The notes under the pieces: model-generated
The model's database searches: none
What the model saw: only the letters and a program-made list of their open reading frames with translations
Told to the model about the DNA's origin: nothing
Position numbers and translations under genes: made by a program
Shown: positions 1-64,000 of the stretch, one piece after another
Layout of the letters: each line of letters begins with the position of its first letter
Position numbering within the stretch: the first letter of the stretch is position 1
Source: a virus
Lineage: Duplodnaviria; Caudoviricetes
Strand: one strand, 5' to 3'
Virus record (IMG/VR): IMGVR_UViG_3300032007_001727
Length of the DNA: 64,000 nucleotides

Positions 1-263
1 TCGATTGGCTTAGACAACAGAGATTGGATTTCTATCTTCCGGAATATAACGTAGGGATTGAATGTCAAGGTATACAGCATTTTGAACCGGTCGCCTATTT
101 CGGCGGAAATGACGGATTTGAATACCGTAAGGCAAATGATGAAAAGAAACTGAGACTCTGCACGGAAAACAATGTGAGACTTCTATATTACTCAGACTAT
201 GACTGTCCGACAGTCTACACTGACACGAATAAACTGATAAACGATATAAAAAATGGCTTCTAA
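1..263 (+). CDS. C-terminal part of a zinc-ribbon/DUF559-Vsr-like homing endonuclease (5' truncated by window edge)
   Basis: LDFYLPEYNVGIECQGIQHF...LLYYS matches the C-terminal PD-(D/E)XK domain of the paralogues at 34752 and 51693; reading frame is open from the window start. Confidence 0.7.
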   Translation, partial: DWLRQQRLDFYLPEYNVGIECQGIQHFEPVAYFGGNDGFEYRKANDEKKLRLCTENNVRLLYYSDYDCPTVYTDTNKLINDIKNGF

Positions 264-2277
264 GAAAATAAACTATCTTTCACGTGACTTTGACACGATA
301 AAGGATGAATTAATTAAATTCTCAAATAAGTATTATCCGGAGTTGTCGGATAGTTTTAATGACTCAAGCGTTGGTGCTTGGTTCATTGACCTCGTTGCTG
401 CAATTGGAGATGATTTAAGTTATCATACGGACAGGACCTACCAAGAAACTAATATTGATAGTGCTAATCTGAGGAGTAGTGTATTAAATCAAGCGAGGGC
501 AAACGGTCTTAAGATACCTAGCAAGAAGGCATCTATTTGTGAAATTGAACTTAGTTGCGTACTTCCGACTGATAGTGAGAACATAAGTCTCCCGAATTGG
601 AATTATGCACCGATAGTCCAAAGCACTAGCGTAGTTTCTGCCGGTGAGTATAACTTTCAGTTGACTGAGGATGTGAATTTCGCAGAGCAGTTCAATTCTG
701 AAGGGTTCTCGAACCGCAAAATGATACCGGCAAGGGACGGTAATGGAAACATTACCGGATATACCGTATCAAAGTCAACGATTGCAGTAAACGGCGTTAC
801 GAAAGTCTACAAGAAAGTCATCTATCAAAATGACTTGAGACCGTTCATGGAGGTTGTACTTCCGGAACAAAACGTGATGAATGTTGAGTCGATTATATTC
901 AAGGAAACCTCTGATTTCAATGCAAATCCTAGTATCTATGAATATTATATTGACGAGGAACAATATATGATTAGCAGTGAAGCGGTTATGACGTACCATT
1001 ATTTCGAGTGTGACTCGTTAGCCGACCAATATAGGTTCGCAAGTGAAGCAAATATCGACAAGTATGTCATAAATGACATATATACACCACACTTGTATGA
1101 TGACTACTATGAGATTATCAAGGATGATAATGGTGAAATAAAGACCGCTAGGACTAGCCGTTACTATCGTGGAAAATGGAAGCCCCTTACACAGAAGTTT
1201 ATCACTGAGTTCACCGACAACGGCTATCTTAAGATAATATTCGGTGCTAGCAACGGATATGAGACACTACCATCCGGACAAACTACCTATGGTGACTATG
1301 TTTCGTCTAAGTTGGTAAACAATGACATGTTGGGTGTTTTGCCGAAGGAAGGATGGACGATGTATGTCCTCTACAGAGTCGGAGGAGGGGTTTCGACCAA
1401 CTTGGGTCCAAACTCCATCAACAAGATAACCTTGGCAAACATAGATTGGGGAGGAACGACCGGAAGCACTGACGGAAGCGTTAGGGGAAGTGTGGTCACT
1501 TCACTTAGGGTAACGAACCCGTCTACCGCCGTTGCGGGAAAGGACGAGCCGTCAACCGAGGAAATCAAGGCATTGATGAAATACAACACCAATTCACAGA
1601 ACAGAGCCGTTACCGTTAACGACTATAGGGTGAAACTTATGCAGATGCCGCCAAAGTACGGCGCACCGTTCAGAAATACCGTAATTGAGGCAAACAATAA
1701 GATTGAAATGGACTTTCTAGGCATAAATGCGGTTGGTCAGTTGGATTCTGCGCTTCCGCAGACGCTCGTTGAGAACGTCATTGAGTATATGTCCAAATAT
1801 AAGCAACTGAATGATTACATTGAAATAAGGAGTGGAAGAATCTATAATATAGGGGTTCTCATTGAGATTTTCATCAGTAAGAACTATAACATTGCAAATG
1901 TTATCTCTAGCGTCATTGAAAGAGTCAAGGACTATTTTGACGTTTCGAAGCATGAAATGGGTGATGACATCTTCGTTGGTGACTTGGAGAAGGAGATAAC
2001 CTTGTTGGACGGTGTAGTTAGCCTCATTAACCTAAGAATATTTAAGATTTGGAACGGTGAATACAGTGTTGACGTGTGTCCGTTGCCTACATTGTCACTA
2101 GGTGACGGGTGCTCGACTAGACCTAGTGAGGTGTTTATTACACCGGGTGACGGTGATTCGAATTCTGAGGAAATTGACTTGCTTGCGTGTGACAAGGTAC
2201 TTAGGTCGGACTACAATAGCATGTTTGAGGTGAAAAATCCTAACGTGGATATTCAGTGTCACATTAAGACCGTTTAA
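253..2277 (+). CDS. Baseplate wedge subunit (T4 gp6-like)
   Basis: N-terminal INYLSRDFDTIKDELI...DLVAAIGDDLSYHTD...ETNIDSA, central LKIIFG...YRVGGG, and AGKDEPSTEEIK...QNRAVTVNDY are typical gp6/baseplate-J motifs. Confidence 0.85.
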   Translation: MASKKINYLSRDFDTIKDELIKFSNKYYPELSDSFNDSSVGAWFIDLVAAIGDDLSYHTDRTYQETNIDSANLRSSVLNQARANGLKIPSKKASICEIELSCVLPTDSENISLPNWNYAPIVQSTSVVSAGEYNFQLTEDVNFAEQFNSEGFSNRKMIPARDGNGNITGYTVSKSTIAVNGVTKVYKKVIYQNDLRPFMEVVLPEQNVMNVESIIFKETSDFNANPSIYEYYIDEEQYMISSEAVMTYHYFECDSLADQYRFASEANIDKYVINDIYTPHLYDDYYEIIKDDNGEIKTARTSRYYRGKWKPLTQKFITEFTDNGYLKIIFGASNGYETLPSGQTTYGDYVSSKLVNNDMLGVLPKEGWTMYVLYRVGGGVSTNLGPNSINKITLANIDWGGTTGSTDGSVRGSVVTSLRVTNPSTAVAGKDEPSTEEIKALMKYNTNSQNRAVTVNDYRVKLMQMPPKYGAPFRNTVIEANNKIEMDFLGINAVGQLDSALPQTLVENVIEYMSKYKQLNDYIEIRSGRIYNIGVLIEIFISKNYNIANVISSVIERVKDYFDVSKHEMGDDIFVGDLEKEITLLDGVVSLINLRIFKIWNGEYSVDVCPLPTLSLGDGCSTRPSEVFITPGDGDSNSEEIDLLACDKVLRSDYNSMFEVKNPNVDIQCHIKTV

Positions 2278-2304
2278 ACCTAAAGTTAAAAAATGTTTTT
2301 TTGA

Positions 2305-2556
2305 ATGAGTTGCGATTGTAAGAAGAAAATGATTTTGGAGGATAAATACGGTGAAAAGGTTGATGAGACCGTATTTGACAAGACATTAAGGTTCTGTTGG
2401 TCATTGATGATGTTTTCGATTGCTATTCTGCTTGCAGTAGTGATTGTGCCGGTAATGGTTGTCATCATAATATATAAACTAGCCTTCAAGGATGATACAA
2501 ACATAATTTTACCCAATTTTCTAGGGAAATATCTTAAGGATTCAAATAATGGATAA
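2305..2556 (+). CDS. Small membrane protein with MSCDCKKK N-terminus
   Basis: One long hydrophobic segment; overlaps the start of the next gene. Confidence 0.6.
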   Translation: MSCDCKKKMILEDKYGEKVDETVFDKTLRFCWSLMMFSIAILLAVVIVPVMVVIIIYKLAFKDDTNIILPNFLGKYLKDSNNG

Positions 2557-5500
2557 AAGTTTTAGAGTACATACAAATATATCAAGCGATACCGTCTTGA
2601 ATGTGAACATGAAGCAAGACTTTGACTTCTTGGAGGTCTTGTCATTGAAATTGCGCCAAAAGGATGCATACAGACTGCATTCGTCCAATTATGGCGTAAT
2701 AGTGGGAAGGGTGTTGGCAAACGAGGCATTCGGAATTCCGAACGCAAAGGTGTCCGTGTTCATAGAGAAAGAGTCCGATGATACTACGGATATGGAGTCA
2801 ATTTATCCTTATTATGAGGTAACGTCGAAGGACAAGGAGGGTCGCAGATATAACCTACTTCCGGATGAGAGTGATGATAAGTGCTATAAGGTTGTAGGAA
2901 CATTCCCGAGCAAAAGATTGGTGTTGGATGACAACGTCCAACTTGAAATATATGATAAGTATTGGAAATACACGACAGTCACCAATAATTCCGGTGACTA
3001 TATGTTGTATGGGGTTCCTACCGGTACCTTGACAATCCATGTTGACTTGGACTTGTCCGACATAGGCGTATTGTCACAGAAACCGCGAGACTTTGAATAT
3101 AAGGGCTATAACATAACAATGTTTGACAGCCCGAACCAATTCAAGGACGGGACCAATTTGGACGGATTGGCACAGTTATTTGCACAGAATAAGAGTGTGT
3201 ATGTATACCCGTTTTGGGGTGATTCCGATAACGGGACCGCTGCAATAACACGTTCAGATATTGAAATCCAATATAAGTTCGAGCCAACTTGCGTGTTTAT
3301 GGGTTCGATTGTATCAGACAACGAGGGCCATGCAATAGGACACAAGTGTTCCCCGGATATCGAGAACGGTATCAACTCACAGTTAATAGGCGGTAACGGA
3401 ACCATTGAAATGATTCGTAAGACCACGGACGGACTTGTAGAGGAATTTCAGATACAAGGAAATCAACTTATCGATGAAAACGGTGTTTGGTGCTATCAGA
3501 TACCGATGAACTTGGATTATATCGGCACGGATGAATATGGCAATATCGTACCTACGGATAACCCGTCAAAGGGTATTCCTACTAGGACTCAAGTTAGGTT
3601 CAGAATAAGCAAGACCGAGACCAATTCTGAGGGGTTCTCTAGACATACCGCAAAGTACTTGGTTCCAATGAACCCTATGTTCAGTGAAGACAGCAATCAA
3701 CCAAAAATCGATTATAACGGCTCTGAAATCGAGAAGATGTACTCTTTCGGTTCATCCACTCCGCTTAGTTGTTTTAGGGACTTGTATTGGAATAATGTGT
3801 ATAGTGTGAAAAACTATATACCGAAGACACAAGTTGCACACCGTGCATATGCCAAGAACTATTGTGCATTGAAGGGTTCAAACTTGGCTGATGACCAAAA
3901 TCCGATACCCTTTAACAAGTTGAATATAAACTTGCCATTCCTCTATATGGTGGTATGTATCATTTACCGTATAATGGTGAAGGTTGTGAAAATGATAAAC
4001 AAGATTATATCCTTCTTGTATTGGTTGGTGTATAAGTGTTGCATAAAGATTTTCAGATGGAAGATATGTCCCTTCAGACCGCTGAGACACTTGTTGGGTG
4101 ACTTGTCTTGTATTACAATGTCAGCCGGTGGTGATGAGGGAAACATCGCCTATTACCCCGGGTGTTCAAAGTCGGCGATGAACGATTCTTCGTGTCCGGA
4201 CGATATGTTGGGAAGTTGCAGAAAGAGCAATGATGACAAGAAACTAATGGATGCCATACAAAGAAATCTTGCATTGGAATTCAAGATTGTAAGATTGGAC
4301 TTGTATCAAGATTGGATTAACGGGTGTCTCTATATGCCTCTATGGTATTGGAAGAAGCGGAAAAAGAGAAAATTCCTAGGTATTACGATAATGAGAGCAA
4401 AAAATCAGTTTTGCTCCGATGAGTCTTTCTACTCTAGGCTTAAGAGTATTGTGACTTGCAATATTGGGTATACCGATACTAATTTGTCGGTTAGTAACAA
4501 TAAGAGCAGTATGCCGGACAGTGAGAAGAGGTGGCACAAGAACAAGAGCGGTAGCGTGAGGTATTATAGGGGCCTAATCAAGCCGGTTGAAAATAATGAC
4601 GGGCTTACCGTATATTACTATAGTGCATTACAAGCAACCACTGATAATGATAACCCGAAACTTGAAATGGTTAGAAGACCGAAGAACTTCAATGCCGTTC
4701 GTCTTTTTGCAACTGACATTATATTATTGGGTAACTTGGACCCACATAACATATACGGCATACCGCAATTCTTTGAATGCTTGCCGTCAACGACGGCTAA
4801 TGTTCCGCCTATTGCCACCATAGAAGAGGATACTAGCGACGGTGAAAATTCATCAAATAATAGCAATGAGGGATTAAACGGAAATGATGAGGATAGCGGA
4901 ACAACCGTTACCACCGGTATGGATTGGAACCATGACGGTGAGAAGCAGAGTCCGAAACTGAAGACCGGTCTTTTCATGGATTTGGAATGTACATATGCCA
5001 ATACTAGGCCAAAGTCTTGCATTAATGTTGAGAGGATGAGTGAACTTGGTGTGTCGTTGGATACCACACATAGGGTTGCATACTCCTCAAATGGTGAATT
5101 GAAGTATGGAGATATTGAAAACGACGGCTTCATAAGCAAGTATGAACTTGATGATATGGAAAACCGGTCAATGTTTGCAACAATGAACCATATCGGATTC
5201 ATACCACAAGAATATCAAGACATGCATGACGGATATGAGACCCAAGTCCGTGACGAGAGGACAAACTACCTCATACCGAAATTCAAATACATATATCCGG
5301 TGGACTTTGACGGAAGGTTGCAGTTGCCAATGTCAATGTATAGGAACGGGTTCCAACAGTCAATGTTTGACGAGAGGGACCAATCCTATGTTACATTTAG
5401 GCTAGGTGCTGAGGAAAATAATGATAAAATTAGAAATAATGAGAATAGGATAAGACATTTCTATATCCAACGCGACGGTGTATATTCAATGCCGTTATAT

Positions 5501-8500
5501 AATAACTCATATTACTTCTATTTCGGAATAAAGAAAGGAAGCACGGCAATTGATAAGTTTAACAGTATGTTCTATGCACAATGCTTCAAGAAGACTAAAC
5601 TACCGTTCATGATGGACTTGGACTATCGTGGGAGGTCATACTGTACTAGTGCATACACTAACGATTTAAGGGACGATTATGCCTATGCATACATTAAGTT
5701 CTCGTCTGATAATATAAAGGCACCCTATAGTTATTGGTTATATGACTCCAAGGGAAAACTCATAATAGGTGAGGATGATATGGAGGCCGATACATTTGTC
5801 ATTGGTGGCTATATAGATGACTATGGAGAAGTTAAGTCGAATGAGTACGGAAAGATATGCTATCAGTCGGATAGCACCAAATGTCTTACAACGGAAGACG
5901 GTAGTGGTTTCATCTATCTTAAGAATCAAGAATATACTCTAGAGATTACCGATACAAACGGGAAGACAATAAGTCAGAATGTCAAGTTGGATACGCCGCA
6001 TATAACCGGCGAATACTCTAGCCGTAGTCTTGGGACGAAATTCTATAATACCGAAACAACTAAAAAGGATTATATATGCAATGACGAGACTGCATTTTAT
6101 GGTGAAATCCACATGACAAGTTTCACTGTGGACGGATATGAGTGTACCATAACGTCTGCGGAGGCTATAAGTAGTGGTAACATCATTAAATTGAGACTGA
6201 CCGGAAGTTCTCCTTATATCAACCCTAATGTTGGTGGAATAACTGCAAATAGTGAGATTATATTAGAGTTGAGGGCGATTGACTTGGAGGAAGGCGAATC
6301 GACGGAGAGTTGCATGTGCGGTGGCGGTACGCCAACACCGCAATGGAGGCTTATTACCGGTGATGACTATACTGAATTGGTATTTTATGTATATAAACCA
6401 AAGACATATGTGATGAGGATGATTCAAACTTGCAATGGTCAAGATGTCAATTCTAGTGAAGAAATTATTAAGATTGATAACGGAGAACCCTTTATGACAT
6501 ATCTTAATAGGATGCCGGTTAAATTCATGTTGGGCACATCCACGGATGATAGTGGTGCCTCCATAGCAAATACTAGCGAGTTCTATAGGTCTGACCATGT
6601 ACCGACCGCCACCGGTAACGGCATTACCGGTTGGTATGGTGTTCATACAGAAGACACTTATAGGTTTGATGGGACCTTTATCTCAAATCAGAGTCTGTGG
6701 GAGGATGTATTGAACGGAACGACTGACTCAATAGCAAGCCCGACGGTAAAGCAAGCAATTCTAGTATTTAAGTTTAATTCAATGTTCTCCTTGTCGGAAG
6801 GTGTGTATGTTACAGAGGATTCGTCTAAGAGACTTGAAATGACATCTGAGGGCGGTGTCAGCCCGATATTGTATAGGACGGTTGCTCCGACATACGATAA
6901 TGACAGTACGATTCGGACCCAATATAGGTTCTCTGAAGAGAGTGATGTATATTGTAGTGACTATCAGTCCAATGTAGTTGGTGACAACTATTGCCCGAAT
7001 ACTGCATATAATCCGGGTGTTGCCAACGGTCCGGTGTTCAATAATAGAATTTATGACAACACTGATAAGTTAGGTAATTATTTCGGTGCATTCACTAGGG
7101 ACGGGTCATACATTTCAAAAAATAAAATCGACGGTATAAACATAGGCATAGAAAGGAGTCCATCATTTGCCTCAATAAGTCCATACAGAGAAAACGGGGT
7201 GCTTAAGATAATGGGTAAGGATGTAACAATGGCTGTTACCGGTCTTAGCCGCGTCTATGATAAGGGAACCGGGGCAAATCAGCAGACACTTCCGGGCGAT
7301 AAGAAAAGGACAACACAGCCGTATCTTAGGGGTTTGTTTGTTGATAGAAGGTTGGATTATGACTTCATTATATTTGCACCGGCAATGGGAAGCAATTTCA
7401 GTCTGTACAGTGGTATAAAGGCTGTCGAACGTGATAGGGTTTGGCGTAGCGGGCGAATCAGTGGTTGGACCATGAACGGAATTGAAATGTCATATGATGA
7501 AAATGATGAATATAATATCATTTCATCAAGTGTTGCTTCCACCACGGTAGATGATGAGACCTATTACCCAAGTGCGATATATAACACAAGATTGGAATAC
7601 ACATTCAAGTATAATTCAAATCACAGATGTTTGAATTGTAATTATCAAGGTTTGGGTTTAGACCCTAGACAGCCATGTCCAAATTGTGGTGGTGAAGTGA
7701 TACCATATCAAGGTGAATTTGGTTCCCAGCGCTCCATAACTGATAATAATATAACAATGTACAGTGATGTTTATAGCCACACTATGGATGGTGACGGGCC
7801 TTATGACGATGCTAAAACACGATATAATAACAGTAGCGGTGATGGTGTTTGGAATGTTGGTACATTAGGTTATATCCCCGGATATGATTTAGATTACATG
7901 CCACTAGTTAAGCGTTTCTACAGTTCTGAATTCTGTGGAATTGATTTAAGAAACTTCTATTGGTCAGACGGAAACAGAAGCAGACTTGGACATTATTGTG
8001 CAGTCCAACAGACACGTACTTTGTCAATGTTTGATTTAAAGAAACCATTCTATGTTTATTGTTACCCTGCGAATCCTAGTTATGGTAACGGTGATTTTGA
8101 CAAGGACAACTATCCAACTGAAAGATTTATAGACATAGGTAATCTTCCTCCATTGACAATGTATCACTATGAAACCGAAAGTTGCAGTTATGGTATGCAA
8201 GCGTATCCGCAAGATGACGGAACAATTGTGGCACAGACAAATGAGGGTGAGAAGGTTGAATTTGACTTGAATTGGATTAATCCGGTAACAATGGTTCCGC
8301 CAAATGCTGATTCCACCGACTATGTTAATATAGAGTATGGTGCATTGTCAAGTGGTTTAAATGATGAATTGATATTTACGGCGGAAGCGGGAAATATCTC
8401 TTTTAAACTTAATTCATATACTTGTGAGGGTTTTGAGGTATATACAACAGCACCTAGGCTAATACAAGTATTGCCATATATTCAAGGTACTAATCTTGAT

Positions 8501-9604
8501 GGTATTAGTTTTGTTAAAACATACACTAAGACCGGAGAGATTGGCCTTAGTGGAATAGAAAATTTGGATATGGCAATTGACCTTGTAACATTGGATGGGT
8601 GTGTATTAAGTTTTCCGTTAAATAATAAATGGGCGAAAAAAATGCTAGGTCTAGAGCAGACAGTATTTTGCCCGGAAGGAGTTACCGTATGGAGTGGTTT
8701 GACATCAAGTAATGGCAAAACGGTACAAAGAATAAATGTTAAGGGCGGACCCTTAACCGAGGGTGCATTCTTTAAGAAGGATGATGAGTGGCTAACTTCG
8801 GACAATGAAGACTTCACGAATGTCCTTTTCATGAAAAACATTAATGCATTGACAAATGATGGTACTAGTGCTACGGCTTTTGCTGTATTGGTTGATAGAG
8901 AATATAAATCTGAGGATGATAATCACTTGATAAGACACTTGAGAACAATTGAGACCTCTGATATTTATGACTGTAGGAAACTGAGAATGAGAATGGCAAA
9001 TAATAGTGAGAGCGGTGGTCCTTATTCTTATGTTGTAATGAATATAAGCAATAAACATGAAGAAGAATTAATTACCGGAATAAGTGGCCAGACTGAGGAA
9101 GGCAGCACAGATGTAGATATCGAAACCACAAAGGAAACAAAGAATTTTGACACAAAGGTATTTACACAAGTGTTGACCTTTGAAATGCTGTTTGACACCC
9201 GACCATCGACAAACGTTCAAGACAGAGAGAACGGTACATTTGCCGATTATGACATGATGTCATATGTGTTTAGGTTTAAGTCAAAAAATGGTGAACAGTT
9301 CGATGTCAGTCCTACAGACGTTGAGTTTGACCTTAAAGGTGACGCAGATACCGGTAACCCAAATTCTAGTCTGAAACTTACGGTTATTTGGCCTTCGAAT
9401 ATGGGCATCATCATAGATGACCAATGGAGCGGAAGTAACATACCATGTGAATTGTTTGCAAGAACTCCAAGTAATTTCACATACAGATTAAGTAAATTCA
9501 AGATTCAACTTGAATCACAAGACCCGGATGGTGGAAGTACTCAAGATAAGAAGGATGCCATGGTAGAGAATGAAAAGTATAAAACAAACGTTAAATTGGT
9601 ATAA
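2549..9604 (+). CDS. Giant virion structural protein (baseplate/tail-associated) with N-terminal carboxypeptidase-regulatory/Ig-like beta-sandwich
   Basis: 2351 aa; YGVIVGRVLANEAFGIPNAKVSVFI...TTVTNNSGDYMLYGVPTG motif; lies directly after the wedge gene. Confidence 0.65.
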   Translation: MDKSFRVHTNISSDTVLNVNMKQDFDFLEVLSLKLRQKDAYRLHSSNYGVIVGRVLANEAFGIPNAKVSVFIEKESDDTTDMESIYPYYEVTSKDKEGRRYNLLPDESDDKCYKVVGTFPSKRLVLDDNVQLEIYDKYWKYTTVTNNSGDYMLYGVPTGTLTIHVDLDLSDIGVLSQKPRDFEYKGYNITMFDSPNQFKDGTNLDGLAQLFAQNKSVYVYPFWGDSDNGTAAITRSDIEIQYKFEPTCVFMGSIVSDNEGHAIGHKCSPDIENGINSQLIGGNGTIEMIRKTTDGLVEEFQIQGNQLIDENGVWCYQIPMNLDYIGTDEYGNIVPTDNPSKGIPTRTQVRFRISKTETNSEGFSRHTAKYLVPMNPMFSEDSNQPKIDYNGSEIEKMYSFGSSTPLSCFRDLYWNNVYSVKNYIPKTQVAHRAYAKNYCALKGSNLADDQNPIPFNKLNINLPFLYMVVCIIYRIMVKVVKMINKIISFLYWLVYKCCIKIFRWKICPFRPLRHLLGDLSCITMSAGGDEGNIAYYPGCSKSAMNDSSCPDDMLGSCRKSNDDKKLMDAIQRNLALEFKIVRLDLYQDWINGCLYMPLWYWKKRKKRKFLGITIMRAKNQFCSDESFYSRLKSIVTCNIGYTDTNLSVSNNKSSMPDSEKRWHKNKSGSVRYYRGLIKPVENNDGLTVYYYSALQATTDNDNPKLEMVRRPKNFNAVRLFATDIILLGNLDPHNIYGIPQFFECLPSTTANVPPIATIEEDTSDGENSSNNSNEGLNGNDEDSGTTVTTGMDWNHDGEKQSPKLKTGLFMDLECTYANTRPKSCINVERMSELGVSLDTTHRVAYSSNGELKYGDIENDGFISKYELDDMENRSMFATMNHIGFIPQEYQDMHDGYETQVRDERTNYLIPKFKYIYPVDFDGRLQLPMSMYRNGFQQSMFDERDQSYVTFRLGAEENNDKIRNNENRIRHFYIQRDGVYSMPLYNNSYYFYFGIKKGSTAIDKFNSMFYAQCFKKTKLPFMMDLDYRGRSYCTSAYTNDLRDDYAYAYIKFSSDNIKAPYSYWLYDSKGKLIIGEDDMEADTFVIGGYIDDYGEVKSNEYGKICYQSDSTKCLTTEDGSGFIYLKNQEYTLEITDTNGKTISQNVKLDTPHITGEYSSRSLGTKFYNTETTKKDYICNDETAFYGEIHMTSFTVDGYECTITSAEAISSGNIIKLRLTGSSPYINPNVGGITANSEIILELRAIDLEEGESTESCMCGGGTPTPQWRLITGDDYTELVFYVYKPKTYVMRMIQTCNGQDVNSSEEIIKIDNGEPFMTYLNRMPVKFMLGTSTDDSGASIANTSEFYRSDHVPTATGNGITGWYGVHTEDTYRFDGTFISNQSLWEDVLNGTTDSIASPTVKQAILVFKFNSMFSLSEGVYVTEDSSKRLEMTSEGGVSPILYRTVAPTYDNDSTIRTQYRFSEESDVYCSDYQSNVVGDNYCPNTAYNPGVANGPVFNNRIYDNTDKLGNYFGAFTRDGSYISKNKIDGINIGIERSPSFASISPYRENGVLKIMGKDVTMAVTGLSRVYDKGTGANQQTLPGDKKRTTQPYLRGLFVDRRLDYDFIIFAPAMGSNFSLYSGIKAVERDRVWRSGRISGWTMNGIEMSYDENDEYNIISSSVASTTVDDETYYPSAIYNTRLEYTFKYNSNHRCLNCNYQGLGLDPRQPCPNCGGEVIPYQGEFGSQRSITDNNITMYSDVYSHTMDGDGPYDDAKTRYNNSSGDGVWNVGTLGYIPGYDLDYMPLVKRFYSSEFCGIDLRNFYWSDGNRSRLGHYCAVQQTRTLSMFDLKKPFYVYCYPANPSYGNGDFDKDNYPTERFIDIGNLPPLTMYHYETESCSYGMQAYPQDDGTIVAQTNEGEKVEFDLNWINPVTMVPPNADSTDYVNIEYGALSSGLNDELIFTAEAGNISFKLNSYTCEGFEVYTTAPRLIQVLPYIQGTNLDGISFVKTYTKTGEIGLSGIENLDMAIDLVTLDGCVLSFPLNNKWAKKMLGLEQTVFCPEGVTVWSGLTSSNGKTVQRINVKGGPLTEGAFFKKDDEWLTSDNEDFTNVLFMKNINALTNDGTSATAFAVLVDREYKSEDDNHLIRHLRTIETSDIYDCRKLRMRMANNSESGGPYSYVVMNISNKHEEELITGISGQTEEGSTDVDIETTKETKNFDTKVFTQVLTFEMLFDTRPSTNVQDRENGTFADYDMMSYVFRFKSKNGEQFDVSPTDVEFDLKGDADTGNPNSSLKLTVIWPSNMGIIIDDQWSGSNIPCELFARTPSNFTYRLSKFKIQLESQDPDGGSTQDKKDAMVENEKYKTNVKLV

Positions 9605-9616
9605 TTTATTAAAAAT

Positions 9617-12600
9617 ATGGATACAAGATTATTTCTTAAAAAATACGAAAGCAAGACTTCATCAAATACAAGTGAAGGACTTAACGTACCTCTGAAGAGC
9701 AAGAAAAAACTCTTGCCCTCTGATGGTATAAGTGAGGTTATCAGCCAATATGACGTATATTCTGATGAAAGAAAAAATTGTAATATAATAAGGCTGACTT
9801 GCCAAGTTAACCCGGTGTGTTCCAACGTATTATTTAATGAAATAACTGAAATTGTCAAAAATGAAGGCAGCAGTGGTGTAACCTTCATTAACTATGGGTT
9901 TACAAATGATAACCCTAATAAAATATTTGATGGTGTAGTGTTTAAACCAAATAACACTATGGAGTTTTGGAGTGGTTCAACGATGAGGTATCAAGGTGAC
10001 GATGATTTATTGCCTAGCAGTGTATCCACCAAAATAGAGAGAATCACAAACAAGGATAAAGTAACCGGTAATACTACGCTAAGTGGTGATTCCACTGATT
10101 TCTCGCACCCCACGAACTCGATAAGGGACATGCAACTGTCAAACATAGGGTTTGTATATCATTGTGGCAAAGATATTCTTAATAATCACCTAATCAGAAG
10201 TACCACATTCAAGACGGTATGTAAACTATCTAGTGACTCACAAAAATATAATGACTATGATGCATTCAATACAATCGTTGACTTAATGCGTGATGTAAGT
10301 GGCATGAAGGTGATTGAAAAGGTACCATTTCCGGTATTGGCTGGTCTTTCCGGTAATGCAAAATTAGTGTCATTGCATTTATACGATAGTGACGATACTC
10401 TTTCGTTTTCGGCAAGTGTTGATACGAATTTAATTAAAAAGCATAATGGTTGGGTTGGGTTTTACAATAAATCTAAAATTAAATCATATCGTGTTTTCCC
10501 AAATTACCCGAATAATTCAATAGAAATGGGTGTCGACAAACCGCTGATGTATATGAGCGGTGGTGATTTCGTTGATATGTATCCGTCTAGGGACTTGTAT
10601 TCATTCATACCAAAATATAACGAGCATAGGCATAGGATTGAAAAGAATTGGAATTATTGCATAACATATCCTAGTTCCTCATACACACCTTCCTCTGAGG
10701 AAGAAGAGTTCTCTGACATCATAGAGACAAACAAGGGACTTGGCTCATTGAAGGCAATTTATTTTGATGAAAATACAAACGGTGATGACGGCCTTGATGA
10801 AATCGTGATATATGGAATATCCAAACATGGACTAGAGAGGGGTGACCATGTCAATGTCTATAAGACATATGACACTGACCAATTTTGGGTTGTTGATGAA
10901 TACAGTGTCAGAATATCTGAGATATTCACAAATGAAGATGACGCTCGAATTGAGTTTAATAGATTAAGCACTCTGACATCATCGACTCAATGTGACGGTA
11001 CGCCGTATCCTATTCCGGATAGAATCGTTGAAGTTAGTGGCGATACGATAAATGAAGAGATTCTACATGATGCCGAAGTAAAGGATGTTATTGATGGCTA
11101 TATCTTTACATTATTTAAGTCTTCCTTGCAGATAAGCAAGACTTGGATTGACACCAAAGATGAAGACAATTTACATGAACTAGGTTTTACAGTAAGTGAT
11201 GATGGGAAAACCATCACAAACAATAGCGGAAGAACTTATTATATAGTTAACGGAAAATATGCCAATATCGATGATACGGCACAGAGAATATCATATAAGA
11301 AAGTCTCAAATGATATTGAATGCAAGTATTACATAAGAATTTTTTCAAAATTACCAAACTTCAAGTTTTCAAGTGCAAACACCTTTAATGAATATGAATT
11401 ATATAAGGATAAACAAGAAGTAATTGAGGAATATAAGAAGAAGGAATATGATTTTGAGAGTCATGTGAGCAGGATGGCTTTTGCCAAGAACATCTATTCA
11501 GACGATATGGGTCAATTGATATTCACGGATAATATAGACATTTCCAACTTGCATGATAACTTAGGTAGGCCATTGTCTGACTTGTATCTCACATTCATTA
11601 AGAATAACAAGGGGTATAAGGAATGGTATGGATTTGATTATGACGAATGGAGTGAAAGTTGCATAACGGATGAGAATATAGAGTTTTCACATGCGTTTGG
11701 CAAGATAACTTGCGGGATAGAGACATCCTATGAATCTACTTGCAATAAGCAGATAAATTCCGTATTTACCATTTGCAACACAGACACTGGGCGTAAGCAA
11801 GGGTATTTGATGAGTTTGCTCAGAAACAAATTCGCTGAATCAGAAGAACAATATGAGGATGCGACATACATATCTTCAAGCGGTAATGTCATAAAAATAT
11901 CTCCGGATGAGGTTTGGTATGGTATTGACACAGATTTCTACGGTGATTTGTGCTGCTATAACCAATATGATGCAACTGAGAAACACATAGCATACATTAT
12001 GAACAGATTCAACACTGCTCAGAGGGAGTCATCATTATCAAAGTCTGATAAATATTTTAATAATTTCTATTATGATGAGATAATGATGGATGACTATGAC
12101 TCAAGTCCATATTCAGCATCGTGCAATCCATATTACGAAAGTGGTGAAACAGCATCCAACAATAAGTCAGAAGGATATTACTACAATCCTCATTATCAGA
12201 TAAGAATCAAGACATTCGGCAAACTTAATTCAATGTCACCGCAGTTCTTGAACTTAAGACAAATAGTTAAGGTTGATGGTCTTGAATATACATATTCCAT
12301 CACAACACAACAGCCACATTATCTGACATTAGGTGATAGGGCCGTATTATATGATATGGTGTCTGAAAGATATTATACTCTTACCGCCATTGACAATGAA
12401 AGAAATTCAAATAAGGTGTTTACATGCATTGTCACGGACTATGACACGGGTAAGAATGTCGATATAATGTCTGCAAATGGGGTGCCATTCTCGTCTGCAA
12501 CCACAAATTTATATACAAGTGCCCAAAATCTGCAAATGTTTAAGTTGTTTAAGATGGACAATTTGGGTTGCCCTAAATACGCAACAATTCTAAAAGACGG

Positions 12601-12841
12601 TACTTGCAGGATTATTTGGCGCGATGTGATTAGTAACGGGTTTGACAGAGTGGATGATACGATTGAGGAATACCCGTTTACAAACGGGGCGCTTTATGTC
12701 AACAAGAACATAAACATATATGTGAGGAGACAAGACCCGTATAATGAATATCTGCTTTATTCTAACGAAGATATTAAGGGCGAAATCACAGATTTTGAAA
12801 ACGAAGATAATTATGTAAAAGAAAATCAAATAGAATGTTAA
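9617..12841 (+). CDS. Large putative virion structural protein
   Basis: 1074 aa; co-oriented in the structural block; ends YPFTNGALYVNKNINIYVRRQ. Confidence 0.55.
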   Translation: MDTRLFLKKYESKTSSNTSEGLNVPLKSKKKLLPSDGISEVISQYDVYSDERKNCNIIRLTCQVNPVCSNVLFNEITEIVKNEGSSGVTFINYGFTNDNPNKIFDGVVFKPNNTMEFWSGSTMRYQGDDDLLPSSVSTKIERITNKDKVTGNTTLSGDSTDFSHPTNSIRDMQLSNIGFVYHCGKDILNNHLIRSTTFKTVCKLSSDSQKYNDYDAFNTIVDLMRDVSGMKVIEKVPFPVLAGLSGNAKLVSLHLYDSDDTLSFSASVDTNLIKKHNGWVGFYNKSKIKSYRVFPNYPNNSIEMGVDKPLMYMSGGDFVDMYPSRDLYSFIPKYNEHRHRIEKNWNYCITYPSSSYTPSSEEEEFSDIIETNKGLGSLKAIYFDENTNGDDGLDEIVIYGISKHGLERGDHVNVYKTYDTDQFWVVDEYSVRISEIFTNEDDARIEFNRLSTLTSSTQCDGTPYPIPDRIVEVSGDTINEEILHDAEVKDVIDGYIFTLFKSSLQISKTWIDTKDEDNLHELGFTVSDDGKTITNNSGRTYYIVNGKYANIDDTAQRISYKKVSNDIECKYYIRIFSKLPNFKFSSANTFNEYELYKDKQEVIEEYKKKEYDFESHVSRMAFAKNIYSDDMGQLIFTDNIDISNLHDNLGRPLSDLYLTFIKNNKGYKEWYGFDYDEWSESCITDENIEFSHAFGKITCGIETSYESTCNKQINSVFTICNTDTGRKQGYLMSLLRNKFAESEEQYEDATYISSSGNVIKISPDEVWYGIDTDFYGDLCCYNQYDATEKHIAYIMNRFNTAQRESSLSKSDKYFNNFYYDEIMMDDYDSSPYSASCNPYYESGETASNNKSEGYYYNPHYQIRIKTFGKLNSMSPQFLNLRQIVKVDGLEYTYSITTQQPHYLTLGDRAVLYDMVSERYYTLTAIDNERNSNKVFTCIVTDYDTGKNVDIMSANGVPFSSATTNLYTSAQNLQMFKLFKMDNLGCPKYATILKDGTCRIIWRDVISNGFDRVDDTIEEYPFTNGALYVNKNINIYVRRQDPYNEYLLYSNEDIKGEITDFENEDNYVKENQIEC

Positions 12842-15800
12842 GGTATAGTGTCAGATTAAACGGAAGTAATTTCAAGCAAACTGAATTGGAATGGAGTGAA
12901 AAATATCTTTCACCGGATTTGTCTTATATCAGTGGTGTGACATCACCATCCTATAACCTTGACAGATTCAGATATTTGGCCTCAAAGAACTCGTATTCGA
13001 ATACGAACGGTGTCTTGTCCCTAAATGCCCACAATGAAAAAAGACAAGGATATATTATTGTCAGAGAAAAGAAATACTACATATATAGTGGTTCTACTGA
13101 CAACTATTCAATCGAAGAAGGTGGAATAACCATTGAGTATAAGTTTGTTTTCATAAACGGAAAATATTTCTATTATACTGAATTGGATAGTGAATCACAC
13201 ACTAGTGGATTTACCATTGACAATATATTATACTATAAAGATAATAATGTAAAGAATGGTGAAGATGAGCCTTGTAAGGTTGCTTGTTCACAAGATGCCA
13301 CTTATTTCACAATAGATACCGTTTATTATATTGATGATGAAAGAGTCACCATTGACGGTGAGGAATACCAATACGAAAGATGGGAAGGTGAATATGGTGT
13401 CTTAAAATACCTTGATGATGGCAGAGCATTAGACCCTAGTGAAATAACAGATTGTTCTAGTATAGAATTTGTTCCATATGAGGTAAATAATGTGGAGGAA
13501 ATTACAAAATTTACGTTAACGAAGGAGGATGATACAGTAAAACTGTTCGATTCAATTAGTCACTGTAAGTATCAGTTCTATGTTCTGTATAAAAACCATT
13601 ATTGTAACATTGTAAAGGTAGCAAGTGATGATTCCTATATTTTTTACTGCGAAATACCGAAATATGTATTGTCCGGGCGCACAAGTGAGGGGCAGATAAT
13701 CAATGATGATTTGGAGACCGTGCGATTCCCTTTGTATTTTACGTTACAGTCCGGAAACGAAGACATAATGTATGGCTACAAGGATTCAATTGAACAAGGA
13801 TATTATATAGACTCTCAACATTATTCCGAACACCATATTAAGAATATGAATGAATTGACACGTGTCACCGCATTCATATACATTGAAGAAGAGAATGTTT
13901 TTCTCCGCGTTGAGCATGACATCCTATCAACCAACTATGGTGAAATTCTTTCCGTCAACATGAATGATACTTATGCAAGTCTTTCAGTTGGGGATAAGTT
14001 TTCTTTGGAATACAATAGAAACAATAACACCAATGCCATTGTATATAAAACTATGCCGGAAGGAAAAGAAACTTATTTTGTCTTCTTTAACAACAAAAGG
14101 TATGACGTTGAGAAAAATTTGTGCGACAAAGCCGAAATAAAGGGTCAAGAATGTGATATTGAGTATATCAACGGAAGAATCAACGGCGTTGACTGTCTTG
14201 TTTTAATAAATGGTGAATACGTACCAATGAAATTGGAAATAAACGGGGATGAGGCCAAGGTCAAGAGATACGGACGGATTGTGTCCGGCTCGTCATTGAC
14301 TAGTACAACTGAAGCGTCATACAATGTAATTGAATATGACGGTATCACCATAGACAATACCAAGTGTATCATTAATAAGTATGAAAACGGTGACGAATAT
14401 GCTGATATACCATTTAATGAGAAATATGTCGTAAAGATTGTGGAAGTGATAGGTAACTCAACATATATTTGTGTTCCTTACTTTGACAGTAATGATTTTA
14501 CCGAAGAGTTTGCGAGGATAATATCAAATGATATTTGTGACAATATTGTTGACAATCAGCAATTCTTTAGGTTGAAGGTTAAGAACAATATATTCGGTGA
14601 ATATGAAATAGATGAGGCTTTAGCCTTTAAGGCAATGCGTAACCCAAGGTCTAGCAGTGACTTCTATAATCTATTCAACGATTTGGTTATACTTGTCGAC
14701 AGCGGGTATATCCACATCCCTCTATCATTCAACATGGATGCCGGGAATAATATTATCCAAGATGATATTATTACTGAAAAATTCTTTAACGTGGAAAAAA
14801 AGAAGGCAATCAACGCAATAGTTGATATGGAGAAGGATGTATATGTCCCGAAATATATGGACTCAACATACAGTGGTGCTGCGACAACATTCCATCCAAT
14901 ACATGAAATGAGGTTTAATTTCCATTTTAGGACGAGGAATGAGTTTTGGAAAATAGACAGTGAAGACAATAATTGGTTCATTACCGACTATTACCCATAT
15001 AAATGTATGTTGAATGATGGTGAGGCAAAGAAAACGCTGCAAACGGCATCTGACTTGATGGGATTACTCTATTTCACTGACGATGATGTATTCTATCAGA
15101 GGTCAAAGGTCGCAAAATCATTTATGAGGCTCTTGTTCTATGACAGCACGGACCCGCAGAGACAATCATTATTGGCTACGTCTTGTGTTTTTATGGATGA
15201 GCATGCCTTATTTAAGACCTTTATCGACAATTCTAGGCAAAACATATATGACTATGCCAAATCTAGCGGTTCTACGGATGTTTCCGGAGGTACTGACTGT
15301 ACAGACGGTAATTTAAGGAAAATGACTAAAATATCCGTAAACACTGAATTTATCGGAAAAGTAAGTGGTAATACTAAATTTTATCCATTATCTGCAAATA
15401 CGGTAAACATAAGTGAGAATCACAGATTAAGTTCAAGGCTTATTGTTAGGGACAAATACTCAACAGACACCTCCTCTGAGGGATTCTATCTCTACATTTT
15501 CAAGGAGTATTCTGAAAAATTGCACCCAAAGCCTATTTATATGAAGGTTGAATTTAACCATGCCGGTATTGGTAAGACGATACCATTCATAATACCTATG
15601 CATTGGTCCGGAAATACTAGTGATAGCGGAAGCACCGATTATAATATAATGTATCCGGAGCATAGTCTGCAACTTAATAATGAGAATGATGTTAAAGAAC
15701 TGATGAGCGGAACGCCATTGTCCTATATATATGCTCAGACCTATATTCCATTATATGCAGTATATGATTTTATGAACAAGGAGTACTGTTATGTATTTGA

Positions 15801-16002
15801 TAATAGGTATGTTAGTGTGAACAAAGACGGTACAATGGATTTTAATTTGTTCGAAATGAAATCCATGCGAGAAGACAAAGATTATCAATACGATATTGAT
15901 GAAATGCGTAAGGACATATTAATGAGAAAACCTAGAAGAGGTTTTATTAACATTAACAAAAATCAATTTGATGTAGAATTAACTAGCAATGAGGGAAATT
16001 AG
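12835..16002 (+). CDS. Large putative virion structural protein
   Basis: 1055 aa; overlaps both neighbours; KSFMRLLFYDS and YMKVEFNHAGIG motifs. Confidence 0.55.
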   Translation: MLRYSVRLNGSNFKQTELEWSEKYLSPDLSYISGVTSPSYNLDRFRYLASKNSYSNTNGVLSLNAHNEKRQGYIIVREKKYYIYSGSTDNYSIEEGGITIEYKFVFINGKYFYYTELDSESHTSGFTIDNILYYKDNNVKNGEDEPCKVACSQDATYFTIDTVYYIDDERVTIDGEEYQYERWEGEYGVLKYLDDGRALDPSEITDCSSIEFVPYEVNNVEEITKFTLTKEDDTVKLFDSISHCKYQFYVLYKNHYCNIVKVASDDSYIFYCEIPKYVLSGRTSEGQIINDDLETVRFPLYFTLQSGNEDIMYGYKDSIEQGYYIDSQHYSEHHIKNMNELTRVTAFIYIEEENVFLRVEHDILSTNYGEILSVNMNDTYASLSVGDKFSLEYNRNNNTNAIVYKTMPEGKETYFVFFNNKRYDVEKNLCDKAEIKGQECDIEYINGRINGVDCLVLINGEYVPMKLEINGDEAKVKRYGRIVSGSSLTSTTEASYNVIEYDGITIDNTKCIINKYENGDEYADIPFNEKYVVKIVEVIGNSTYICVPYFDSNDFTEEFARIISNDICDNIVDNQQFFRLKVKNNIFGEYEIDEALAFKAMRNPRSSSDFYNLFNDLVILVDSGYIHIPLSFNMDAGNNIIQDDIITEKFFNVEKKKAINAIVDMEKDVYVPKYMDSTYSGAATTFHPIHEMRFNFHFRTRNEFWKIDSEDNNWFITDYYPYKCMLNDGEAKKTLQTASDLMGLLYFTDDDVFYQRSKVAKSFMRLLFYDSTDPQRQSLLATSCVFMDEHALFKTFIDNSRQNIYDYAKSSGSTDVSGGTDCTDGNLRKMTKISVNTEFIGKVSGNTKFYPLSANTVNISENHRLSSRLIVRDKYSTDTSSEGFYLYIFKEYSEKLHPKPIYMKVEFNHAGIGKTIPFIIPMHWSGNTSDSGSTDYNIMYPEHSLQLNNENDVKELMSGTPLSYIYAQTYIPLYAVYDFMNKEYCYVFDNRYVSVNKDGTMDFNLFEMKSMREDKDYQYDIDEMRKDILMRKPRRGFININKNQFDVELTSNEGN

Positions 16003-19000
16003 TAAAAAAATATCTTTGGAACCAATGACTTCTAGGCTACCTAGTGTGTGGCCTAGTTTGCTTGATAACGGTGATTTGATTTATTTCGATGAAAAATCAC
16101 TCGGTGATAGGGGAATGGAATACACTAGCAATTGGGGCCTCACTCCAATCAATATTGTATTGGAAGAGTTTCAGCCGGGAAAGACATCAAGTGAATATAA
16201 AGTCATAAGCGGTTCTTGTGAGGATAGTTTTATTCTCTCGTTTGAAAATCTTAGCAAATGGTATTATTTCTTTACGGAATACTATAACTTGCTTAAGAAG
16301 TATGGACATTGTAATATGACCTACACTAGTGCCGAAGATTATTATAATCACGAATCCATAGACAAATATGCTAGTGAAATGGTGTATGGCTCCGACAGAG
16401 AGACATACATTGAATTGGATAGGAAGTTCACTAGTATGGGTGGAATTGTGTTGGTCACTGAGACGGGTGAAGTCGTTGACAACGGTTTCTTTAAGTGGAT
16501 TTGCGACAATGTCGTACCTAGTTTTCAAATTCCCATAACCTTAAGGAATTATTGGAAGAGAGACACCCTATTCTATCCGGACGTAATAGGTTGGTTGGAG
16601 TGGTTTAACAAACGAAACCAATTATATGATGGTATGGAAGAATATCAGTGTAAGACTACGGAAAATGTTGACTGCTGCGATTGCGTAGAATATTTCAGTC
16701 GCGGCGGCAATGATATGTTTACGTTGATGCAGGATTGGTATGGTGAGGTTGAAGGTAGAATTTCAAGCAATAAGGATTCAATAGAATCCTCATTAAGTGA
16801 TGGTGGTGAATCTTGTTGGTATCCGCATATTATATTGCCGACTGAAATATTGGCCGTAACGGATAATGTAGGTGAAAGGAGCATCTTGTCAGACGATTAT
16901 AAGTGTGGTGAAGAATATCATACAATCCCAACGGAAGAAGGAAATAAGAGGACGCAAATATACTATGAAAGTGGTAATACACATGACGGAACGGTAGCCA
17001 CGATAGGTTCTATCCCAATGATATTAAGCGGCGATGGTCTTAGTTTCGAATTTGATGATAAATTTATGGAAAAATATATATCCACATGTAATACATGCGG
17101 ATATAAGGGTGTCTTCTCTGAAAGGTGTCCAATATGTAATAGTTCAAATATAGAAATTAAAAAGTGGATTCCTTATACGGAACATTACTTACATGATAAT
17201 GCTAATGAATTCATTACCAACATCACCCTATACACGTTTGATGAAAATAATGTAAAGGTTGTCGGTACCGGTTTGATAGACAACGCGCTCCAAGAAATAA
17301 AGGATAAACTGACAAAGGTTTATGAAATACAGAAATCTGAGAATGGTTGGATTTTCATTAACGGTTCACTTTATCCGGTAGGAAAGACCGAATACGGTAT
17401 ATATGATGAAAATAACCAATACCTAGGAGGAAGGGAGTATCCGGTGTTTAGGGATAGTGCTACAAACACACCCTATACAAGCATTAACGGAAAAAAGATA
17501 TATGCCGAATTATATGTCCCGAAGAATGTGTTCTACTTCCCGTTTTTCAAGGTGCCCGGATACACACCGGCTGAGTCACTTGATTTTGACATTAATGAAT
17601 ATAAGCAGTTCAGCAGAGTTGATAACGGTCAAGGCGAAAGGAAACATTACATAGAGTATATGGGTGATATATTCATGTTTGACGAGTCATTGGTAATCAG
17701 TGGTGTTAACCCCATTAAGGTTGTGGGTCATTCTGTCACCGATGATGGCATTGACTTGTATATAGTGGATGCATTTTCTGATGAAAACATCAAGTCATAT
17801 GATGAGTATAACAATGAATTGGTTGACTATGAGAAGAGCGGGTATAATAAACCTAGTATTGACGAGTATAATACCGTAATTAAAATTGTTCCCATCATAA
17901 ATGATTCCGGTTCAATATTTGAAATCTACAATGCAAGGGAATTGGTCGGGACAACATCCTCAAAATTAATTGGGTTGAGGTCTTTTAACACACTCGTTGA
18001 TGATATAGGAAATGAAATAGACGGAATAAATAACTCCGCAACAATCAACGGCATTGGCCTCAGACCAAAAGAGGGTGCTGTGTTGGAACCGATTTATCAA
18101 GTCGGAAATACCGCAAACGTGAGACCTTATGCCTATACATTAAGGGATGACCAAATAAGTGGTGGTACTAAAGAAAACTATTATGTTGGTGATATTATTA
18201 CGGATATGACCTTCTATTATCTGAAGACAAACGGTGAAGTCGCAGAAGATACGATAGTGAAAGTCACTATTGATAATGAAGATGGCCCCAATAAGGGTCG
18301 CAAGAAGATTAAAATAAAGAATGACGAGTTTTTAGTTAGCGGAAACACTTCACTGTCTGCAATAACAGTGTCCACTACAAAAAAAGAAGAGATTAAATTG
18401 AATAAGGTTTATACGGAAGATGATATATTGTGTGACGTAACATATCATATCGGGGCAACCTTAGTGAGTGGAAGCAGTGGGTACGAGAGGTCACAATTCA
18501 TGTTGTCCAATGAAAGTAATGACGTTGAATATATTGAGACGGTTAGGTTTGTCCTAGAGCCAAGGGAGTTTTATTTGGGATGGGAAAATGACCCCAAATA
18601 TATTATTCCGGTAAATAGGCAGAATCCGTGTAACCATTCATTGAGTTACACAATCTATGTCTATAGGATGGTTCAAGACATAACAGAAAGGAGTTTTACC
18701 GAATGTGGTGATGAGGTTGAGGTTTCGATTGCAAATTTTCAAACCAAAATAAATTTGTTATTGGATAGTAGCGGAAATGATGTCTATGGTGAATTAATGG
18801 ATATGGCAAGACATAATAATGTGGAAATTTTTCCGACATTCGGTGAGGAATACAGACTCGGAATTTCAGTTAAAGAAAATGTAGATTCTGATATTTATAT
18901 AGACAGAGGAATTAATTCGGCTTATGAAAAGCACCTTAAACTAGGTGAAGTAACATCACTAGAGGCTTTAGAAAACTACGGAATTAATTTTTTTGAAATG

Positions 19001-19012
19001 ATGAATACCTAA
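15989..19012 (+). CDS. Large putative virion structural protein
   Basis: 1007 aa; C-terminal SDIYIDRGINSAYEKHLKLGEV..LENYGINFF. Confidence 0.55.
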   Translation: MREISKKISLEPMTSRLPSVWPSLLDNGDLIYFDEKSLGDRGMEYTSNWGLTPINIVLEEFQPGKTSSEYKVISGSCEDSFILSFENLSKWYYFFTEYYNLLKKYGHCNMTYTSAEDYYNHESIDKYASEMVYGSDRETYIELDRKFTSMGGIVLVTETGEVVDNGFFKWICDNVVPSFQIPITLRNYWKRDTLFYPDVIGWLEWFNKRNQLYDGMEEYQCKTTENVDCCDCVEYFSRGGNDMFTLMQDWYGEVEGRISSNKDSIESSLSDGGESCWYPHIILPTEILAVTDNVGERSILSDDYKCGEEYHTIPTEEGNKRTQIYYESGNTHDGTVATIGSIPMILSGDGLSFEFDDKFMEKYISTCNTCGYKGVFSERCPICNSSNIEIKKWIPYTEHYLHDNANEFITNITLYTFDENNVKVVGTGLIDNALQEIKDKLTKVYEIQKSENGWIFINGSLYPVGKTEYGIYDENNQYLGGREYPVFRDSATNTPYTSINGKKIYAELYVPKNVFYFPFFKVPGYTPAESLDFDINEYKQFSRVDNGQGERKHYIEYMGDIFMFDESLVISGVNPIKVVGHSVTDDGIDLYIVDAFSDENIKSYDEYNNELVDYEKSGYNKPSIDEYNTVIKIVPIINDSGSIFEIYNARELVGTTSSKLIGLRSFNTLVDDIGNEIDGINNSATINGIGLRPKEGAVLEPIYQVGNTANVRPYAYTLRDDQISGGTKENYYVGDIITDMTFYYLKTNGEVAEDTIVKVTIDNEDGPNKGRKKIKIKNDEFLVSGNTSLSAITVSTTKKEEIKLNKVYTEDDILCDVTYHIGATLVSGSSGYERSQFMLSNESNDVEYIETVRFVLEPREFYLGWENDPKYIIPVNRQNPCNHSLSYTIYVYRMVQDITERSFTECGDEVEVSIANFQTKINLLLDSSGNDVYGELMDMARHNNVEIFPTFGEEYRLGISVKENVDSDIYIDRGINSAYEKHLKLGEVTSLEALENYGINFFEMMNT

Positions 19013-19035
19013 AAAAGTTAAAATTTAAATTTAAG

Positions 19036-19968
19036 ATGAGTGTAGGCGCATACGGTACCGTAATACCAATTTCAATAAGGAATAATGATATTAGTAACTT
19101 GGTTGACATTTCATTTGTCTACCACGAGACTAGGAGTTTTGATTCATTGACAAATGCAAAGTTTGAACATCTTGACTCTAGCGTGTTGACCCAAGCGAGA
19201 AGGTCAATGGATAATGGGCAAGGTGAGCAAGATGCAGATGACATTATAGACGGAATGTACAATTTGCAACTCCCTTTGAGACATTTTAATAAAAAGGGCT
19301 TCTACACCGTCTATATAAAGCCAAAAGAGATTTTGGCAACAATTGCCGATGTCAGTAACCTTACAGCATTTCCGGATGTGAGGGGTATGGTTATTGATAC
19401 CACGCAGATACTTAATGAGAGTATGCGGACAAAGGCTAGGACGAATAATAATTTGGTGGGGTATAGGGTGATATACCTAGATGAGAACGGGAACAGAGAG
19501 GACTATTACAGAATAATAACCTCGAATAACAAGTGTGAGCCGGTAGTATCTGCACCAAATTCTTCTAGCGACAAGACATATACATACAGATATGAAGACA
19601 GTTCTAGTCTGATTTTTGTGACGGTATCACCATCCTCTGCACCTTCATTCAAGAATAACGCCCTGCCTTACATAGGAAAGCCGACGCAGAGGATAATGTT
19701 GGTGAACACATTGTTTGAACCGATACAATTGGACATTGAAATGTGCGACCACGACTTTGACACCTTGAGTTTCATGCTCGAAAACAGCCAACTCAGAGAT
19801 TTGGATAACGGACTTGTTACGACATTCAACAATGAGAATGCAATATATCACCAATCAGAACACTTCACGTTAAAGGATAAATACAGCGGAAGACCGGTAT
19901 ATGAGGTCAAGCAGAATAAGAAGACCAATATTGACTATAGTCAAACCATATCAGACAAAATAAGTTAA
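19036..19968 (+). CDS. Conserved-looking phage structural protein
   Basis: 310 aa in the structural block; GATATTTATA motif upstream at 18890. Confidence 0.55.
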   Translation: MSVGAYGTVIPISIRNNDISNLVDISFVYHETRSFDSLTNAKFEHLDSSVLTQARRSMDNGQGEQDADDIIDGMYNLQLPLRHFNKKGFYTVYIKPKEILATIADVSNLTAFPDVRGMVIDTTQILNESMRTKARTNNNLVGYRVIYLDENGNREDYYRIITSNNKCEPVVSAPNSSSDKTYTYRYEDSSSLIFVTVSPSSAPSFKNNALPYIGKPTQRIMLVNTLFEPIQLDIEMCDHDFDTLSFMLENSQLRDLDNGLVTTFNNENAIYHQSEHFTLKDKYSGRPVYEVKQNKKTNIDYSQTISDKIS

Positions 19969-19987
19969 GTGAAATCGTAAAATACAT

Positions 19988-22900
19988 ATGTCAGAGTACA
20001 TAAAATCACATTCAAACTACGTGCTTAGGAAAAACCATCAAACAATCAGCGATGGTACGATTTGGGAGCGTGACATCACCACTATTGGTGGTGTCAACCA
20101 ATTTTCTCCGGGTCAAATTCCAATATACAAAAGCAACAATTTCATCATAACCGTAAGAAATGACGGCCGAATTGCCAACCAATACAACACAACGAATTGG
20201 AAAAGCAATGAGAACGGTGAGATTTGGACATTGGAATCCATCAGCGGAATGACCGATAATTCGGATGGTCAGAATGATATTAAAATCGTATTGAAGCAAG
20301 ACTATTACGATTTTATGGACTTCGTATATTACGGTTCTCTCGTTGAAATGTTTAGGTCATCCATAAACAGCATAATATTAAGGTTTCCGGGTGAGTTATA
20401 TGGCACTGATAAACAAGCATATTATACAGACTACAATAATGATAGGAGACAACTTGGTGACGGATATTACGTTTCAAACCCATTCAATGTAAACTTACAC
20501 AGTATTAAGAAGCCGCTTGATGCCAATCCGTTGAGGTATTTCGCCGACGGGGGATATGCCAATTATGAAATCATTGATGACGAAAGTGACACTCCGATTA
20601 AAATAGAAAAGTGGGAAGTGGTGGAATACCATTACTTTGAACGAAAGGATAGTAAGAATTTTATTAACTATACCGTTACACCTAATGGTACAACTAGTGT
20701 TGTTGAATCTACTCCTCATCCTTGCAAGGGTGAATTGGTTGCTGAAATAAGGATTAACGACAATATACCAATATCAGCATATATCGGCGACAATGATGAA
20801 ATCATCTACACTTCAATTGATATGGCCGGAAAGCATATTCGTCCGTTGAATGACTTTATACTCAATTTCTATGACGAGTGTGATAACTTTGAAAAAATTT
20901 TGTTAAATCCTAAAACAACGCCTAAATACAAGTCAACCTTCTCGGTTATAAATGAGAATGAGTACGGATATTATAGGAAAATGGAGGAGTTCATAGTACC
21001 AACCTCATTTGGTGATTATAATATAGACGTTACCTCCGATGCATTCAATGCATTGACCGAAAGACTCGGTGAGATTGGCGCATATTACGATGAACTTTTT
21101 ACCGATAATCTCTATAGGTCAATGACTCACGAGGCAATCAAGAACTTCGATTGGACATATACCCGTGAATTCAATAACGGTGACGAGGAGGAATATGTCT
21201 ATGGTGGGGAAAAGATTCAAAAGGCTTTGAGGGTGTTTGCAAGAGAATTTGATGAAATCATATCATACATAGACAATATCAGATACTCCAACAGAATAAC
21301 ATATGACGGAAGGAATAATATTCCGGACTATTTCTTGACGGACGAGGTCGATAAAAGGGGTTGGGACGTTAGAATGGTCTATCCTTATGATTTGACCGAA
21401 TATACATTCGGTGAACACGGTGAGAAGAACCCATATGAAGACGGGTACGATAGTCCGAATATTCAATTGAGCGGGGTCACAAGTGACGGAAAACCCTTTA
21501 TTAGGGAATTCACCCAAGATTCAACAAAGGTTGTTGTCCCATATTCAAATGAAATGCTCGGTGAATATAAGAACGGATATTTTATCACTTGCTGTAGTGA
21601 TTATAGCAAAGATGATGAGTTTTGCTACTATGGCACCAAATCTCCGTATTTTATCAAGAAATCCGAAGGGGAGACAACGTTTTTGGATACTTGTGGCGAC
21701 AAGTCTCCGATATTAAAGAACAGAATAAAGGCTTATTCTGATGAAAAACCATACACATATACGGATGTCAATAATGAATTTATGAGGAGATTGGTGATTA
21801 ATTCCCCGTTCATAGCAAGACATAAGGGTACTGAGGAGGGAATTGAAATGATGCTCTCCATGTTCGGCCTTAAAAGCAAGAAATGGGTTGATTCCATGCC
21901 GTCATACATCTGTGATAACAAGAAACTAGATTATGACTATGAGATTGTTGAATACACCTCATTCACAAACAGAATCGAGGAACCTTGGGACGTGGTTCAT
22001 CAAATGTACAGAATAGATTGGATTAATTCCACAAAATCAATCGTGTATGACAATAGGTCAATATCGAATTACACTAGGAATGGTACATTGGATAACGGGA
22101 CACCTTATGAGGGATTGCCGGTATCATACCGATATGAATATAATAACACCGAAGGAAAATACATTCATAAAGAAAGCGAGCAGAAGTATGAAGATTGCGG
22201 AGTGAGTGCCACGACAGATGAAAATAATGCGTTCAAGATAATGGAGACAAATGAACCCGTATTGAGGCGTTACCTCTATCCAAGGTTCAATAAGTATGAA
22301 CAATTGGACGGGAATCCTTATTTCCAAATGGATGGCGGATGGTTATCCAAGACAATTGAATACGGTATTGAGAAATATAACTTTGCATTTGATGTTGAGG
22401 ATAATATAGCATACTCTGAATATGTCCCTAGCGGAAGTACGAGTGAGGATGAGGTAATCGACAATCACCCGATATTCAAGGAGACAATAAGAAACATACG
22501 AAGGGTTGACTCCATATCCAAACTCTTGGACATCCCGTCAAGTGAACTCAAGGCGAACTCAGTGGTCTATGTGACCAACATCGAGAAGAACGTTGCAGTA
22601 ATCAACGGTTCAGTATATCCCATAAACTTGGAATATGCCGTTGAAGGAACCCTTGGAAGATACATTCTGTTTACAAAGACATCGGAATACATATTGGTCG
22701 GCGATGACAGATTCTTCGATGACACAATCTGTGTCTATAATAAGTACGGACAAGAGAGCATATACAATCTTTCAGATAAGAGTGAGGGTTATGAAGTGAA
22801 GGCATATATTACCGATGGTGATGAATTCATCTGTGCCGCCGGTGCTAGCGGCACCCCGGGTGCTTCTTATACAATCGACTCGTTTGAGATATTGGACAAG

Positions 22901-23746
22901 GTATTAAGCGCTGATGACATAACCAATTATTTCATATTGGATGACCCGTATTATTCGGATAAGATATGCACAGAGGATTCACACAACGGGTGGAGACCGC
23001 TAAGGAAGAGTGACCCGGAATATATTAGGATTAACACAATAACAAACTATTACTACGGGAACAATCCGCATAACGGTAACATGAGTTATGATAACGGCCA
23101 TGAATACTTTACATATTTCAAGAGACTGTTCAAGTATGCAATGGATGAGTATATGTTTGATGAAAGGTGCTATGACAATATAGACAATGACTATGATGAA
23201 TTCGGTAAAATTGGATTTAAAAACTTAATTGACGATAACGAATATGTCAAACAGTACGATAACTTATTGGTAAAGGACAGAAAAATACACTATTTCGGTT
23301 CTTATTACCCCAATAATCCTAATGAACAGCCAACTTCATGCAATACAGTCTGCTTCTATGGAGAAGATGAGGATAAGGTGGACAAGTTAGAAAAAATGTA
23401 TAGGGCTTCACTGAATGATGATGAGTTCACGGTTGAAAATTACATCCTCACAAACGAAGAAGGTAAAATGTTAGGCCCGGAGAATCCGTATTCGCAATTC
23501 CTAACCGGTATGACTTGTGAAAACGGAAGGATAATACCAACCGACGAGGTCACGGACCAAATAGTCAACAACAAGAGGATGACCATAAGGTTTAGACTCC
23601 ATAACAAATGGTGTAGCAACAAGGGGCAGTGTGAACTGAAATACATTGACGATATTGTTATGAATTATCTCACGCAGATGATTCCGTCCACAACCATCGT
23701 AAATATTGAATATGTAGAGAGAAAGGAGGATTCAAGCCATGATTAA
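19988..23746 (+). CDS. Baseplate/tail protein (gp7/P2 gpI-like KGT motif)
   Basis: NEFMRRLVINSPFIARHKGTEEGIEMMLSMFG and C-terminal YLTQMIPSTTI resemble wedge gp7/tail-I-type proteins. Confidence 0.6.
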   Translation: MSEYIKSHSNYVLRKNHQTISDGTIWERDITTIGGVNQFSPGQIPIYKSNNFIITVRNDGRIANQYNTTNWKSNENGEIWTLESISGMTDNSDGQNDIKIVLKQDYYDFMDFVYYGSLVEMFRSSINSIILRFPGELYGTDKQAYYTDYNNDRRQLGDGYYVSNPFNVNLHSIKKPLDANPLRYFADGGYANYEIIDDESDTPIKIEKWEVVEYHYFERKDSKNFINYTVTPNGTTSVVESTPHPCKGELVAEIRINDNIPISAYIGDNDEIIYTSIDMAGKHIRPLNDFILNFYDECDNFEKILLNPKTTPKYKSTFSVINENEYGYYRKMEEFIVPTSFGDYNIDVTSDAFNALTERLGEIGAYYDELFTDNLYRSMTHEAIKNFDWTYTREFNNGDEEEYVYGGEKIQKALRVFAREFDEIISYIDNIRYSNRITYDGRNNIPDYFLTDEVDKRGWDVRMVYPYDLTEYTFGEHGEKNPYEDGYDSPNIQLSGVTSDGKPFIREFTQDSTKVVVPYSNEMLGEYKNGYFITCCSDYSKDDEFCYYGTKSPYFIKKSEGETTFLDTCGDKSPILKNRIKAYSDEKPYTYTDVNNEFMRRLVINSPFIARHKGTEEGIEMMLSMFGLKSKKWVDSMPSYICDNKKLDYDYEIVEYTSFTNRIEEPWDVVHQMYRIDWINSTKSIVYDNRSISNYTRNGTLDNGTPYEGLPVSYRYEYNNTEGKYIHKESEQKYEDCGVSATTDENNAFKIMETNEPVLRRYLYPRFNKYEQLDGNPYFQMDGGWLSKTIEYGIEKYNFAFDVEDNIAYSEYVPSGSTSEDEVIDNHPIFKETIRNIRRVDSISKLLDIPSSELKANSVVYVTNIEKNVAVINGSVYPINLEYAVEGTLGRYILFTKTSEYILVGDDRFFDDTICVYNKYGQESIYNLSDKSEGYEVKAYITDGDEFICAAGASGTPGASYTIDSFEILDKVLSADDITNYFILDDPYYSDKICTEDSHNGWRPLRKSDPEYIRINTITNYYYGNNPHNGNMSYDNGHEYFTYFKRLFKYAMDEYMFDERCYDNIDNDYDEFGKIGFKNLIDDNEYVKQYDNLLVKDRKIHYFGSYYPNNPNEQPTSCNTVCFYGEDEDKVDKLEKMYRASLNDDEFTVENYILTNEEGKMLGPENPYSQFLTGMTCENGRIIPTDEVTDQIVNNKRMTIRFRLHNKWCSNKGQCELKYIDDIVMNYLTQMIPSTTIVNIEYVERKEDSSHD

Positions 23747-24323
23747 CATAGAAGGGACTGAAGGTGCATATACCATTGATTTCAATGAGAGTGAATCAAA
23801 CTCAAGACTGCTGAAGATTAATTCAATAATAGGGAAAATGACGATTCCTTGGAGTGTTTCCTATAACCCTTTCCCCAAGAATGTGGTTAGGATTACCAAG
23901 ATGCCGGATTATTCCATGAAGATAGAGGCTGACTTATCATTATTGAAGAAGGAGAATTTCTTCATCGTGACAAATCCTAGAAGGGAAGAGATTAAGGTTT
24001 TCTTGAAGCCAAACCTAGAATTGTCTAGGGAGAGAATATACATCTTTAAACTAGGAAAGTCAACCACTAGCGGAAATTCTGCAACGATAAACGTTATTTC
24101 AAAGGAAAACGGCAAACTAGAACCTTGGCACGTTGAATATGACGGAAGACCACTGAAATATGATATTCAGACAAAACAGAACAAGATAACGGTAACACTC
24201 CTTGAAGACTTGCTCTCTAGTTTCACTTCCACAATAGTATTGGAACAAGACAACAGCGGAAAGCAGATAGAATTCAGACTAAAGCATGAGGATTCAGACT
24301 CAGTAGAGGTAATAGAAGGTTAG
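23739..24323 (+). CDS. Hypothetical protein with tandem beta-sandwich (Ig/BACON-like) character
   Basis: 194 aa; two similar halves (IPWSVSY / EPWHVEY). Confidence 0.45.
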   Translation: MINIEGTEGAYTIDFNESESNSRLLKINSIIGKMTIPWSVSYNPFPKNVVRITKMPDYSMKIEADLSLLKKENFFIVTNPRREEIKVFLKPNLELSRERIYIFKLGKSTTSGNSATINVISKENGKLEPWHVEYDGRPLKYDIQTKQNKITVTLLEDLLSSFTSTIVLEQDNSGKQIEFRLKHEDSDSVEVIEG

Positions 24324-24328
24324 TTAGC

Positions 24329-25147
24329 CTATGCGTTAACTAACCTTTCCTCGTCTTTATCAAGGTCTTCGATTGCGTCAATCTCAATATCATATAACCC
24401 GTATTCCGTCTCCAAGTCAATGAACGTGTGGTCCATACTCCCAACGTCCCATATGACAAACCCGTGCTCAGATACGGTTTCACCGAATGTCTGTTGTATC
24501 AGTGACCCGCAATACACAATCTCCGTATTACCCCTTTTCAGCACTTGCCTCTTATGCACGTGAGCAGCCATAACGGCATCACACCCCTCAAACTTGTCAA
24601 TACCCAATCCGCCGTCATTAACTGTCCCGTTTGGCATTACACATCCGACAACCATACCGTGATACAGTCCTATTATCTTATTCTCTCCACCCATTTCCGA
24701 CTCAATATCCGGCCTAGCATACCCGTCATATATGGAATATACTGCCCAAGTTACCCCGTCATCGACAACACATCCGCTCTTATATTCCAACACTTCATCC
24801 AAGAATGTTGAATTCTCGAAATTGGCAGTGTTAAACAACGCGGTTATTGCGTCAGTCCTGCTAGTATTTGACTCAATTAGGTCATGGTTCCCGGCAATCA
24901 CAATAACCCTTCCCACCTCTTCAAGCCTCCTTATAAAGAAACTAGTCAAGGTAATGAACTCCGGAGTTATCTGATTCTTACTATGCCCTAAATCACCACA
25001 GATTACCACTCTAACTTCATCGTTTTCAAATGGTTCTGCTATCTCTTTGCATTTTTCAACGAAACGTTCCAACTGTTCGGTATATTCATCCAACCGCCTA
25101 AAGAGCCGGATGTGGATGTCACCGCAGTGTATGATTAATCTTACCAT
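24329..25147 (-). CDS. Metallophosphoesterase, SbcD/Mre11/T4 gp47-like nuclease subunit
   Basis: GDIH, GDL, GNHD, YHG, AHVH and YCGSLIQQTFGE motifs. Confidence 0.85.
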   Translation of the reverse strand: MVRLIIHCGDIHIRLFRRLDEYTEQLERFVEKCKEIAEPFENDEVRVVICGDLGHSKNQITPEFITLTSFFIRRLEEVGRVIVIAGNHDLIESNTSRTDAITALFNTANFENSTFLDEVLEYKSGCVVDDGVTWAVYSIYDGYARPDIESEMGGENKIIGLYHGMVVGCVMPNGTVNDGGLGIDKFEGCDAVMAAHVHKRQVLKRGNTEIVYCGSLIQQTFGETVSEHGFVIWDVGSMDHTFIDLETEYGLYDIEIDAIEDLDKDEERLVNA

Positions 25148-25162
25148 AAAATATTAATTTTT

Positions 25163-25196
25163 TGCAAATATATAAATATTTTTTCAATTTAACAAA
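25163..25196 (-). promoter_or_regulatory. Bacteroidota-type (-33 TTTG / -7 TAnnTTTG) promoter
   Basis: Reverse complement TTTGTTAAATTGAAAAAATATTTATATATTTGCA lies 16 bp upstream of the gp47-like ATG. Confidence 0.6.
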
Positions 25197-25202
25197 TATT
25201 TA

Positions 25203-25226
25203 GGCAATAACATAGAAGTCGACCCA
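25203..25226 (+). repeat. Solo copy of the cassette terminal inverted repeat
   Basis: GGCAATAACATAGAAGTCGACCCA is 23/24 identical to the IRs at 42704 and 43289. Confidence 0.85.
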
Positions 25227-25247
25227 AATTATTTTTTTGTTCATTAT

Positions 25248-25256
25248 GATATTTAT
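25248..25256 (+). promoter_or_regulatory. Putative phage late promoter motif (G/A/C)ATATTTAT
   Basis: Same motif recurs in sense orientation before genes at 26926, 38776, 40225, 42221, 43375, 53810 and 55551, and on the minus strand at 29586, 50379 and 55511. Confidence 0.5.
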
Positions 25257-25291
25257 TGTAAAAATAACTTGATAAATACATAAAAAACGAT

Positions 25292-25513
25292 ATGAAAAGA
25301 AGAATTAGATTGACAGAGTCAGACCTTCACAGAATCGTGAAAGAATCTGTTAATAGAGTGTTGATGGAAGTTAGTGCTTTTCCGAACAAAGAAGAAAAGG
25401 AATTGTACCAAAAATTCGCAAATGGTGAGATTACCTACGCTCAATTACGGAAAGCATTGGTAAAAGCAGGATGTGAGGACGTAGGAAATTGGGATTTTCA
25501 ATGGGGAGATTAA
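25292..25513 (+). CDS. Small protein with IRLTESDLH leader
   Basis: MKRRIRLTESDLHRIVKESVNRVLME. Confidence 0.75.
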   Translation: MKRRIRLTESDLHRIVKESVNRVLMEVSAFPNKEEKELYQKFANGEITYAQLRKALVKAGCEDVGNWDFQWGD

Positions 25514-25524
25514 ACATAGTTCCC

Positions 25525-26550
25525 TTAAAACGGCAAATACACTTCATTAAGTTTGGATGCTTGTGACAAATGCCGCGCTATTTCCTTATATCCGCCCATT
25601 TGATATAATGATGACGGGTCATCGTTTGCACCCAACGGAATGTATCTTATTCTATTGTACAGATTTCCGTGGTTCAAGAGTGAATAAATCCTCTTTGCCG
25701 TGTCATAGGCATCGCCGTCAATGAATATATTGATGTTTGCCCTTGCATTGTTCACCAAACTCCAATATAACTTATAGTTTCTGTTCAAAGCCTTTCCCAA
25801 TAGCGGTATTGAGTTCGGTACCACAATATGGTCGAACGGCCCCTCTACCAATGTTATGTCCGCATCCCACTGAACATTTCCCTCATTGAATATAATATCT
25901 TTCTTTTCAACCTTTGGGTTGTCGTATTTCAACCTTCTGTTGAACTTGTCCGACTTTGGGAGGTAGTCCCTCCCAACCCAATAGTTCAATTCGCTTGAGG
26001 CATCGTAGGAAGGTATTATTATTCTGTATGAACCCTTTCTGTTATCGGTGTCTTTTTCGGTATAACCCAACTTGTATTTTTCTATTATATCCCAACCTAT
26101 GCCTCTGTTCTCCAAATATTTCAATGCACCATAATTGTTCCTTCCGTCCTTTTTGAATAACTTGAAACTTGAAGGAAGTCTAAGTGCTTCCCTTTCAATT
26201 ATTGAGGTGTCAAAGTCATTTAGGTCAAGTCTGTACAACTTGCTGTCCTTGATTGAGCGTATTATGTTGAAATATTCTTGCAACAAGTCACCGTTGCCGA
26301 ACAGCCTTATGAGTTTCTTGATTGAGCCGTGCATGGTGTCATCACCCTCTGAACTGCATTTCCAACAGTTATATACACCACCGTTTGAAAACGATACCTC
26401 TAGGTTGTATTTAAATGCTTCTTGTTGACCGTATTTCTCAATACAGTGTGGACAAGGGAACTGATACTGCATTTGCCTTTCGCAATACCCGCTCTTCGAT
26501 TCTCCCAACATAAACTCAAATATGTTATATAATCTTTCAAACTCTTGCAT
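25525..26550 (-). CDS. DNA primase (zinc finger + TOPRIM)
   Basis: CPHC...CWKC zinc finger; YLENRGI, RIIIP, KYDNP, LVEGPFD, IDGD and DDPS motifs. Confidence 0.85.
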   Translation of the reverse strand: MQEFERLYNIFEFMLGESKSGYCERQMQYQFPCPHCIEKYGQQEAFKYNLEVSFSNGGVYNCWKCSSEGDDTMHGSIKKLIRLFGNGDLLQEYFNIIRSIKDSKLYRLDLNDFDTSIIEREALRLPSSFKLFKKDGRNNYGALKYLENRGIGWDIIEKYKLGYTEKDTDNRKGSYRIIIPSYDASSELNYWVGRDYLPKSDKFNRRLKYDNPKVEKKDIIFNEGNVQWDADITLVEGPFDHIVVPNSIPLLGKALNRNYKLYWSLVNNARANINIFIDGDAYDTAKRIYSLLNHGNLYNRIRYIPLGANDDPSSLYQMGGYKEIARHLSQASKLNEVYLPF

Positions 26551-26574
26551 AATTGTGTAAAATTATCCTTTGTT

Positions 26575-26608
26575 TGCAAATATATGTTAAATTTTTGAAA
26601 AAAACAAG
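26575..26608 (-). promoter_or_regulatory. Bacteroidota-type promoter for the primase
   Basis: Reverse complement CTTGTTTTTTTCAAAAATTTAACATATATTTGCA. Confidence 0.6.
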
Positions 26609-26651
26609 GTTTTTGCTTAGTTAATTCAATTTTTTTCGGTACTTTTACAAC

Positions 26652-26876
26652 GTGAATCAATTAAAATGGTCAAAACATATGGAGTATGTAAGGTTACAGT
26701 ACCAAGTTAAAAAACTGTCAGACGGAACCGTTGACAGATATGAGGCAAGAGAATTGTTGCATCCGTGTGACTCAAACAAGAGCGACAAGGAAAACATTGA
26801 TGATGCCTTTGACAAAGCATGTGAGGTCGGAGCGGTGCCGTATAAGCAGGTAAGGTGGAAGTTTGTTAACATTTAA
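26652..26876 (+). CDS. Hypothetical protein (start may be the ATG of MEYVRL)
   Basis: Divergent from the primase and followed by a terminator. Confidence 0.55.
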   Translation: MNQLKWSKHMEYVRLQYQVKKLSDGTVDRYEARELLHPCDSNKSDKENIDDAFDKACEVGAVPYKQVRWKFVNI

Positions 26877-26886
26877 AAAAAACAAG

Positions 26887-26915
26887 AAATGCAGTCAGAA
26901 ATGGCTGCATTTTTT
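26887..26915 (+). terminator. Rho-independent terminator
   Basis: AATGCAGTCA-GAAA-TGGCTGCATT then a T run; near-identical hairpin at 63466. Confidence 0.7.
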
Positions 26916-26956
26916 CACTTTTCGTGATATTTATTTCTATAAAACTTTTTGTTATT

Positions 26957-27229
26957 ATGGAAAATAAAAAAATTAAGGACAGTGATATTTTGAGGGCAAT
27001 GACCGTTCATTTGGACGAGGACTCCGTGGTCTATGGTGCAAACGGACATTATGCCTTGGGTGCATATTATGACATCACGAAAGTGAGCAGTGTGTTTGGT
27101 GACAAAGACTATAACAGCCAAGAGAACTTGGATGCTGCAAGCGATGCAGCGGCAGCAGAAATATTTAGGACTGACAATGACGAACTTCCGGAAGAACTTC
27201 AGAAGGCGATTTGGATGAAAGAGTATTAA
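26957..27229 (+). CDS. Hypothetical acidic protein
   Basis: ATG at 26957 (MENKK), downstream of GATATTTAT. Confidence 0.6.
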   Translation: MENKKIKDSDILRAMTVHLDEDSVVYGANGHYALGAYYDITKVSSVFGDKDYNSQENLDAASDAAAAEIFRTDNDELPEELQKAIWMKEY

Positions 27230-27239
27230 TTAAGTGGAT

Positions 27240-27791
27240 ATGAAAAGAAGAATTAGATTAACAGAAGGTGACCTTCACAGAATCGTGAAGGAGTCGGTGA
27301 ATAGAATATTAAAGGAAGGCGTTGACCCTATTTCAAAGGTTCAATCATTGATTCAACAAGCCAATAACGCCTATCATGAAGCGTTGGAAGCACAAGATAA
27401 TTACAAGTGGCCACTGATGAACAAGAGAGGTGAAACATATGGTTTATCGTCTGATATTAAACTTGACGGAAGGGGCTATGTTTCCATACCATATACAAAC
27501 CCATACAGAAGTTTTGACTATCAGCCGGTAAAGATAAGAGTTATCAGCAAGGTTGGCGGAAGGGTAAAGATTATTCCCGGAGATTATTGGGAAGAAGGAT
27601 GGAAGGATGTTAAGAAAATGCTTAACAACATTATAAGGGATGCAGAAATCGGCAACAATCATATGAGAATCTATGACCCAAGCGTTGAAGATTCTTCCTC
27701 ACCGGAAGAGAGACGCGCCAACAAAGAAAGGCTTAAGGGAATGAATAGGGAAATTGGAAGAAACGTATCTGCCGGAATGGAATATGTTTAA
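27240..27791 (+). CDS. Protein with IRLTEGDLH leader
   Basis: MKRRIRLTEGDLHRIVKESVNRILKE; leader DNA nearly identical to that at 25292. Confidence 0.75.
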   Translation: MKRRIRLTEGDLHRIVKESVNRILKEGVDPISKVQSLIQQANNAYHEALEAQDNYKWPLMNKRGETYGLSSDIKLDGRGYVSIPYTNPYRSFDYQPVKIRVISKVGGRVKIIPGDYWEEGWKDVKKMLNNIIRDAEIGNNHMRIYDPSVEDSSSPEERRANKERLKGMNREIGRNVSAGMEYV

Positions 27792-27793
27792 AG

Positions 27794-27831
27794 AAAAATC
27801 CTCAAGATGTTTAATCTTGAGGATTTTTTTT
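27794..27831. terminator. Bidirectional terminator
   Basis: AAAAATCCTCAAGAT-GTTTA-ATCTTGAGGATTTTT between convergent genes. Confidence 0.75.
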
Positions 27832-27849
27832 GTTAGGCAACTATATACG

Positions 27850-29544
27850 TTATTGTTCAACCTTTGTCCAATTATAATAACCTAGGTAATAAGTACCCGT
27901 TCCCATCCAAGTGTTATAGCCGCTGCTACCGCTTTGAATTGTTAGAGTACCACCGGTCTTAATATCATAGAATGTATAATCATATATTGTTGGTGCTGTT
28001 GTGGCAAGTGAAGTTATTGCCGATAAACTAGAACATCTACTGAAAACACCACCACCAATGCTTGTGACACCATTCGGTATTGTTATGCTTGTTAAACTAG
28101 AACAAAATTCGAAAGCACTATTACCAATACTTGTAACACCACTACCAATATAGCAAGTTGTCATGGCAGTACAGTTATAGAAAGCCCGTTCACCAATACT
28201 TGTAACACTGTCCGGAATTGTTATGGTTGATAAACTACGACAACCATAGAAAGCACTACCACCAATACTTGTAACACTGTCCGGAATTGTTATGCTTGTT
28301 AAACTATAACAACAATTGAAAGCACTATTACCAATACTTGTAACAGTATTTGGTATTACAGTTGTATTACAACCTTTTATTAAAGTGTTTGTGCTTGTTT
28401 GAATAATTGCATTACAGTTGTTTCTTGAGTCATAGGTTGCATTTGCAGCATCAACTGTTATACTTGATAGACTAGAACAATAAAGGAAAGCATTAGTAAT
28501 AATGCTTGTAACACCGCTACCAAGCGTACAAGTTGTTAAACCGGAACAACCTAGGAAAGTGTTCTCACCAATACTTGTAACACCATTTGGAATTGTTATG
28601 CTTGTTAAACTAAAACAACTAGTGAAAGCATTACCACCAATGCTTGTAACACCACTTGGAATGTTTATACTTGTTAAACATTGACAATTTTCAAAAGCAG
28701 CATAACCAATACTTGTAACACTGTCCGGAATTGTTATACTTGTTAAACTATAACAATCACCGAAAGCCCCATAACTAATGCTTGTAACACCACTTGGAAT
28801 GTTTATACTTGTTAAACCGGTACAACCATTGAAAGCATAATCACTAATGCTTGTAATACCATTTGGAATAAATGCTGCATCAGAACCCTTTATCAAGGTA
28901 TTTGTGGCAGTTTCAATGACTGCATTACAATTATTTCTTGAATCATATACGGGGTTTGCAGCGTCAACTTCCACGTCTGATAACCCACAGTACTCCATTG
29001 TGAAAACTTGGTTTATATTTGTTACGCCACTTCCGATGTATAAGGTTCTAATTCCGTAACACTCACTAAAAGCACTTCCGCTTATGCTTGCGACACTGTT
29101 TGAGATAACAAGGGTTTGAAGTAAACCACAAGTGTAGTCAATTTTAAACGAATCTTCTTCAGATTCAATACAAGAACCTTCCCAAGCATTATATAAGTCA
29201 CCAATGCTTGTACATAAATCGCCACAAACAATTGATGATATGCAAGTTCCGGTTACTTCTTCCGTTTCTTGGTCTTCCACATAAGATAAATAAGGAAGAA
29301 TCATACATTGTGTCAGTTCTCCGCTTCCTTGTAACTCAACCTCAGTTGGTTCGCCAACCAAGCCATCATTATCATAATCTTGCACGGTTAACTTAACAAA
29401 GAAAGGTGGGGGGGGGGGTGGAACATCCGGATTGTAGTGCATAGCACCATCGGCCACAACATAACTTACGTTTGGCTTCGGATAATCTGTGGCAACGTAT
29501 GCTGTATAATCAGCGGCAGTTGCAAATTCTTTAACATACTTCAT
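27850..29544 (-). CDS. BspA-type (LRR_5/TpLRR) leucine-rich-repeat protein with poly-C11 tract (in frame)
   Basis: Many 23-aa repeats LTSITIPDSVTSIGxxAFxxC; YDSRNNCNA insertions; MKYVKEF N-terminus; PPPPPP encoded over the C11 tract. Confidence 0.85.
   Translation of the reverse strand: MKYVKEFATAADYTAYVATDYPKPNVSYVVADGAMHYNPDVPPPPPPFFVKLTVQDYDNDGLVGEPTEVELQGSGELTQCMILPYLSYVEDQETEEVTGTCISSIVCGDLCTSIGDLYNAWEGSCIESEEDSFKIDYTCGLLQTLVISNSVASISGSAFSECYGIRTLYIGSGVTNINQVFTMEYCGLSDVEVDAANPVYDSRNNCNAVIETATNTLIKGSDAAFIPNGITSISDYAFNGCTGLTSINIPSGVTSISYGAFGDCYSLTSITIPDSVTSIGYAAFENCQCLTSINIPSGVTSIGGNAFTSCFSLTSITIPNGVTSIGENTFLGCSGLTTCTLGSGVTSIITNAFLYCSSLSSITVDAANATYDSRNNCNAIIQTSTNTLIKGCNTTVIPNTVTSIGNSAFNCCYSLTSITIPDSVTSIGGSAFYGCRSLSTITIPDSVTSIGERAFYNCTAMTTCYIGSGVTSIGNSAFEFCSSLTSITIPNGVTSIGGGVFSRCSSLSAITSLATTAPTIYDYTFYDIKTGGTLTIQSGSSGYNTWMGTGTYYLGYYNWTKVEQ
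29408..29418 (-). repeat. Homopolymer G11 (C11 on coding strand)
   Basis: Direct count of the G run; coding frame intact. Confidence 0.85.
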
Positions 29545-29613
29545 AATTATTATTTTTTAAAGTTTTAAATTAAGTTATTTTAACAATAAATATTGAAATA
29601 TATCATAAAATCA

Positions 29614-29647
29614 TTTCGTTGTTTCAGATTTTTTTGGTACTTTTGCA
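29614..29647 (+). promoter_or_regulatory. Bacteroidota-type promoter for the WG-repeat cluster
   Basis: ...TTTTTTTGGTACTTTTGCA contains TAnnTTTG, about 27 bp upstream of the ATG. Confidence 0.6.
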
Positions 29648-29674
29648 CCGAAAATCAATCAAAAAACAAAAAAC

Positions 29675-30409
29675 ATGTGTAAAGTGAGTATTGAAATACC
29701 ACAAGAATTACTGAACTATTCGGATGGTATTGCAAGGGTAAATGTTAATGACAAGTTGAATTTCGTTAACAAGAACGGCGAACTTTTAAGCAAGGAGTGG
29801 CTCGATGATTGTTGGAATTTCCATGAAGGTTTTGCCAACGTTGAACTCAATGGTAAATATAACGTTATTAACAAGAACGGTGAACTCTTAAGCAAGGAGT
29901 GGTTTGATGATTGTTGTGGTGATTTCTGTGAGGGTTTCAGTGGAGTTATACTTAATCATAAATATAATTATATTGACAAGGACGGAAACTATTTAAGTAA
30001 ACAATGGTTTGACTATTGTGATGATTTCCATGAAGGTTTTGGAAAAGTTGAACTTAATAAAAAGTATAACTTCATCGACAAGAGTGGTAACTATTTAAGT
30101 AAACAATGGTTTGACTATTGTGATGATTTCAACGAAGGGTTTGCAAGGGTCACACTGAATGGAAAGTGGAATTATATTGGCAAGAAGGGTAACATTATAA
30201 GTGAGCAGTGGTTTGATAATTGTCTTCGTTTTCATGAAGACTTTGGTGCTATCAAGGTTTATGATAAGTGGAATTTCATTGATAAGAATGGTAATATATT
30301 ATCCAAACTGTGGTTTGATGATTGCGGTGCTTTCTATGGGGGCTTTGCGATGGCTCAACTTAATGGAGAATGGAAATCTATCGACAAGAACGGTAAACTT
30401 TTAAAATAG
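29675..30409 (+). CDS. WG-repeat (KWG-like) protein
   Basis: ~37-aa repeats FHEGFAxVxLNGKYNxIDKxGNxLSxQWFD. Confidence 0.85.
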   Translation: MCKVSIEIPQELLNYSDGIARVNVNDKLNFVNKNGELLSKEWLDDCWNFHEGFANVELNGKYNVINKNGELLSKEWFDDCCGDFCEGFSGVILNHKYNYIDKDGNYLSKQWFDYCDDFHEGFGKVELNKKYNFIDKSGNYLSKQWFDYCDDFNEGFARVTLNGKWNYIGKKGNIISEQWFDNCLRFHEDFGAIKVYDKWNFIDKNGNILSKLWFDDCGAFYGGFAMAQLNGEWKSIDKNGKLLK

Positions 30410-30418
30410 AATGGAATC

Positions 30419-31057
30419 ATGAATGATAGTTTTTTAAACATGAGAATTCCAAGGAACCTCTTATCGTATAATGAAGGTGTCGCAAAGGTAAATCTTAACG
30501 GAAAGTGCAATTTCGTTAATGAGAATGGAGAACTCTTAAGTGAACAGTGGTTTCAATTTTGTGATGATTTCAACGAAGGTTTTGGTGGAGTTCAATTTAA
30601 TGGAAGGTGCAATTTCGTTAACAAGAACGGTGAAATCTTGAGTGACCAATGGTTTGATAATTGTGGTAGTAAATTCAACGAAGGTTTTATATGGGTTGAA
30701 CTTAATTGCAGATGTAATTTCATTAACAAGAATGGTAATATCTTAAGCAAGCGGTGGTTTGACGATTGTTATGGTTTCCATGAAGGCTTTGCAATGGTTA
30801 AACTCAATGGTAAATGGAATTTCATTGATAATAATGGAAATATTTTAAGTGACCAATGGTTTGATAGTTGTTGGGATTTTATCAATGGTCTTGCAAAGGT
30901 TGAACTTAATGATAAGTTTAATTTCATTGGCGAGGATGGTAACATCTTAAGCAAGCGGTGGTTTGACTATTGTTTGGACTTCAAAGAAGGTTTTGGAACG
31001 GTTAAGGTGAATGGTATGTTTTATAAAATTAACAAGAACGGTAAACTTTTAAAATAA
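30419..31057 (+). CDS. WG-repeat (KWG-like) protein
   Basis: Same repeat; tandem paralogue. Confidence 0.85.
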   Translation: MNDSFLNMRIPRNLLSYNEGVAKVNLNGKCNFVNENGELLSEQWFQFCDDFNEGFGGVQFNGRCNFVNKNGEILSDQWFDNCGSKFNEGFIWVELNCRCNFINKNGNILSKRWFDDCYGFHEGFAMVKLNGKWNFIDNNGNILSDQWFDSCWDFINGLAKVELNDKFNFIGEDGNILSKRWFDYCLDFKEGFGTVKVNGMFYKINKNGKLLK

Positions 31058-31064
31058 AAGGGTT

Positions 31065-32009
31065 ATGAACAATGAATTTTTAAATCTTAGTGTACCAAAG
31101 GGTATGTTACCTAGTGACGGGTCACTTACAAAAATTAAGTTTGGCAGCAAAGAGAATTTCGTTAAGTGTAACGGAGAACTCTTAAGCCACGAGTGGTTTG
31201 ACAAGTTCGCTGCTTTCCATGAAGGTTTTGCAATGGTTAAGGCTAGTGGGAAGTATAACTTTATTAATGAGAATGGTGAACTCTTGAGTGAACGGTGGTT
31301 TGACGCTTGTGATAACTTCAAAGAAGGTTTTGCAATAGTTAAATTTAAACGTGAATTCAACTTCATCAATGAGAGGGGTGAACTCTTGAGTGAACAGTGG
31401 TTTGATTGGTGTGATGACTTTAACGAAGGTTTTGGAACAGTTAAACTAAATGGAAAGTATAATTATATTGACAAAAATGGAAATTTCTTGAGTGAGCAAT
31501 GGTTTGATAATTGTGGTGATTTCCATGAAGGCTTTATATGGGTTGAACTAAATGGAAAGTATAACTCTATTGACAAGGACGGAAACATCTTAAGTGAGAC
31601 ATGGTTTGACAATTGTGATGGTTTCCACGAAGGTTTTGCCGTTATTAGGCTTAATGGTAAGTGGAATTTCATTGATAAGAATGGAAATATATTAGCCAAA
31701 GTGTGGTTTGACCGTTGTTGGGACTTCAATCAAGGGTTCGGTAGGGTTGAAGTTGGTGATAGACGTAACTTTATTGACGAGGATGGTAACATCCTAAGTA
31801 ACCAATGGTTTGATTCGTGTGGTTATTTTGAGGAAGGCTTTGCGGTAGTTAAACTTGGCGGAAAATGGAATTATATTGACAAGAATGGTAACATTTTAAG
31901 TGACCAATGGTTTGATTGGTGTGATGACTTCATCAAAGGTTTTTCAAGTGTTAGACTTAATGGGGAATGGAAATCCATCGACAAGGACGGCAATCTCCAT
32001 AATAAATAA
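31065..32009 (+). CDS. WG-repeat (KWG-like) protein
   Basis: Same repeat; tandem paralogue. Confidence 0.85.
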   Translation: MNNEFLNLSVPKGMLPSDGSLTKIKFGSKENFVKCNGELLSHEWFDKFAAFHEGFAMVKASGKYNFINENGELLSERWFDACDNFKEGFAIVKFKREFNFINERGELLSEQWFDWCDDFNEGFGTVKLNGKYNYIDKNGNFLSEQWFDNCGDFHEGFIWVELNGKYNSIDKDGNILSETWFDNCDGFHEGFAVIRLNGKWNFIDKNGNILAKVWFDRCWDFNQGFGRVEVGDRRNFIDEDGNILSNQWFDSCGYFEEGFAVVKLGGKWNYIDKNGNILSDQWFDWCDDFIKGFSSVRLNGEWKSIDKDGNLHNK

Positions 32010-32028
32010 AGTTAGCCAACCATATTAG

Positions 32029-32060
32029 AATGAGCAACCGGAAAAAGGTTGCTCATTTTT
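32029..32060. terminator. Terminator hairpin between convergent genes
   Basis: AATGAGCAACC-GGAAAAA-GGTTGCTCATT then a T run. Confidence 0.7.
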
Positions 32061-33432
32061 CATAAACCATTGAACCACAATCAAATATCCTAAAAACTTT
32101 TTTATTTTTGGGTATTTTTCTAAAATCTTCCTTCGAAATTCTTTCGATTTTGTTTCCGTACCTAAAGGTATACGACGGCTGTTCTATTGAAACCAACTTA
32201 AAGCCAATTAACTTAAAAACATTTTCTTTGTTTGACCACCTCATATCAACATGAACGGTAAGTTTTTCGTGACTATAGTTTTTTTCAAGATATGATATTA
32301 GTTTTGAAACCAAACCTTGGAACCTATATTTGAGGCTAGTTGCTAACCTAATAACCTCTAGATTCTTACCATTTCTATTGAAAGATAGAACACCGACCAA
32401 TTCTCCTTTGAAAAATGCCCCAAGAGTAATATTTGCCCTGCCATATCCTTCCAAACAGTTCTCTTCCAAAAACTTAATCGAGTCACCTCCATCAATCTCA
32501 TGGATTGAACATTTTCTAGCCGGTATCTTTTTTCCTTTATCCATCTGAAGAATGTGAAGCAGTTTTTTCTTGACAATTTCCTTCTTCAACAACCACTCAT
32601 CTTCGAAGATATGAATTAGCCTTATTCCATTCTTTTCACAACCAATCGTCTTATTCAAATGGTAATTTGAGTCTTTGGTGAACTCGTCAGAATGCCATTT
32701 AAGACCATCGTACTCGATTCCAATGTTGTATTTTGGCAGAAAAATATCAACCTCTTTCCTACTTCCCTTTATGAGGTTTCTTTTTCTTTCGACCACTTCA
32801 AGACCGTTTTCCTTAAGAAATTCAACAACCTCTTGTTCTTGACTTGAGACGGAAACACCACATTTCGGACATCCATGTCCACGCAGATGACTATCTATCT
32901 CTTGCTTGAACTCTCCATGTACCGGGCATATGATTGAAACTTTCTCCTTTTGATTCTTAATTGGTTGTTCAATGTACTTGTATTTGTCACCGTGAATCTT
33001 ATTCGCTCTTTCAACAAAGTCTTCAAATTTGATGATTTTTCCCTTGTTCCTATTTTCATTTGCGCATTTTGGGCATCCTCTTCCGCTTAAGTGATTCTGT
33101 GGTGTTTGCCAAAATTCTCCGTGCCTTGAACATACAATGCAGACTTTTGTTTCACTATTCACATATTCGACTTTGGAATAATCATACTTGTCACCGTGTA
33201 CGTTTTTAGCCTTATCAACAAATTCATCACTCGTATTTTTGTGCTTTCCGCCACATACCGCGCATCCGTTTCCCCTGCTCGTATGGCAGAACGGTATTTG
33301 CCAAAACTCTCCATGCTTTGGGCATACAATGCAGACCTTGGTACGGTTGTTGACATAGTTTACCTTTGAGTAATCATACTTGTTTCCGTGTACAACCTTA
33401 GCCTTTTGAATGAATAAGTCTCGTTTTGCCAT
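32053..33432 (-). CDS. Hef-like homing endonuclease (CPxHGEF zinc-ribbon repeats + DUF559-like nuclease + GNAT-like C-terminus)
   Basis: Three HGDKYDY...CPKHGEF...GCPKC repeats; EVDIFLP..IGIEYDGLKWHS..IHIFEDEW; C-terminal IFDCG. Confidence 0.75.
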   Translation of the reverse strand: MAKRDLFIQKAKVVHGNKYDYSKVNYVNNRTKVCIVCPKHGEFWQIPFCHTSRGNGCAVCGGKHKNTSDEFVDKAKNVHGDKYDYSKVEYVNSETKVCIVCSRHGEFWQTPQNHLSGRGCPKCANENRNKGKIIKFEDFVERANKIHGDKYKYIEQPIKNQKEKVSIICPVHGEFKQEIDSHLRGHGCPKCGVSVSSQEQEVVEFLKENGLEVVERKRNLIKGSRKEVDIFLPKYNIGIEYDGLKWHSDEFTKDSNYHLNKTIGCEKNGIRLIHIFEDEWLLKKEIVKKKLLHILQMDKGKKIPARKCSIHEIDGGDSIKFLEENCLEGYGRANITLGAFFKGELVGVLSFNRNGKNLEVIRLATSLKYRFQGLVSKLISYLEKNYSHEKLTVHVDMRWSNKENVFKLIGFKLVSIEQPSYTFRYGNKIERISKEDFRKIPKNKKVFRIFDCGSMVYEK

Positions 33433-33437
33433 TCAGT

Positions 33438-34220
33438 CTACGTTAACAGATAAGTCTTCCTCGTTTCTTCCTTTCCCCAATACTTGACCAAATATTCAAT
33501 CTCCTTGGAACCATTGTCAGATACCGTCTCATTCAGTATCTCGGTTGAGAATTCCAATTCACCATAACGTTTCTTGTTTATCCAAGCAAGCACACAAACG
33601 TAACTATCACAAGCATCGAAATTTTCTTTTTTTAGTTCTCCCTTCTTGTCATACAGCCATTCAATATCCGGAAATTTTTCAGATACCTTTCCTTGAATTA
33701 CTATTTTCTTATCAATCATCCAAGGATAACCCCCGAACAATACCAAGGAGCATTTCTTGATTTCACTGATAATCTTGGAATATATGTACTGTTTTCCGTT
33801 CTTGTCGTACTTTCTTATTGACATAAGTTCCGGGAATGCATACTTTCTTGCGTCGTATGACGATATGTATTCCGGTGCAATGCCCAATATGTTATAGACA
33901 CAGTCCGACACCATTCCGTTGAACCTCAACAAGGTTGAAACAGTATATACATTCGTGCTTCTCATCAGAGGCTCCTCTATTATCACCTCCGATATGCCGA
34001 TATTCTGATATTTCCTTATAAACTCCTCAAAAATTCTTTTCTTGAGATAAAGTTTTTCATTTTCATTTGTCTTTGAAGGTATTTTAGGATTAATGTGCGT
34101 GAGTTCTATTATTTTTCCGTACTCTGACCCATCGTCCTCCAAAAGGCATACACCAATACATTGTGTACTTACATCTAGTCCTAATATAATATTATTACTA
34201 TTAACTTTATTATCTTTCAT
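33438..34220 (-). CDS. RuvC-like Holliday junction resolvase
   Basis: ILGLDVSTQCIG, VIIEEPL, LLRFNGMV and FDACDSY motifs. Confidence 0.7.
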   Translation of the reverse strand: MKDNKVNSNNIILGLDVSTQCIGVCLLEDDGSEYGKIIELTHINPKIPSKTNENEKLYLKKRIFEEFIRKYQNIGISEVIIEEPLMRSTNVYTVSTLLRFNGMVSDCVYNILGIAPEYISSYDARKYAFPELMSIRKYDKNGKQYIYSKIISEIKKCSLVLFGGYPWMIDKKIVIQGKVSEKFPDIEWLYDKKGELKKENFDACDSYVCVLAWINKKRYGELEFSTEILNETVSDNGSKEIEYLVKYWGKEETRKTYLLT

Positions 34221-34349
34221 AACAATACTTAAGAATACATTATAAATATAATATTATTATATTATAATTATTATTTTAATAAAAAATAACATTTAATATA
34301 ATATATTAAATAAAAATAGATAATATAGTTAACATTTTTTATTAAAATA

Positions 34350-34383
34350 CTTGTTTTTTTAACATTTTTTATATATATTTGCA
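34350..34383 (+). promoter_or_regulatory. Bacteroidota-type promoter (conserved 34-bp copy)
   Basis: CTTGTTTTTTTAACATTTTTTATATATATTTGCA; near-identical to the copies at 50396 and 63505. Confidence 0.7.
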
Positions 34384-34398
34384 TTAAATAAACAATAT

Positions 34399-34755
34399 AT
34401 GTGCAAATTAAGTTTTAATAAAACTCTTGAAAAAACTATTAATGAATACTGCAAAGTTAACGGTATTGAAGATATAAATGCATTCGCAAACCGCTGCGCT
34501 TTGCATGGACTGAATATTGTCAAGTTCGGAACTTCTCCGGCTGATAATATAGAAAGGGAAAATAACGGAATTAAAGATTTACCAAAGAATGGAAAGAGAA
34601 AAAAGAAAGAAGACATTGTTCCAACAAATGAAGGAGAACAGAATGAAGTCGCAGAACAAGGAAATGACAACAACACCAAAGAAGAAGGAAGTTTACAAGA
34701 GAAAAAAGGAGAATCAGTTAAGGTAAGAAAGATAAAGGTCATAAAGAAGGAATGA
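34399..34755 (+). CDS. Hypothetical protein
   Basis: 118 aa downstream of the promoter; ATGA overlap with the next gene. Confidence 0.6.
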   Translation: MCKLSFNKTLEKTINEYCKVNGIEDINAFANRCALHGLNIVKFGTSPADNIERENNGIKDLPKNGKRKKKEDIVPTNEGEQNEVAEQGNDNNTKEEGSLQEKKGESVKVRKIKVIKKE

Positions 34756-35663
34756 AAAGAATAGGTTTTGATGAATTCAAGAAAAGAGCCATAGAAATAC
34801 ACGGAGAAAAATACCATTATAACGAATCCTCGTATAATGGAATGGCAAATAAAATTGAAATAACTTGTCCAATACATGGAACATTTCTTCAAAAAGCCAG
34901 ATTACACATAAATGGTTGTGGATGTCCAAAATGTGCAATAGAACAATCTTCTGAAAAACAAAAATTCAAACAAGATTATATTATCAAGCGATTTATGGAA
35001 ATCCATAACAGTTTTTATTCATACGAGAAATTTAAATATAATGGTATGAATAAAAAGAGCGTAGTAACATGTCCAATACACGGGGATTTTGAAATAATGC
35101 CATCTAAACATATAAATGGCAGAGGTTGTTCAAAATGTAGTGGTAAAAGTAGGTTAACAACTGAGGAATTCATTAATAATGCTAAATCTGTTCATGGAGA
35201 TAAATATGATTATTCGAAAGTAGATTACATAAATGCTATCACAAAGGTTTGTATAATATGTCCAATTCATGGTGAATTTTGGCAAATACCTCATAATCAC
35301 GTAAATGGTGAACAAGGGTGCCCAATATGTAATTTTAGTCATTTGGAATCTAAAGTTAAAAAATTCTTAGATGGACATAATATTAAATACGAGTTTCAAA
35401 AGAAATTTCCATGGTTAGGTAGAAAAAGTTTGGATTTTTACTTGCCTGATTATAATTTAGCGATTGAATGTCAAGGTAAACAACATTTTGGCCTTGGCGG
35501 TTGGAACAACAAAGATGCACTTAAATCTATATTAGAAAGAGATAAAATTAAAAAAAGGTTATGTATTGAAAATAATTTAAATATAATATACTTTTCAGAT
35601 AAAAAATATAGGAATGATGTTTTAACTGATGTAAACGATATTTTAAATGTTTTGAAAAAATGA
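34752..35663 (+). CDS. Zinc-ribbon repeat + DUF559/Vsr-like homing endonuclease
   Basis: Three CPIHG repeats; SLDFYLPDYNLAIECQGKQHF. Confidence 0.75.
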   Translation: MKRIGFDEFKKRAIEIHGEKYHYNESSYNGMANKIEITCPIHGTFLQKARLHINGCGCPKCAIEQSSEKQKFKQDYIIKRFMEIHNSFYSYEKFKYNGMNKKSVVTCPIHGDFEIMPSKHINGRGCSKCSGKSRLTTEEFINNAKSVHGDKYDYSKVDYINAITKVCIICPIHGEFWQIPHNHVNGEQGCPICNFSHLESKVKKFLDGHNIKYEFQKKFPWLGRKSLDFYLPDYNLAIECQGKQHFGLGGWNNKDALKSILERDKIKKRLCIENNLNIIYFSDKKYRNDVLTDVNDILNVLKK

Positions 35664-38029
35664 TAAATGTAAATAAAAAATCTAAGATTAACATACATTG
35701 GAACGTGTCCCCGTATGACTTCTCAAAGGAGAAGCAAGAATCAGTCGTTGCCAAGGCAAGTAATAAGTTCGGACTTCCAAAGGATAGGATTAAGGTAATC
35801 CCAAACTTTATTATGAATGTTACGTCCGATGAGTTATCGACACCAAGCAACATAATTCAGAATATCCAAGACCCTTCATTCCAATTAAAGTTATTCAAGG
35901 ATTATCTTGAAATTAACGGTATTAATAACTATGATTTTGAATTAATTAAATCTATAGACTCAGAGATAAATGCAAACATTGACTACCAAGTTTATGACAA
36001 ATATAGAAAATATTCAATTAAATGGATTAGATGGGATAATTTTCTGTCTTATGGAGCCAACAACTATATTGATTTTACAAATATCAAGAATCTTGTTCTG
36101 TTGAGCGGTGAACCAGCAAATCAGAGTGGTAAGACAGCGCTCTCAATCGACTTGCTGCATTTTCTTCTCTATGGTACAACCAACCGCTTCAAGACACAAG
36201 ACAAGATATTCAACAAGCATTTGAGGGAGTCAACGAATGTTGTTGTTGAGGGGTGCATTAGCATAGACGGTTCTGACTATATCATCAAGAGGACATTGTC
36301 ACGCCCTTCCCTTCAGAAGAGGACTTCAAAGAGCAAGACAACGCAGAAGGTTGAATATTATAGGCTAGTCGGTGACTCAAAGGAAGAACTCGTGGAATAT
36401 ATCGATAATCAGCAAGAGGAAAGCACCATACAGACCAACAAGGCCATAAAGGAGGCCATAGGGAGGGAAAGTGACTTTGACTTGATAATGTCCGTCACTG
36501 AGTCTACACTAGACGAACTGATTGAAAAGAAGGAGGCTGAAAGAGGAAGACTGTTATCTAGATGGATTGGCTTGTTGCCGCTTGAGGAAAAGGATGTCTT
36601 GGCAAGGGAAAAGTTTAACTCTGAAATAAAGCCAAGGTTGTTGTCAAATCAGTTTAACGTTGAAACTCTCACACAAGAGATTGGGGCATATGAGATTAAT
36701 ATCAAGACATTGAGCGACGAAAATCAAAGGTATGCTGCCGAAAGCAAGAAGGTTGAGAAGGAGGTTGAGAATCTTGAAAAGACAAAATCGACGTTGCTTT
36801 CAACAAAGAGACAAATAGATGAGACACTTCTTAAGATTGACATAACCACGCTGAATGTCACCATAGAGGGCAATATAAGGGACGGGAAGAAGAAATCTGA
36901 GGAACTAAAGGTAATCTCAGACGAGTTGAATGAAATCGGTGATGTGATGTTTTCAATTGAGGAATATGACTCATTGGTGAATGAGAAAATGAAGGTGAGC
37001 AGTGAAATTGCCGTGATAGGCGAGAAATACAAGAATATCGACCATAACATAAAACACTTGAAATCAAGTGAAATATGTCCAACTTGCCACAGAAAACTAG
37101 ACAACGTGGACAACTCGAAGAGGATTGCCGAACTTGAAGCAGAACTCAAGGGAGTTGTTGAGGATGGAAAGATAAAGAGGGCCATTGAGAGCGAACTCTC
37201 ATCCAAGATTGAAAAACTTAAGGTGAATAGGGAACTCTATGAGAAGAAATCCAAGTTGAATGTCAAGAAGTCTGCTCTTGAGGTGAATATTGAAAAACTT
37301 AGAGGGGAATACAAGGAGAATTCCTCCCTTAAGAAAGAATATGAGAAGAACAGCGAGGCAATAGACAATAACAACAAGATAGACATTCAGATTAGGAATA
37401 CGGACTTCTTCATAAAGGAGAAGAGAAACACCCTAGAGACAAATACGGCGTACATTGCGAAGAATGAGGCCGATATAAAGAACCACAAGGAACAAATCGA
37501 GGCTAGGAATGAAATAATAAACAAAATAAAAGAAGAGGAAATCCTATTAAGGAATTGGAAGATATACTTGGAATTGGTTGGAAAGAACGGAATATCCAAG
37601 ATGGTTCTCAGAAAGACACTTCCGGTCATCAATGCTAGGCTGTCACAGTTATTGGGTGATGTTTGTGACTTCGATGTTGAAGTCGGCATAAATGAAAAGA
37701 ACGAGGTTACATTCTACCTTATTAAAGACGGTGTATATTCTGACTTGTACAGCGGAAGCGGTTTTGAGAAGACCGCATCAGCATTGGCCCTTAGGGCCGT
37801 ACTAGCCGACATGTCAACGATACCTAGATGCAACGGTGTAATATGGGACGAGATATTCGGAAGGGTCGCAAAGGAGAACTATGACAACATAAAGCATCTA
37901 TGCAATAAGATTGCGGAATCATATGATTGGATTTTCATTATATCACACATTGACGAAATAAAAGATTGGTGTGATTCCCATATTATCGTGAAGAAAGAAA
38001 ATAATATCTCGAAAATTGTTTTCGGATAA
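35660..38029 (+). CDS. SbcC/Rad50/T4 gp46-like SMC ATPase
   Basis: NFLSYG, Walker A NQSGKT, coiled coils with CPTC zinc hook, SGFEK signature, Walker B IWDEIFG, IISH. Confidence 0.9.
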   Translation: MINVNKKSKINIHWNVSPYDFSKEKQESVVAKASNKFGLPKDRIKVIPNFIMNVTSDELSTPSNIIQNIQDPSFQLKLFKDYLEINGINNYDFELIKSIDSEINANIDYQVYDKYRKYSIKWIRWDNFLSYGANNYIDFTNIKNLVLLSGEPANQSGKTALSIDLLHFLLYGTTNRFKTQDKIFNKHLRESTNVVVEGCISIDGSDYIIKRTLSRPSLQKRTSKSKTTQKVEYYRLVGDSKEELVEYIDNQQEESTIQTNKAIKEAIGRESDFDLIMSVTESTLDELIEKKEAERGRLLSRWIGLLPLEEKDVLAREKFNSEIKPRLLSNQFNVETLTQEIGAYEINIKTLSDENQRYAAESKKVEKEVENLEKTKSTLLSTKRQIDETLLKIDITTLNVTIEGNIRDGKKKSEELKVISDELNEIGDVMFSIEEYDSLVNEKMKVSSEIAVIGEKYKNIDHNIKHLKSSEICPTCHRKLDNVDNSKRIAELEAELKGVVEDGKIKRAIESELSSKIEKLKVNRELYEKKSKLNVKKSALEVNIEKLRGEYKENSSLKKEYEKNSEAIDNNNKIDIQIRNTDFFIKEKRNTLETNTAYIAKNEADIKNHKEQIEARNEIINKIKEEEILLRNWKIYLELVGKNGISKMVLRKTLPVINARLSQLLGDVCDFDVEVGINEKNEVTFYLIKDGVYSDLYSGSGFEKTASALALRAVLADMSTIPRCNGVIWDEIFGRVAKENYDNIKHLCNKIAESYDWIFIISHIDEIKDWCDSHIIVKKENNISKIVFG

Positions 38030-38052
38030 AGTGTTTAACCCTTAAATTAAAT

Positions 38053-38760
38053 ATGAACCAATATGCGAATGACTTTACTAGAACTGTTGAAATATACTAC
38101 GATGACCTAAAAAGGTTTAAGCCGCTGACAAAGTCCATGGAAAGGACTTTGATAAGGAAATGCAAGAAAGGCGATGTTGCGGCAAAGAATAAACTATTGG
38201 AGGCGAACCTAAAGTTCGTTTTCGACATTGCAAAACACTATACCGGTCGAGGGCTTTCAATCTCAGAACTAATCTCAGACGGAAACATGGGCCTCATAAA
38301 GGCCATAGACAAGTTTGATGAGAAACGTGACATCAAGTTCATATCCTATGCCGTTTGGTGGATAAGGCAATCCATTATGGAATCAATTAAGAAGAAAAAC
38401 ATAATGAATTTTGTTGAATTGGCCCCGGATGAGACAATTGACACTAACTTTGATGATGTGGATGACATTGAGTTTGAGGAAAATCAAAGTGATTTTTCAA
38501 ATGACGGCGAATTGGAACGAGAAGAAAGGGCAAGTGAACAGATTGACATTGTCTCTTCGATAATATCAAAGTTGAATGATAGGGAAAGGGACATAATAGA
38601 GACATACTATGGATTAAACAACAAGGAAGAATTGACCTTGAGTGAGATAGGCGAAAAATACAATCTGAGCATTGAAAGGGTTCGCCAAATAAGAAACAAG
38701 AGTCTTAAGAAACTGAGAAGCGAACTTTTGTTGTTGTCTGATTTTGAGTATTGCAAGTAA
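38053..38760 (+). CDS. RNA polymerase sigma-70 family factor
   Basis: ANLKFVFDIAKHY, GNMGLIKAIDKFD, KFISYAVWWIRQSI and region 4 TLSEIG...ERVRQI. Confidence 0.9.
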   Translation: MNQYANDFTRTVEIYYDDLKRFKPLTKSMERTLIRKCKKGDVAAKNKLLEANLKFVFDIAKHYTGRGLSISELISDGNMGLIKAIDKFDEKRDIKFISYAVWWIRQSIMESIKKKNIMNFVELAPDETIDTNFDDVDDIEFEENQSDFSNDGELEREERASEQIDIVSSIISKLNDRERDIIETYYGLNNKEELTLSEIGEKYNLSIERVRQIRNKSLKKLRSELLLLSDFEYCK

Positions 38761-38803
38761 AAAAATTATAAAAAACTATTTATATATAAAAATTGAAAGA
38801 AAT

Positions 38804-39166
38804 ATGGCAAAGAAAGAGAATACTAAGAAAGTAACTAGTAAGAAGGGCACGAAGAAGGCCGTAAAGCCGTCAACCGTAAATAATGTGGTTGAGGTAAAGG
38901 AAGATAATCTTTCCAACGATGTTTTGGAGGAGAAGAAAGAGATTGTTGCTGAAGAAGTTGATGCCGTTGTTGCCGAGGGTCATGAAGAAGTGAACGAAAC
39001 GGTTGAAGAGGGTCACTTGGAGAATCTGAGTGCCGCAATCGATGAGAACGTAAAGGTAAATCAAGAGCAACAAAATATTAAGAGTGAACCCAAAAAGGTA
39101 AGCCTTAAGAAGAAAATAAGTAATTGGTTCGGTTATTTTTGGAACGGCCAAGAAATTGATTATTAA
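38804..39166 (+). CDS. Hypothetical Lys/Glu-rich protein
   Basis: ATG (MAKKE) after CTATTTATA; ends FGYFWNGQEIDY. Confidence 0.6.
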   Translation: MAKKENTKKVTSKKGTKKAVKPSTVNNVVEVKEDNLSNDVLEEKKEIVAEEVDAVVAEGHEEVNETVEEGHLENLSAAIDENVKVNQEQQNIKSEPKKVSLKKKISNWFGYFWNGQEIDY

Positions 39167-39184
39167 AAAAATATTTCATAGATT

Positions 39185-39745
39185 ATGAGTGAAAATAGTA
39201 TAACAAAGAAGATGCTCAACACCTTGAGGGAGGGCAGATACGCAAAGGAAATATCCGCCTCAAAGAATTTCCCGAAGGGTAAGGTTGAAGAGAATGATAA
39301 CTTCTTGAGAAGGAGCATAGCATTGATGGAAGAGGCCGTAGATAAAAAAAAAGTCTTGACGGAAGACAGTGACGGTGACAGTGATAGTTTTGTCATTTCA
39401 AAGGATACGCCACAATTCGGGGATATTGTCTCTTCACAAAGGGAAATGATTAAGAAGACAGTCAATGACAACGTGGAGTTCAAGGAAAACGCGCTAAAGT
39501 ATTATCCACATGAAAACGACATGACATTGGATGCCTCCATCCCTTCGCTTAACCTTAGTTTCCGGTTTAGGTATAACGACACGTCCACGGGGTGCTATAT
39601 ATGGTGCAACCAAACGGTATTGGACGATGAAAATACTAGAACAATAGGAAAAATAAGGGATGCATATGTTAATTGGAGAAATTCCATTACCGCTGAGGAT
39701 GACCTAATGGCTAAACTTAAACAAGCCGCAACAAAGAATGGTTAA
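39185..39745 (+). CDS. Hypothetical protein
   Basis: 186-aa ORF in operon. Confidence 0.65.
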   Translation: MSENSITKKMLNTLREGRYAKEISASKNFPKGKVEENDNFLRRSIALMEEAVDKKKVLTEDSDGDSDSFVISKDTPQFGDIVSSQREMIKKTVNDNVEFKENALKYYPHENDMTLDASIPSLNLSFRFRYNDTSTGCYIWCNQTVLDDENTRTIGKIRDAYVNWRNSITAEDDLMAKLKQAATKNG

Positions 39746-39923
39746 GCATTGGACAACAAGCCTATTTATTGAGGAAGCCAAAGCCATACACGGTGACAAG
39801 TACGACTATTCAAAAGCAAAATATGAGAAGAAAAAAACCAAAGTCTGTATAGTATGCCCCAAACATGGCGAATTTTGGCAAACGCCGGATGCCCAATTAA
39901 TAAAAAAAATTAAGTTAAAATGA
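39738..39923 (+). pseudogene. Truncated homing endonuclease remnant (single zinc-ribbon repeat, no nuclease domain)
   Basis: HGDKYDYSK...CPKHGEFWQTP followed by an abrupt end. Confidence 0.65.
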
Positions 39924-40174
39924 ATTTTATGGAAAGAGTTGAAGAAATTGTTACGATTAAGGAACTTAGAAAAGAAATTGATGAGAAAATTCAAAAGGTA
40001 AGGTCATTGGAACCATGCAAGGAGGTTGATTTGGCAACCATTAAACTTCAAGAGGCCGTAATGTGGTTAGGTATGGATTTGAAGAGGTTGAATGAACCTA
40101 ATCCGTATCCTAATTCAAAGGACCCTAATACCGGTGACAAAATCGACCCGACGGCAGATGGTTTAAAATTTTAA
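39920..40174 (+). CDS. Acb2/Tad1-like helical hairpin protein (candidate anti-defence nucleotide sponge)
   Basis: CKEVDLATIKLQEAVMWLG resembles the S/A-LAxTKLxEAxxW hairpin of the Acb2/Tad1 families. Confidence 0.5.
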   Translation: MNFMERVEEIVTIKELRKEIDEKIQKVRSLEPCKEVDLATIKLQEAVMWLGMDLKRLNEPNPYPNSKDPNTGDKIDPTADGLKF

Positions 40175-40185
40175 AGAAAAAAATT

Positions 40186-40214
40186 AAAAAGGCATCGTTT
40201 TTTGGTGCCTTTTT
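40186..40214 (+). terminator. Rho-independent terminator
   Basis: AAAAAGGCATC-GTTTTTT-GGTGCCTTTTT. Confidence 0.65.
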
Positions 40215-40253
40215 ATATTTTTTCGATATTTATTATAAAAATTGTTATTTAGT

Positions 40254-40463
40254 ATGATTTCCAATAATAGAATTGACCAAATAATCACGGAGGAAATAAA
40301 CAAGACAGACGTTGAGTCCATTGTTTCTAGAAGATTATCCTCATCATATGATTCAAAGGACTTCCAAAAGGCAGTCAAGGATGTTGTTGCCGACGTGATT
40401 GAAGAACTGTTTAGGACGCTATGGAACAGAAGCAGCATGTGGAAGGGGGGTATAAAAAGATGA
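40254..40463 (+). CDS. Small hypothetical protein
   Basis: MISNNRIDQIITEEINK; downstream of GATATTTAT. Confidence 0.6.
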   Translation: MISNNRIDQIITEEINKTDVESIVSRRLSSSYDSKDFQKAVKDVVADVIEELFRTLWNRSSMWKGGIKR

Positions 40464-40837
40464 AAATAGTCCATTTAAATGAGGCTAGGTTTGAATCATT
40501 GTTTAATATAATTGAAGAAAATGCCGACAATTATATTCCATTTCAGACATTCTATGAGGATGCGATAGAATATATCAAGGGACTGCTTAATAAACCGTTT
40601 GATACCAAGATTAGCGCAGCCATGTCATCAATGGGCGTAAGTGACGGTGAATTTAGGAATAAACTCTTGGATAATGGAATAATGACAAAGAAGAGTGATA
40701 TACGCGAGCCATATGACGAGGAAAGCGGCAAGCCTACATCTAGATACTATGAGTCATATAAACTCAAAACAGACAACCTAAAGTCTAAACTTAGGGAAAT
40801 ATATAACGAGTTAACTAATCAAGAAACTGAAGAATAA
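40460..40837 (+). CDS. Hypothetical protein (leader-like N-terminus MKIVHLNE)
   Basis: ATGA overlap with the previous gene. Confidence 0.6.
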   Translation: MKIVHLNEARFESLFNIIEENADNYIPFQTFYEDAIEYIKGLLNKPFDTKISAAMSSMGVSDGEFRNKLLDNGIMTKKSDIREPYDEESGKPTSRYYESYKLKTDNLKSKLREIYNELTNQETEE

Positions 40838-40859
40838 TATAAATAAAATACATAAGACA

Positions 40860-41429
40860 ATGAATAAGCAGCAGATAAGATTAACTGAGGAAGATTTGCA
40901 TTTCCTCATTGAGAGTGCCGTTGAGAATTATCTAACGGAAAACGGAGAGACAGAGTTATTTGATGGATTTCGTGCCGGTATGAGAGGTATCGGCCAAAAA
41001 CTTGGCCGTGACACTAGCGCCGTTTCAAGTAGGGCCATGGCTAACGTGAACGGTAAAATGAATAGGTTCGGCAATTATTTAAACAATAAGGTAACCGGTG
41101 CTAGAAATTATATGAACGATAAGGTAAGCGGTGCCAAGACATATATGAACAATAAGGGTCAGCAGATGAGGCAATACGGCCAAGACGTAAGGGACACCTA
41201 TCAAAGGACGGCAATGGCCCAACAAGTTAAGGGTTATGTTGACCAATGTGTTAATGCACTGTCTAAATTATATAACGCCAATATGAACATGAAGAAATAC
41301 AGCATCAATGGCGTGTTACCAAAGGGTGTTGATGCAAAGATTGACGAACTTATAAATGTATTACAGTCTAGGAACGCTGTTACGGGTGTGTACGGCAAGG
41401 CTAGTGCAATACAGAATGCTAGAGGCTAA
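40860..41429 (+). CDS. IRLTEEDLH-leader protein with 11-residue amphipathic repeats
   Basis: MNKQQIRLTEEDLHFLIESAVENYLTE; NYLNNKVTGAR/NYMNDKVSGAK/TYMNNKGQQMR. Confidence 0.7.
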   Translation: MNKQQIRLTEEDLHFLIESAVENYLTENGETELFDGFRAGMRGIGQKLGRDTSAVSSRAMANVNGKMNRFGNYLNNKVTGARNYMNDKVSGAKTYMNNKGQQMRQYGQDVRDTYQRTAMAQQVKGYVDQCVNALSKLYNANMNMKKYSINGVLPKGVDAKIDELINVLQSRNAVTGVYGKASAIQNARG

Positions 41430-41437
41430 TGGTTTTT

Positions 41438-41863
41438 CTAACCGAAAAGCATTTCAAGAAAAGTGTCGAATTTGGGTGCGTTGTCTAATTTCTTAAAGGA
41501 TGACGCATCCACTTTTTTTGTTATATTCAAGCCATACTTTTCATTCATTTCATTCGCAATTCTCATGAATTCATTTCCGTGTTCCTTATTGTCCTTGATA
41601 TTATTGAAGGCAATATAATAGTGAATCATTTCATGAACCATTAGGTTTATGAAGTCCTTTTCTTCAAAATCATAACAATCCGTGAATATTATTTCATTCA
41701 CCAAGAATTTCTTTGGATTCTTCTTATCCTTTAGGTATTTATAAGTTGCTAGTGTGTGCAACTTGTTCATAAGTCCGAACTTTGGTGTCGGAAGTGAGTG
41801 GTTGAAATATTTGATGTTGCAATCACTGAACACTATCGGCATTGTATTGAAATCTGCTATCAT
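41438..41863 (-). CDS. SprT-like zinc metalloprotease
   Basis: LMVHEMIHYY...EHGNEF. Confidence 0.8.
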   Translation of the reverse strand: MIADFNTMPIVFSDCNIKYFNHSLPTPKFGLMNKLHTLATYKYLKDKKNPKKFLVNEIIFTDCYDFEEKDFINLMVHEMIHYYIAFNNIKDNKEHGNEFMRIANEMNEKYGLNITKKVDASSFKKLDNAPKFDTFLEMLFG

Positions 41864-42161
41864 TTTTACGCATTTCTTCGTAATAATTAAACCATTTATC
41901 GTTTAGATTAAACCAAAAAGAACATTCTTTCGTACTCCAAATAAATGTAGGTATAAAAATCATATTTCCATTATTCCGGTCGAAATAATCGTAAATAAAT
42001 TCTCCTAGTGAGATACGACGGCTACTAACCCAAGACCAACTTTTCTTATAGTATAAGTCTTTATATTTATGGTATGCATTATTTTCTTTGAGAAAGTCAA
42101 TGAATAGTTTCATAGAGTTTTCAATGTATTCATTTTTTGTCATCGCAAATTGAAATTTCAT
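41823..42161 (-). CDS. Hypothetical aromatic-rich protein
   Basis: ORF directly downstream of a TACTTTTG promoter at 42169-42202 (minus strand); start may instead be 42143. Confidence 0.55.
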   Translation of the reverse strand: MKFQFAMTKNEYIENSMKLFIDFLKENNAYHKYKDLYYKKSWSWVSSRRISLGEFIYDYFDRNNGNMIFIPTFIWSTKECSFWFNLNDKWFNYYEEMRKNDSRFQYNADSVQ

Positions 42162-42249
42162 ATTTTTTGGCAAAAGTATATAAAAATTTTGATATGCCAA
42201 AAACAAAAATGCACTATTTCAATATTTATAGGAAAATTTAACTTTTATT

Positions 42250-42540
42250 ATGAAAAGAATTATAAGACTTACGGAGAGTGATTTGCACAATATTATTAAT
42301 AATGCTGTCATGCAAATATTAAAGGAAGAGGGTCCTCTTGGTGGTGCTCTTGGTGGTGCAAATTTAATGGTTGGCACTTCTGATGCGAGCGGTGATATTA
42401 AATGCCCTTTTGGTCCCGTAATAACCAAAGGAAACAATTTGGGTAAGAAAACAAGAAAAAAGGTTAAAGGTGTGGATATGGGTCCGGCACTTGAGAGAGG
42501 TGGTTCTATTTCTGTCAACCATGTCGGAAGCGATAAGTAG
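42250..42540 (+). CDS. IRLTESDLH-leader protein
   Basis: MKRIIRLTESDLHNIINNAVMQILKEE; AATATTTATA at 42221. Confidence 0.75.
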   Translation: MKRIIRLTESDLHNIINNAVMQILKEEGPLGGALGGANLMVGTSDASGDIKCPFGPVITKGNNLGKKTRKKVKGVDMGPALERGGSISVNHVGSDK

Positions 42541-42564
42541 ATAAAGGTGTTCAAATTTTGACAT

Positions 42565-42711
42565 ATGATAGACTATGAAGCAAATGCGGAAACCATCAAG
42601 AGAGTTGAAGAAATAAATGATAAACTTGAGCAAGAGAATGATGGTAAAAAAAGGACAAAGTTAATGTTTGAGCAATTATTAAGGGGTCTATACCTTAATA
42701 ATTGGCAATAA
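42565..42711 (+). CDS. Small 48-aa protein whose 3' end is overwritten by the cassette insertion (not in ORF track)
   Basis: MIDYEANAETIKRVEEINDKLEQENDGKKRTKLMFEQLLRGLYLNNWQ*; stop codon lies inside the left IR. Confidence 0.5.
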   Translation: MIDYEANAETIKRVEEINDKLEQENDGKKRTKLMFEQLLRGLYLNNWQ

Positions 42712-43320
42712 CATAGAAGTTGACCCACAATAATTTATTAGAAAAAGTATGTATAGAATATGAATAAAAAACTTATAAGATTAACAGAAAGTGACCTTCA
42801 TAGTATCGTTAGAAAAGCGGTAAACAAAATCATTAGAGAATCACGAGGATATGTTCCTCATGATGGAAACGGAATGGTTGGAGGTTCTTGGGGTAGTAGA
42901 ACATTATCTGCCACATATTATTTATACAAATATATAGATGATGCTTTATATTATGCCGGTGCATTTGAAAATGAAGAAGAAGGCAACAAAATTGATGAAT
43001 TTATTAAACGTTGTGATTCAAAAGGCATTTTCAATGTAAAAGTAGATGTTGTAGAATCGTATGACAATTCAGTTGGAATTGATTATGATGCAGAAATAGA
43101 AAATATTGATTATGATGCAATTGATAGGGCTGAAGAGGTACTAAAAAATTTACCAACAAAAAATCTAAAATTCAAGAATGCGGCTTTGAATGGCCTTAAA
43201 ACAGGAGTTGATAGACTTGAATCAGATGAATCAGTTATCGAAGATTTAGATATTGATTATGACGAATACTAGTATTAGTAAAACATTTTGGGTCAACTTC
43301 TATGTTATTGCCTAATAATT
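42696..43320. mobile_element. Non-autonomous IR-bounded gene cassette (IS1595-like ends) with 8-bp target-site duplication
   Basis: TAATAATT (42696-42703) + IR GGCAATAACATAGAAGTTGACCCA (42704-42727) ... TGGGTCAACTTCTATGTTATTGCC (43289-43312) + TAATAATT (43313-43320); no transposase inside. Confidence 0.9.
42760..43272 (+). CDS. IRLTESDLH-leader acidic protein, passenger of the cassette
   Basis: MNKKLIRLTESDLHSIVRKAVNKIIRES; the only ORF between the IRs. Confidence 0.8.
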   Translation: MNKKLIRLTESDLHSIVRKAVNKIIRESRGYVPHDGNGMVGGSWGSRTLSATYYLYKYIDDALYYAGAFENEEEGNKIDEFIKRCDSKGIFNVKVDVVESYDNSVGIDYDAEIENIDYDAIDRAEEVLKNLPTKNLKFKNAALNGLKTGVDRLESDESVIEDLDIDYDEY

Positions 43321-43478
43321 TCCCTTTAACTTAACTATTTTTGTTGTTTTTCACAAAAAATTGAAAGTATTCTACTATTTATTATTAAAAATAACATAAT
43401 AATTTTTCAACACTGTGAAAGGTGGGAAGTTCGTGTTCCCATAACAGTATTGGACTTAAAAGAAAAGATTATTAAACA

Positions 43479-44297
43479 ATGGAAGTAATTAAGATTAATG
43501 TCGGTGAACTCAGAAAGGTTATTTCTGAGGCTTCTGAATTTAAACCGGTGATGTTTGGTCACGAGGAAAGTAAGAAGATTAACGATAAGTCATATGCTGA
43601 TACAACAAAGGAGACTAGCAAGTATGACGGAGGTCTTTCCAAGCCATCAAAGAAACTTGGTGGCGGTATTTCTGCAACCGATAACAGAGGTATGCACGAT
43701 TTGGAATTTGACAATATAAACAAGCCATATAAGGACAAAGTAAAATCCCAAATGAAGGGATATGTGTCCAAGGATGCGGAAGACAAGCACAAGAATGATG
43801 AGTTCGGAAATGCAACCTTTGACAATGAAGGAAATATCTACAAGGCCGCAAAGGAGCATGCAAAGGCAGTAAAGCAAGGTAAAGACACTGCCGCAGAAAT
43901 GGGGTTAACCGGCCGTGAACTTAATAAAAATGACATTGAAAAAAATACAGAGACAATGGAAGAATCCAAGAAGATAAAAATGTTGTCCTTCAAGAATACC
44001 AAATTTATTTCTGAGGGTCACATGATTTCGATGATACCGGATGAATACAAGACAGAAGGTCGCAAGTTCATAATGAAAGACAGCGCTAGCAACGAGTACC
44101 TTGTGGAATGGACCGACAAGGAACCAAATGTTAAGAAGAAAATCAATATGAACTTGGTGAATGAGGAGAAGAATAGGATAAAGGAACTTTGGGGATACAA
44201 GAGTCCGGAGGCAAACACATCAACTTCTAAATTCAGACTTAAGGAGGACAAGGATTTTGTCAATATGATTAATAAGGCAAGAAAACTTATGGACTAA
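43479..44297 (+). CDS. Hypothetical protein (possible head-associated protein)
   Basis: MEVIKINVGELRKVISE leader-like start; CTATTTAT motif upstream. Confidence 0.55.
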   Translation: MEVIKINVGELRKVISEASEFKPVMFGHEESKKINDKSYADTTKETSKYDGGLSKPSKKLGGGISATDNRGMHDLEFDNINKPYKDKVKSQMKGYVSKDAEDKHKNDEFGNATFDNEGNIYKAAKEHAKAVKQGKDTAAEMGLTGRELNKNDIEKNTETMEESKKIKMLSFKNTKFISEGHMISMIPDEYKTEGRKFIMKDSASNEYLVEWTDKEPNVKKKINMNLVNEEKNRIKELWGYKSPEANTSTSKFRLKEDKDFVNMINKARKLMD

Positions 44298-44322
44298 TTT
44301 TGCGGGGGTAAGAGAAAAAGAA

Positions 44323-45096
44323 ATGGAAAAGAATGACATAAACATTAATATCAATTCTACTGAAAAAAAAGAACCCATTTATACCCACACACTAAAGTTG
44401 TTCACAAAAACTATTGCTGAAGCAAAATGGTCAAAGATTTTAAAAGTTTATTTCGTTGCGTTTTTCTCTATTGCTACATTATTGGGTGCATATTATGCGT
44501 ATAGGGTCGTAAGTGATGCAGAATTGTTGAGGATTGCTACTAATAGAATGTCTAGTAGCACGGAAGGAGAGGATATTAGGGACTTTGTAGTCACACCAAA
44601 GATTCAGCATGAGTTGGAGATTTTGGTTTATACTTTGAACGCTGAGAGAGCGTTTATATTTGAATTACATAATGGAAAGAAAAACACTAGCGGTCTTCCG
44701 TTCCGGTTTGCCGACATGACATATGAGGTCGTTAACGATGAAAAGAAGGTAGACAAGGTTGCAATGCAATTCCAAGACATACCTCTTACATTGTATAAAT
44801 ATCCTCATTATCTTCAGAAACAGAAGACAATGATTGGTACCGTAGAGGAAATTGAAAACGTGGACGAAGACTATGCCGGTCATATAAAGGACATTGGCGG
44901 GAAATATCTAGGAATGACCTATATGAGCAGTGACGGGACCCCGATAGGGTTCTTGTGTGTGTCATATCATGACTTAAATGGTGTTCCGTCAAAGGACCTA
45001 ATCAATCAGAAGTTAAGCGAATATAGCAAGATGCTTACATCGTTGTTAGATTTGCGGACACATGCAGAAAAAAAACTCCTTAAACAAAATGATTAA
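44323..45096 (+). CDS. Putative holin with one TM helix and a periplasmic GAF-like domain (T4 T-like architecture)
   Basis: Single TM helix followed by ERAFIFELHNG...DMTYE...PIGFLCVSY. Confidence 0.45.
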   Translation: MEKNDINININSTEKKEPIYTHTLKLFTKTIAEAKWSKILKVYFVAFFSIATLLGAYYAYRVVSDAELLRIATNRMSSSTEGEDIRDFVVTPKIQHELEILVYTLNAERAFIFELHNGKKNTSGLPFRFADMTYEVVNDEKKVDKVAMQFQDIPLTLYKYPHYLQKQKTMIGTVEEIENVDEDYAGHIKDIGGKYLGMTYMSSDGTPIGFLCVSYHDLNGVPSKDLINQKLSEYSKMLTSLLDLRTHAEKKLLKQND

Positions 45097-45757
45097 AGAA
45101 AAATGTTTCCATTATGTGTTGGTATTGTTCCTAATCACCACCGCGTTGTTGGCATTCACCCACTATCAAGTCAATAAGTCAAGGAAGTTAATTGATGAAA
45201 TTGAATTCGTGGACAGTCTGAATCACTACAACAAAATCTACTATGAGAATTCATTCAAGAAACTCAAGAAGGAAAATGAACAACTGTATGACTCCTTGAA
45301 AGTGTATAAGGATAAGATTTCATATCTTATTGAATTTACACACAAGAAGACATATAAGGTCGATACGGTGTTCATAAACAAGGAGTACCGTGATACTATA
45401 TTCACTGACAAGCCACTAGTGTCCAATACATTTGAATACAAGGGCGAACCCAATGATACTTTTCAATATAAACTTCTGATTAATTCACACACGGAGCCTA
45501 ATTGGTATTCATTGGAGACATCGGTCAAGAATAAATTCACCATAGTGAACAAGGAAGACGGAAACGGTATGAACCAAATCACCATAGGTTCCGGAAACGG
45601 AGGTGACATAAGCGACGTGACCGTATTCAAGAAGAAACGCTCGAATTGGAACAGAATTTCAGTCGGTCCTGCCGTAACAGCGGGGTATGACCCACTAAAC
45701 AACAAGTTCGGTGTCATGGTCGGCGTAGCGGCCTCATACAATTTATTGAAAAATTAA
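45089..45757 (+). CDS. Putative spanin-like membrane protein
   Basis: N-terminal TM, coiled coil, DTVF/DTIF repeats and C-terminal amphipathic beta hairpin GPAVTAGY...GVAASYNL. Confidence 0.4.
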   Translation: MIKEKCFHYVLVLFLITTALLAFTHYQVNKSRKLIDEIEFVDSLNHYNKIYYENSFKKLKKENEQLYDSLKVYKDKISYLIEFTHKKTYKVDTVFINKEYRDTIFTDKPLVSNTFEYKGEPNDTFQYKLLINSHTEPNWYSLETSVKNKFTIVNKEDGNGMNQITIGSGNGGDISDVTVFKKKRSNWNRISVGPAVTAGYDPLNNKFGVMVGVAASYNLLKN

Positions 45758-45763
45758 GTGAAA

Positions 45764-45799
45764 AAAAGTTTGACAACTATTTAATTTTGTCAAACTTTT
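45764..45799 (+). terminator. Hairpin / putative terminator
   Basis: AAAAGTTTGACAA-CTATTTAATT-TTGTCAAACTTTT. Confidence 0.55.
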
Positions 45800-45819
45800 A
45801 TTATTTTTTATAAAAACAA

Positions 45820-46020
45820 ATGGTTATGATTTCAACAATATTATTGCAAATAAAAGTTTTTTTATTTATAATGGCAATGTTTGCCGTTGCAGCGGGCATT
45901 CTGCATGCCGTTATCGTATTTGCCCTTAAGGAAGGCAAATTATTCGCGTCAGAAAGAGGAACTATTATATTCTTGGCTTCTCTTGCATACATAATAACAA
46001 TGTTAGTCTGTGGGTTTTAA
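45820..46020 (+). CDS. Small two-TM membrane protein
   Basis: 66 aa with two hydrophobic helices. Confidence 0.6.
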   Translation: MVMISTILLQIKVFLFIMAMFAVAAGILHAVIVFALKEGKLFASERGTIIFLASLAYIITMLVCGF

Positions 46021-46499
46021 TGGGTATGGTATCTTTGGAAAGTAGAATGAATGACATGAAACCTTACTTCAGAGGCATTGAAATGTATAATGATGCCATT
46101 ATGGTAAAGGTTTCCTTCCCAAATAATTGGAAAGTATATCCTAGTGATGATGAGAGGATTAAGACAACAAAGTCGGATGACGGTTTGCTGACATATTATT
46201 ATGCGGACTCCAACAACACGTCATATGATGAAATGTTTGACTTAATAGAAGGAACAATCAAGTCAAACCAAGACATTATATTGAAACTTAAGTTGCTAAA
46301 GGATAAGGTTGAGGAACTTAAGGAGTTGTTCTCAAACAGCACCTATGAGGAACTTCTTGGGCTAGAGTTTGTGTTGAATAAGCAGCAGAAGCCAAAAAAG
46401 ACCAAGAAAGCCACCAATAGAAAGAAGAATAAGAATTCTGAGGATGAGAAGGCTGCGGAAGAAGCGGTTAATAATAACTCTGAGGAAAAGGTAGATTAA
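46020..46499 (+). CDS. Hypothetical protein
   Basis: LLKDKVEELKELF coiled coil; TAATG overlap. Confidence 0.65.
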   Translation: MGMVSLESRMNDMKPYFRGIEMYNDAIMVKVSFPNNWKVYPSDDERIKTTKSDDGLLTYYYADSNNTSYDEMFDLIEGTIKSNQDIILKLKLLKDKVEELKELFSNSTYEELLGLEFVLNKQQKPKKTKKATNRKKNKNSEDEKAAEEAVNNNSEEKVD

Positions 46500-46501
46500 A
46501 A

Positions 46502-46858
46502 ATGGCGTTACAGATTTTCATATATATATGTTTTGCCTATGGACTAAGCAACTTGCTTGTCTATGGCATGGGTCCGTATGACTTTTTGGATTGGATTAGG
46601 AAGATGGCGAAGAAGTTATTCGGAAGGTGGGGTGAAATGTTAGACTGTATGATGTGCACGTCTGCCAATATAGGAATGGTTGCATCTTTATTGAATTATT
46701 TCTTTGTTAACATACCGCTGACACCAATGATGATTCTATACAGTAATACGCTTCCATGGTATGTTATAGCATTCTGTGACTTGTGTATTACAAGTGGTAT
46801 CGTTTGGTTAATAAATACCTTGCAAGAGGCGTTGGAGAGACTAGGAAACAATGGATAA
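46502..46858 (+). CDS. DUF1360-like membrane protein
   Basis: Three TM helices with a CMMCTS motif. Confidence 0.5.
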   Translation: MALQIFIYICFAYGLSNLLVYGMGPYDFLDWIRKMAKKLFGRWGEMLDCMMCTSANIGMVASLLNYFFVNIPLTPMMILYSNTLPWYVIAFCDLCITSGIVWLINTLQEALERLGNNG

Positions 46859-47078
46859 GGCACTTAATAGAGAAATACAGACTCTTCATAGTGAAAAACG
46901 GATGGACGAGTTGGCACTGAAGGGTCAGCAATTCCAAATATCGCAGATGCTGAACGGTTCGATGGGAAAGGACATGCTAGAAGTGCTTAACGGTGAAAAG
47001 ACCGTTGAACTGAGCACCGGCGGAAAAATAAGGAACTTTTTAAGGAGGATGTTATGGAATTTAGGTTTGGTACGATAA
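46851..47078 (+). CDS. Hypothetical protein
   Basis: 75 aa; overlapping operon. Confidence 0.55.
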   Translation: MDKALNREIQTLHSEKRMDELALKGQQFQISQMLNGSMGKDMLEVLNGEKTVELSTGGKIRNFLRRMLWNLGLVR

Positions 47079-47308
47079 GTATTGTTGAATTGGGCAATAG
47101 TATTTCAAATAAGTTAAAGGAAGACGGAATAACAAACAAATCTGAACTGATAGTCTACTTGTCCGACAATGAATTCAGAAAGGTTGACGAGGACTTGTAT
47201 TACAGAAACAGAAAGGATGATTCAGACGAATTTGTTCCGTCCGACAATGAAATCATAGTCAATTTTGAAATGGTCAAGATTATTGTCAAAAAAGAAGAGC
47301 GAGAATGA
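47054..47308 (+). CDS. Hypothetical protein
   Basis: 84 aa; ends at terminator. Confidence 0.55.
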   Translation: MEFRFGTISIVELGNSISNKLKEDGITNKSELIVYLSDNEFRKVDEDLYYRNRKDDSDEFVPSDNEIIVNFEMVKIIVKKEERE

Positions 47309-47322
47309 CTCTCGCTCTTTTT
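47295..47322. terminator. Bidirectional terminator
   Basis: AAGAGCGAGA-ATGAC-TCTCGCTCTT then a T run. Confidence 0.7.
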
Positions 47323-47325
47323 ATA

Positions 47326-49635
47326 TTATGTAGTCTTTGTCCAATTGTATTTACCTAGGTAATAGTTTCCTAGTCCCATCCAAACATCATATCCACTGTT
47401 ACCGCTTGGTACTGTCAGTGTACCGCCGGTCTTAACATTTTGGAACGTGGTGCTTGTTATTGTGGGTGCAACGACTGCCCTTGAGTTAATGCTAGCCAAT
47501 TTTGAGCAATAATTGAATGCACCGGCACCGATGCTTGTAACACTTGAGCCAATTGTAACGGAGGTCAGATTACTATTATAGTAGAAAGCATTGGTTCCGA
47601 TATATGTAACGCTGTCCGGGATTGTAACGCTGCTCAACTTAGAGCATGACGCAAATGCTAAATCATTTATACTTGTAACGGAGTTAGGGATTGTTATTGC
47701 ACTTATTTGTTGGCTAGAATATGAATTTTCCCCTATTATTTGTATCGTGGACGGCAGTACAGTGTTCACAGAGCACCGCATTGTCTTATTCGTACTAGTC
47801 TCAACAATTGCGTTACAGTTATTCCTTGAGTCATATACAGTATTTGCAGCATCAACCGTTATACTTGTAAACCCACTACAATTTCTGAACGAATCCGTTT
47901 CTATTAAAGTTACTGTCCTAGGAATATTTATCGATGTCAATTTGCCGCACAATTCGAATGCCCTCTTTCCAATTGAAACCAAACTATTCGACATGTTTAT
48001 AGTTTGAAGTTTTGAACAATTCGAGAAACTAGTTTCTTCAATATATTTAACCGTATCCGGTATTGTACACGAAGTTAAGTTTGTACATCCGCTGAAGGTT
48101 GATTTTTTAATTGTATCAATTTCCGCATAGACTTTAACATTTGTTAATCCGGAACAGTTGGCGAAAGCACTAGTACCAATTGACTGTACACTGTTTGGTA
48201 TTGTAACTGAAGTTAAACCCGAACAGTTCCAAAAACAATTATTACCTATGGATAGCACACTTGACGGTATTACTACTGATGTTAGTTTACTGCAATATTC
48301 AAATGCTCTGTCACCAATACTCTTTACTGAGTTACCGATTGTCACACTAGTTATATTCCTTGTGGTAGAGAACATACTCCCGGAAATGCCGGACAGACTA
48401 TTTCCAAGCACAACACTAGTAAGTCCGGTACAATTATAGAAGATGCCACTTTCAATTGTTGTAACACTATCCGGTATTATCATGCTCGTTAAAGAAGTGC
48501 AGTTAGTGAAAACAGAACTAGCCATTCTTGTGACGCTATTTGGGATAGTTACACTAGTTAAACTAGAACAACCCATAAAAGCACCGGTATTAATCACGGC
48601 AACTTTATTTCCAATGGTTAGAGACGTTAGGCTAGTACATCCGCTTAAAGCACCTTGACCAATATTAGTAACGTTGTTTGGTATTATTATCTTTGTTAAA
48701 CTAGTACAATTGCTTAAAGCATTCATACCAATGTCGGTTACAGTATTCGGGATTGTTATTCCGGCCAAATTAGAACATTGGCAATATGTATTCGATAGTA
48801 TAGCCGTAACACCACTTGGTATGTTTGTGCTTGAAAGCGACGTACATCCACTGAATGCATTATATCCAATATATTTAACCGTACTAGGTATTGTTGCGCT
48901 TGTAAGACTAGTACATCCGGCAAATACCCCACCACCCAACGATACCGTACCTTCTTTAAACGATATTGATGAGATTGACTTATCAACACACTCGAACGCT
49001 ATATTATTTATATATATGACGTTATTGAACCTATGTGTCGTATCAGCAGAATAAGTTGTCCACCAAGGTACATTGTAAAACGAACCCGGGTTGATGACAG
49101 TAACAGTGTCCGGAATCGTTACGTTGGTTAAACTTGTACAATTTACAAATGCACTTTCGCCTATGGCCTCCAAACCAACCGGAAGCGTCACGCTAGACAA
49201 ACTAGTGCATCCGCTGAAACAGCATGGGTCAAGCGTGTTTATTTTACCCTTGAATTCAATTTCCCTTAATTTCGTACAACCACCGAAAACAGAATACGGT
49301 ATTTTTTCTAGATTACAGTATAGGACAAGTTTTTCTAAGTTTGTATAAGTCTCAAACTGCATACTTAAAAAACTAGTACACAATGTACCAACCTCCATTT
49401 TCACGATTGTACTCTTGTATTGTAGTATCTCCGAACGTATTTTGGTTGTCATATTGCCCATTCCCTCAATTTCAACGATTGAATCGTCTGAAAGAGTCAG
49501 TCTAACGAAGAATGCCGGTGTGTAATGGAAATCCGTCAGTTCATCACACACATAAAGACCAACTTCGTTGTACTCGTCACTGTTCAAGAAGTTTTCATAT
49601 TCTGTCTTGGTTGCAAATCTTTTAATGTATTTCAT
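47326..49635 (-). CDS. BspA-type LRR protein
   Basis: More than 20 TpLRR repeats; MKYIKRFAT N-terminus; shares FFVxLT and C-terminal KTGGTLT..YYLGxYNWTK with 27850. Confidence 0.85.
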   Translation of the reverse strand: MKYIKRFATKTEYENFLNSDEYNEVGLYVCDELTDFHYTPAFFVRLTLSDDSIVEIEGMGNMTTKIRSEILQYKSTIVKMEVGTLCTSFLSMQFETYTNLEKLVLYCNLEKIPYSVFGGCTKLREIEFKGKINTLDPCCFSGCTSLSSVTLPVGLEAIGESAFVNCTSLTNVTIPDTVTVINPGSFYNVPWWTTYSADTTHRFNNVIYINNIAFECVDKSISSISFKEGTVSLGGGVFAGCTSLTSATIPSTVKYIGYNAFSGCTSLSSTNIPSGVTAILSNTYCQCSNLAGITIPNTVTDIGMNALSNCTSLTKIIIPNNVTNIGQGALSGCTSLTSLTIGNKVAVINTGAFMGCSSLTSVTIPNSVTRMASSVFTNCTSLTSMIIPDSVTTIESGIFYNCTGLTSVVLGNSLSGISGSMFSTTRNITSVTIGNSVKSIGDRAFEYCSKLTSVVIPSSVLSIGNNCFWNCSGLTSVTIPNSVQSIGTSAFANCSGLTNVKVYAEIDTIKKSTFSGCTNLTSCTIPDTVKYIEETSFSNCSKLQTINMSNSLVSIGKRAFELCGKLTSINIPRTVTLIETDSFRNCSGFTSITVDAANTVYDSRNNCNAIVETSTNKTMRCSVNTVLPSTIQIIGENSYSSQQISAITIPNSVTSINDLAFASCSKLSSVTIPDSVTYIGTNAFYYNSNLTSVTIGSSVTSIGAGAFNYCSKLASINSRAVVAPTITSTTFQNVKTGGTLTVPSGNSGYDVWMGLGNYYLGKYNWTKTT

Positions 49636-49653
49636 AGTTTTTTTTAATTTTTT

Positions 49654-50346
49654 TTACGGTCTAGTGTTGTCTCTTTTTATTTTTGAGAGCGTCCAATTTG
49701 TTAATTTCTGTATTTTCTCCACAGTCTGATTTCTCGTGTTAATGTTCTCAAAGGCATCACCCAAGAAAGCGACATATTTCATTTTCTTCTCCACGCACCT
49801 TTTCTCACATAGGTTATAGAACCTCCTAGCGTCATCTTTATTCTTGCATATTACCATATTCAGTTCTCCGTTGCAATCTATCAGAATCTTGTTCTTATAT
49901 AACTGTACGGTCTTGAACATATATTTGTTCTTATGGTCTTTTGCAATCATATTGTCAAATACCCAATCAAAGGTTTTCCTTTGGAGTTTCGGGTGATACC
50001 CGTAAACCCAAAATGTTTCCTCGACGTTGAAACTTGCCCTATCCACTATAATCCAATCATCGTCTGATGATTCATAGTTTACAAACCTTCCGTATTCATC
50101 CCTAATCTTGTTTATGGAACTGTCACCGTCTTGTTTGCATTTTATTATCACAATCTCATATTCTGCCTTTATCATATGATGATAGTGATTATTATACTCC
50201 ATAGGGAACGATACCTTATTGCTTTCCTTTATTAACTCTCTGAACTTCTTATATATGCCTTTTTCAGTCCTTTCACTGCACAGCGTCTTTAATTGTTTCC
50301 CATGATTAATGAGAACAATCACGTATATCTTGACCTTATTTTTCAT
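49654..50346 (-). CDS. Hypothetical protein
   Basis: Likely start MKNKVK at 50346, downstream of GATATTTAT (minus strand, 50379-50387); EETFWVYG motif. Confidence 0.6.
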   Translation of the reverse strand: MKNKVKIYVIVLINHGKQLKTLCSERTEKGIYKKFRELIKESNKVSFPMEYNNHYHHMIKAEYEIVIIKCKQDGDSSINKIRDEYGRFVNYESSDDDWIIVDRASFNVEETFWVYGYHPKLQRKTFDWVFDNMIAKDHKNKYMFKTVQLYKNKILIDCNGELNMVICKNKDDARRFYNLCEKRCVEKKMKYVAFLGDAFENINTRNQTVEKIQKLTNWTLSKIKRDNTRP

Positions 50347-50395
50347 AACATTTGGAAATTTTGCAAAACATTCATCCAATAAATATCTCCAAAAT

Positions 50396-50429
50396 CTTGT
50401 TTTTTTAACATTTTTTATATATCTTTGCA
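50396..50429 (+). promoter_or_regulatory. Bacteroidota-type promoter (conserved 34-bp copy)
   Basis: CTTGTTTTTTTAACATTTTTTATATATCTTTGCA. Confidence 0.7.
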
Positions 50430-50460
50430 CAAATAAGATTCTTAAAAAACAAATTAAACT

Positions 50461-50934
50461 ATGAAATATTTTGATACAAGTGCCGACATTGCTGAAATGG
50501 CACAAGAGAAATTCGGTGATACCTCTTTGCAGCATATGGGTATCAACCTAAACCTAATCTCAATAAAGAAGAGCAAGAATATTCTTAAGATTAGCAAAAC
50601 GAATGAAATCCTAAAACACCTTACGGATAAGGATTTGGTATTGACGGTCTACGAGGAAGCATTTGACCGTTTGCCGGATGAAATGAAATGGATTCTGTTG
50701 GAGGGATGCTTGTCAAACGTATCATATGACACGGAGAAGGATAAACTCAACGTGGAATCCGACATTGCAAAGGAAATCTTCAGAATGAGGAAGAAGTATG
50801 CCAACTATGTCGATATGTTGGAAACCGCATATCTTACGGTTCTCACCATTGAAGAGGAAGAAAAGCAAAGGAAGGAAGAGGAAAAACAGAGAAAGGCTGA
50901 GGAAAAGGCCGCAAAGAGAAGAAATAACGGATAA
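50461..50934 (+). CDS. Hypothetical protein (phage metallopeptidase-like fold, HExxH not intact)
   Basis: DLVLTVYEEAFDRL...LLEGCL pattern. Confidence 0.4.
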   Translation: MKYFDTSADIAEMAQEKFGDTSLQHMGINLNLISIKKSKNILKISKTNEILKHLTDKDLVLTVYEEAFDRLPDEMKWILLEGCLSNVSYDTEKDKLNVESDIAKEIFRMRKKYANYVDMLETAYLTVLTIEEEEKQRKEEEKQRKAEEKAAKRRNNG

Positions 50935-50951
50935 TAATACATAATAGGACT

Positions 50952-51656
50952 ATGAGTAATGTAAACAACAAATGGATAAATCTATGCTTTATCATAGATG
51001 CTAGCGGCAGTATGTATTCCTCAAGGGAAGATGTTATTGGCGGCTTCAAAAAGGTTATTGATGAGCAGAAGGCCATCAAGGACGGAAAGGCTACAGTATC
51101 ACTGTACACATTCAATGATACCGTTACGGAGAAATATATCGGAGTGGATGTCAATGATATAGAGAAGTTTGAGTATGATGCCTCCGGACTCACTGCAATG
51201 AATGACGGAATAGGTATCGCAATAACTAACATGGGGAAATGGCTCTATGAAAGAGACAAGAACAATGAGGAAATGCCCAGCAAGACACTTGTGGTTGTAA
51301 TGACGGACGGAATGGAGAATTCATCCAAGGAATACACGCTTGAGCGAGTTAGGGAAATGATTAAGGAACAGAGTGAGAAGTATTCTTGGGAATTCATCTA
51401 CATGGGAAGTGACATCACGACCTCGAATGCTGCCGATGAACTAGGCTTCAAATTCAAGACCTACGGTTCAAAGAAATCACTTTTTAAGAACTATAACATA
51501 ATAAATACCGTCACATCCTCATACAGAGCATCTGCAAATGCCGGTACCCCAATCAACACACTGAATGAGTCTCTTGCAATGATGCTAGAGGAAGAGGCGG
51601 AAGCCAATACGAAGGAATATGAAAGTGAAATCGGTAGAAAAATCACCTCTGTCTAA
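50952..51656 (+). CDS. von Willebrand factor A domain protein
   Basis: MIDAS motif FIIDASGSM; GLTAMNDGIG; VMTDGMENSS; WEFIYMG. Confidence 0.85.
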   Translation: MSNVNNKWINLCFIIDASGSMYSSREDVIGGFKKVIDEQKAIKDGKATVSLYTFNDTVTEKYIGVDVNDIEKFEYDASGLTAMNDGIGIAITNMGKWLYERDKNNEEMPSKTLVVVMTDGMENSSKEYTLERVREMIKEQSEKYSWEFIYMGSDITTSNAADELGFKFKTYGSKKSLFKNYNIINTVTSSYRASANAGTPINTLNESLAMMLEEEAEANTKEYESEIGRKITSV

Positions 51657-51692
51657 AATAAAGATAGGTGAAGAAGCCAAAGGAATATTAGG

Positions 51693-53105
51693 TTGTATTC
51701 TCTTGTTTATAATATTGACGTTGATATATCTCTGTTATATTGGATTGAACGGTTGATTACAGATAAGAAAGAACTTTTAAATAAAATATTGAAGACCAAC
51801 GAAGAATATATTAAGGACGCGATTGGAATACATGGGAATAAATATTCCTATGAGAAAACTGTTTATCTTGGGAGCAAAAAGAAAGTGTGTATAATTTGCC
51901 CCAAGCATGGGGAGTTTTGGCAAGAAGCAAATTCTCATTTAAAAGGGTGTGGGTGTCCCATGTGTTTTAGGGAAAAACGTAGTGAAGAAAATAAAACTAC
52001 ATTCGATAAATTTATTCGTAAATGCAGAATGATACATGGTGAACTTTATCATTATGATGAGAGTACTTTTACCGATATGCATACTAAAACCAAAATAACT
52101 TGCCCGATTCATGGTGAGTTTTGGCAGACACCCGCTTCACACCTTAATGGTAAAGGTTGTCCAAAATGTTCAAGGGGTAGCAAATACACAACTGAGGATT
52201 GGATAGAGAAATCCAAAACGGTTCACGGTGAAACATACGACTATTCAAAATCAAATTATATTAGTACGAGAGAAAAAATATGTATCATCTGTCCTAAACA
52301 TGGGGAGTTTTGGCAACTACCAAATAAACATTTGGAAGGTCAAGGATGTCCAAATTGCTCAAAAGAAAAAAGAAGATATACTATTGAACAATTCATCGAA
52401 ATGGCAAAAAAAGTCCACGGTGATAAATATGATTATTCGAATTCTGAATATGTGAATAGTAGAACTAAAATTAAAATAATATGTCAAAAACACGGTGAAT
52501 TTTGGATGAAGCCAAATGACCATTTGAATGGTCAAGGGTGTCCAAAGTGTGGTGATGAAAAAATGGCCGATAAAAGTAGGTTAAATATTAATGAAATTTT
52601 AAATAGATTTTCAAAAATTTACAATGATAAATATTCCTATGAACTTTGGAATAATGATTATAAAAACATTGAAGATGTAATACCAATAATTTGTCCCAAA
52701 CACGGGTTATTCCACAAGACCGTCCATCAACATTTGCAGGGCCAAGGGTGTCCGAAATGTAATTCTAGCATATTGGAGAATAATATGCGAAATTTCCTAA
52801 ATGAGAATAGTATTACGTTCTCTGAACAGCAAAAATTTGATTGGTTGGGCAAAATGAGTTTTGATTTTTACCTATCAGATTATAAAATCGCAATTGAATG
52901 TCAAGGTGAACAGCATTTTAAACCCTTTGAGTATTTTGGTGGGGAGTTATCACTTGAAAAACAAATAAAAAGAGATAAGTTAAAAGAAAAACTTGCAACC
53001 GAGAATGACATAGAAATATTGTATTATTCAAATAAAAAATATAACGATAATATCATTACAGATAAGAAAGAAATTTTAAATAAAATATTGAAAAATTATG
53101 AGTAG
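51693..53105 (+). CDS. Zinc-ribbon repeat + DUF559/Vsr-like homing endonuclease
   Basis: Five CPKHG-type repeats; SFDFYLSDYKIAIECQGEQHF; true start uncertain. Confidence 0.75.
   Translation: MYSLVYNIDVDISLLYWIERLITDKKELLNKILKTNEEYIKDAIGIHGNKYSYEKTVYLGSKKKVCIICPKHGEFWQEANSHLKGCGCPMCFREKRSEENKTTFDKFIRKCRMIHGELYHYDESTFTDMHTKTKITCPIHGEFWQTPASHLNGKGCPKCSRGSKYTTEDWIEKSKTVHGETYDYSKSNYISTREKICIICPKHGEFWQLPNKHLEGQGCPNCSKEKRRYTIEQFIEMAKKVHGDKYDYSNSEYVNSRTKIKIICQKHGEFWMKPNDHLNGQGCPKCGDEKMADKSRLNINEILNRFSKIYNDKYSYELWNNDYKNIEDVIPIICPKHGLFHKTVHQHLQGQGCPKCNSSILENNMRNFLNENSITFSEQQKFDWLGKMSFDFYLSDYKIAIECQGEQHFKPFEYFGGELSLEKQIKRDKLKEKLATENDIEILYYSNKKYNDNIITDKKEILNKILKNYE
51756..53092 (+). repeat. 38-bp direct repeats bracketing the endonuclease body (51756-51793 and 53055-53092)
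   Basis: ATTACAGATAAGAAAGAA(C/A)TTTTAAATAAAATATTGAA with 1 mismatch. Confidence 0.8.
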
Positions 53106-53778
53106 CATTGGAACTTTTGAAGACTTTAGGAAGTTTGCGGTCAGCAACACTAAAGCGAATGGCGATGTCCTAGACGGCCAAGTTAAAAATTTCGTTTACC
53201 CAACCATTGTTGAGGAAAGGTCGAGCAATATTAGGGCAAACGAAATGAATGTATTTTCTAGGTTAGTTCAAGACCGGATTATATTCCTCAGTGGTGAGGT
53301 GTCAAGTGAGTCTATGGATACCATTACCGCTCAGTTGCTTTATTTGGACTCCATTGACAACCGTGAGATAAATATATACATTAACAGTGTCGGCGGTGAT
53401 TGCTATAGTGGCTTGGAGTTGGTGTCTGTGATGAACTTTGTAAAGAGTGATGTGTCCACGACGGTTCTTGGACTTGCTGCGTCAATGGGTGCGGTCATAT
53501 CATCTAGCGGTGCCAAAGGAAAGAGGTTCCTCTTGCCATATTCAAGGTTCATGATACATCAACCGTCTAGTTCAAGCGGTTATTTTGTAAAGTTCACCGA
53601 TTCAAAGGTTGCCTTGAGGGAAATGGAGAGCGTTAGGGAGGACCTATATCACATCCTAGCCGACAACAGCGGAAAGCCTTTTGATGAAATCGTTGAACTC
53701 TGCGAGAACGGTGACAAGTGGTTTAAGGGTGAAGAGGCTGTCGAGAATGGTTTCGCGGATTCTGTAATAAGACGATAA
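53098..53778 (+). CDS. clpP: ATP-dependent Clp protease proteolytic subunit
   Basis: VFSRLVQDRIIFL, AQLLYL, YINSVGG, GLAASMG (catalytic Ser) and RFMIHQP (catalytic His). Confidence 0.9.
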   Translation: MSSIGTFEDFRKFAVSNTKANGDVLDGQVKNFVYPTIVEERSSNIRANEMNVFSRLVQDRIIFLSGEVSSESMDTITAQLLYLDSIDNREINIYINSVGGDCYSGLELVSVMNFVKSDVSTTVLGLAASMGAVISSSGAKGKRFLLPYSRFMIHQPSSSSGYFVKFTDSKVALREMESVREDLYHILADNSGKPFDEIVELCENGDKWFKGEEAVENGFADSVIRR

Positions 53779-53839
53779 AAAATATTTTTCATTTTTTTTA
53801 TCTTTAGATGATATTTATAGGGGAAAAAAGATAAATAAC

Positions 53840-54307
53840 ATGAAAACTATAATAAGACTTACTGAATCAGAGTTGCATGGTCTAATCAGCAGGAGTGTCA
53901 AGAAAATCATTAAAGAAGAGAATGAGTATAACAACACAATCCTGCTGAATACCATTGCACAGTGCATTGCTTCCGGTGATAAAATCACCGCAAAGAAAGG
54001 CTTTAATGACACATATGTTATGGTTAACGGCGGTGAAGAGGCATATATCGGATTTACGTTGGAATCTGACCCGTATTTAATTGGCGGAATTAAGAGTAGT
54101 GACCGTGATGTTCCGGATGATGCGGATAAGGTTATCGACAATCCGACAGTGTATGTGGAAAGTATTAAAATATGGGACGATGAAAATGAAGAAGAAATCA
54201 CCTTGAAAGATGACGGCACCGTTGCGGAAGCATTGGAAAACATGATTGAGGTTGATTATACCAACGATGACCTATTACCATATAGCAGATGGGAATACTA
54301 CGACTAA
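53840..54307 (+). CDS. IRLTESELH-leader acidic protein
   Basis: MKTIIRLTESELHGLISRSVKKIIKEE; GATATTTATAG at 53810. Confidence 0.75.
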   Translation: MKTIIRLTESELHGLISRSVKKIIKEENEYNNTILLNTIAQCIASGDKITAKKGFNDTYVMVNGGEEAYIGFTLESDPYLIGGIKSSDRDVPDDADKVIDNPTVYVESIKIWDDENEEEITLKDDGTVAEALENMIEVDYTNDDLLPYSRWEYYD

Positions 54308-54333
54308 TTTTTTTAAAAATATATAGATAGAAT

Positions 54334-54465
54334 ATGGCTTGTGGATGTAGTAAGAACAAAACAGCCTCTTCTAACGCCATTAAGGTAACGGCACCAACTA
54401 GAGTGAGTAGGCCGTTAAGTGAGAGTGGCCGAGTAAGAAGGGCTGAAAAAAGAATTATACGATGA
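54334..54465 (+). CDS. Small basic 43-aa protein MACGCSK... (not in ORF track)
   Basis: MACGCSKNKTASSNAIKVTAPTRVSRPLSESGRVRRAEKRIIR*; ATGA overlap with the next gene. Confidence 0.55.
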   Translation: MACGCSKNKTASSNAIKVTAPTRVSRPLSESGRVRRAEKRIIR

Positions 54466-54872
54466 TACACGTTTATAACTCGCACGACGAAGACTTTACT
54501 AGTAAGGAGAATAACTTCTATTGCGGAAGACACAAGAACCCGAAGACAAAACAAAATGACAATCCTTTGGCAAACCCGTTTACATACAACGGTGTTAAGT
54601 CCAACTTGGCGGCATTGTCATTCAAGACAAGGGACGAGGCGGTTGAAGCATATGAGAAGTATTTTGACAAAATGTACGGCAATGACGAAGACTTGACGGC
54701 TGCGTTTGACGAAATATATGAACACTATAAAAATGGTGAGGACATCTATCTCCAATGTTTCTGCAAACCGAACAAATGCCACTGCGACATCATTGCGGAC
54801 AGATTGCAGCGCAAATTAATAAAAGAGAAAATGCTTGAGAGAAAATTAAGTAAAATAAAGGCAACCAAGTGA
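54462..54872 (+). CDS. DUF4326-like protein
   Basis: YCGR...LANPF...RDEAVEAY...LQCFCKPNKCHCDII. Confidence 0.7.
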   Translation: MIHVYNSHDEDFTSKENNFYCGRHKNPKTKQNDNPLANPFTYNGVKSNLAALSFKTRDEAVEAYEKYFDKMYGNDEDLTAAFDEIYEHYKNGEDIYLQCFCKPNKCHCDIIADRLQRKLIKEKMLERKLSKIKATK

Positions 54873-54887
54873 TTTTGGTTGCCTTTT
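54857..54887. terminator. Bidirectional terminator
   Basis: AAAGGCAACCAA-GTGATT-TTGGTTGCCTTT. Confidence 0.7.
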
Positions 54888-54891
54888 GTTA

Positions 54892-55471
54892 TTATATGTC
54901 ACAATTAAGTGCATTTTGATTAATTGCAGATATTGCCGCCCTGCTTGCGGCATCTAAAGCCCAACATCCACAGAAAGCATAATCACCGATGCTTGTAACA
55001 CCACTGCCAAGTGTGCAAGTTGTCATGGCAGAACAACCATCGAAAGCACCACCACTAATACTTGTAACACTATCCGGAATTGTTATACTTGTTAAACCAG
55101 TACAACTCCAAAAAGTCACATAACCAATGCTTGTAACACCACTACTAATGGTACAACTTGTCATTGCGGGAAAATAATAAAAAGCCCAATCGCCAATACT
55201 TGTGCAAAGTGTACCAACTTCGGCATTGACACAAGTTGCGCTGTATGGATTTGTCATTGCACTTGTCAGTTCTCCACTGCCTTGCAGTTCAACAACTTCA
55301 CCATTGTTAAGTGTTAATTTACAGAAGAAAGGTGGGGGGGGGGGGTAAAACGTCCGGATTATAGTGCATAGCACCATCGGCCACGACGTAACTTACGTTT
55401 GGCTTTGGGTAGTCCGTGGCAGTATAAGCAGTATAGGCTGCATTATCTGCAAATTCTTTAACGTACTTCAT
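54892..55471 (-). pseudogene. BspA-type LRR gene frameshifted in a poly-C12 tract (candidate phase-OFF state)
   Basis: True ATG at 55471 gives MKYVKEFADNAAYTAYTATDYPKPNVSYVVADGAMHYNPDVL, near-identical to the 27850 gene. C12 shifts the frame to a stop (PPPPTFLL*), whereas C11 would give a 192-aa LRR protein. Confidence 0.8.
55334..55345 (-). repeat. Homopolymer G12 (C12 on coding strand)
   Basis: Direct count of the G run; gene span 580 nt = 3n+1. Confidence 0.85.
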
Positions 55472-55616
55472 AATTATTATTTTTAAAGTTTTAAATATAG
55501 TTATTTTCTTTATAAATATTTTTGAAAAAACAAAAAAACAAATTTATCATGATATTTATAGGGAAATAACATATTGATGAGTAGATACTCATCATAAACT
55601 TTAAATATTAAATAAT

Positions 55617-58340
55617 ATGAGTAAAGACAGAAAAAAACTTTTGCACATTCATAGTAGCGTGAATGACAAACAGCCAACGCCGGAAACACTTGAGTTCGGT
55701 GAACTTGGCGTAAACATTGCTGAGGGCAATGCTTTTATTTCAACTAAGAATATTGGCGGTGAAGTCGTAAGATTTTCTGAGGACGGCACAATCATCGATT
55801 GGATGGAGTACAAGGAAGTATTCCCCTATGAGGCATACGTTAGGGGTTCCAATGCTGCCTCAAGCGGTGTGACCGAATCAGACTTAGTCAACAACAAGTC
55901 CAACATTATCGTTAAACTCAACCAAGTTGTCGCAAAGAACACCGAATATGACGAAAAGGTTAACGGTGCCAAGGATATCTATGGCAATTTAATCAATCCA
56001 ATCGGTACTGACAATTATCGTGACGGTGCCGGTCTTGCAATTGATATGTCTAGGTATGCCATGATAGGTGCAAATCCATCATTCAGTTCTCTCACAACCA
56101 CTTGCAATACGACACTGCAAGGTCAGACAACCATCAGCGGAAGCACTTCATCTTCTTGCGGCAACGGTTTGAATGTCAATGTTCAGAATGTGTGCATCGA
56201 GGCAACGTCTGAATTAAACGAATATGGTGTTGAGAAGACCAATGTCGGTAAGAGTTGTAACGGAAACTCCGTATCCAATAATACTAGCGTCAATGGTAAG
56301 AAGATACTGATTTCTGCCACCAACGGCGATAACACCGTTGATATTGATGGATGCAGCCGGATAAGCGGAAGGACAAACGACTTTGTCATCACGGAGTGTA
56401 CCAACAATGCCGGTAAGGTAGAGATAGATACGACAAACGTAAATGTAAGCGCGTCTACATCTATCGTAAAGTCTTGTGATAAGATTTCACTGCATTCAAC
56501 AAATATTACACTCTCTGACAGTGGCTGCTCCGATAACGGACAAGTTACCGTTGAGACGAACGACCTCTGCCTTGTCGGAGAAACAAAGGCTACTTTGTAC
56601 GGTAACACAACCAACGTGGGTGTTGATTGCGACGGTTCGGCAAAGGCTAGTGAGACAAACGTGAACGGTACAACCATTAACATTACCGGCAACACGATTA
56701 ATGAAAGTGCTGTCACAATCAATGAGAGTGCAACGACCATCAATGAAATTGCAAACAACTACGTTGTAAGCGGTGCAAATGCTTGTATTGCCACTAGCAG
56801 CAATGTCTCTATCGGCGGTGACGCATCTACAAAGATAGGTACCGACTGTAACGGCAACGTAATCTCAAACGTGACTGAGATTAATGCGACTAGTTCAATT
56901 ACCATCAATTCTCCAATTACCAATATAACCGGTGATACCCATATCGGCGGAAATACATATATAAGCGGAACTACCATCATAAGTGGTGACACCACGATAA
57001 GCGTAAACTGCCCATCACTCACGAACAACACTCTTGATGAGGCACTATGCGAGGCATTCAACCGTTCTGTTGTAAGCGTAACGGCTTCTACTGCGACTCC
57101 GGCCGGTACAAACTATCAGAAATATACGGTAAGACAAGATAGCACCAACCGGTCCGTTGACATTGCAATCCCAAATGTTACAATAAGTTCTACAACAAGC
57201 GGGTTGGGAGACAATATTCTTAAGAGTTATGACATTATGTACGATGGTGTCAGCCGTGGTAAAATCGACATTCCAAAGGACTTCCTCGTTAAATCCGGCT
57301 CCGTCAAGGTCGTTGAAAGGCCGGATGACCCATACAGCGGGGCACAAGTTGGTGACAAGTATATTGACTTGGTATTGAATGTCTTGAGTGGAAGTTCGGA
57401 ACCCGACCAACACGTTTATATACCAATTAAGGACTTGGTTTCCAACATGGAGTTTAAGTCGACTAGCGGCTCAATCTCGATTGCAACGGCAACAACACAA
57501 GGAAGTGAGTCTGTTGACTTGAACGTTGCACACCCGCTCAAGTGGAGTGCCGGTGCATTTACCGCAGATACTACGGGGTATGACGGTTCGTCAGAGAAGA
57601 CAATCACCGTACCGACTAGTCTTTCACACCTCACTCACGGTAACTTAACCTTGACACACAATGGCACTAGTGTTACTTATGACCCATCTACGGCAACTTC
57701 TGCAACATTGGCCCACAGTGCATTGACCGCAACATATGAAGCAACTAGCGGAAAGACCGGAAGTGTGACATATAATACATCAGCCGCCACCGGTATCTCA
57801 ATCCCGACTTGTGTGAACCATCTTGGCCGTTCGACGCTTGCTTGGAACTATGGAAGCACCACAACCGCAACAAATGGTACCTATGACCCCGGAGCAAACT
57901 GTAACGGTACGAGTTCTAGTACGGTTATCATCCCTAAAACAATAGGCAACATCACGGATGATGTAATCACAATCAATCCTTCGGATTCTTGTATTACCGT
58001 AAACGGTGACATCAACTCCAACAACGTAATTAAGGGCACTGCCTTCTACGCTAGTTCAGACTTGAACCTTAAGGAGAACATCAACGACATATCGTCTGAG
58101 GACATTGACAAGGTTTCAAATGTTAATCTTAAGGAATTCAACTTCAAGTCCGATGAGAACAAGGAAAAGAAGTACGGTGTAATAGCACAAGACCTTCAAG
58201 TTGCCGGACTCGGTAATATCGTGGAGAAGGGAAGCGACGGTTTCTTAAGTGTTGACTACACATCATTCTTGCTACTTAAGATTGCAAGCCTAGAGAAGAA
58301 AATCGATGAACTCACAAACAAGATTGAAGGAATTAAGTAG
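55617..58340 (+). CDS. Tail fibre/spike with C-terminal intramolecular chaperone (peptidase S74)
   Basis: N-terminal PTPETLEFGELGVN; beta-helix TINES repeats; C-terminal FYASSDLNLKENI...YGVIAQDL...SVDY plus coiled coil. Confidence 0.8.
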   Translation: MSKDRKKLLHIHSSVNDKQPTPETLEFGELGVNIAEGNAFISTKNIGGEVVRFSEDGTIIDWMEYKEVFPYEAYVRGSNAASSGVTESDLVNNKSNIIVKLNQVVAKNTEYDEKVNGAKDIYGNLINPIGTDNYRDGAGLAIDMSRYAMIGANPSFSSLTTTCNTTLQGQTTISGSTSSSCGNGLNVNVQNVCIEATSELNEYGVEKTNVGKSCNGNSVSNNTSVNGKKILISATNGDNTVDIDGCSRISGRTNDFVITECTNNAGKVEIDTTNVNVSASTSIVKSCDKISLHSTNITLSDSGCSDNGQVTVETNDLCLVGETKATLYGNTTNVGVDCDGSAKASETNVNGTTINITGNTINESAVTINESATTINEIANNYVVSGANACIATSSNVSIGGDASTKIGTDCNGNVISNVTEINATSSITINSPITNITGDTHIGGNTYISGTTIISGDTTISVNCPSLTNNTLDEALCEAFNRSVVSVTASTATPAGTNYQKYTVRQDSTNRSVDIAIPNVTISSTTSGLGDNILKSYDIMYDGVSRGKIDIPKDFLVKSGSVKVVERPDDPYSGAQVGDKYIDLVLNVLSGSSEPDQHVYIPIKDLVSNMEFKSTSGSISIATATTQGSESVDLNVAHPLKWSAGAFTADTTGYDGSSEKTITVPTSLSHLTHGNLTLTHNGTSVTYDPSTATSATLAHSALTATYEATSGKTGSVTYNTSAATGISIPTCVNHLGRSTLAWNYGSTTTATNGTYDPGANCNGTSSSTVIIPKTIGNITDDVITINPSDSCITVNGDINSNNVIKGTAFYASSDLNLKENINDISSEDIDKVSNVNLKEFNFKSDENKEKKYGVIAQDLQVAGLGNIVEKGSDGFLSVDYTSFLLLKIASLEKKIDELTNKIEGIK

Positions 58341-58354
58341 AAAAATTAAAATAA

Positions 58355-58385
58355 ATGGGGCAATCCGAACATTGCCCCATACTTT
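58355..58385 (+). terminator. Hairpin / putative terminator or attenuator
   Basis: ATGGGGCAAT-CCGAAC-ATTGCCCCAT. Confidence 0.55.
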
Positions 58386-58400
58386 AATAAAAACCTAACA

Positions 58401-59459
58401 ATGGCAAATTGCTTTGAAATAATAGAATGTAACGAACTTGCCACCATAAAGTATATGAGAAACTTAATACCTAGCAGTATTGGTTCTTGTACTAGTGTGT
58501 CTGCCGGTACGGTTATCCCAACTACTTGCGGCGGTAACCCATTGGAGGAAAACTACATCCCTAAGTATTCGGAGTTGGATAATGAGACGTTCGCACCTAA
58601 GAGGGCCACGAATGACAGCGACCCTAGCCAAGACGTGAACGGGTTCATCATTTCGGCACCGACAGTTGTGAGTTCTTCTTGCGGAAGCGTGGCACAAGGT
58701 GACGAGGCACTTATGAAATCACAGATTTCATTCGGTGCAACCTCTGCAAGCAGCGTTTCTCATAATAATATATCAATGCCTAGTGCATGTAATACTTCTT
58801 GGTCTTTGGACATTGTTAAGACGTGGGACAGAGTAACATATTCATGTAACAACGGCTCCATAACACCTTCAACACAATCAATCACTAAAAATGAAAGCAA
58901 TAGTGGTGAGTTGAGTAAGTCCTATTCACCCACTTTCAGCAGTGGTTCCACATCGGCAAAGACAACTTGGGATGTTTCCTTTGGTTCACATGTTGAGACA
59001 ACTACTATAAGTGACAGATGCGGCGGTACGGTATCAACATCTACGACCTTTAGTGTAAGCAGTTATAATATAAGCGGGTTGGTTGAATGGCCGAGTGGTA
59101 TGGTTCCATGTAATCCGGGTACCGCAAAGATAGATTTTACAATCAGCAACGGTGACTGCCCGGATGAAATACAATTAGAAGTTACCGCCTCGACCATAGA
59201 CGGAATCACTGCCGGTACGATAATATCTAATACTACTAGCATTAACATAGGAAGAAATGAACGGAATGTCACTAGAGAGGAAATGACAATCGTTCCAATT
59301 GTAAATGGTTCTAGAAAGAGTAGTGACGAGTTTACGGTGGAGATTCAAAGAGGTACTTGCGGATATTCTTCCATACCAAGTTTCTATGGGTGTAGCCCGT
59401 TTGCAACAATAGAGAACACTTGGGAGAACCTACCGGACCAAGAAGAACACCCGTATTAA
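58401..59459 (+). CDS. Ser/Thr/Cys-rich putative tail-fibre accessory protein
   Basis: 352 aa directly after the tail fibre; beta-rich composition. Confidence 0.45.
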   Translation: MANCFEIIECNELATIKYMRNLIPSSIGSCTSVSAGTVIPTTCGGNPLEENYIPKYSELDNETFAPKRATNDSDPSQDVNGFIISAPTVVSSSCGSVAQGDEALMKSQISFGATSASSVSHNNISMPSACNTSWSLDIVKTWDRVTYSCNNGSITPSTQSITKNESNSGELSKSYSPTFSSGSTSAKTTWDVSFGSHVETTTISDRCGGTVSTSTTFSVSSYNISGLVEWPSGMVPCNPGTAKIDFTISNGDCPDEIQLEVTASTIDGITAGTIISNTTSINIGRNERNVTREEMTIVPIVNGSRKSSDEFTVEIQRGTCGYSSIPSFYGCSPFATIENTWENLPDQEEHPY

Positions 59460-59512
59460 GGTATGTGATTCTGTAATTTTATACTAAGCAAAGAAAAATA
59501 AATCATTATAAT

Positions 59513-61771
59513 ATGGCATATAAATATAAAGTTGCATATTGTGGCGGACTAATGGGCAGCAATGGCTATATTCAACCCAATAAAATGAACATTCCAAATA
59601 TCACTAGCGGAGACTCCGCTACCACAACTACGGAATGGGATGACTTCAATCTATATGGTAAAAATGAAACAGATGCTGATGCATTTGTTTTTGAAATAGA
59701 TGATAGTGATACAAGTGCCAACTATCGTCCGAAATTACATGTATTTAAGTCAAAGTGTTCCCCAACAATGAAATGTTACTATAGTTACCAAAATAATGGT
59801 GGAAGACTTATCTCTGACAAAACACATGTTTGGGCAAAGAAAGTTCAATACGGGAATGATAAGGAAATTTTCGTAATGACCCAATATGATGATTGGAATG
59901 ACCCAAATAACAAATATCGTCTAGCAGATAACTATTATAGTAACGATTCTCCATATAGCGGATTTGCAAGCCCGGTATCTATAGAATATCTGTTCACCAA
60001 TAATGGTACAACCGAACCGCAAAGTCTTGATATACCGGATTCAACAAACGTTGGTATGTTTAGCGGATGTACCGGTATAACAAAATGTGAATTGCCTTGT
60101 CAAATGAGGAACATATCCACGGCCACATTCAGCGGGTGTACCTCCCTTATGAGTTATAGCGAAACACCGGATTTTGTTGATACCATCAATGCTAGTGCAT
60201 TTACAAACTGCTCATCCATGACAAATATAGTTATTGGTAAATATGCTAGTTTGAGTGGTATGAGTATTTTTACGAATTGCAGCAACGCAACATCAATAGA
60301 ATGGAGCGGCTTGAATTCCGGAGACACTAAAGAACGAATGACCGAAATTCCGGCAAATTGCTTTAATGGATGCAGTAATTTATCTACAACAAAATTCAAA
60401 AATGGAGATGTTAACGAAATCTTTATCCCTAATGGAATAACAACCATTGGAGGCAGTGCCTTTACGGATTGCACAGAAATTAAGGATTTAGATTTAAATG
60501 GTGTGACAACCATTGGTGCTAACGCTTTCCTAAATTGCACTAAATTAAGTGGCATTACTAATTTATCTAATGCTGTAACTATTGGTGGTTATGCCTTCAC
60601 AGATTATGGTTGGAACCCTAAGAGCATTAATATTGGGAGTTATAATCTTGTTGATGTTCAGAATATTGGGGAATATGCTTTCAAATTAATAAATATAATA
60701 AATGGTTCGCAAGGTGTTTTTATAAATGCTACATGCGAGGTTGGTAATTATGCGTTTCTTGGTTCCAATATAAACGGTGATGTTGACGTTAAGGGTATTA
60801 TTAATGAAGGCACATTTTCACAATCAAACATCAATGGTGATGTTAATGTTCATCATAACCTTAATGTAAATAGTGCCTTTTATTCCTCAACTATAGACGG
60901 CAATGTTAGTGTTAGTGGTGACGTGAATAATAACAGCAATTATGACTACGCCTTCAATAGGGCATCAATAAGCGGAAATGTTACTATTAGTGGTAATGTT
61001 GGTTATCATGCTTTTGAAGATGCTAAAATAGGTGGTAATATTAATGTTTATAGCAGAGCCTCTTCTTCTGCTTTCACGAGTGCTTCAACAAGTGGTAGCG
61101 TTACAATTGGTGATGATGTTGCAGATTCTGCCTTTGAGAGTTCACGAATAAGTGGGGATGTTATTGTTAATGGTAGTGTTGGCAGTTATGGTTTTACATT
61201 GGCACAAATTAGTGGCAGTGTTACTATTAATGGCGATGTTAGTAACTATGCCTTTTCGTCAGCAAACACAACTACCGGAAGTGTGGTATTTTCCGGTAAT
61301 ACTATTGGTTGGGGTGCCTTTACTTATTGTGACATCAATGGTTTAAACAACACCTCAGATTCCACAACAATGGATTTATCAAATATCTCTAATTACGGAA
61401 TCGGTCAAGATGCATTTCATACCGCAAATATTGGGCAGATTGATAAAATCATTTTTGGAAAAGATAACAGCGAACTTACAATACCAATTGGTTCTAGGGC
61501 ATTTTATAATTTTAATCGCAATATCACAAGTTTAACGTTAGAAATTAATGGCAAAACCAAATTACAAGTAGAAGACGACACATTTTCCGGCACTTCAAAA
61601 ACAATAACTGTTAAGTTTAATCAATACACGGATGGTCAACCAATAGAGGATTGGATGAGATATTATTTTGGAGTTGGAGATAATAGTAAATGGTGTAATG
61701 TTAGGGCTTTTAATGTAGTTACGTTCGTTGATAAGAATGGTACTCAAATACAAAATGTACCATCATGTTAG
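59513..61771 (+). CDS. LRR (BspA-type) plus beta-helix repeat protein, putative receptor-binding adhesin
   Basis: TIGxxAFxxC repeats followed by ~20-aa ISGxVTIxGDVxxxAF repeats. Confidence 0.7.
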   Translation: MAYKYKVAYCGGLMGSNGYIQPNKMNIPNITSGDSATTTTEWDDFNLYGKNETDADAFVFEIDDSDTSANYRPKLHVFKSKCSPTMKCYYSYQNNGGRLISDKTHVWAKKVQYGNDKEIFVMTQYDDWNDPNNKYRLADNYYSNDSPYSGFASPVSIEYLFTNNGTTEPQSLDIPDSTNVGMFSGCTGITKCELPCQMRNISTATFSGCTSLMSYSETPDFVDTINASAFTNCSSMTNIVIGKYASLSGMSIFTNCSNATSIEWSGLNSGDTKERMTEIPANCFNGCSNLSTTKFKNGDVNEIFIPNGITTIGGSAFTDCTEIKDLDLNGVTTIGANAFLNCTKLSGITNLSNAVTIGGYAFTDYGWNPKSINIGSYNLVDVQNIGEYAFKLINIINGSQGVFINATCEVGNYAFLGSNINGDVDVKGIINEGTFSQSNINGDVNVHHNLNVNSAFYSSTIDGNVSVSGDVNNNSNYDYAFNRASISGNVTISGNVGYHAFEDAKIGGNINVYSRASSSAFTSASTSGSVTIGDDVADSAFESSRISGDVIVNGSVGSYGFTLAQISGSVTINGDVSNYAFSSANTTTGSVVFSGNTIGWGAFTYCDINGLNNTSDSTTMDLSNISNYGIGQDAFHTANIGQIDKIIFGKDNSELTIPIGSRAFYNFNRNITSLTLEINGKTKLQVEDDTFSGTSKTITVKFNQYTDGQPIEDWMRYYFGVGDNSKWCNVRAFNVVTFVDKNGTQIQNVPSC

Positions 61772-61809
61772 TTTTATAATAAGTTATTAAATATTTGTAA
61801 TATAATAGT

Positions 61810-63438
61810 ATGGCAGGATGGAATTTAAATAACGGCAATGCAGATGTTCACCAAAACAGTGGTGCATTAACATATCTGTTAGGGAGGGGTGGTTATGTCG
61901 GTTATCTCTGTAGTGGTGCGCCAACCTCAGAATGCGGTAATCCGTCACAACAAACCGTTACTCTTGAATTGGGTGAAGATAGTAGTAATTTTCACCCGTT
62001 TCATACAATGTGTGGTGAGATAACCCAAACATTCGTCTGTGAACCTTGCAATAGGGACGCTCTAACGATGTGGTTTAATGACGGTACTAGTAATGGTAAC
62101 CAAAGATATGATAATATATTATATTATAATAATTGGAACGATGCCAAAACATACATTGATTCAAAAAATGTCGATGAATGTAGAATAATTGTCTTGGATA
62201 ATTCTGACACGCATGATGGAATACATGTTGGCGGTCAGAGATTTGATACTAGTGCATATACTGACAGTACCTATCCGTTTATTGCCAAATTAAACGATAA
62301 GGGCGAGCCAATTAGCAGCGGTACCGTATCCGGTAAAACGGTATATTACCCGGAAAATAAATACAAGTCACAGAAATATAATGGACACAAGATAAAATAT
62401 CACGTTAAAGGAAACACCATACCGAATAATTTCTTCAGTGGAAACAGCACCAATCAGTTCAATAAGGATTTGGTTGAAGTTTATTTCCAAGGAAGCATTA
62501 AGGAGATTGAAGACGGTGATATCAATAATGGTGCCTTCAGTAAATGTTATGGTCTAAGTGCATTAACCCTAAACAATGTTGAGAAGATTGGCACTAGCGC
62601 ATTTAACGGATGTACTGCCTTAACATATGTCGATTTCGGTCATTGGTGCAGCAGTGGAAGGACTAGCACCAACTTAAGAGAAATCGGTGCATACGCATTT
62701 AAGAATTGTCAAAGTCTAAAGGGTATCACAATATTACCCGGATTAAAGACAATTGACATTGCCGCCTTTGATTCATGTGATGGTTTGAAAGATGTGGTGC
62801 TGCCGAATACCGTTAGGAAATTAGGCAATAGTGCTTTCCGTGGTTGTACAAGTTTATCAAGTATAACAATTTCTAGTGGTATAACTGAAGTTGGCAACAC
62901 TGTTTTTGAAGATACCCCGTGGTATCAAGGGATTAGCGGAAGTTCAATCAGCGGACATATCGTATATGTTGAGGATATTGCTTATATTTGTGAAAATGAA
63001 TCAATAACTTCAGCCACGTTTGCAAATAATACGAAATGTATAGCCGGTACTGCTTTTATGGGCTGTAGCAATTTGACAAATATTGTTATCCCCAATAGCG
63101 TTGTGAGCGTTGGTAATAGTGCTTTTAGAGACTGTACCGGAATTACAAGTTGCACTATCGGAAACAGTGTTAAGACTATTGGAAATTATAGTTTTGGTGA
63201 TTGTTCTAGTTTAACATCCATAACAATACCAAGCAGTGTTGAAACAATTGGTAGTGGTGCTTTTAGTAGTTGTTCCAACCTAACAAGAATAACCTCACTT
63301 TCCATGACCGCACCGACAATAGAAAATAATACTTTCGCCAACGTAGGGTCTAATGGTACCCTTTACGTTCCAAGTGGCAGTAGTGGCTATGATGTTTGGA
63401 TTGCCCAATTAAATAATTGGACAATTATTGAACAGTAA
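61810..63438 (+). CDS. BspA-type LRR protein
   Basis: TpLRR repeats; C-terminal TAPTI..GTLYVPSGSSGYDVW shared with 27850 and 47326. Confidence 0.8.
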   Translation: MAGWNLNNGNADVHQNSGALTYLLGRGGYVGYLCSGAPTSECGNPSQQTVTLELGEDSSNFHPFHTMCGEITQTFVCEPCNRDALTMWFNDGTSNGNQRYDNILYYNNWNDAKTYIDSKNVDECRIIVLDNSDTHDGIHVGGQRFDTSAYTDSTYPFIAKLNDKGEPISSGTVSGKTVYYPENKYKSQKYNGHKIKYHVKGNTIPNNFFSGNSTNQFNKDLVEVYFQGSIKEIEDGDINNGAFSKCYGLSALTLNNVEKIGTSAFNGCTALTYVDFGHWCSSGRTSTNLREIGAYAFKNCQSLKGITILPGLKTIDIAAFDSCDGLKDVVLPNTVRKLGNSAFRGCTSLSSITISSGITEVGNTVFEDTPWYQGISGSSISGHIVYVEDIAYICENESITSATFANNTKCIAGTAFMGCSNLTNIVIPNSVVSVGNSAFRDCTGITSCTIGNSVKTIGNYSFGDCSSLTSITIPSSVETIGSGAFSSCSNLTRITSLSMTAPTIENNTFANVGSNGTLYVPSGSSGYDVWIAQLNNWTIIEQ

Positions 63439-63465
63439 TTAAAATTGGTATTATCCAATTTATAC

Positions 63466-63498
63466 AATGCAGTCAGCGATGGCTGCATTTTTCTTTTT
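63466..63498 (+). terminator. Rho-independent terminator
   Basis: AATGCAGTCA-GCGA-TGGCTGCATT then a T run. Confidence 0.7.
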
Positions 63499-63504
63499 AT
63501 AAAA

Positions 63505-63538
63505 CTTGTTTTTTTAACTTTTTTTATATATCTTTGCA
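63505..63538 (+). promoter_or_regulatory. Bacteroidota-type promoter (conserved 34-bp copy)
   Basis: CTTGTTTTTTTAACTTTTTTTATATATCTTTGCA. Confidence 0.7.
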
Positions 63539-63553
63539 AAAAAGCATAAATAT

Positions 63554-64000
63554 ATGTTAAATATTGATGATATAAGAAAAAGAATCAAAAATAACCCGGA
63601 GCCACAAGAGGTCAAGGAAATAAGAGAAAATATTATCTCTAGTTTCTCTGACTTGGAGTTCATAGAAGACGGGCATAAGTACTATCTCCATAAGAATGGC
63701 AAGACAAAGGAAATGGAAAGCGTTTCCTCTGTATGTCATATGTTTGAACCGTATGTCGATTGGGAGGAGATATTGGAGAGAAAGAGCCTTAAATTGGGTA
63801 TTGACAAAGAAGTCCTTAGGAGAGAATGGCACGAAAACAATATCTGTTCCACGTCCAACGGAAGCCTAACACATTTATTCGCGGAAGCATATATGTATTT
63901 CTTTATGGGGGACGTTGAGTCAATGCCAAGCATAATAAAGGATATGCAATACGAGGACGGGTTCCTCATACCATATGGCGAGAAACAGAAGGCCATAGCC
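63554..64000 (+). CDS. Probable PD-(D/E)XK phage exonuclease, N-terminal part (runs off the window; not in ORF track)
   Basis: MLNIDDIRK...LEFIEDGHKYY...ESVSSVCH...EW...NGSLTHLFAE. Confidence 0.6.
   Translation, partial: MLNIDDIRKRIKNNPEPQEVKEIRENIISSFSDLEFIEDGHKYYLHKNGKTKEMESVSSVCHMFEPYVDWEEILERKSLKLGIDKEVLRREWHENNICSTSNGSLTHLFAEAYMYFFMGDVESMPSIIKDMQYEDGFLIPYGEKQKAIA

Follow-up and report, generated by a model that had tools for sequence, protein, structure and literature searches.

A jumbo-phage cassette interpreted as a mobile insertion cassette derived from an IS1595-family insertion sequence of rumen Prevotella

A 609-bp segment of a rumen jumbo phage genome, at positions 42704-43312 of the window (the whole 64,000-nucleotide stretch of DNA analysed here), is best interpreted as a mobile insertion cassette, namely a non-autonomous, internal-deletion derivative of a "transporter" insertion sequence (IS) of the IS1595 family from rumen Prevotella; we assign a probability of about 0.9 to this reading. 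The segment has the ends of a cognate IS, contains no transposase, carries a passenger coding sequence and is flanked by a target-site duplication (TSD), while the corresponding site is empty in related phages. The first-pass annotation had proposed a transposase-less passenger-gene element derived from the IS1595 family, a proposal now sustained by the finding of the same ends around IS1595 transposases and by a graded deletion series. The class to which the element belongs is already known; particular to this case are the jumbo phage replicon, a cargo of a phage gene family with a phage promoter that is found also in host-chromosomal copies, the chimeric composition of the elements, and a complete series from autonomous IS to minimal cassette across the host and several phages.

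Structure of the Cassette

The cassette is delimited by two terminal inverted repeats (TIRs, or arms) of 24 bp: the left one, GGCAATAACATAGAAGTTGACCCA, lies at 42704..42727 on the plus strand, and the right one, its exact reverse complement, at 43289..43312 on the minus strand, leaving 561 bp between them. Two matching copies of the 8-bp sequence TAATAATT are found immediately outside the arms, at 42696..42703 and 43313..43320; the perfect 24-bp repeats and 8-bp duplication described in the first-pass annotation are exact over 42696-43320, with one base-perfect pair of each. A chance origin of the ends was rejected, since the window contains three copies of the 24-mer at up to 3 mismatches, against 0.00 expected from 100 shuffles, and the chance of a perfect 8-mer match at the focal TSD spacing is about 5e-5 in the window. 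Both arms are identical at 24 of 24 positions to both ends of the bacterial locus L038 and to one end each of L036, L057 and L071. The ends of the cassette family begin with GGCAATA; GGCnnTG is the end sequence of ISPna2, an ISfinder subgroup.

Inside the left arm lies a candidate promoter motif, TAATTTAT-TAGAAAAAG (42731..42747, plus strand, with TAATTTAT itself at 42731-42738), which is a shortened variant of a family motif, GATATTTAT..RAAAAATA. It is followed by the passenger gene (42760..43272, plus strand), which starts with MNKKLIRLTESDLH and encodes a protein of 170 aa composed of a leader helix (MNKKLIRLTESDLHSIV...), a Gly-rich linker and an alpha/beta domain. This gene is the only open reading frame (ORF) of at least 45 aa in the element and takes up 84% of its length, in agreement with the earlier description of a unit holding only a promoter-like motif and the leader gene. 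The insertion hit the 3' end of a small phage gene of 48 aa (42565..42711, plus strand), whose frame now enters the left arm. A nucleotide search of the cassette region against 50,697 phage records gave zero matches.

A further copy of the end, with one mismatch, stands alone at 25203..25226 on the plus strand, and a search for its partner arm at up to 8 mismatches returned nothing beyond chance. It is located 66 bp upstream of a 73-aa leader gene (25292..25513, plus strand), which is preceded by GATATTTAT at 25248 and whose N-terminus is the same as that of the cassette gene; arm, promoter and leader at this locus are 75% identical to the L004 cassette described below, and we regard it as a second, decayed cassette.

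Elements with the Same Ends

IMG/VR was scanned with the 24-mer and with a degenerate form of it, yielding 11 viral contigs, and a scan of bacterial genomes yielded 30 contigs, nearly all from rumen Prevotella or Prevotellaceae assemblies; one of these is the isolate Prevotella sp. tc2-28. On viral contigs, every plus copy of the end with a minus copy no more than a few kb away shows the same 8 bp on the outer side of both arms. Such duplications surround L004 (648 bp, TTTTATTT), L007 (660 bp, ATTATTTA), which lies in G001, a complete 401-kb relative of the focal phage (CheckV 100%), L008 (532 bp, AATTTTTA), L009 (441 bp, TTTATTTT) and L010 (707 bp, TATTTATT). Longer elements are L012 (2,599 bp, AAAATTAA) in contig G005, L031 (1,607 bp, TTTATTAT), which unites two apparent solo arms of G002, and L071 (2,770 bp, TAAATATT), in a 300-kb, jumbo-phage-like contig of 35% GC. 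Clear pairs are also present in five bacterial loci (L036, L038, L052, L054 and L057), every one with a perfect duplication.

The search for other inverted-repeat pairs with TSDs, suggested in the first-pass annotation, has therefore brought 14 more, 13 of them with perfect 8-bp duplications; counting the focal one, the duplication is perfect in 14 of 15 pairs. A or T occupies 111 of the 112 target bases in the 14 pairs counted, and the duplicated sequence varies from pair to pair, save for AAAATTAA, which is common to L012 and L036. These two were considered as a possible single locus, and this was rejected, since their flanks are unrelated; they are hence independent insertions. The exception among the 15 is L066, where the arms are perfect and the flanks agree at only 5 of 8 positions, suggesting that some copies have been rearranged or moved by recombination.

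Transposase and Deletion Series

The long elements, of 2.0-2.8 kb, encode a protein of 325-332 aa. The one at L012:2319-3317 matches PF12762 (DDE_Tnp_IS1595) with an E-value of 2.8e-44 over profile positions 3-153 of 153, PF12760 (zinc ribbon) with an E-value of 2.8e-08 over residues 23-69, and NF033547, "IS1595 family transposase", with 193.5 bits against a cut-off of 75. Its homologs in L036, L038, L052, L054 and L071 are 84-86% identical; more widely, homologs number in the thousands, the close ones being named by NCBI "IS1595 family transposase [Prevotella sp.]". On these profile matches, the autonomous partners of the cassette can be assigned to the IS1595 family. The DDE transposase of this family with matching ends, which the first reading had indicated as something to look for, occurs on Prevotella chromosomes, on a phage contig of Prevotella and on the 300-kb jumbo-phage-like contig. 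The 24-bp ends of these autonomous partners have 0-2 mismatches, and the 8-bp duplication is perfect at all six intact copies.

The host copies sit in DNA of 45-56% GC, beside genes for a SusC-type TonB-dependent receptor, an S46 peptidase and a NAD-dependent epimerase, which indicates that they are chromosomal. The autonomous copy L012 is instead on a phage contig, G005, with genes for a terminase large subunit, a RecT-like protein, a helicase and a reverse transcriptase, and the flanks of L071 contain dense small ORFs, more leader genes and an LRR_5 protein resembling those of the window. One window protein of this type (27850-29544, minus strand) is 564 aa long and consists of BspA/LRR_5-type repeats (ITIPxSVTSIGxxAF); with over 40 matches to its DNA in G001, at 65-73% identity, it belongs to a large multi-copy gene family of these phages. 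In G005 the autonomous IS directly adjoins a GmrSD-type type IV restriction gene (PF03235 and PF07510), which is followed by a second large ORF (L012 4868-6802 and 6750-9386).

The elements form a deletion series. The transposase is intact in L012, L036, L038, L052, L054 and L071; about 90 residues are missing internally in L057; a 69-aa in-frame stump, with the first ~20 residues fused to the last ~50, is left in L031; only the last 33 codons, starting 7 bp from the arm, persist in L008; and no trace of the gene is found in the window, L004, L007, L009, L010 and L066. In every element retaining both genes, the leader gene is convergent with the transposase gene; thus, the focal arm at 43289-43312, behind the stop codon of the passenger gene, corresponds to the transposase-proximal end of the autonomous copies, the transposase gene being wholly deleted, and the arm before the promoter to the distal end. 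A convergent, low-GC passenger gene bearing the MNKKLIRLTESDLH leader is present in five of the six intact copies. In some autonomous copies the leader occurs mid-frame in a longer ORF of 286-325 aa (L012 3318-4268, L036 6321-7262, L054 1237-2097 and L071 6982-7959), where a domain upstream may be fused to the leader gene or read through into it.

The autonomous elements are also heterogeneous in base composition: the transposase gene has 41-47% GC and the rest, including the cargo, 30-36%, a chimeric pattern that fits a host IS having picked up phage genes. No IS1595 transposase was found in the window (tblastn, best E 0.74), nor in the complete genome G001, so that movement of the cassette would depend on a copy elsewhere. 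Lytic phage genomes seldom contain insertion sequences; an IS1595-like transposase was detected in 6 of 50,697 phage records, with a highest identity of at most 38% and no close relative among them.

Related Phages and Empty Sites

Copies of the focal cassette that are 94-96% identical are found at three different sites on three phage contigs. In the alignment of the three (the window, L007 of G001 and L066), whose mean column identity is 94% with flanks counted in, similarity extends exactly from the outer GGC of one arm to the outer GCC of the opposite arm, between unrelated flanks. The window cassette is 96% identical to the G001 copy over 581 bp, whereas the alignable backbone of the two phages has a mean identity of 69%; the genes neighbouring the cassette in the window map about 58 kb away from the G001 copy, with 66% nucleotide and 40-55% amino-acid identity. 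Cassette copies number one or two per phage.

In four closer relatives (L026, L027, L029 and L030) the site is unoccupied and the arms are absent: the homolog of 42565..42711 is followed, after about 10-20 bp, by the homolog of 43479..44297, which has 69-78% amino-acid identity, and the target TAATAATT has a single equivalent. The small protein interrupted by the insertion ends in ...LYINQF(N) in these relatives and in ...LYLNNWQ in the window, where it runs into the arm; in-silico removal of the cassette and of one copy of the duplication gives ...LYLNNFPLT*, bringing back the conserved Phe codon. The search for empty sites called for in the first-pass annotation was therefore successful, with four unoccupied phages and an in-silico excision that restores the conserved C-terminus of the hit gene. 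The exact rebuilt empty junction had no match in viral and metagenome contigs; the left flank itself is absent from both collections, meaning that the strain lies outside them, and this negative search is thus uninformative. G001 was tried as an empty-site reference and rejected, since its syntenic site holds a different gene and its backbone has about 50% amino-acid identity; the gene at that site (L021 766-1020, at ~177,983-178,237 of G001) encodes 84 aa, has no arms, and bears a looser leader, MKISENKLKKIVRESIDNV.

Other features were observed around these sites. At the junction hit in the window, the relative L028 has a different insertion of about 880 bp (3112-4001), with two tandem homologs of the window gene 39738..39923, which makes the junction an apparent hot spot of gene gain. 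In the window, 158 bp (43321-43478) separate the right duplication from the next gene, compared with the ~10-20 bp of the relatives, and this stretch carries another copy of the promoter-like motif, TACTATTTATTATTAAAAATAAC. In G001 a 14-nt fragment identical to positions 2-14 of an arm variant (GCAATAACATCGA) is found 9 bp before the left arm of the cassette (L007 457-470, ~236,679-236,692 of G001) and may be a relic of an earlier insertion there. The same genome contains degenerate arm-like 24-mers at 83297-83320 and 90789-90812, with 4 and 5 mismatches, respectively; a leader gene at 90,900 lies about 110 bp downstream of the second, which is probably what remains of an old, decayed cassette.

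Passenger Protein, Leader Family and Promoter Motif

The 170-aa protein matches no Pfam or NCBIfam family, those of transposases included; a hit to HopBF1, considered as an identity for the payload, was discarded as noise (15 bits against a cut-off of 200). AlphaFold2 gave a mean pLDDT of 78, with values above 90 for most of residues 50-160, and predicted a low-confidence N-terminal helix at residues 10-28 and, after a flexible Gly-rich linker, a confident alpha/beta domain; fold searches of PDB, BFVD and the ESM Atlas brought no match, all TM-scores being below 0.5. Eleven homologs of the protein were identified; the gene is without arms in L063 and has eroded arms in L064 and L065, and an armless phage gene may be the ancestral state of the payload. 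A weak hit to an I-HmuI NUMOD-like homing endonuclease was noted at L064 1059-1892, ~1 kb from the decayed cassette copy with one gene between.

The leader, with IRLTE at residues 6-10, is shared with many other genes. Six leader genes are present in the window, only two of them with arms and four outside cassettes; G001 gave 13 leader hits, against 0 with a reversed-motif control, one being in the intact cassette, one behind a decayed arm and the remaining 11 outside cassettes. Among the 27 leader proteins collected, the sequences beyond residue 30 form 23 unrelated clusters. These unrelated bodies and the mostly armless genes indicate that the leader is a module of a larger phage gene family, some members of which are carried by the IS.

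The motif GATATTTAT..RAAAAATA is located about 35-45 nt upstream of most leader genes, including those of host-chromosomal IS copies. It is also found ~40 nt upstream of the tail sheath gene in L032, and this makes the ATATTTAT motif a candidate promoter, probably of the late class. With respect to the G001 and L066 copies, the focal cassette has lost 50 bp, including a hairpin upstream of the motif and the motif's initial bases, so that TAATTTAT-TAGAAAAAG is left; this deletion could have weakened expression of the focal copy.

Comparison with Known Systems

Transposase-less units bounded by inverted repeats and containing passenger genes are defined as mobile insertion cassettes (MICs) in PMC3129680, which cites De Palmenaer 2004; examples are MIC231 of IS231 from Bacillus cereus and the qnrD and qnrS2 MICs (PMC3913671, PMC5444012). 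The focal cassette shares with them the inverted repeats of a cognate IS, the lack of a transposase, one or few passenger genes and the target duplication; MICs are mobilised in trans, as the focal cassette would be. It differs from the MICs named in that its cognate IS belongs to the IS1595 family, its replicon is a lytic-type jumbo phage and the gene it carries is of phage type, with a phage promoter motif that is probably late, instead of one for resistance or metabolism.

ISs with passenger genes are called "transporter ISs", a category which, according to the part of PMC3129680 that refers to Siguier, Gagnevin and Chandler 2009, was first drawn for the IS1595 family. The autonomous copies described here correspond to this category, with a zinc-ribbon and DDE transposase, TIRs, 8-bp duplications and internal passenger genes; they are peculiar for combining a host-like transposase gene with a phage-like cargo, both on chromosomes and on phage DNA, whereas the focal element has lost the transposase.

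Miniature elements in viral genomes (vMITEs) have been catalogued and used for host assignment, 17 viral sequences being newly given to Prevotella (PMC11602168). Like the focal cassette, vMITEs are non-autonomous derivatives of host transposons in viral genomes and can link a virus to its host. MITEs are small and mostly non-coding; the focal element, conversely, contains an expressed-looking gene with its own promoter, and its family also occurs in autonomous form on phage DNA. Its classification as a MITE was rejected, since the 170-aa ORF fills 84% of the 609 bp and has a confident predicted fold.

Two phage systems offer further parallels. The T4 internal proteins (IPI, IPII, IPIII and Alt) carry a capsid-targeting sequence, and the gp21 prohead protease cuts at I/L-x-E sites. 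As in the leader family, unrelated bodies follow a short, conserved N-terminal leader, the IRLTE of the leader contains an I/L-x-E as found in gp21 cut sites, and a gp21-type prohead protease is encoded by G001 (PF03420, 79 bits); unlike in T4, conservation of the leader continues for ~15 residues past the putative cut site. By this analogy, a capsid-targeted role of the cassette protein, similar to that of T4 internal proteins, is possible; to our knowledge, T4 internal protein genes are not carried on transposons. MPME1 and MPME2 are very small mobile elements of mycobacteriophages, bounded by inverted repeats, with one small ORF, scattered among related phages and, like the focal cassette, defined by occupied versus empty sites; we know of no cognate DDE transposase or host-chromosomal autonomous copy for them, whereas the full IS1595 parent and the deletion intermediates have been found for the cassette.

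Proposed Origin and Alternative Explanations

The preferred reading starts from a parent IS of 2.0-2.8 kb, native to rumen Prevotella, with 24-bp ends GGCAATAACAT...GACCCA and a gene for a zinc-ribbon and DDE transposase, host-like in GC. Deletion of this gene would have left two ends around a promoter and a leader gene, and nothing more; a cognate transposase acting in trans would then have inserted this unit at the A/T-only sequence TAATAATT, in the last codons of the 48-aa gene, duplicating 8 bp of the target. The transposase could have come from a chromosomal copy in the host or from a co-infecting phage with an intact copy; this mobilisation in trans by the cognate enzyme is inferred. The cassette gene would probably be transcribed from its own phage-type promoter, presumably late in infection. 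At the sequence level, the view is supported that elements of this family transfer small genes of phage type between several phages and the chromosome of the host.

Two extensions of this reading deserve less credit. The first-pass annotation had proposed that such cassettes serve as a system for diversifying putative virion-packaged effectors; the low copy number and the location of most leader genes outside cassettes make this weakly supported. It is also rather unlikely that IS1595 elements and cassettes act as a two-way shuttle of capsid-targeted late proteins between Prevotella chromosomes and jumbo phages. If they did, host copies would keep the phage late promoter so that the cargo is made during infection only, the leader would load the protein into progeny heads, and phage lineages would receive injected "internal proteins" of phages, or saboteurs encoded by the host, by way of the IS.

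Among the explanations that do not involve transposition at this site, the one that survives best is that the cassette arrived by homologous or illegitimate recombination between phages, the arms being passive relics and the element an immobile fossil here. Such a history would account for L066, with the same cassette and perfect arms and a duplication that does not match, for the erosion of arms in place (L064, L065, the left arm of L009 and G001 at 90789) and for the presence of one or two copies only in each phage. However, a duplication is not a product of recombination, and the perfect 8-bp duplication and arms of the window copy, its sharp bounds and the single target in relatives are the footprint of transposition; we therefore consider this origin improbable for the focal copy. 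Less probable still is that the 24-mers serve the phage as regulatory elements (operator, promoter or terminator) and lie inverted around a gene by accident. Solo 24-mers are indeed intergenic, often just after terminator-like hairpins and upstream of leader genes, and the copy at 25203 precedes such a gene; this reading is contradicted by the duplications, by transposase genes enclosed between identical 24-mers, by the same ends amid housekeeping genes of bacterial chromosomes and by transposase remnants beside arms. Finally, invertons are common in Bacteroidota and have inverted repeats around a short segment, but an invertase flipping the 561-bp segment between crossover sites (inverton- or shufflon-like) has a negligible probability, given that no site-specific recombinase was seen at any of the 15 elements, that the promoter of the gene lies inside the segment and direct 8-bp duplications outside the repeats, and that the orientation of the leader gene to the transposase-proximal arm is constant in all elements retaining both.

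Significance

Interpreted as a mobile insertion cassette, the focal element belongs to a family that could be recovered as a whole by sequence alone, from autonomous copies through deletion intermediates to gene-carrying cassettes, and that is spread over the host chromosome and phage DNA, the latter comprising a mid-sized Prevotella phage contig and several jumbo phages. At ~0.6 kb and with defined ends, the cassette is a natural, minimal donor that could serve transposon tools in Prevotella and its phages. For uncultured jumbo phages, the shared ends give a concrete host link, to rumen Prevotella, and the contrast between 96% identity of the cassette and ~69% of the backbone points to one route by which small accessory genes pass between diverged phages; if the leader is a capsid-targeting tag, the system would also bear on the way in which phages acquire injected proteins.

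What the first reader, a model, noticed from the sequence alone, without database searches (positions are those of the whole stretch)
54892..55471. Poly-C switch: LRR paralogue OFF at C12 while its sister gene is ON at C11
Seen: genes starting at 29544 and 55471 share their upstream ~50 bp and first ~50 codons, including a poly-C tract that encodes a polyproline linker. C11 (29408-29418) is in frame. C12 (55334-55345) truncates the protein at about 50 aa, just before the LRR domain. Such a long G/C run is exceptional in this AT-rich DNA. Known: homopolymer slipped-strand mispairing drives phase variation of surface proteins. Inference: the phage reversibly switches LRR (putative host-binding) modules on and off.
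Basis: partly seen in the sequence, partly recalled or inferred. Interest (0 to 1): 0.8.

Follow-up and report, generated by a model that had tools for sequence, protein, structure and literature searches.

The report
Poly-C on/off switches in phage LRR genes
Two related leucine-rich-repeat genes of a roughly 367-kb phage each carry a slippage-prone run of C's at the joint between a shared head piece and the binding domain. One run is in frame (C11) and one is out of frame (C12), so each gene is probably switched on or off at random, but no read-level proof exists yet.

Summary
Gene A (27850-29544, minus strand) is intact with C11. Gene B (start 55471) has C12 and stops after 50 codons. One C fewer gives a 192-aa BspA-type LRR protein.

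The two tracts are the only G/C runs longer than 6 in 64 kb. They use CCC, the rarest proline codon here. They sit at the same codon, inside a 161-nt cassette that is 83% identical between the genes.

About 55 related genes from rumen metagenomes and viral contigs code this linker as CCA/CCT. None has a C run, and all are in frame, so the tract is specific to this lineage.

Gene B still looks functional downstream of the break: 146 open codons (chance about 3e-7), all 39 family-invariant residues, and a terminator hairpin.

Protein databases hold at least two more out-of-frame stubs on what is probably the same 366,743-bp contig, and others on independent assemblies.

Best reading (about 0.55): a slipped-strand contingency switch, as in Campylobacter Fletchervirus polyG genes and T2/T4 contingency loci.

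Not shown: length variation at one locus, reversibility, or host binding. Neither an ON form of B nor an OFF form of A exists in the databases. Assembly error, recent gene death and +1 recoding remain open.

This scan had already reported the same family from other windows of this genome.

The parts
27850..29544 (-). Gene A: intact 564-aa family member. It has the N-terminal module, a Pro6 linker, BspA-type LRRs and a C-terminal cap ending WTKVEQ.
   Evidence: ORF. PF13306 E=9.5e-87.
29408..29418 (-). Poly-C tract of gene A: C11, in frame. It covers part of the Pro run at codons 42-47, coded CCA CCC CCC CCC CCA CCT.
   Evidence: Length modelling.
29554..29594 (-). Upstream block of gene A shared with gene B. 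It includes the 17-nt box at 29554-29570, which ends 9 nt before the ATG.
   Evidence: family D15, 85% identity.
55319..55471 (-). Gene B frame 0: N-terminal module plus tract, ending in a stop after 50 codons. This is the OFF stub.
   Evidence: The same 50-aa peptide is on record in the protein collection.
55334..55345 (-). Poly-C tract of gene B: C12, one base out of frame.
54892..55333 (-). Gene B LRR body in the +1 frame: 146 open codons from the tract to the stop.
   Evidence: Read-through translation. PF13306 E=9.9e-21. Chance of staying open about 3e-7. All family-invariant residues kept.
55480..55520 (-). Upstream block of gene B shared with gene A. The 17-nt box lies at 55480-55496.
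54857..54886 (-). Terminator-like hairpin (12-13 pairs) followed by a T-rich tail. It starts 6 nt after the stop codon of the gene B LRR frame.
47326..49635 (-). Gene C: a third, more distant family member of 769 aa in the window. It has the N-terminal module and C-terminal cap, but a single proline (CCG) at the linker and no tract.

Best explanation
Genes A and B belong to a dispersed family in a roughly 367-kb phage. Each gene is a self-contained cassette. It has a conserved upstream block, a folded N-terminal module of about 41 residues, a polyproline linker, a BspA-type LRR binding domain and, in most members, a conserved C-terminal cap.

In this phage lineage the linker prolines have become a run of CCC codons, giving C11 or C12. 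During DNA replication such a run gains or loses single bases by slipped-strand mispairing.

Lengths 8, 11 and 14 give the full protein. Any other length ends translation 4-7 codons later, because the conserved F-C-K-L codons contain TAA in both other frames.

Each copy would therefore flip between ON and OFF independently, so a burst of progeny carries different sets of LRR modules. This would be a bet-hedging device.

Shown here: the anatomy, the rarity of the tract, that it is derived, the frames, and the intact body of the OFF copy.

Inferred: the high slippage rate, reversibility, that the N-module docks the protein on the virion, and that the LRR domain binds host surface.
For: Tract rarity:
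- Only two G/C runs of 8 or more occur in 64 kb, against 0.45 expected. The next longest is 6.
- CCC makes up 44 of 521 proline codons. Only four other Pro-Pro pairs occur in 18,296 codons, and none uses CCC.

Position and frames:
- The tract sits at the same codon in both genes, inside a shared 161-nt cassette.
- Both wrong frames stop within 4-7 codons.

The OFF copy is not decayed:
- 146 open codons, chance about 3e-7.
- LRR_5 E=1e-20.
- All 39 residues invariant among nine family members are present.
- Its C-terminal tail resembles that of an intact relative.
- The upstream box and terminator are intact.
- In the N-module, 13 codon differences between A and B are synonymous and 5 are not.

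The tract is derived:
- About 55 family genes in IMG/VR and JGI metagenome contigs have no C run of 6 or more at the linker, use CCA/CCT, and are all in frame there.
- Gene C in this window also lacks it.

More OFF stubs exist:
- Peptides of 46 and 49 aa with the same N-module end in the two different wrong frames. Both are recorded on a 366,743-bp contig.
- Others lie on independent ENA contigs of 366,366, 1,596, 619 and 608 bp. One tail equals gene A modelled at C9.

The assembly is not generally poor at homopolymers: 15 A/T runs of 7-9 lie inside intact long ORFs.

Precedents:
- Fletchervirus polyG tracts of 7-11 in receptor-binding genes, as summarised in bioRxiv 10.1101/2025.10.21.683753 and PMC10579305.
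- Contingency loci in T2 and T4.
Against: - No read-level data were available.
- No case was found where the same locus has two lengths in two assemblies. The stubs on other contigs belong to similar but non-identical genes.
- The ON form of gene B and an OFF form of gene A are absent from a collection of 5.8 billion protein clusters.
- Two probably orthologous stubs, on the 366,743-bp and the 366,366-bp contigs, end in the same wrong frame. That would also fit a fixed break.
- C11-C12 is longer than any A/T run in the window, so the A/T check cannot fully exclude an assembly miscount.
- The virion role of these proteins is untested.
Confidence: 0.55

Rival explanations
1. Assembly or sequencing miscount. 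The true tract in gene B is C11 (or C8/C14), the gene is simply intact, and the apparent OFF state is a homopolymer error in a metagenome assembly.
For: Runs of 11-12 G/C are error-prone on all platforms. The body of gene B is perfectly intact, which is what an artefact would look like. There is no independent assembly of this exact locus.
Against: Fifteen A/T runs of 7-9 sit inside unbroken long ORFs, and 86% of the window lies in ORFs of 150 aa or more, so there is no general homopolymer problem. Out-of-frame stubs recur in both wrong frames, on what is probably the same contig and on several independent ENA contigs. If the population is mixed, an assembler reports the majority length, which is itself compatible with the switch.
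Confidence: 0.2
2. Fixed recent pseudogene. The tract arose by neutral expansion of proline codons, a +1 insertion killed gene B, and the copy is on its way to decay with no adaptive switching.
For: At least three of the four copies whose frame at the run can be read here are OFF. The family is highly redundant, so loss of copies is cheap. Likely orthologous stubs on two diverged large contigs share the same wrong frame.
Against: There is no second lesion in 146 codons, and all invariant residues, the upstream box and the terminator are kept. Using the rarest proline codon three or four times in a row, in several paralogues but in none of about 55 relatives, is hard to get by drift.
Confidence: 0.12
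3. Recoding rather than DNA switching. The C12 allele is expressed through +1 ribosomal slippage of tRNA-Pro on CCC-C, or through RNA-polymerase slippage on the run. The gene would then make a 50-aa head piece and some full-length protein in a set ratio.
For: Gene B needs exactly a +1 shift, and the read-through used here was CCCA read as one codon. CCC-C/U is the classic +1 slippery site for tRNA-Pro, and polyproline stretches are frameshift-prone unless EF-P acts (PMC7577736).
Against: Stubs in the other wrong frame (tails beginning with His) cannot be rescued by +1. The same slippage would damage the in-frame C11 gene A. No stop or evident pause codon follows the run; frame 0 continues ACC TTT CTT CTG before TAA. 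Background +1 slippage is normally low.
Confidence: 0.1

Closest known systems
Hypermutable polyG tracts in receptor-binding-protein genes of Campylobacter Fletchervirus phages (Sorensen et al. 2021, Cell Rep 35:109214; not held here, summarised in PMC10579305 and bioRxiv 10.1101/2025.10.21.683753)
   Same: Both have a G/C homopolymer of similar length inside phage genes thought to bind the host (7-11 there, 11-12 here). Both have several tract-bearing genes per genome and frame-dependent ON/OFF states.
   Different: The phage and gene family are unrelated; the first 100 residues of gene A find nothing by tblastn in 50,697 GenBank phage records. Here the tract is a polyproline linker at a fixed domain joint of a paralogous LRR family with a shared 5' cassette. 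Nothing has been shown experimentally here.
Contingency loci of coliphages T2 and T4 (Gomez, Barrick and Waters, bioRxiv 10.1101/2025.10.21.683753)
   Same: Both involve reversible frameshifts by polymerase slippage at short homopolymers in phage genes, read as bet-hedging.
   Different: Those tracts are mostly runs of 6 or more in single-copy genes of many functions (agt, rIIA). Here the runs are far longer, are G/C in an AT-rich genome, and are confined to one gene family at one position.
Bacterial contingency gene families, e.g. Neisseria opa genes (about a dozen copies, each with its own repeat tract early in the coding region). Recalled from general knowledge, not tested here.
   Same: Both have many paralogues of a surface-binding protein, each with an independent repeat tract just after a shared N-terminal part. 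This gives combinatorial expression.
   Different: Opa uses a pentamer repeat in a signal-peptide region of a bacterial outer-membrane protein. Here a mononucleotide run follows a folded, non-secretory N-module in a phage.
BspA-type leucine-rich-repeat proteins (Pfam PF13306; e.g. T. pallidum TpLRR 6mlx and Bacteroides cell-surface LRR proteins 4fs7, 4fd0)
   Same: The sequence and the predicted fold of the repeat domain match.
   Different: The phage proteins have no signal peptide. They carry a phage-specific N-module and C-cap, and, in this lineage, the poly-C linker.

Membership tests
Slipped-strand contingency (phase-variable) locus | A simple-sequence tract long enough to be hypermutable, placed in the reading frame or promoter | tested here: met
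   C11 and C12 lie inside the coding frame at codons 43-46. No other G/C run exceeds 6.
Slipped-strand contingency (phase-variable) locus | A change of tract length shifts the frame to an early stop while the rest of the gene stays intact | tested here: met
   Stops come 4-7 codons after the tract at all lengths other than 8, 11 and 14. The gene B body is open for 146 codons and keeps all invariant residues.
Slipped-strand contingency (phase-variable) locus | Tract length differs between copies, strains or assemblies | tested here: inconclusive
   Paralogues differ (C11 against C12). Stubs in both wrong frames exist on this and other contigs.
Slipped-strand contingency (phase-variable) locus | Length heterogeneity within one population, at rates far above point mutation, and reversible | not testable with these tools
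   Needs reads or plaque-lineage sequencing.
Slipped-strand contingency (phase-variable) locus | The ON/OFF state changes a phenotype | not testable with these tools
   Needs an isolated phage and its host.
BspA-type LRR protein (PF13306) | Profile match above Pfam's gathering score, and an LRR solenoid fold | tested here: met
   Gene A scores 287.8 bits and read-through gene B 74.4 bits, against a cut-off of 27.7. The model of paralogue P0006 has pLDDT 95.8 and matches 6mlx, 4fs7 and 4fd0.
Fletchervirus phase-variable receptor-binding proteins | Sequence homology to those proteins | tested here: not met
   tblastn of gene A residues 1-100 against the GenBank phage collection gave no match. 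megablast of the locus also gave none. The resemblance is in mechanism only.
Programmed +1 ribosomal frameshift site | A slippery P-site codon plus a stimulator (slow or stop codon in the A site, or an upstream rRNA-binding element) | tested here: inconclusive
   The slippery CCC-C is present four times in a row (PMC7577736). No stop follows directly, and no stimulator was recognised by eye. Efficiency cannot be computed.
Phage receptor-binding or tail accessory protein | Virion location and host binding | not testable with these tools
   There are only hints. The N-terminus lacks a signal-peptide-like stretch. The N-module is fused to unrelated C-terminal domains in other proteins. Gene B lies next to a tail-fibre-like gene with an S74 chaperone domain.

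The most novel reading that the evidence does not exclude
A giant phage carries an Opa-like repertoire. Its scattered LRR genes share a 5' cassette made of an upstream block, a docking module and a poly-C run, and the cassette is kept alike by gene conversion. Each gene flips independently, so every burst releases virions decorated with different combinations of binding modules. This would be combinatorial host-range bet-hedging on a scale not described for any virus.
Probability: 0.4. Interest if true: 0.8.

Novelty: new variant of a known kind. Interest (0 to 1): 0.6.

Why it matters
Homopolymer switches in phage genes have been shown by experiment only in Campylobacter phages and, recently, in T-even coliphages.

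If this case is real, it extends the principle in three ways. It would apply to an uncultured giant phage, probably from the rumen. It would apply to a new class of binding protein. And it would apply to a whole gene family with one switch per copy, which would give a virus a combinatorial surface repertoire.

It also matters for annotation. Gene callers split these genes into a 50-aa stub and a headless LRR ORF, so such repertoires are easily missed or filed as pseudogenes.

Tried and rejected
Searches that found nothing useful:
- **Close DNA relatives.** megablast of the locus against GenBank phages gave no match. An exact 18-mer in IMG/VR gave none. A poly-C plus flank pattern in IMG/VR gave none.
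- **JGI metagenomes.** Peptide patterns from the 50-aa stub matched 590 stretches, but none was a relative.
- **GTDB genomes.** A 17-mer gave 32 hits, all chance.
- **N-terminal 100 aa.** tblastn against GenBank phages gave none.

So no second DNA copy of either locus could be examined.

Ideas checked and dropped:
- The first alignment was too diverse for a metagenome scan and was replaced by a tighter one.
- A G8 run in locus L054 proved unrelated to the family.
- The window has no tRNA genes, so there is no phage tRNA-Pro to argue from.
- Fold searches explained only the LRR part, not the N-module.
- Ka/Ks of the gene B body was not attempted, because the nearest DNA relatives are only about 50-60% identical in protein.
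- The sigma-70 promoter scan gave nothing above shuffles near either gene.

Full report
**1. What is in the sequence**

On the minus strand, gene A (27850-29544) is a single 564-aa ORF. Gene B starts at 55471 with the same first seven residues and ends after 50 codons at 55319.

Both genes carry a run of C's at coding bases 127 onward: C11 at 29408-29418 and C12 at 55334-55345. Reading one four-base step at the end of the gene B run gives a continuous 192-aa protein that ends at 54892.

Both products are BspA-type LRR proteins (PF13306). Gene A scores E=9.5e-87, and read-through gene B scores E=9.9e-21.

**2. Is it more than chance?**

- The two tracts are the only G/C runs of 8 or more in 64 kb (0.45 expected, none of 100 shuffles reached the count). 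The next longest G/C run is 6, whereas A/T runs reach 9.
- CCC is the rarest proline codon here, at 44 of 521. In 18,296 codons of 37 long ORFs there are only four other Pro-Pro pairs. None uses CCC, and there is no other Pro-Pro-Pro.
- The tracts lie at the same codon inside a shared cassette. One 161-nt block runs from the tract back through the N-terminal module into the upstream region, at 83% identity, and a further 41-nt upstream block is 85% identical.
- A 17-nt box ending 9 nt before the ATG is exact in both genes and occurs nowhere else in the window.
- Segment identities are 50/60 for the 60 nt upstream, 106/126 for the N-module, and only 186/300 further into the body.

**3. The family**

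A search of 5.8 billion protein clusters shows a large family with one plan:
- an N-module of about 40 residues;
- one to three prolines;
- a conserved F-F-C-K-L-T-L strand;
- BspA repeats;
- usually a cap ending WTKVEQ.

Many members sit on contigs of 300-410 kb, which suggests giant phages.

The window's own proteins are recorded on a 366,743-bp contig. That contig also holds two intact paralogues with Pro3 linkers, P0003 and P0006.

The N-module alone also occurs in front of unrelated C-terminal domains. It therefore behaves as an independent module.

An AlphaFold model of P0006 is confident throughout (pLDDT 95.8, and 88-90 in the N-module). Its repeat part matches solved BspA-type LRR structures and many phage LRR proteins. 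The N-module found no informative match.

The window holds a third, more distant member, gene C (47326-49635), with the N-module and cap but a single CCG proline and no tract. Two further LRR_5 genes with other N-termini lie at 59513-61771 and 61810-63438.

**4. The tract is derived**

I fetched about 55 family genes from IMG/VR and from JGI metagenome contigs. I then read the DNA just before the conserved F-F-C-K-L codons.
- None has a C run of 6 or more there.
- The prolines are CCA, CCT or CCG.
- Every gene is in frame across the linker.
- The one G8 found in these 165 kb is unrelated to the family.

So an ordinary Pro2-3 linker was converted into a CCC homopolymer only in the lineage of this phage. 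The conversion happened in several paralogues, not just one.

**5. Is gene B dead?**

Downstream of the break the frame stays open for 146 codons. With the off-frame stop density of this window (0.098 per codon), the chance of that is about 3e-7.

Gene B keeps all 39 residues that are invariant in a nine-member alignment, and 38 of them lie after the break. Its unusual C-terminal tail resembles that of the intact relative P0008. The upstream box is intact, and a 12-13-pair hairpin with a T-rich tail follows the stop.

Between A and B the N-module differs at 13 synonymous and 5 non-synonymous codons.

Nothing but the one extra C is wrong with gene B.

**6. Other copies and other assemblies**

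A near-length search with the 50-aa stub, plus cluster look-ups, found more stubs with the same N-module.

| Stub | Length | Contig on record | Tail |
|---|---|---|---|
| P0157 | 49 aa | 366,743 bp | begins Pro-Pro-Pro-His |
| P0159 | 46 aa | 366,743 bp | Pro-Pro-Thr-Phe-Leu-Leu |
| P0158 | 48 aa | 366,366 bp (ENA) | not analysed in detail |
| P0156 | 50 aa | three ENA contigs, up to 1,596 bp | not analysed in detail |
| P0122 | 49 aa | 619 bp (ENA) | see below |
| P0160 | 48 aa | 608 bp | not analysed in detail |

- P0157 and P0159 are in the two different wrong frames. They are recorded on a contig of the same length as the window's own proteins, which I take to be the same contig.
- The first 45 residues of P0156 equal gene B.
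- The tail of P0122 equals gene A modelled at C9.

So at least four copies carry the run on what is probably this genome, one ON and three OFF. Out-of-frame copies also recur in independent assemblies.

The limits of this evidence should be stated plainly:
- It is protein-level only.
- The stubs on other contigs are similar but not identical genes.
- I found no locus represented at two lengths.
- The full-length ON form of gene B and any OFF form of gene A are absent from the collection.
- P0157 and P0158 look orthologous and share the same wrong frame. That fits a fixed break as well as chance.

**7. Mechanism proposed**

Lengths 8, 11 and 14 give full-length protein. Every other length stops 4-7 codons after the tract, because the conserved codons for F-C-K-L contain TAA in both alternative frames.

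The simplest reading is slipped-strand mispairing during phage DNA replication. It would change each run by single bases, and so flip each copy between ON and OFF independently.

What the switch would control is inferred:
- The proteins lack a signal-peptide-like N-terminus.
- They carry a portable N-module.
- Gene B sits back-to-back with a 907-aa tail-fibre-like gene with an S74 chaperone domain.
- A baseplate wedge gene opens the window.

Interchangeable binding modules docked on the virion are therefore plausible, but unproven.

**8. Rivals**

- **Assembly error (0.2).** Runs this long are error-prone, and an intact body is what an artefact would leave. Against this, 15 A/T runs of 7-9 lie inside unbroken long ORFs and 86% of the window is in long ORFs. 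Stubs in both wrong frames also recur in several assemblies.
- **Recent fixed pseudogene (0.12).** Most of the copies that can be scored are OFF, and the family is redundant. Against this, there is no second lesion, and the repeated use of the rarest proline codon is hard to reach by drift.
- **Recoding (0.1).** Gene B needs exactly +1, and CCC-C is the classic +1 slippery site for tRNA-Pro, especially in polyproline (PMC7577736). Against this, the stubs in the His frame cannot be rescued that way, the same slippage would damage gene A, and no stimulator is visible. Some leak through this route may well exist on top of DNA switching.

**9. Comparison with what is known**

The closest experimental precedents are two.
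- PolyG tracts of 7-11 in receptor-binding genes of Campylobacter Fletchervirus phages (Sorensen et al. 2021). That paper is not held here. I rely on its summary in PMC10579305 and in bioRxiv 10.1101/2025.10.21.683753.
- The contingency loci of T2 and T4 described in that preprint. The same preprint also mentions unstudied polyG tracts in Bordetella phage BPP-1 and in PB1-like phages.

The present case is not homologous to any of these. It differs in three ways:
- It is a paralogous family with one switch per copy.
- The switch sits at a fixed domain joint.
- The switch doubles as a polyproline linker.

In layout it resembles bacterial contingency gene families such as Neisseria opa. That comparison is from general knowledge and was not tested.

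**10. Earlier notes of this scan**

Look-ups show that other windows of the same genome were already reported with the same reading. Those notes describe a dozen LRR genes with C8-C13, about half out of frame, in a rumen phage of about 366 kb.

I treated these as leads. My own data confirm:
- the contig size;
- at least four tract-bearing copies;
- the tract-free paralogue;
- the T-even precedent, which I checked in the preprint.

I could not confirm the total count or the rumen origin by name.

**11. Verdict**

It is a new variant of a known kind. Interest is 0.6.

Noticed in passing
window 47326-49635 (-): A third family member of 769 aa has the N-module and C-cap but a single CCG proline at the linker and no C run. 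It is a natural 'always ON' control within the same genome.
   Followed up: partly
window 34335-34402, 50381-50448, 63490-63557: A conserved 68-nt intergenic block occurs three times. It contains TTG...TATATCTTTGCA, which resembles the Bacteroidota promoter -7 element (TAnnTTTG, recalled from general knowledge). This may be a phage promoter and a hint at a Bacteroidota host.
   Followed up: no
window 25289-25370, 27237-27318, 42247-42328, 42760-42841: Four otherwise different genes begin with the same stretch of about 27 residues (M-K-R-R-I-R-L-T-E..D-L-H-R-I-V-K-E-S-V-N-R). The same start is seen in a 272-aa protein of locus L054. This is a second family with a shared N-terminal module.
   Followed up: no
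window 29675-32009 (+): Three consecutive genes are built from 102-nt WG-repeat units (PF14903), about 15 copies in all, directly upstream of gene A on the other strand.
   Followed up: no
window 32053-33432 (-) and 51693-53105 (+): Two HNH/homing-endonuclease genes (phrog_559) lie among the structural and LRR genes. Short repeats are shared between them and other sites (35172, 39768, 52203, 52395).
   Followed up: no
loci L003/L014 and L048: In relatives, the LRR module starting at the F-F-x-K-L strand is fused to quite different upstream parts. In L003/L014 it follows a long unrelated N-terminal domain. In L048 it follows directly on the WTKVE cap of a preceding LRR unit. The linker is therefore also a recombination joint.
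   Followed up: no
proteins P0003, P0006, P0157, P0159 compared with genes A and B: The N-modules are mosaics. Two types of first half and two types of second half occur in all combinations among paralogues, which suggests gene conversion or recombination within the 5' cassette.
   Followed up: partly
window 2549-23746 (+): A row of very large ORFs (2351, 1074, 1055, 1007 and 1252 aa) follows the baseplate-wedge gene. None has a PHROG match.
   Followed up: partly
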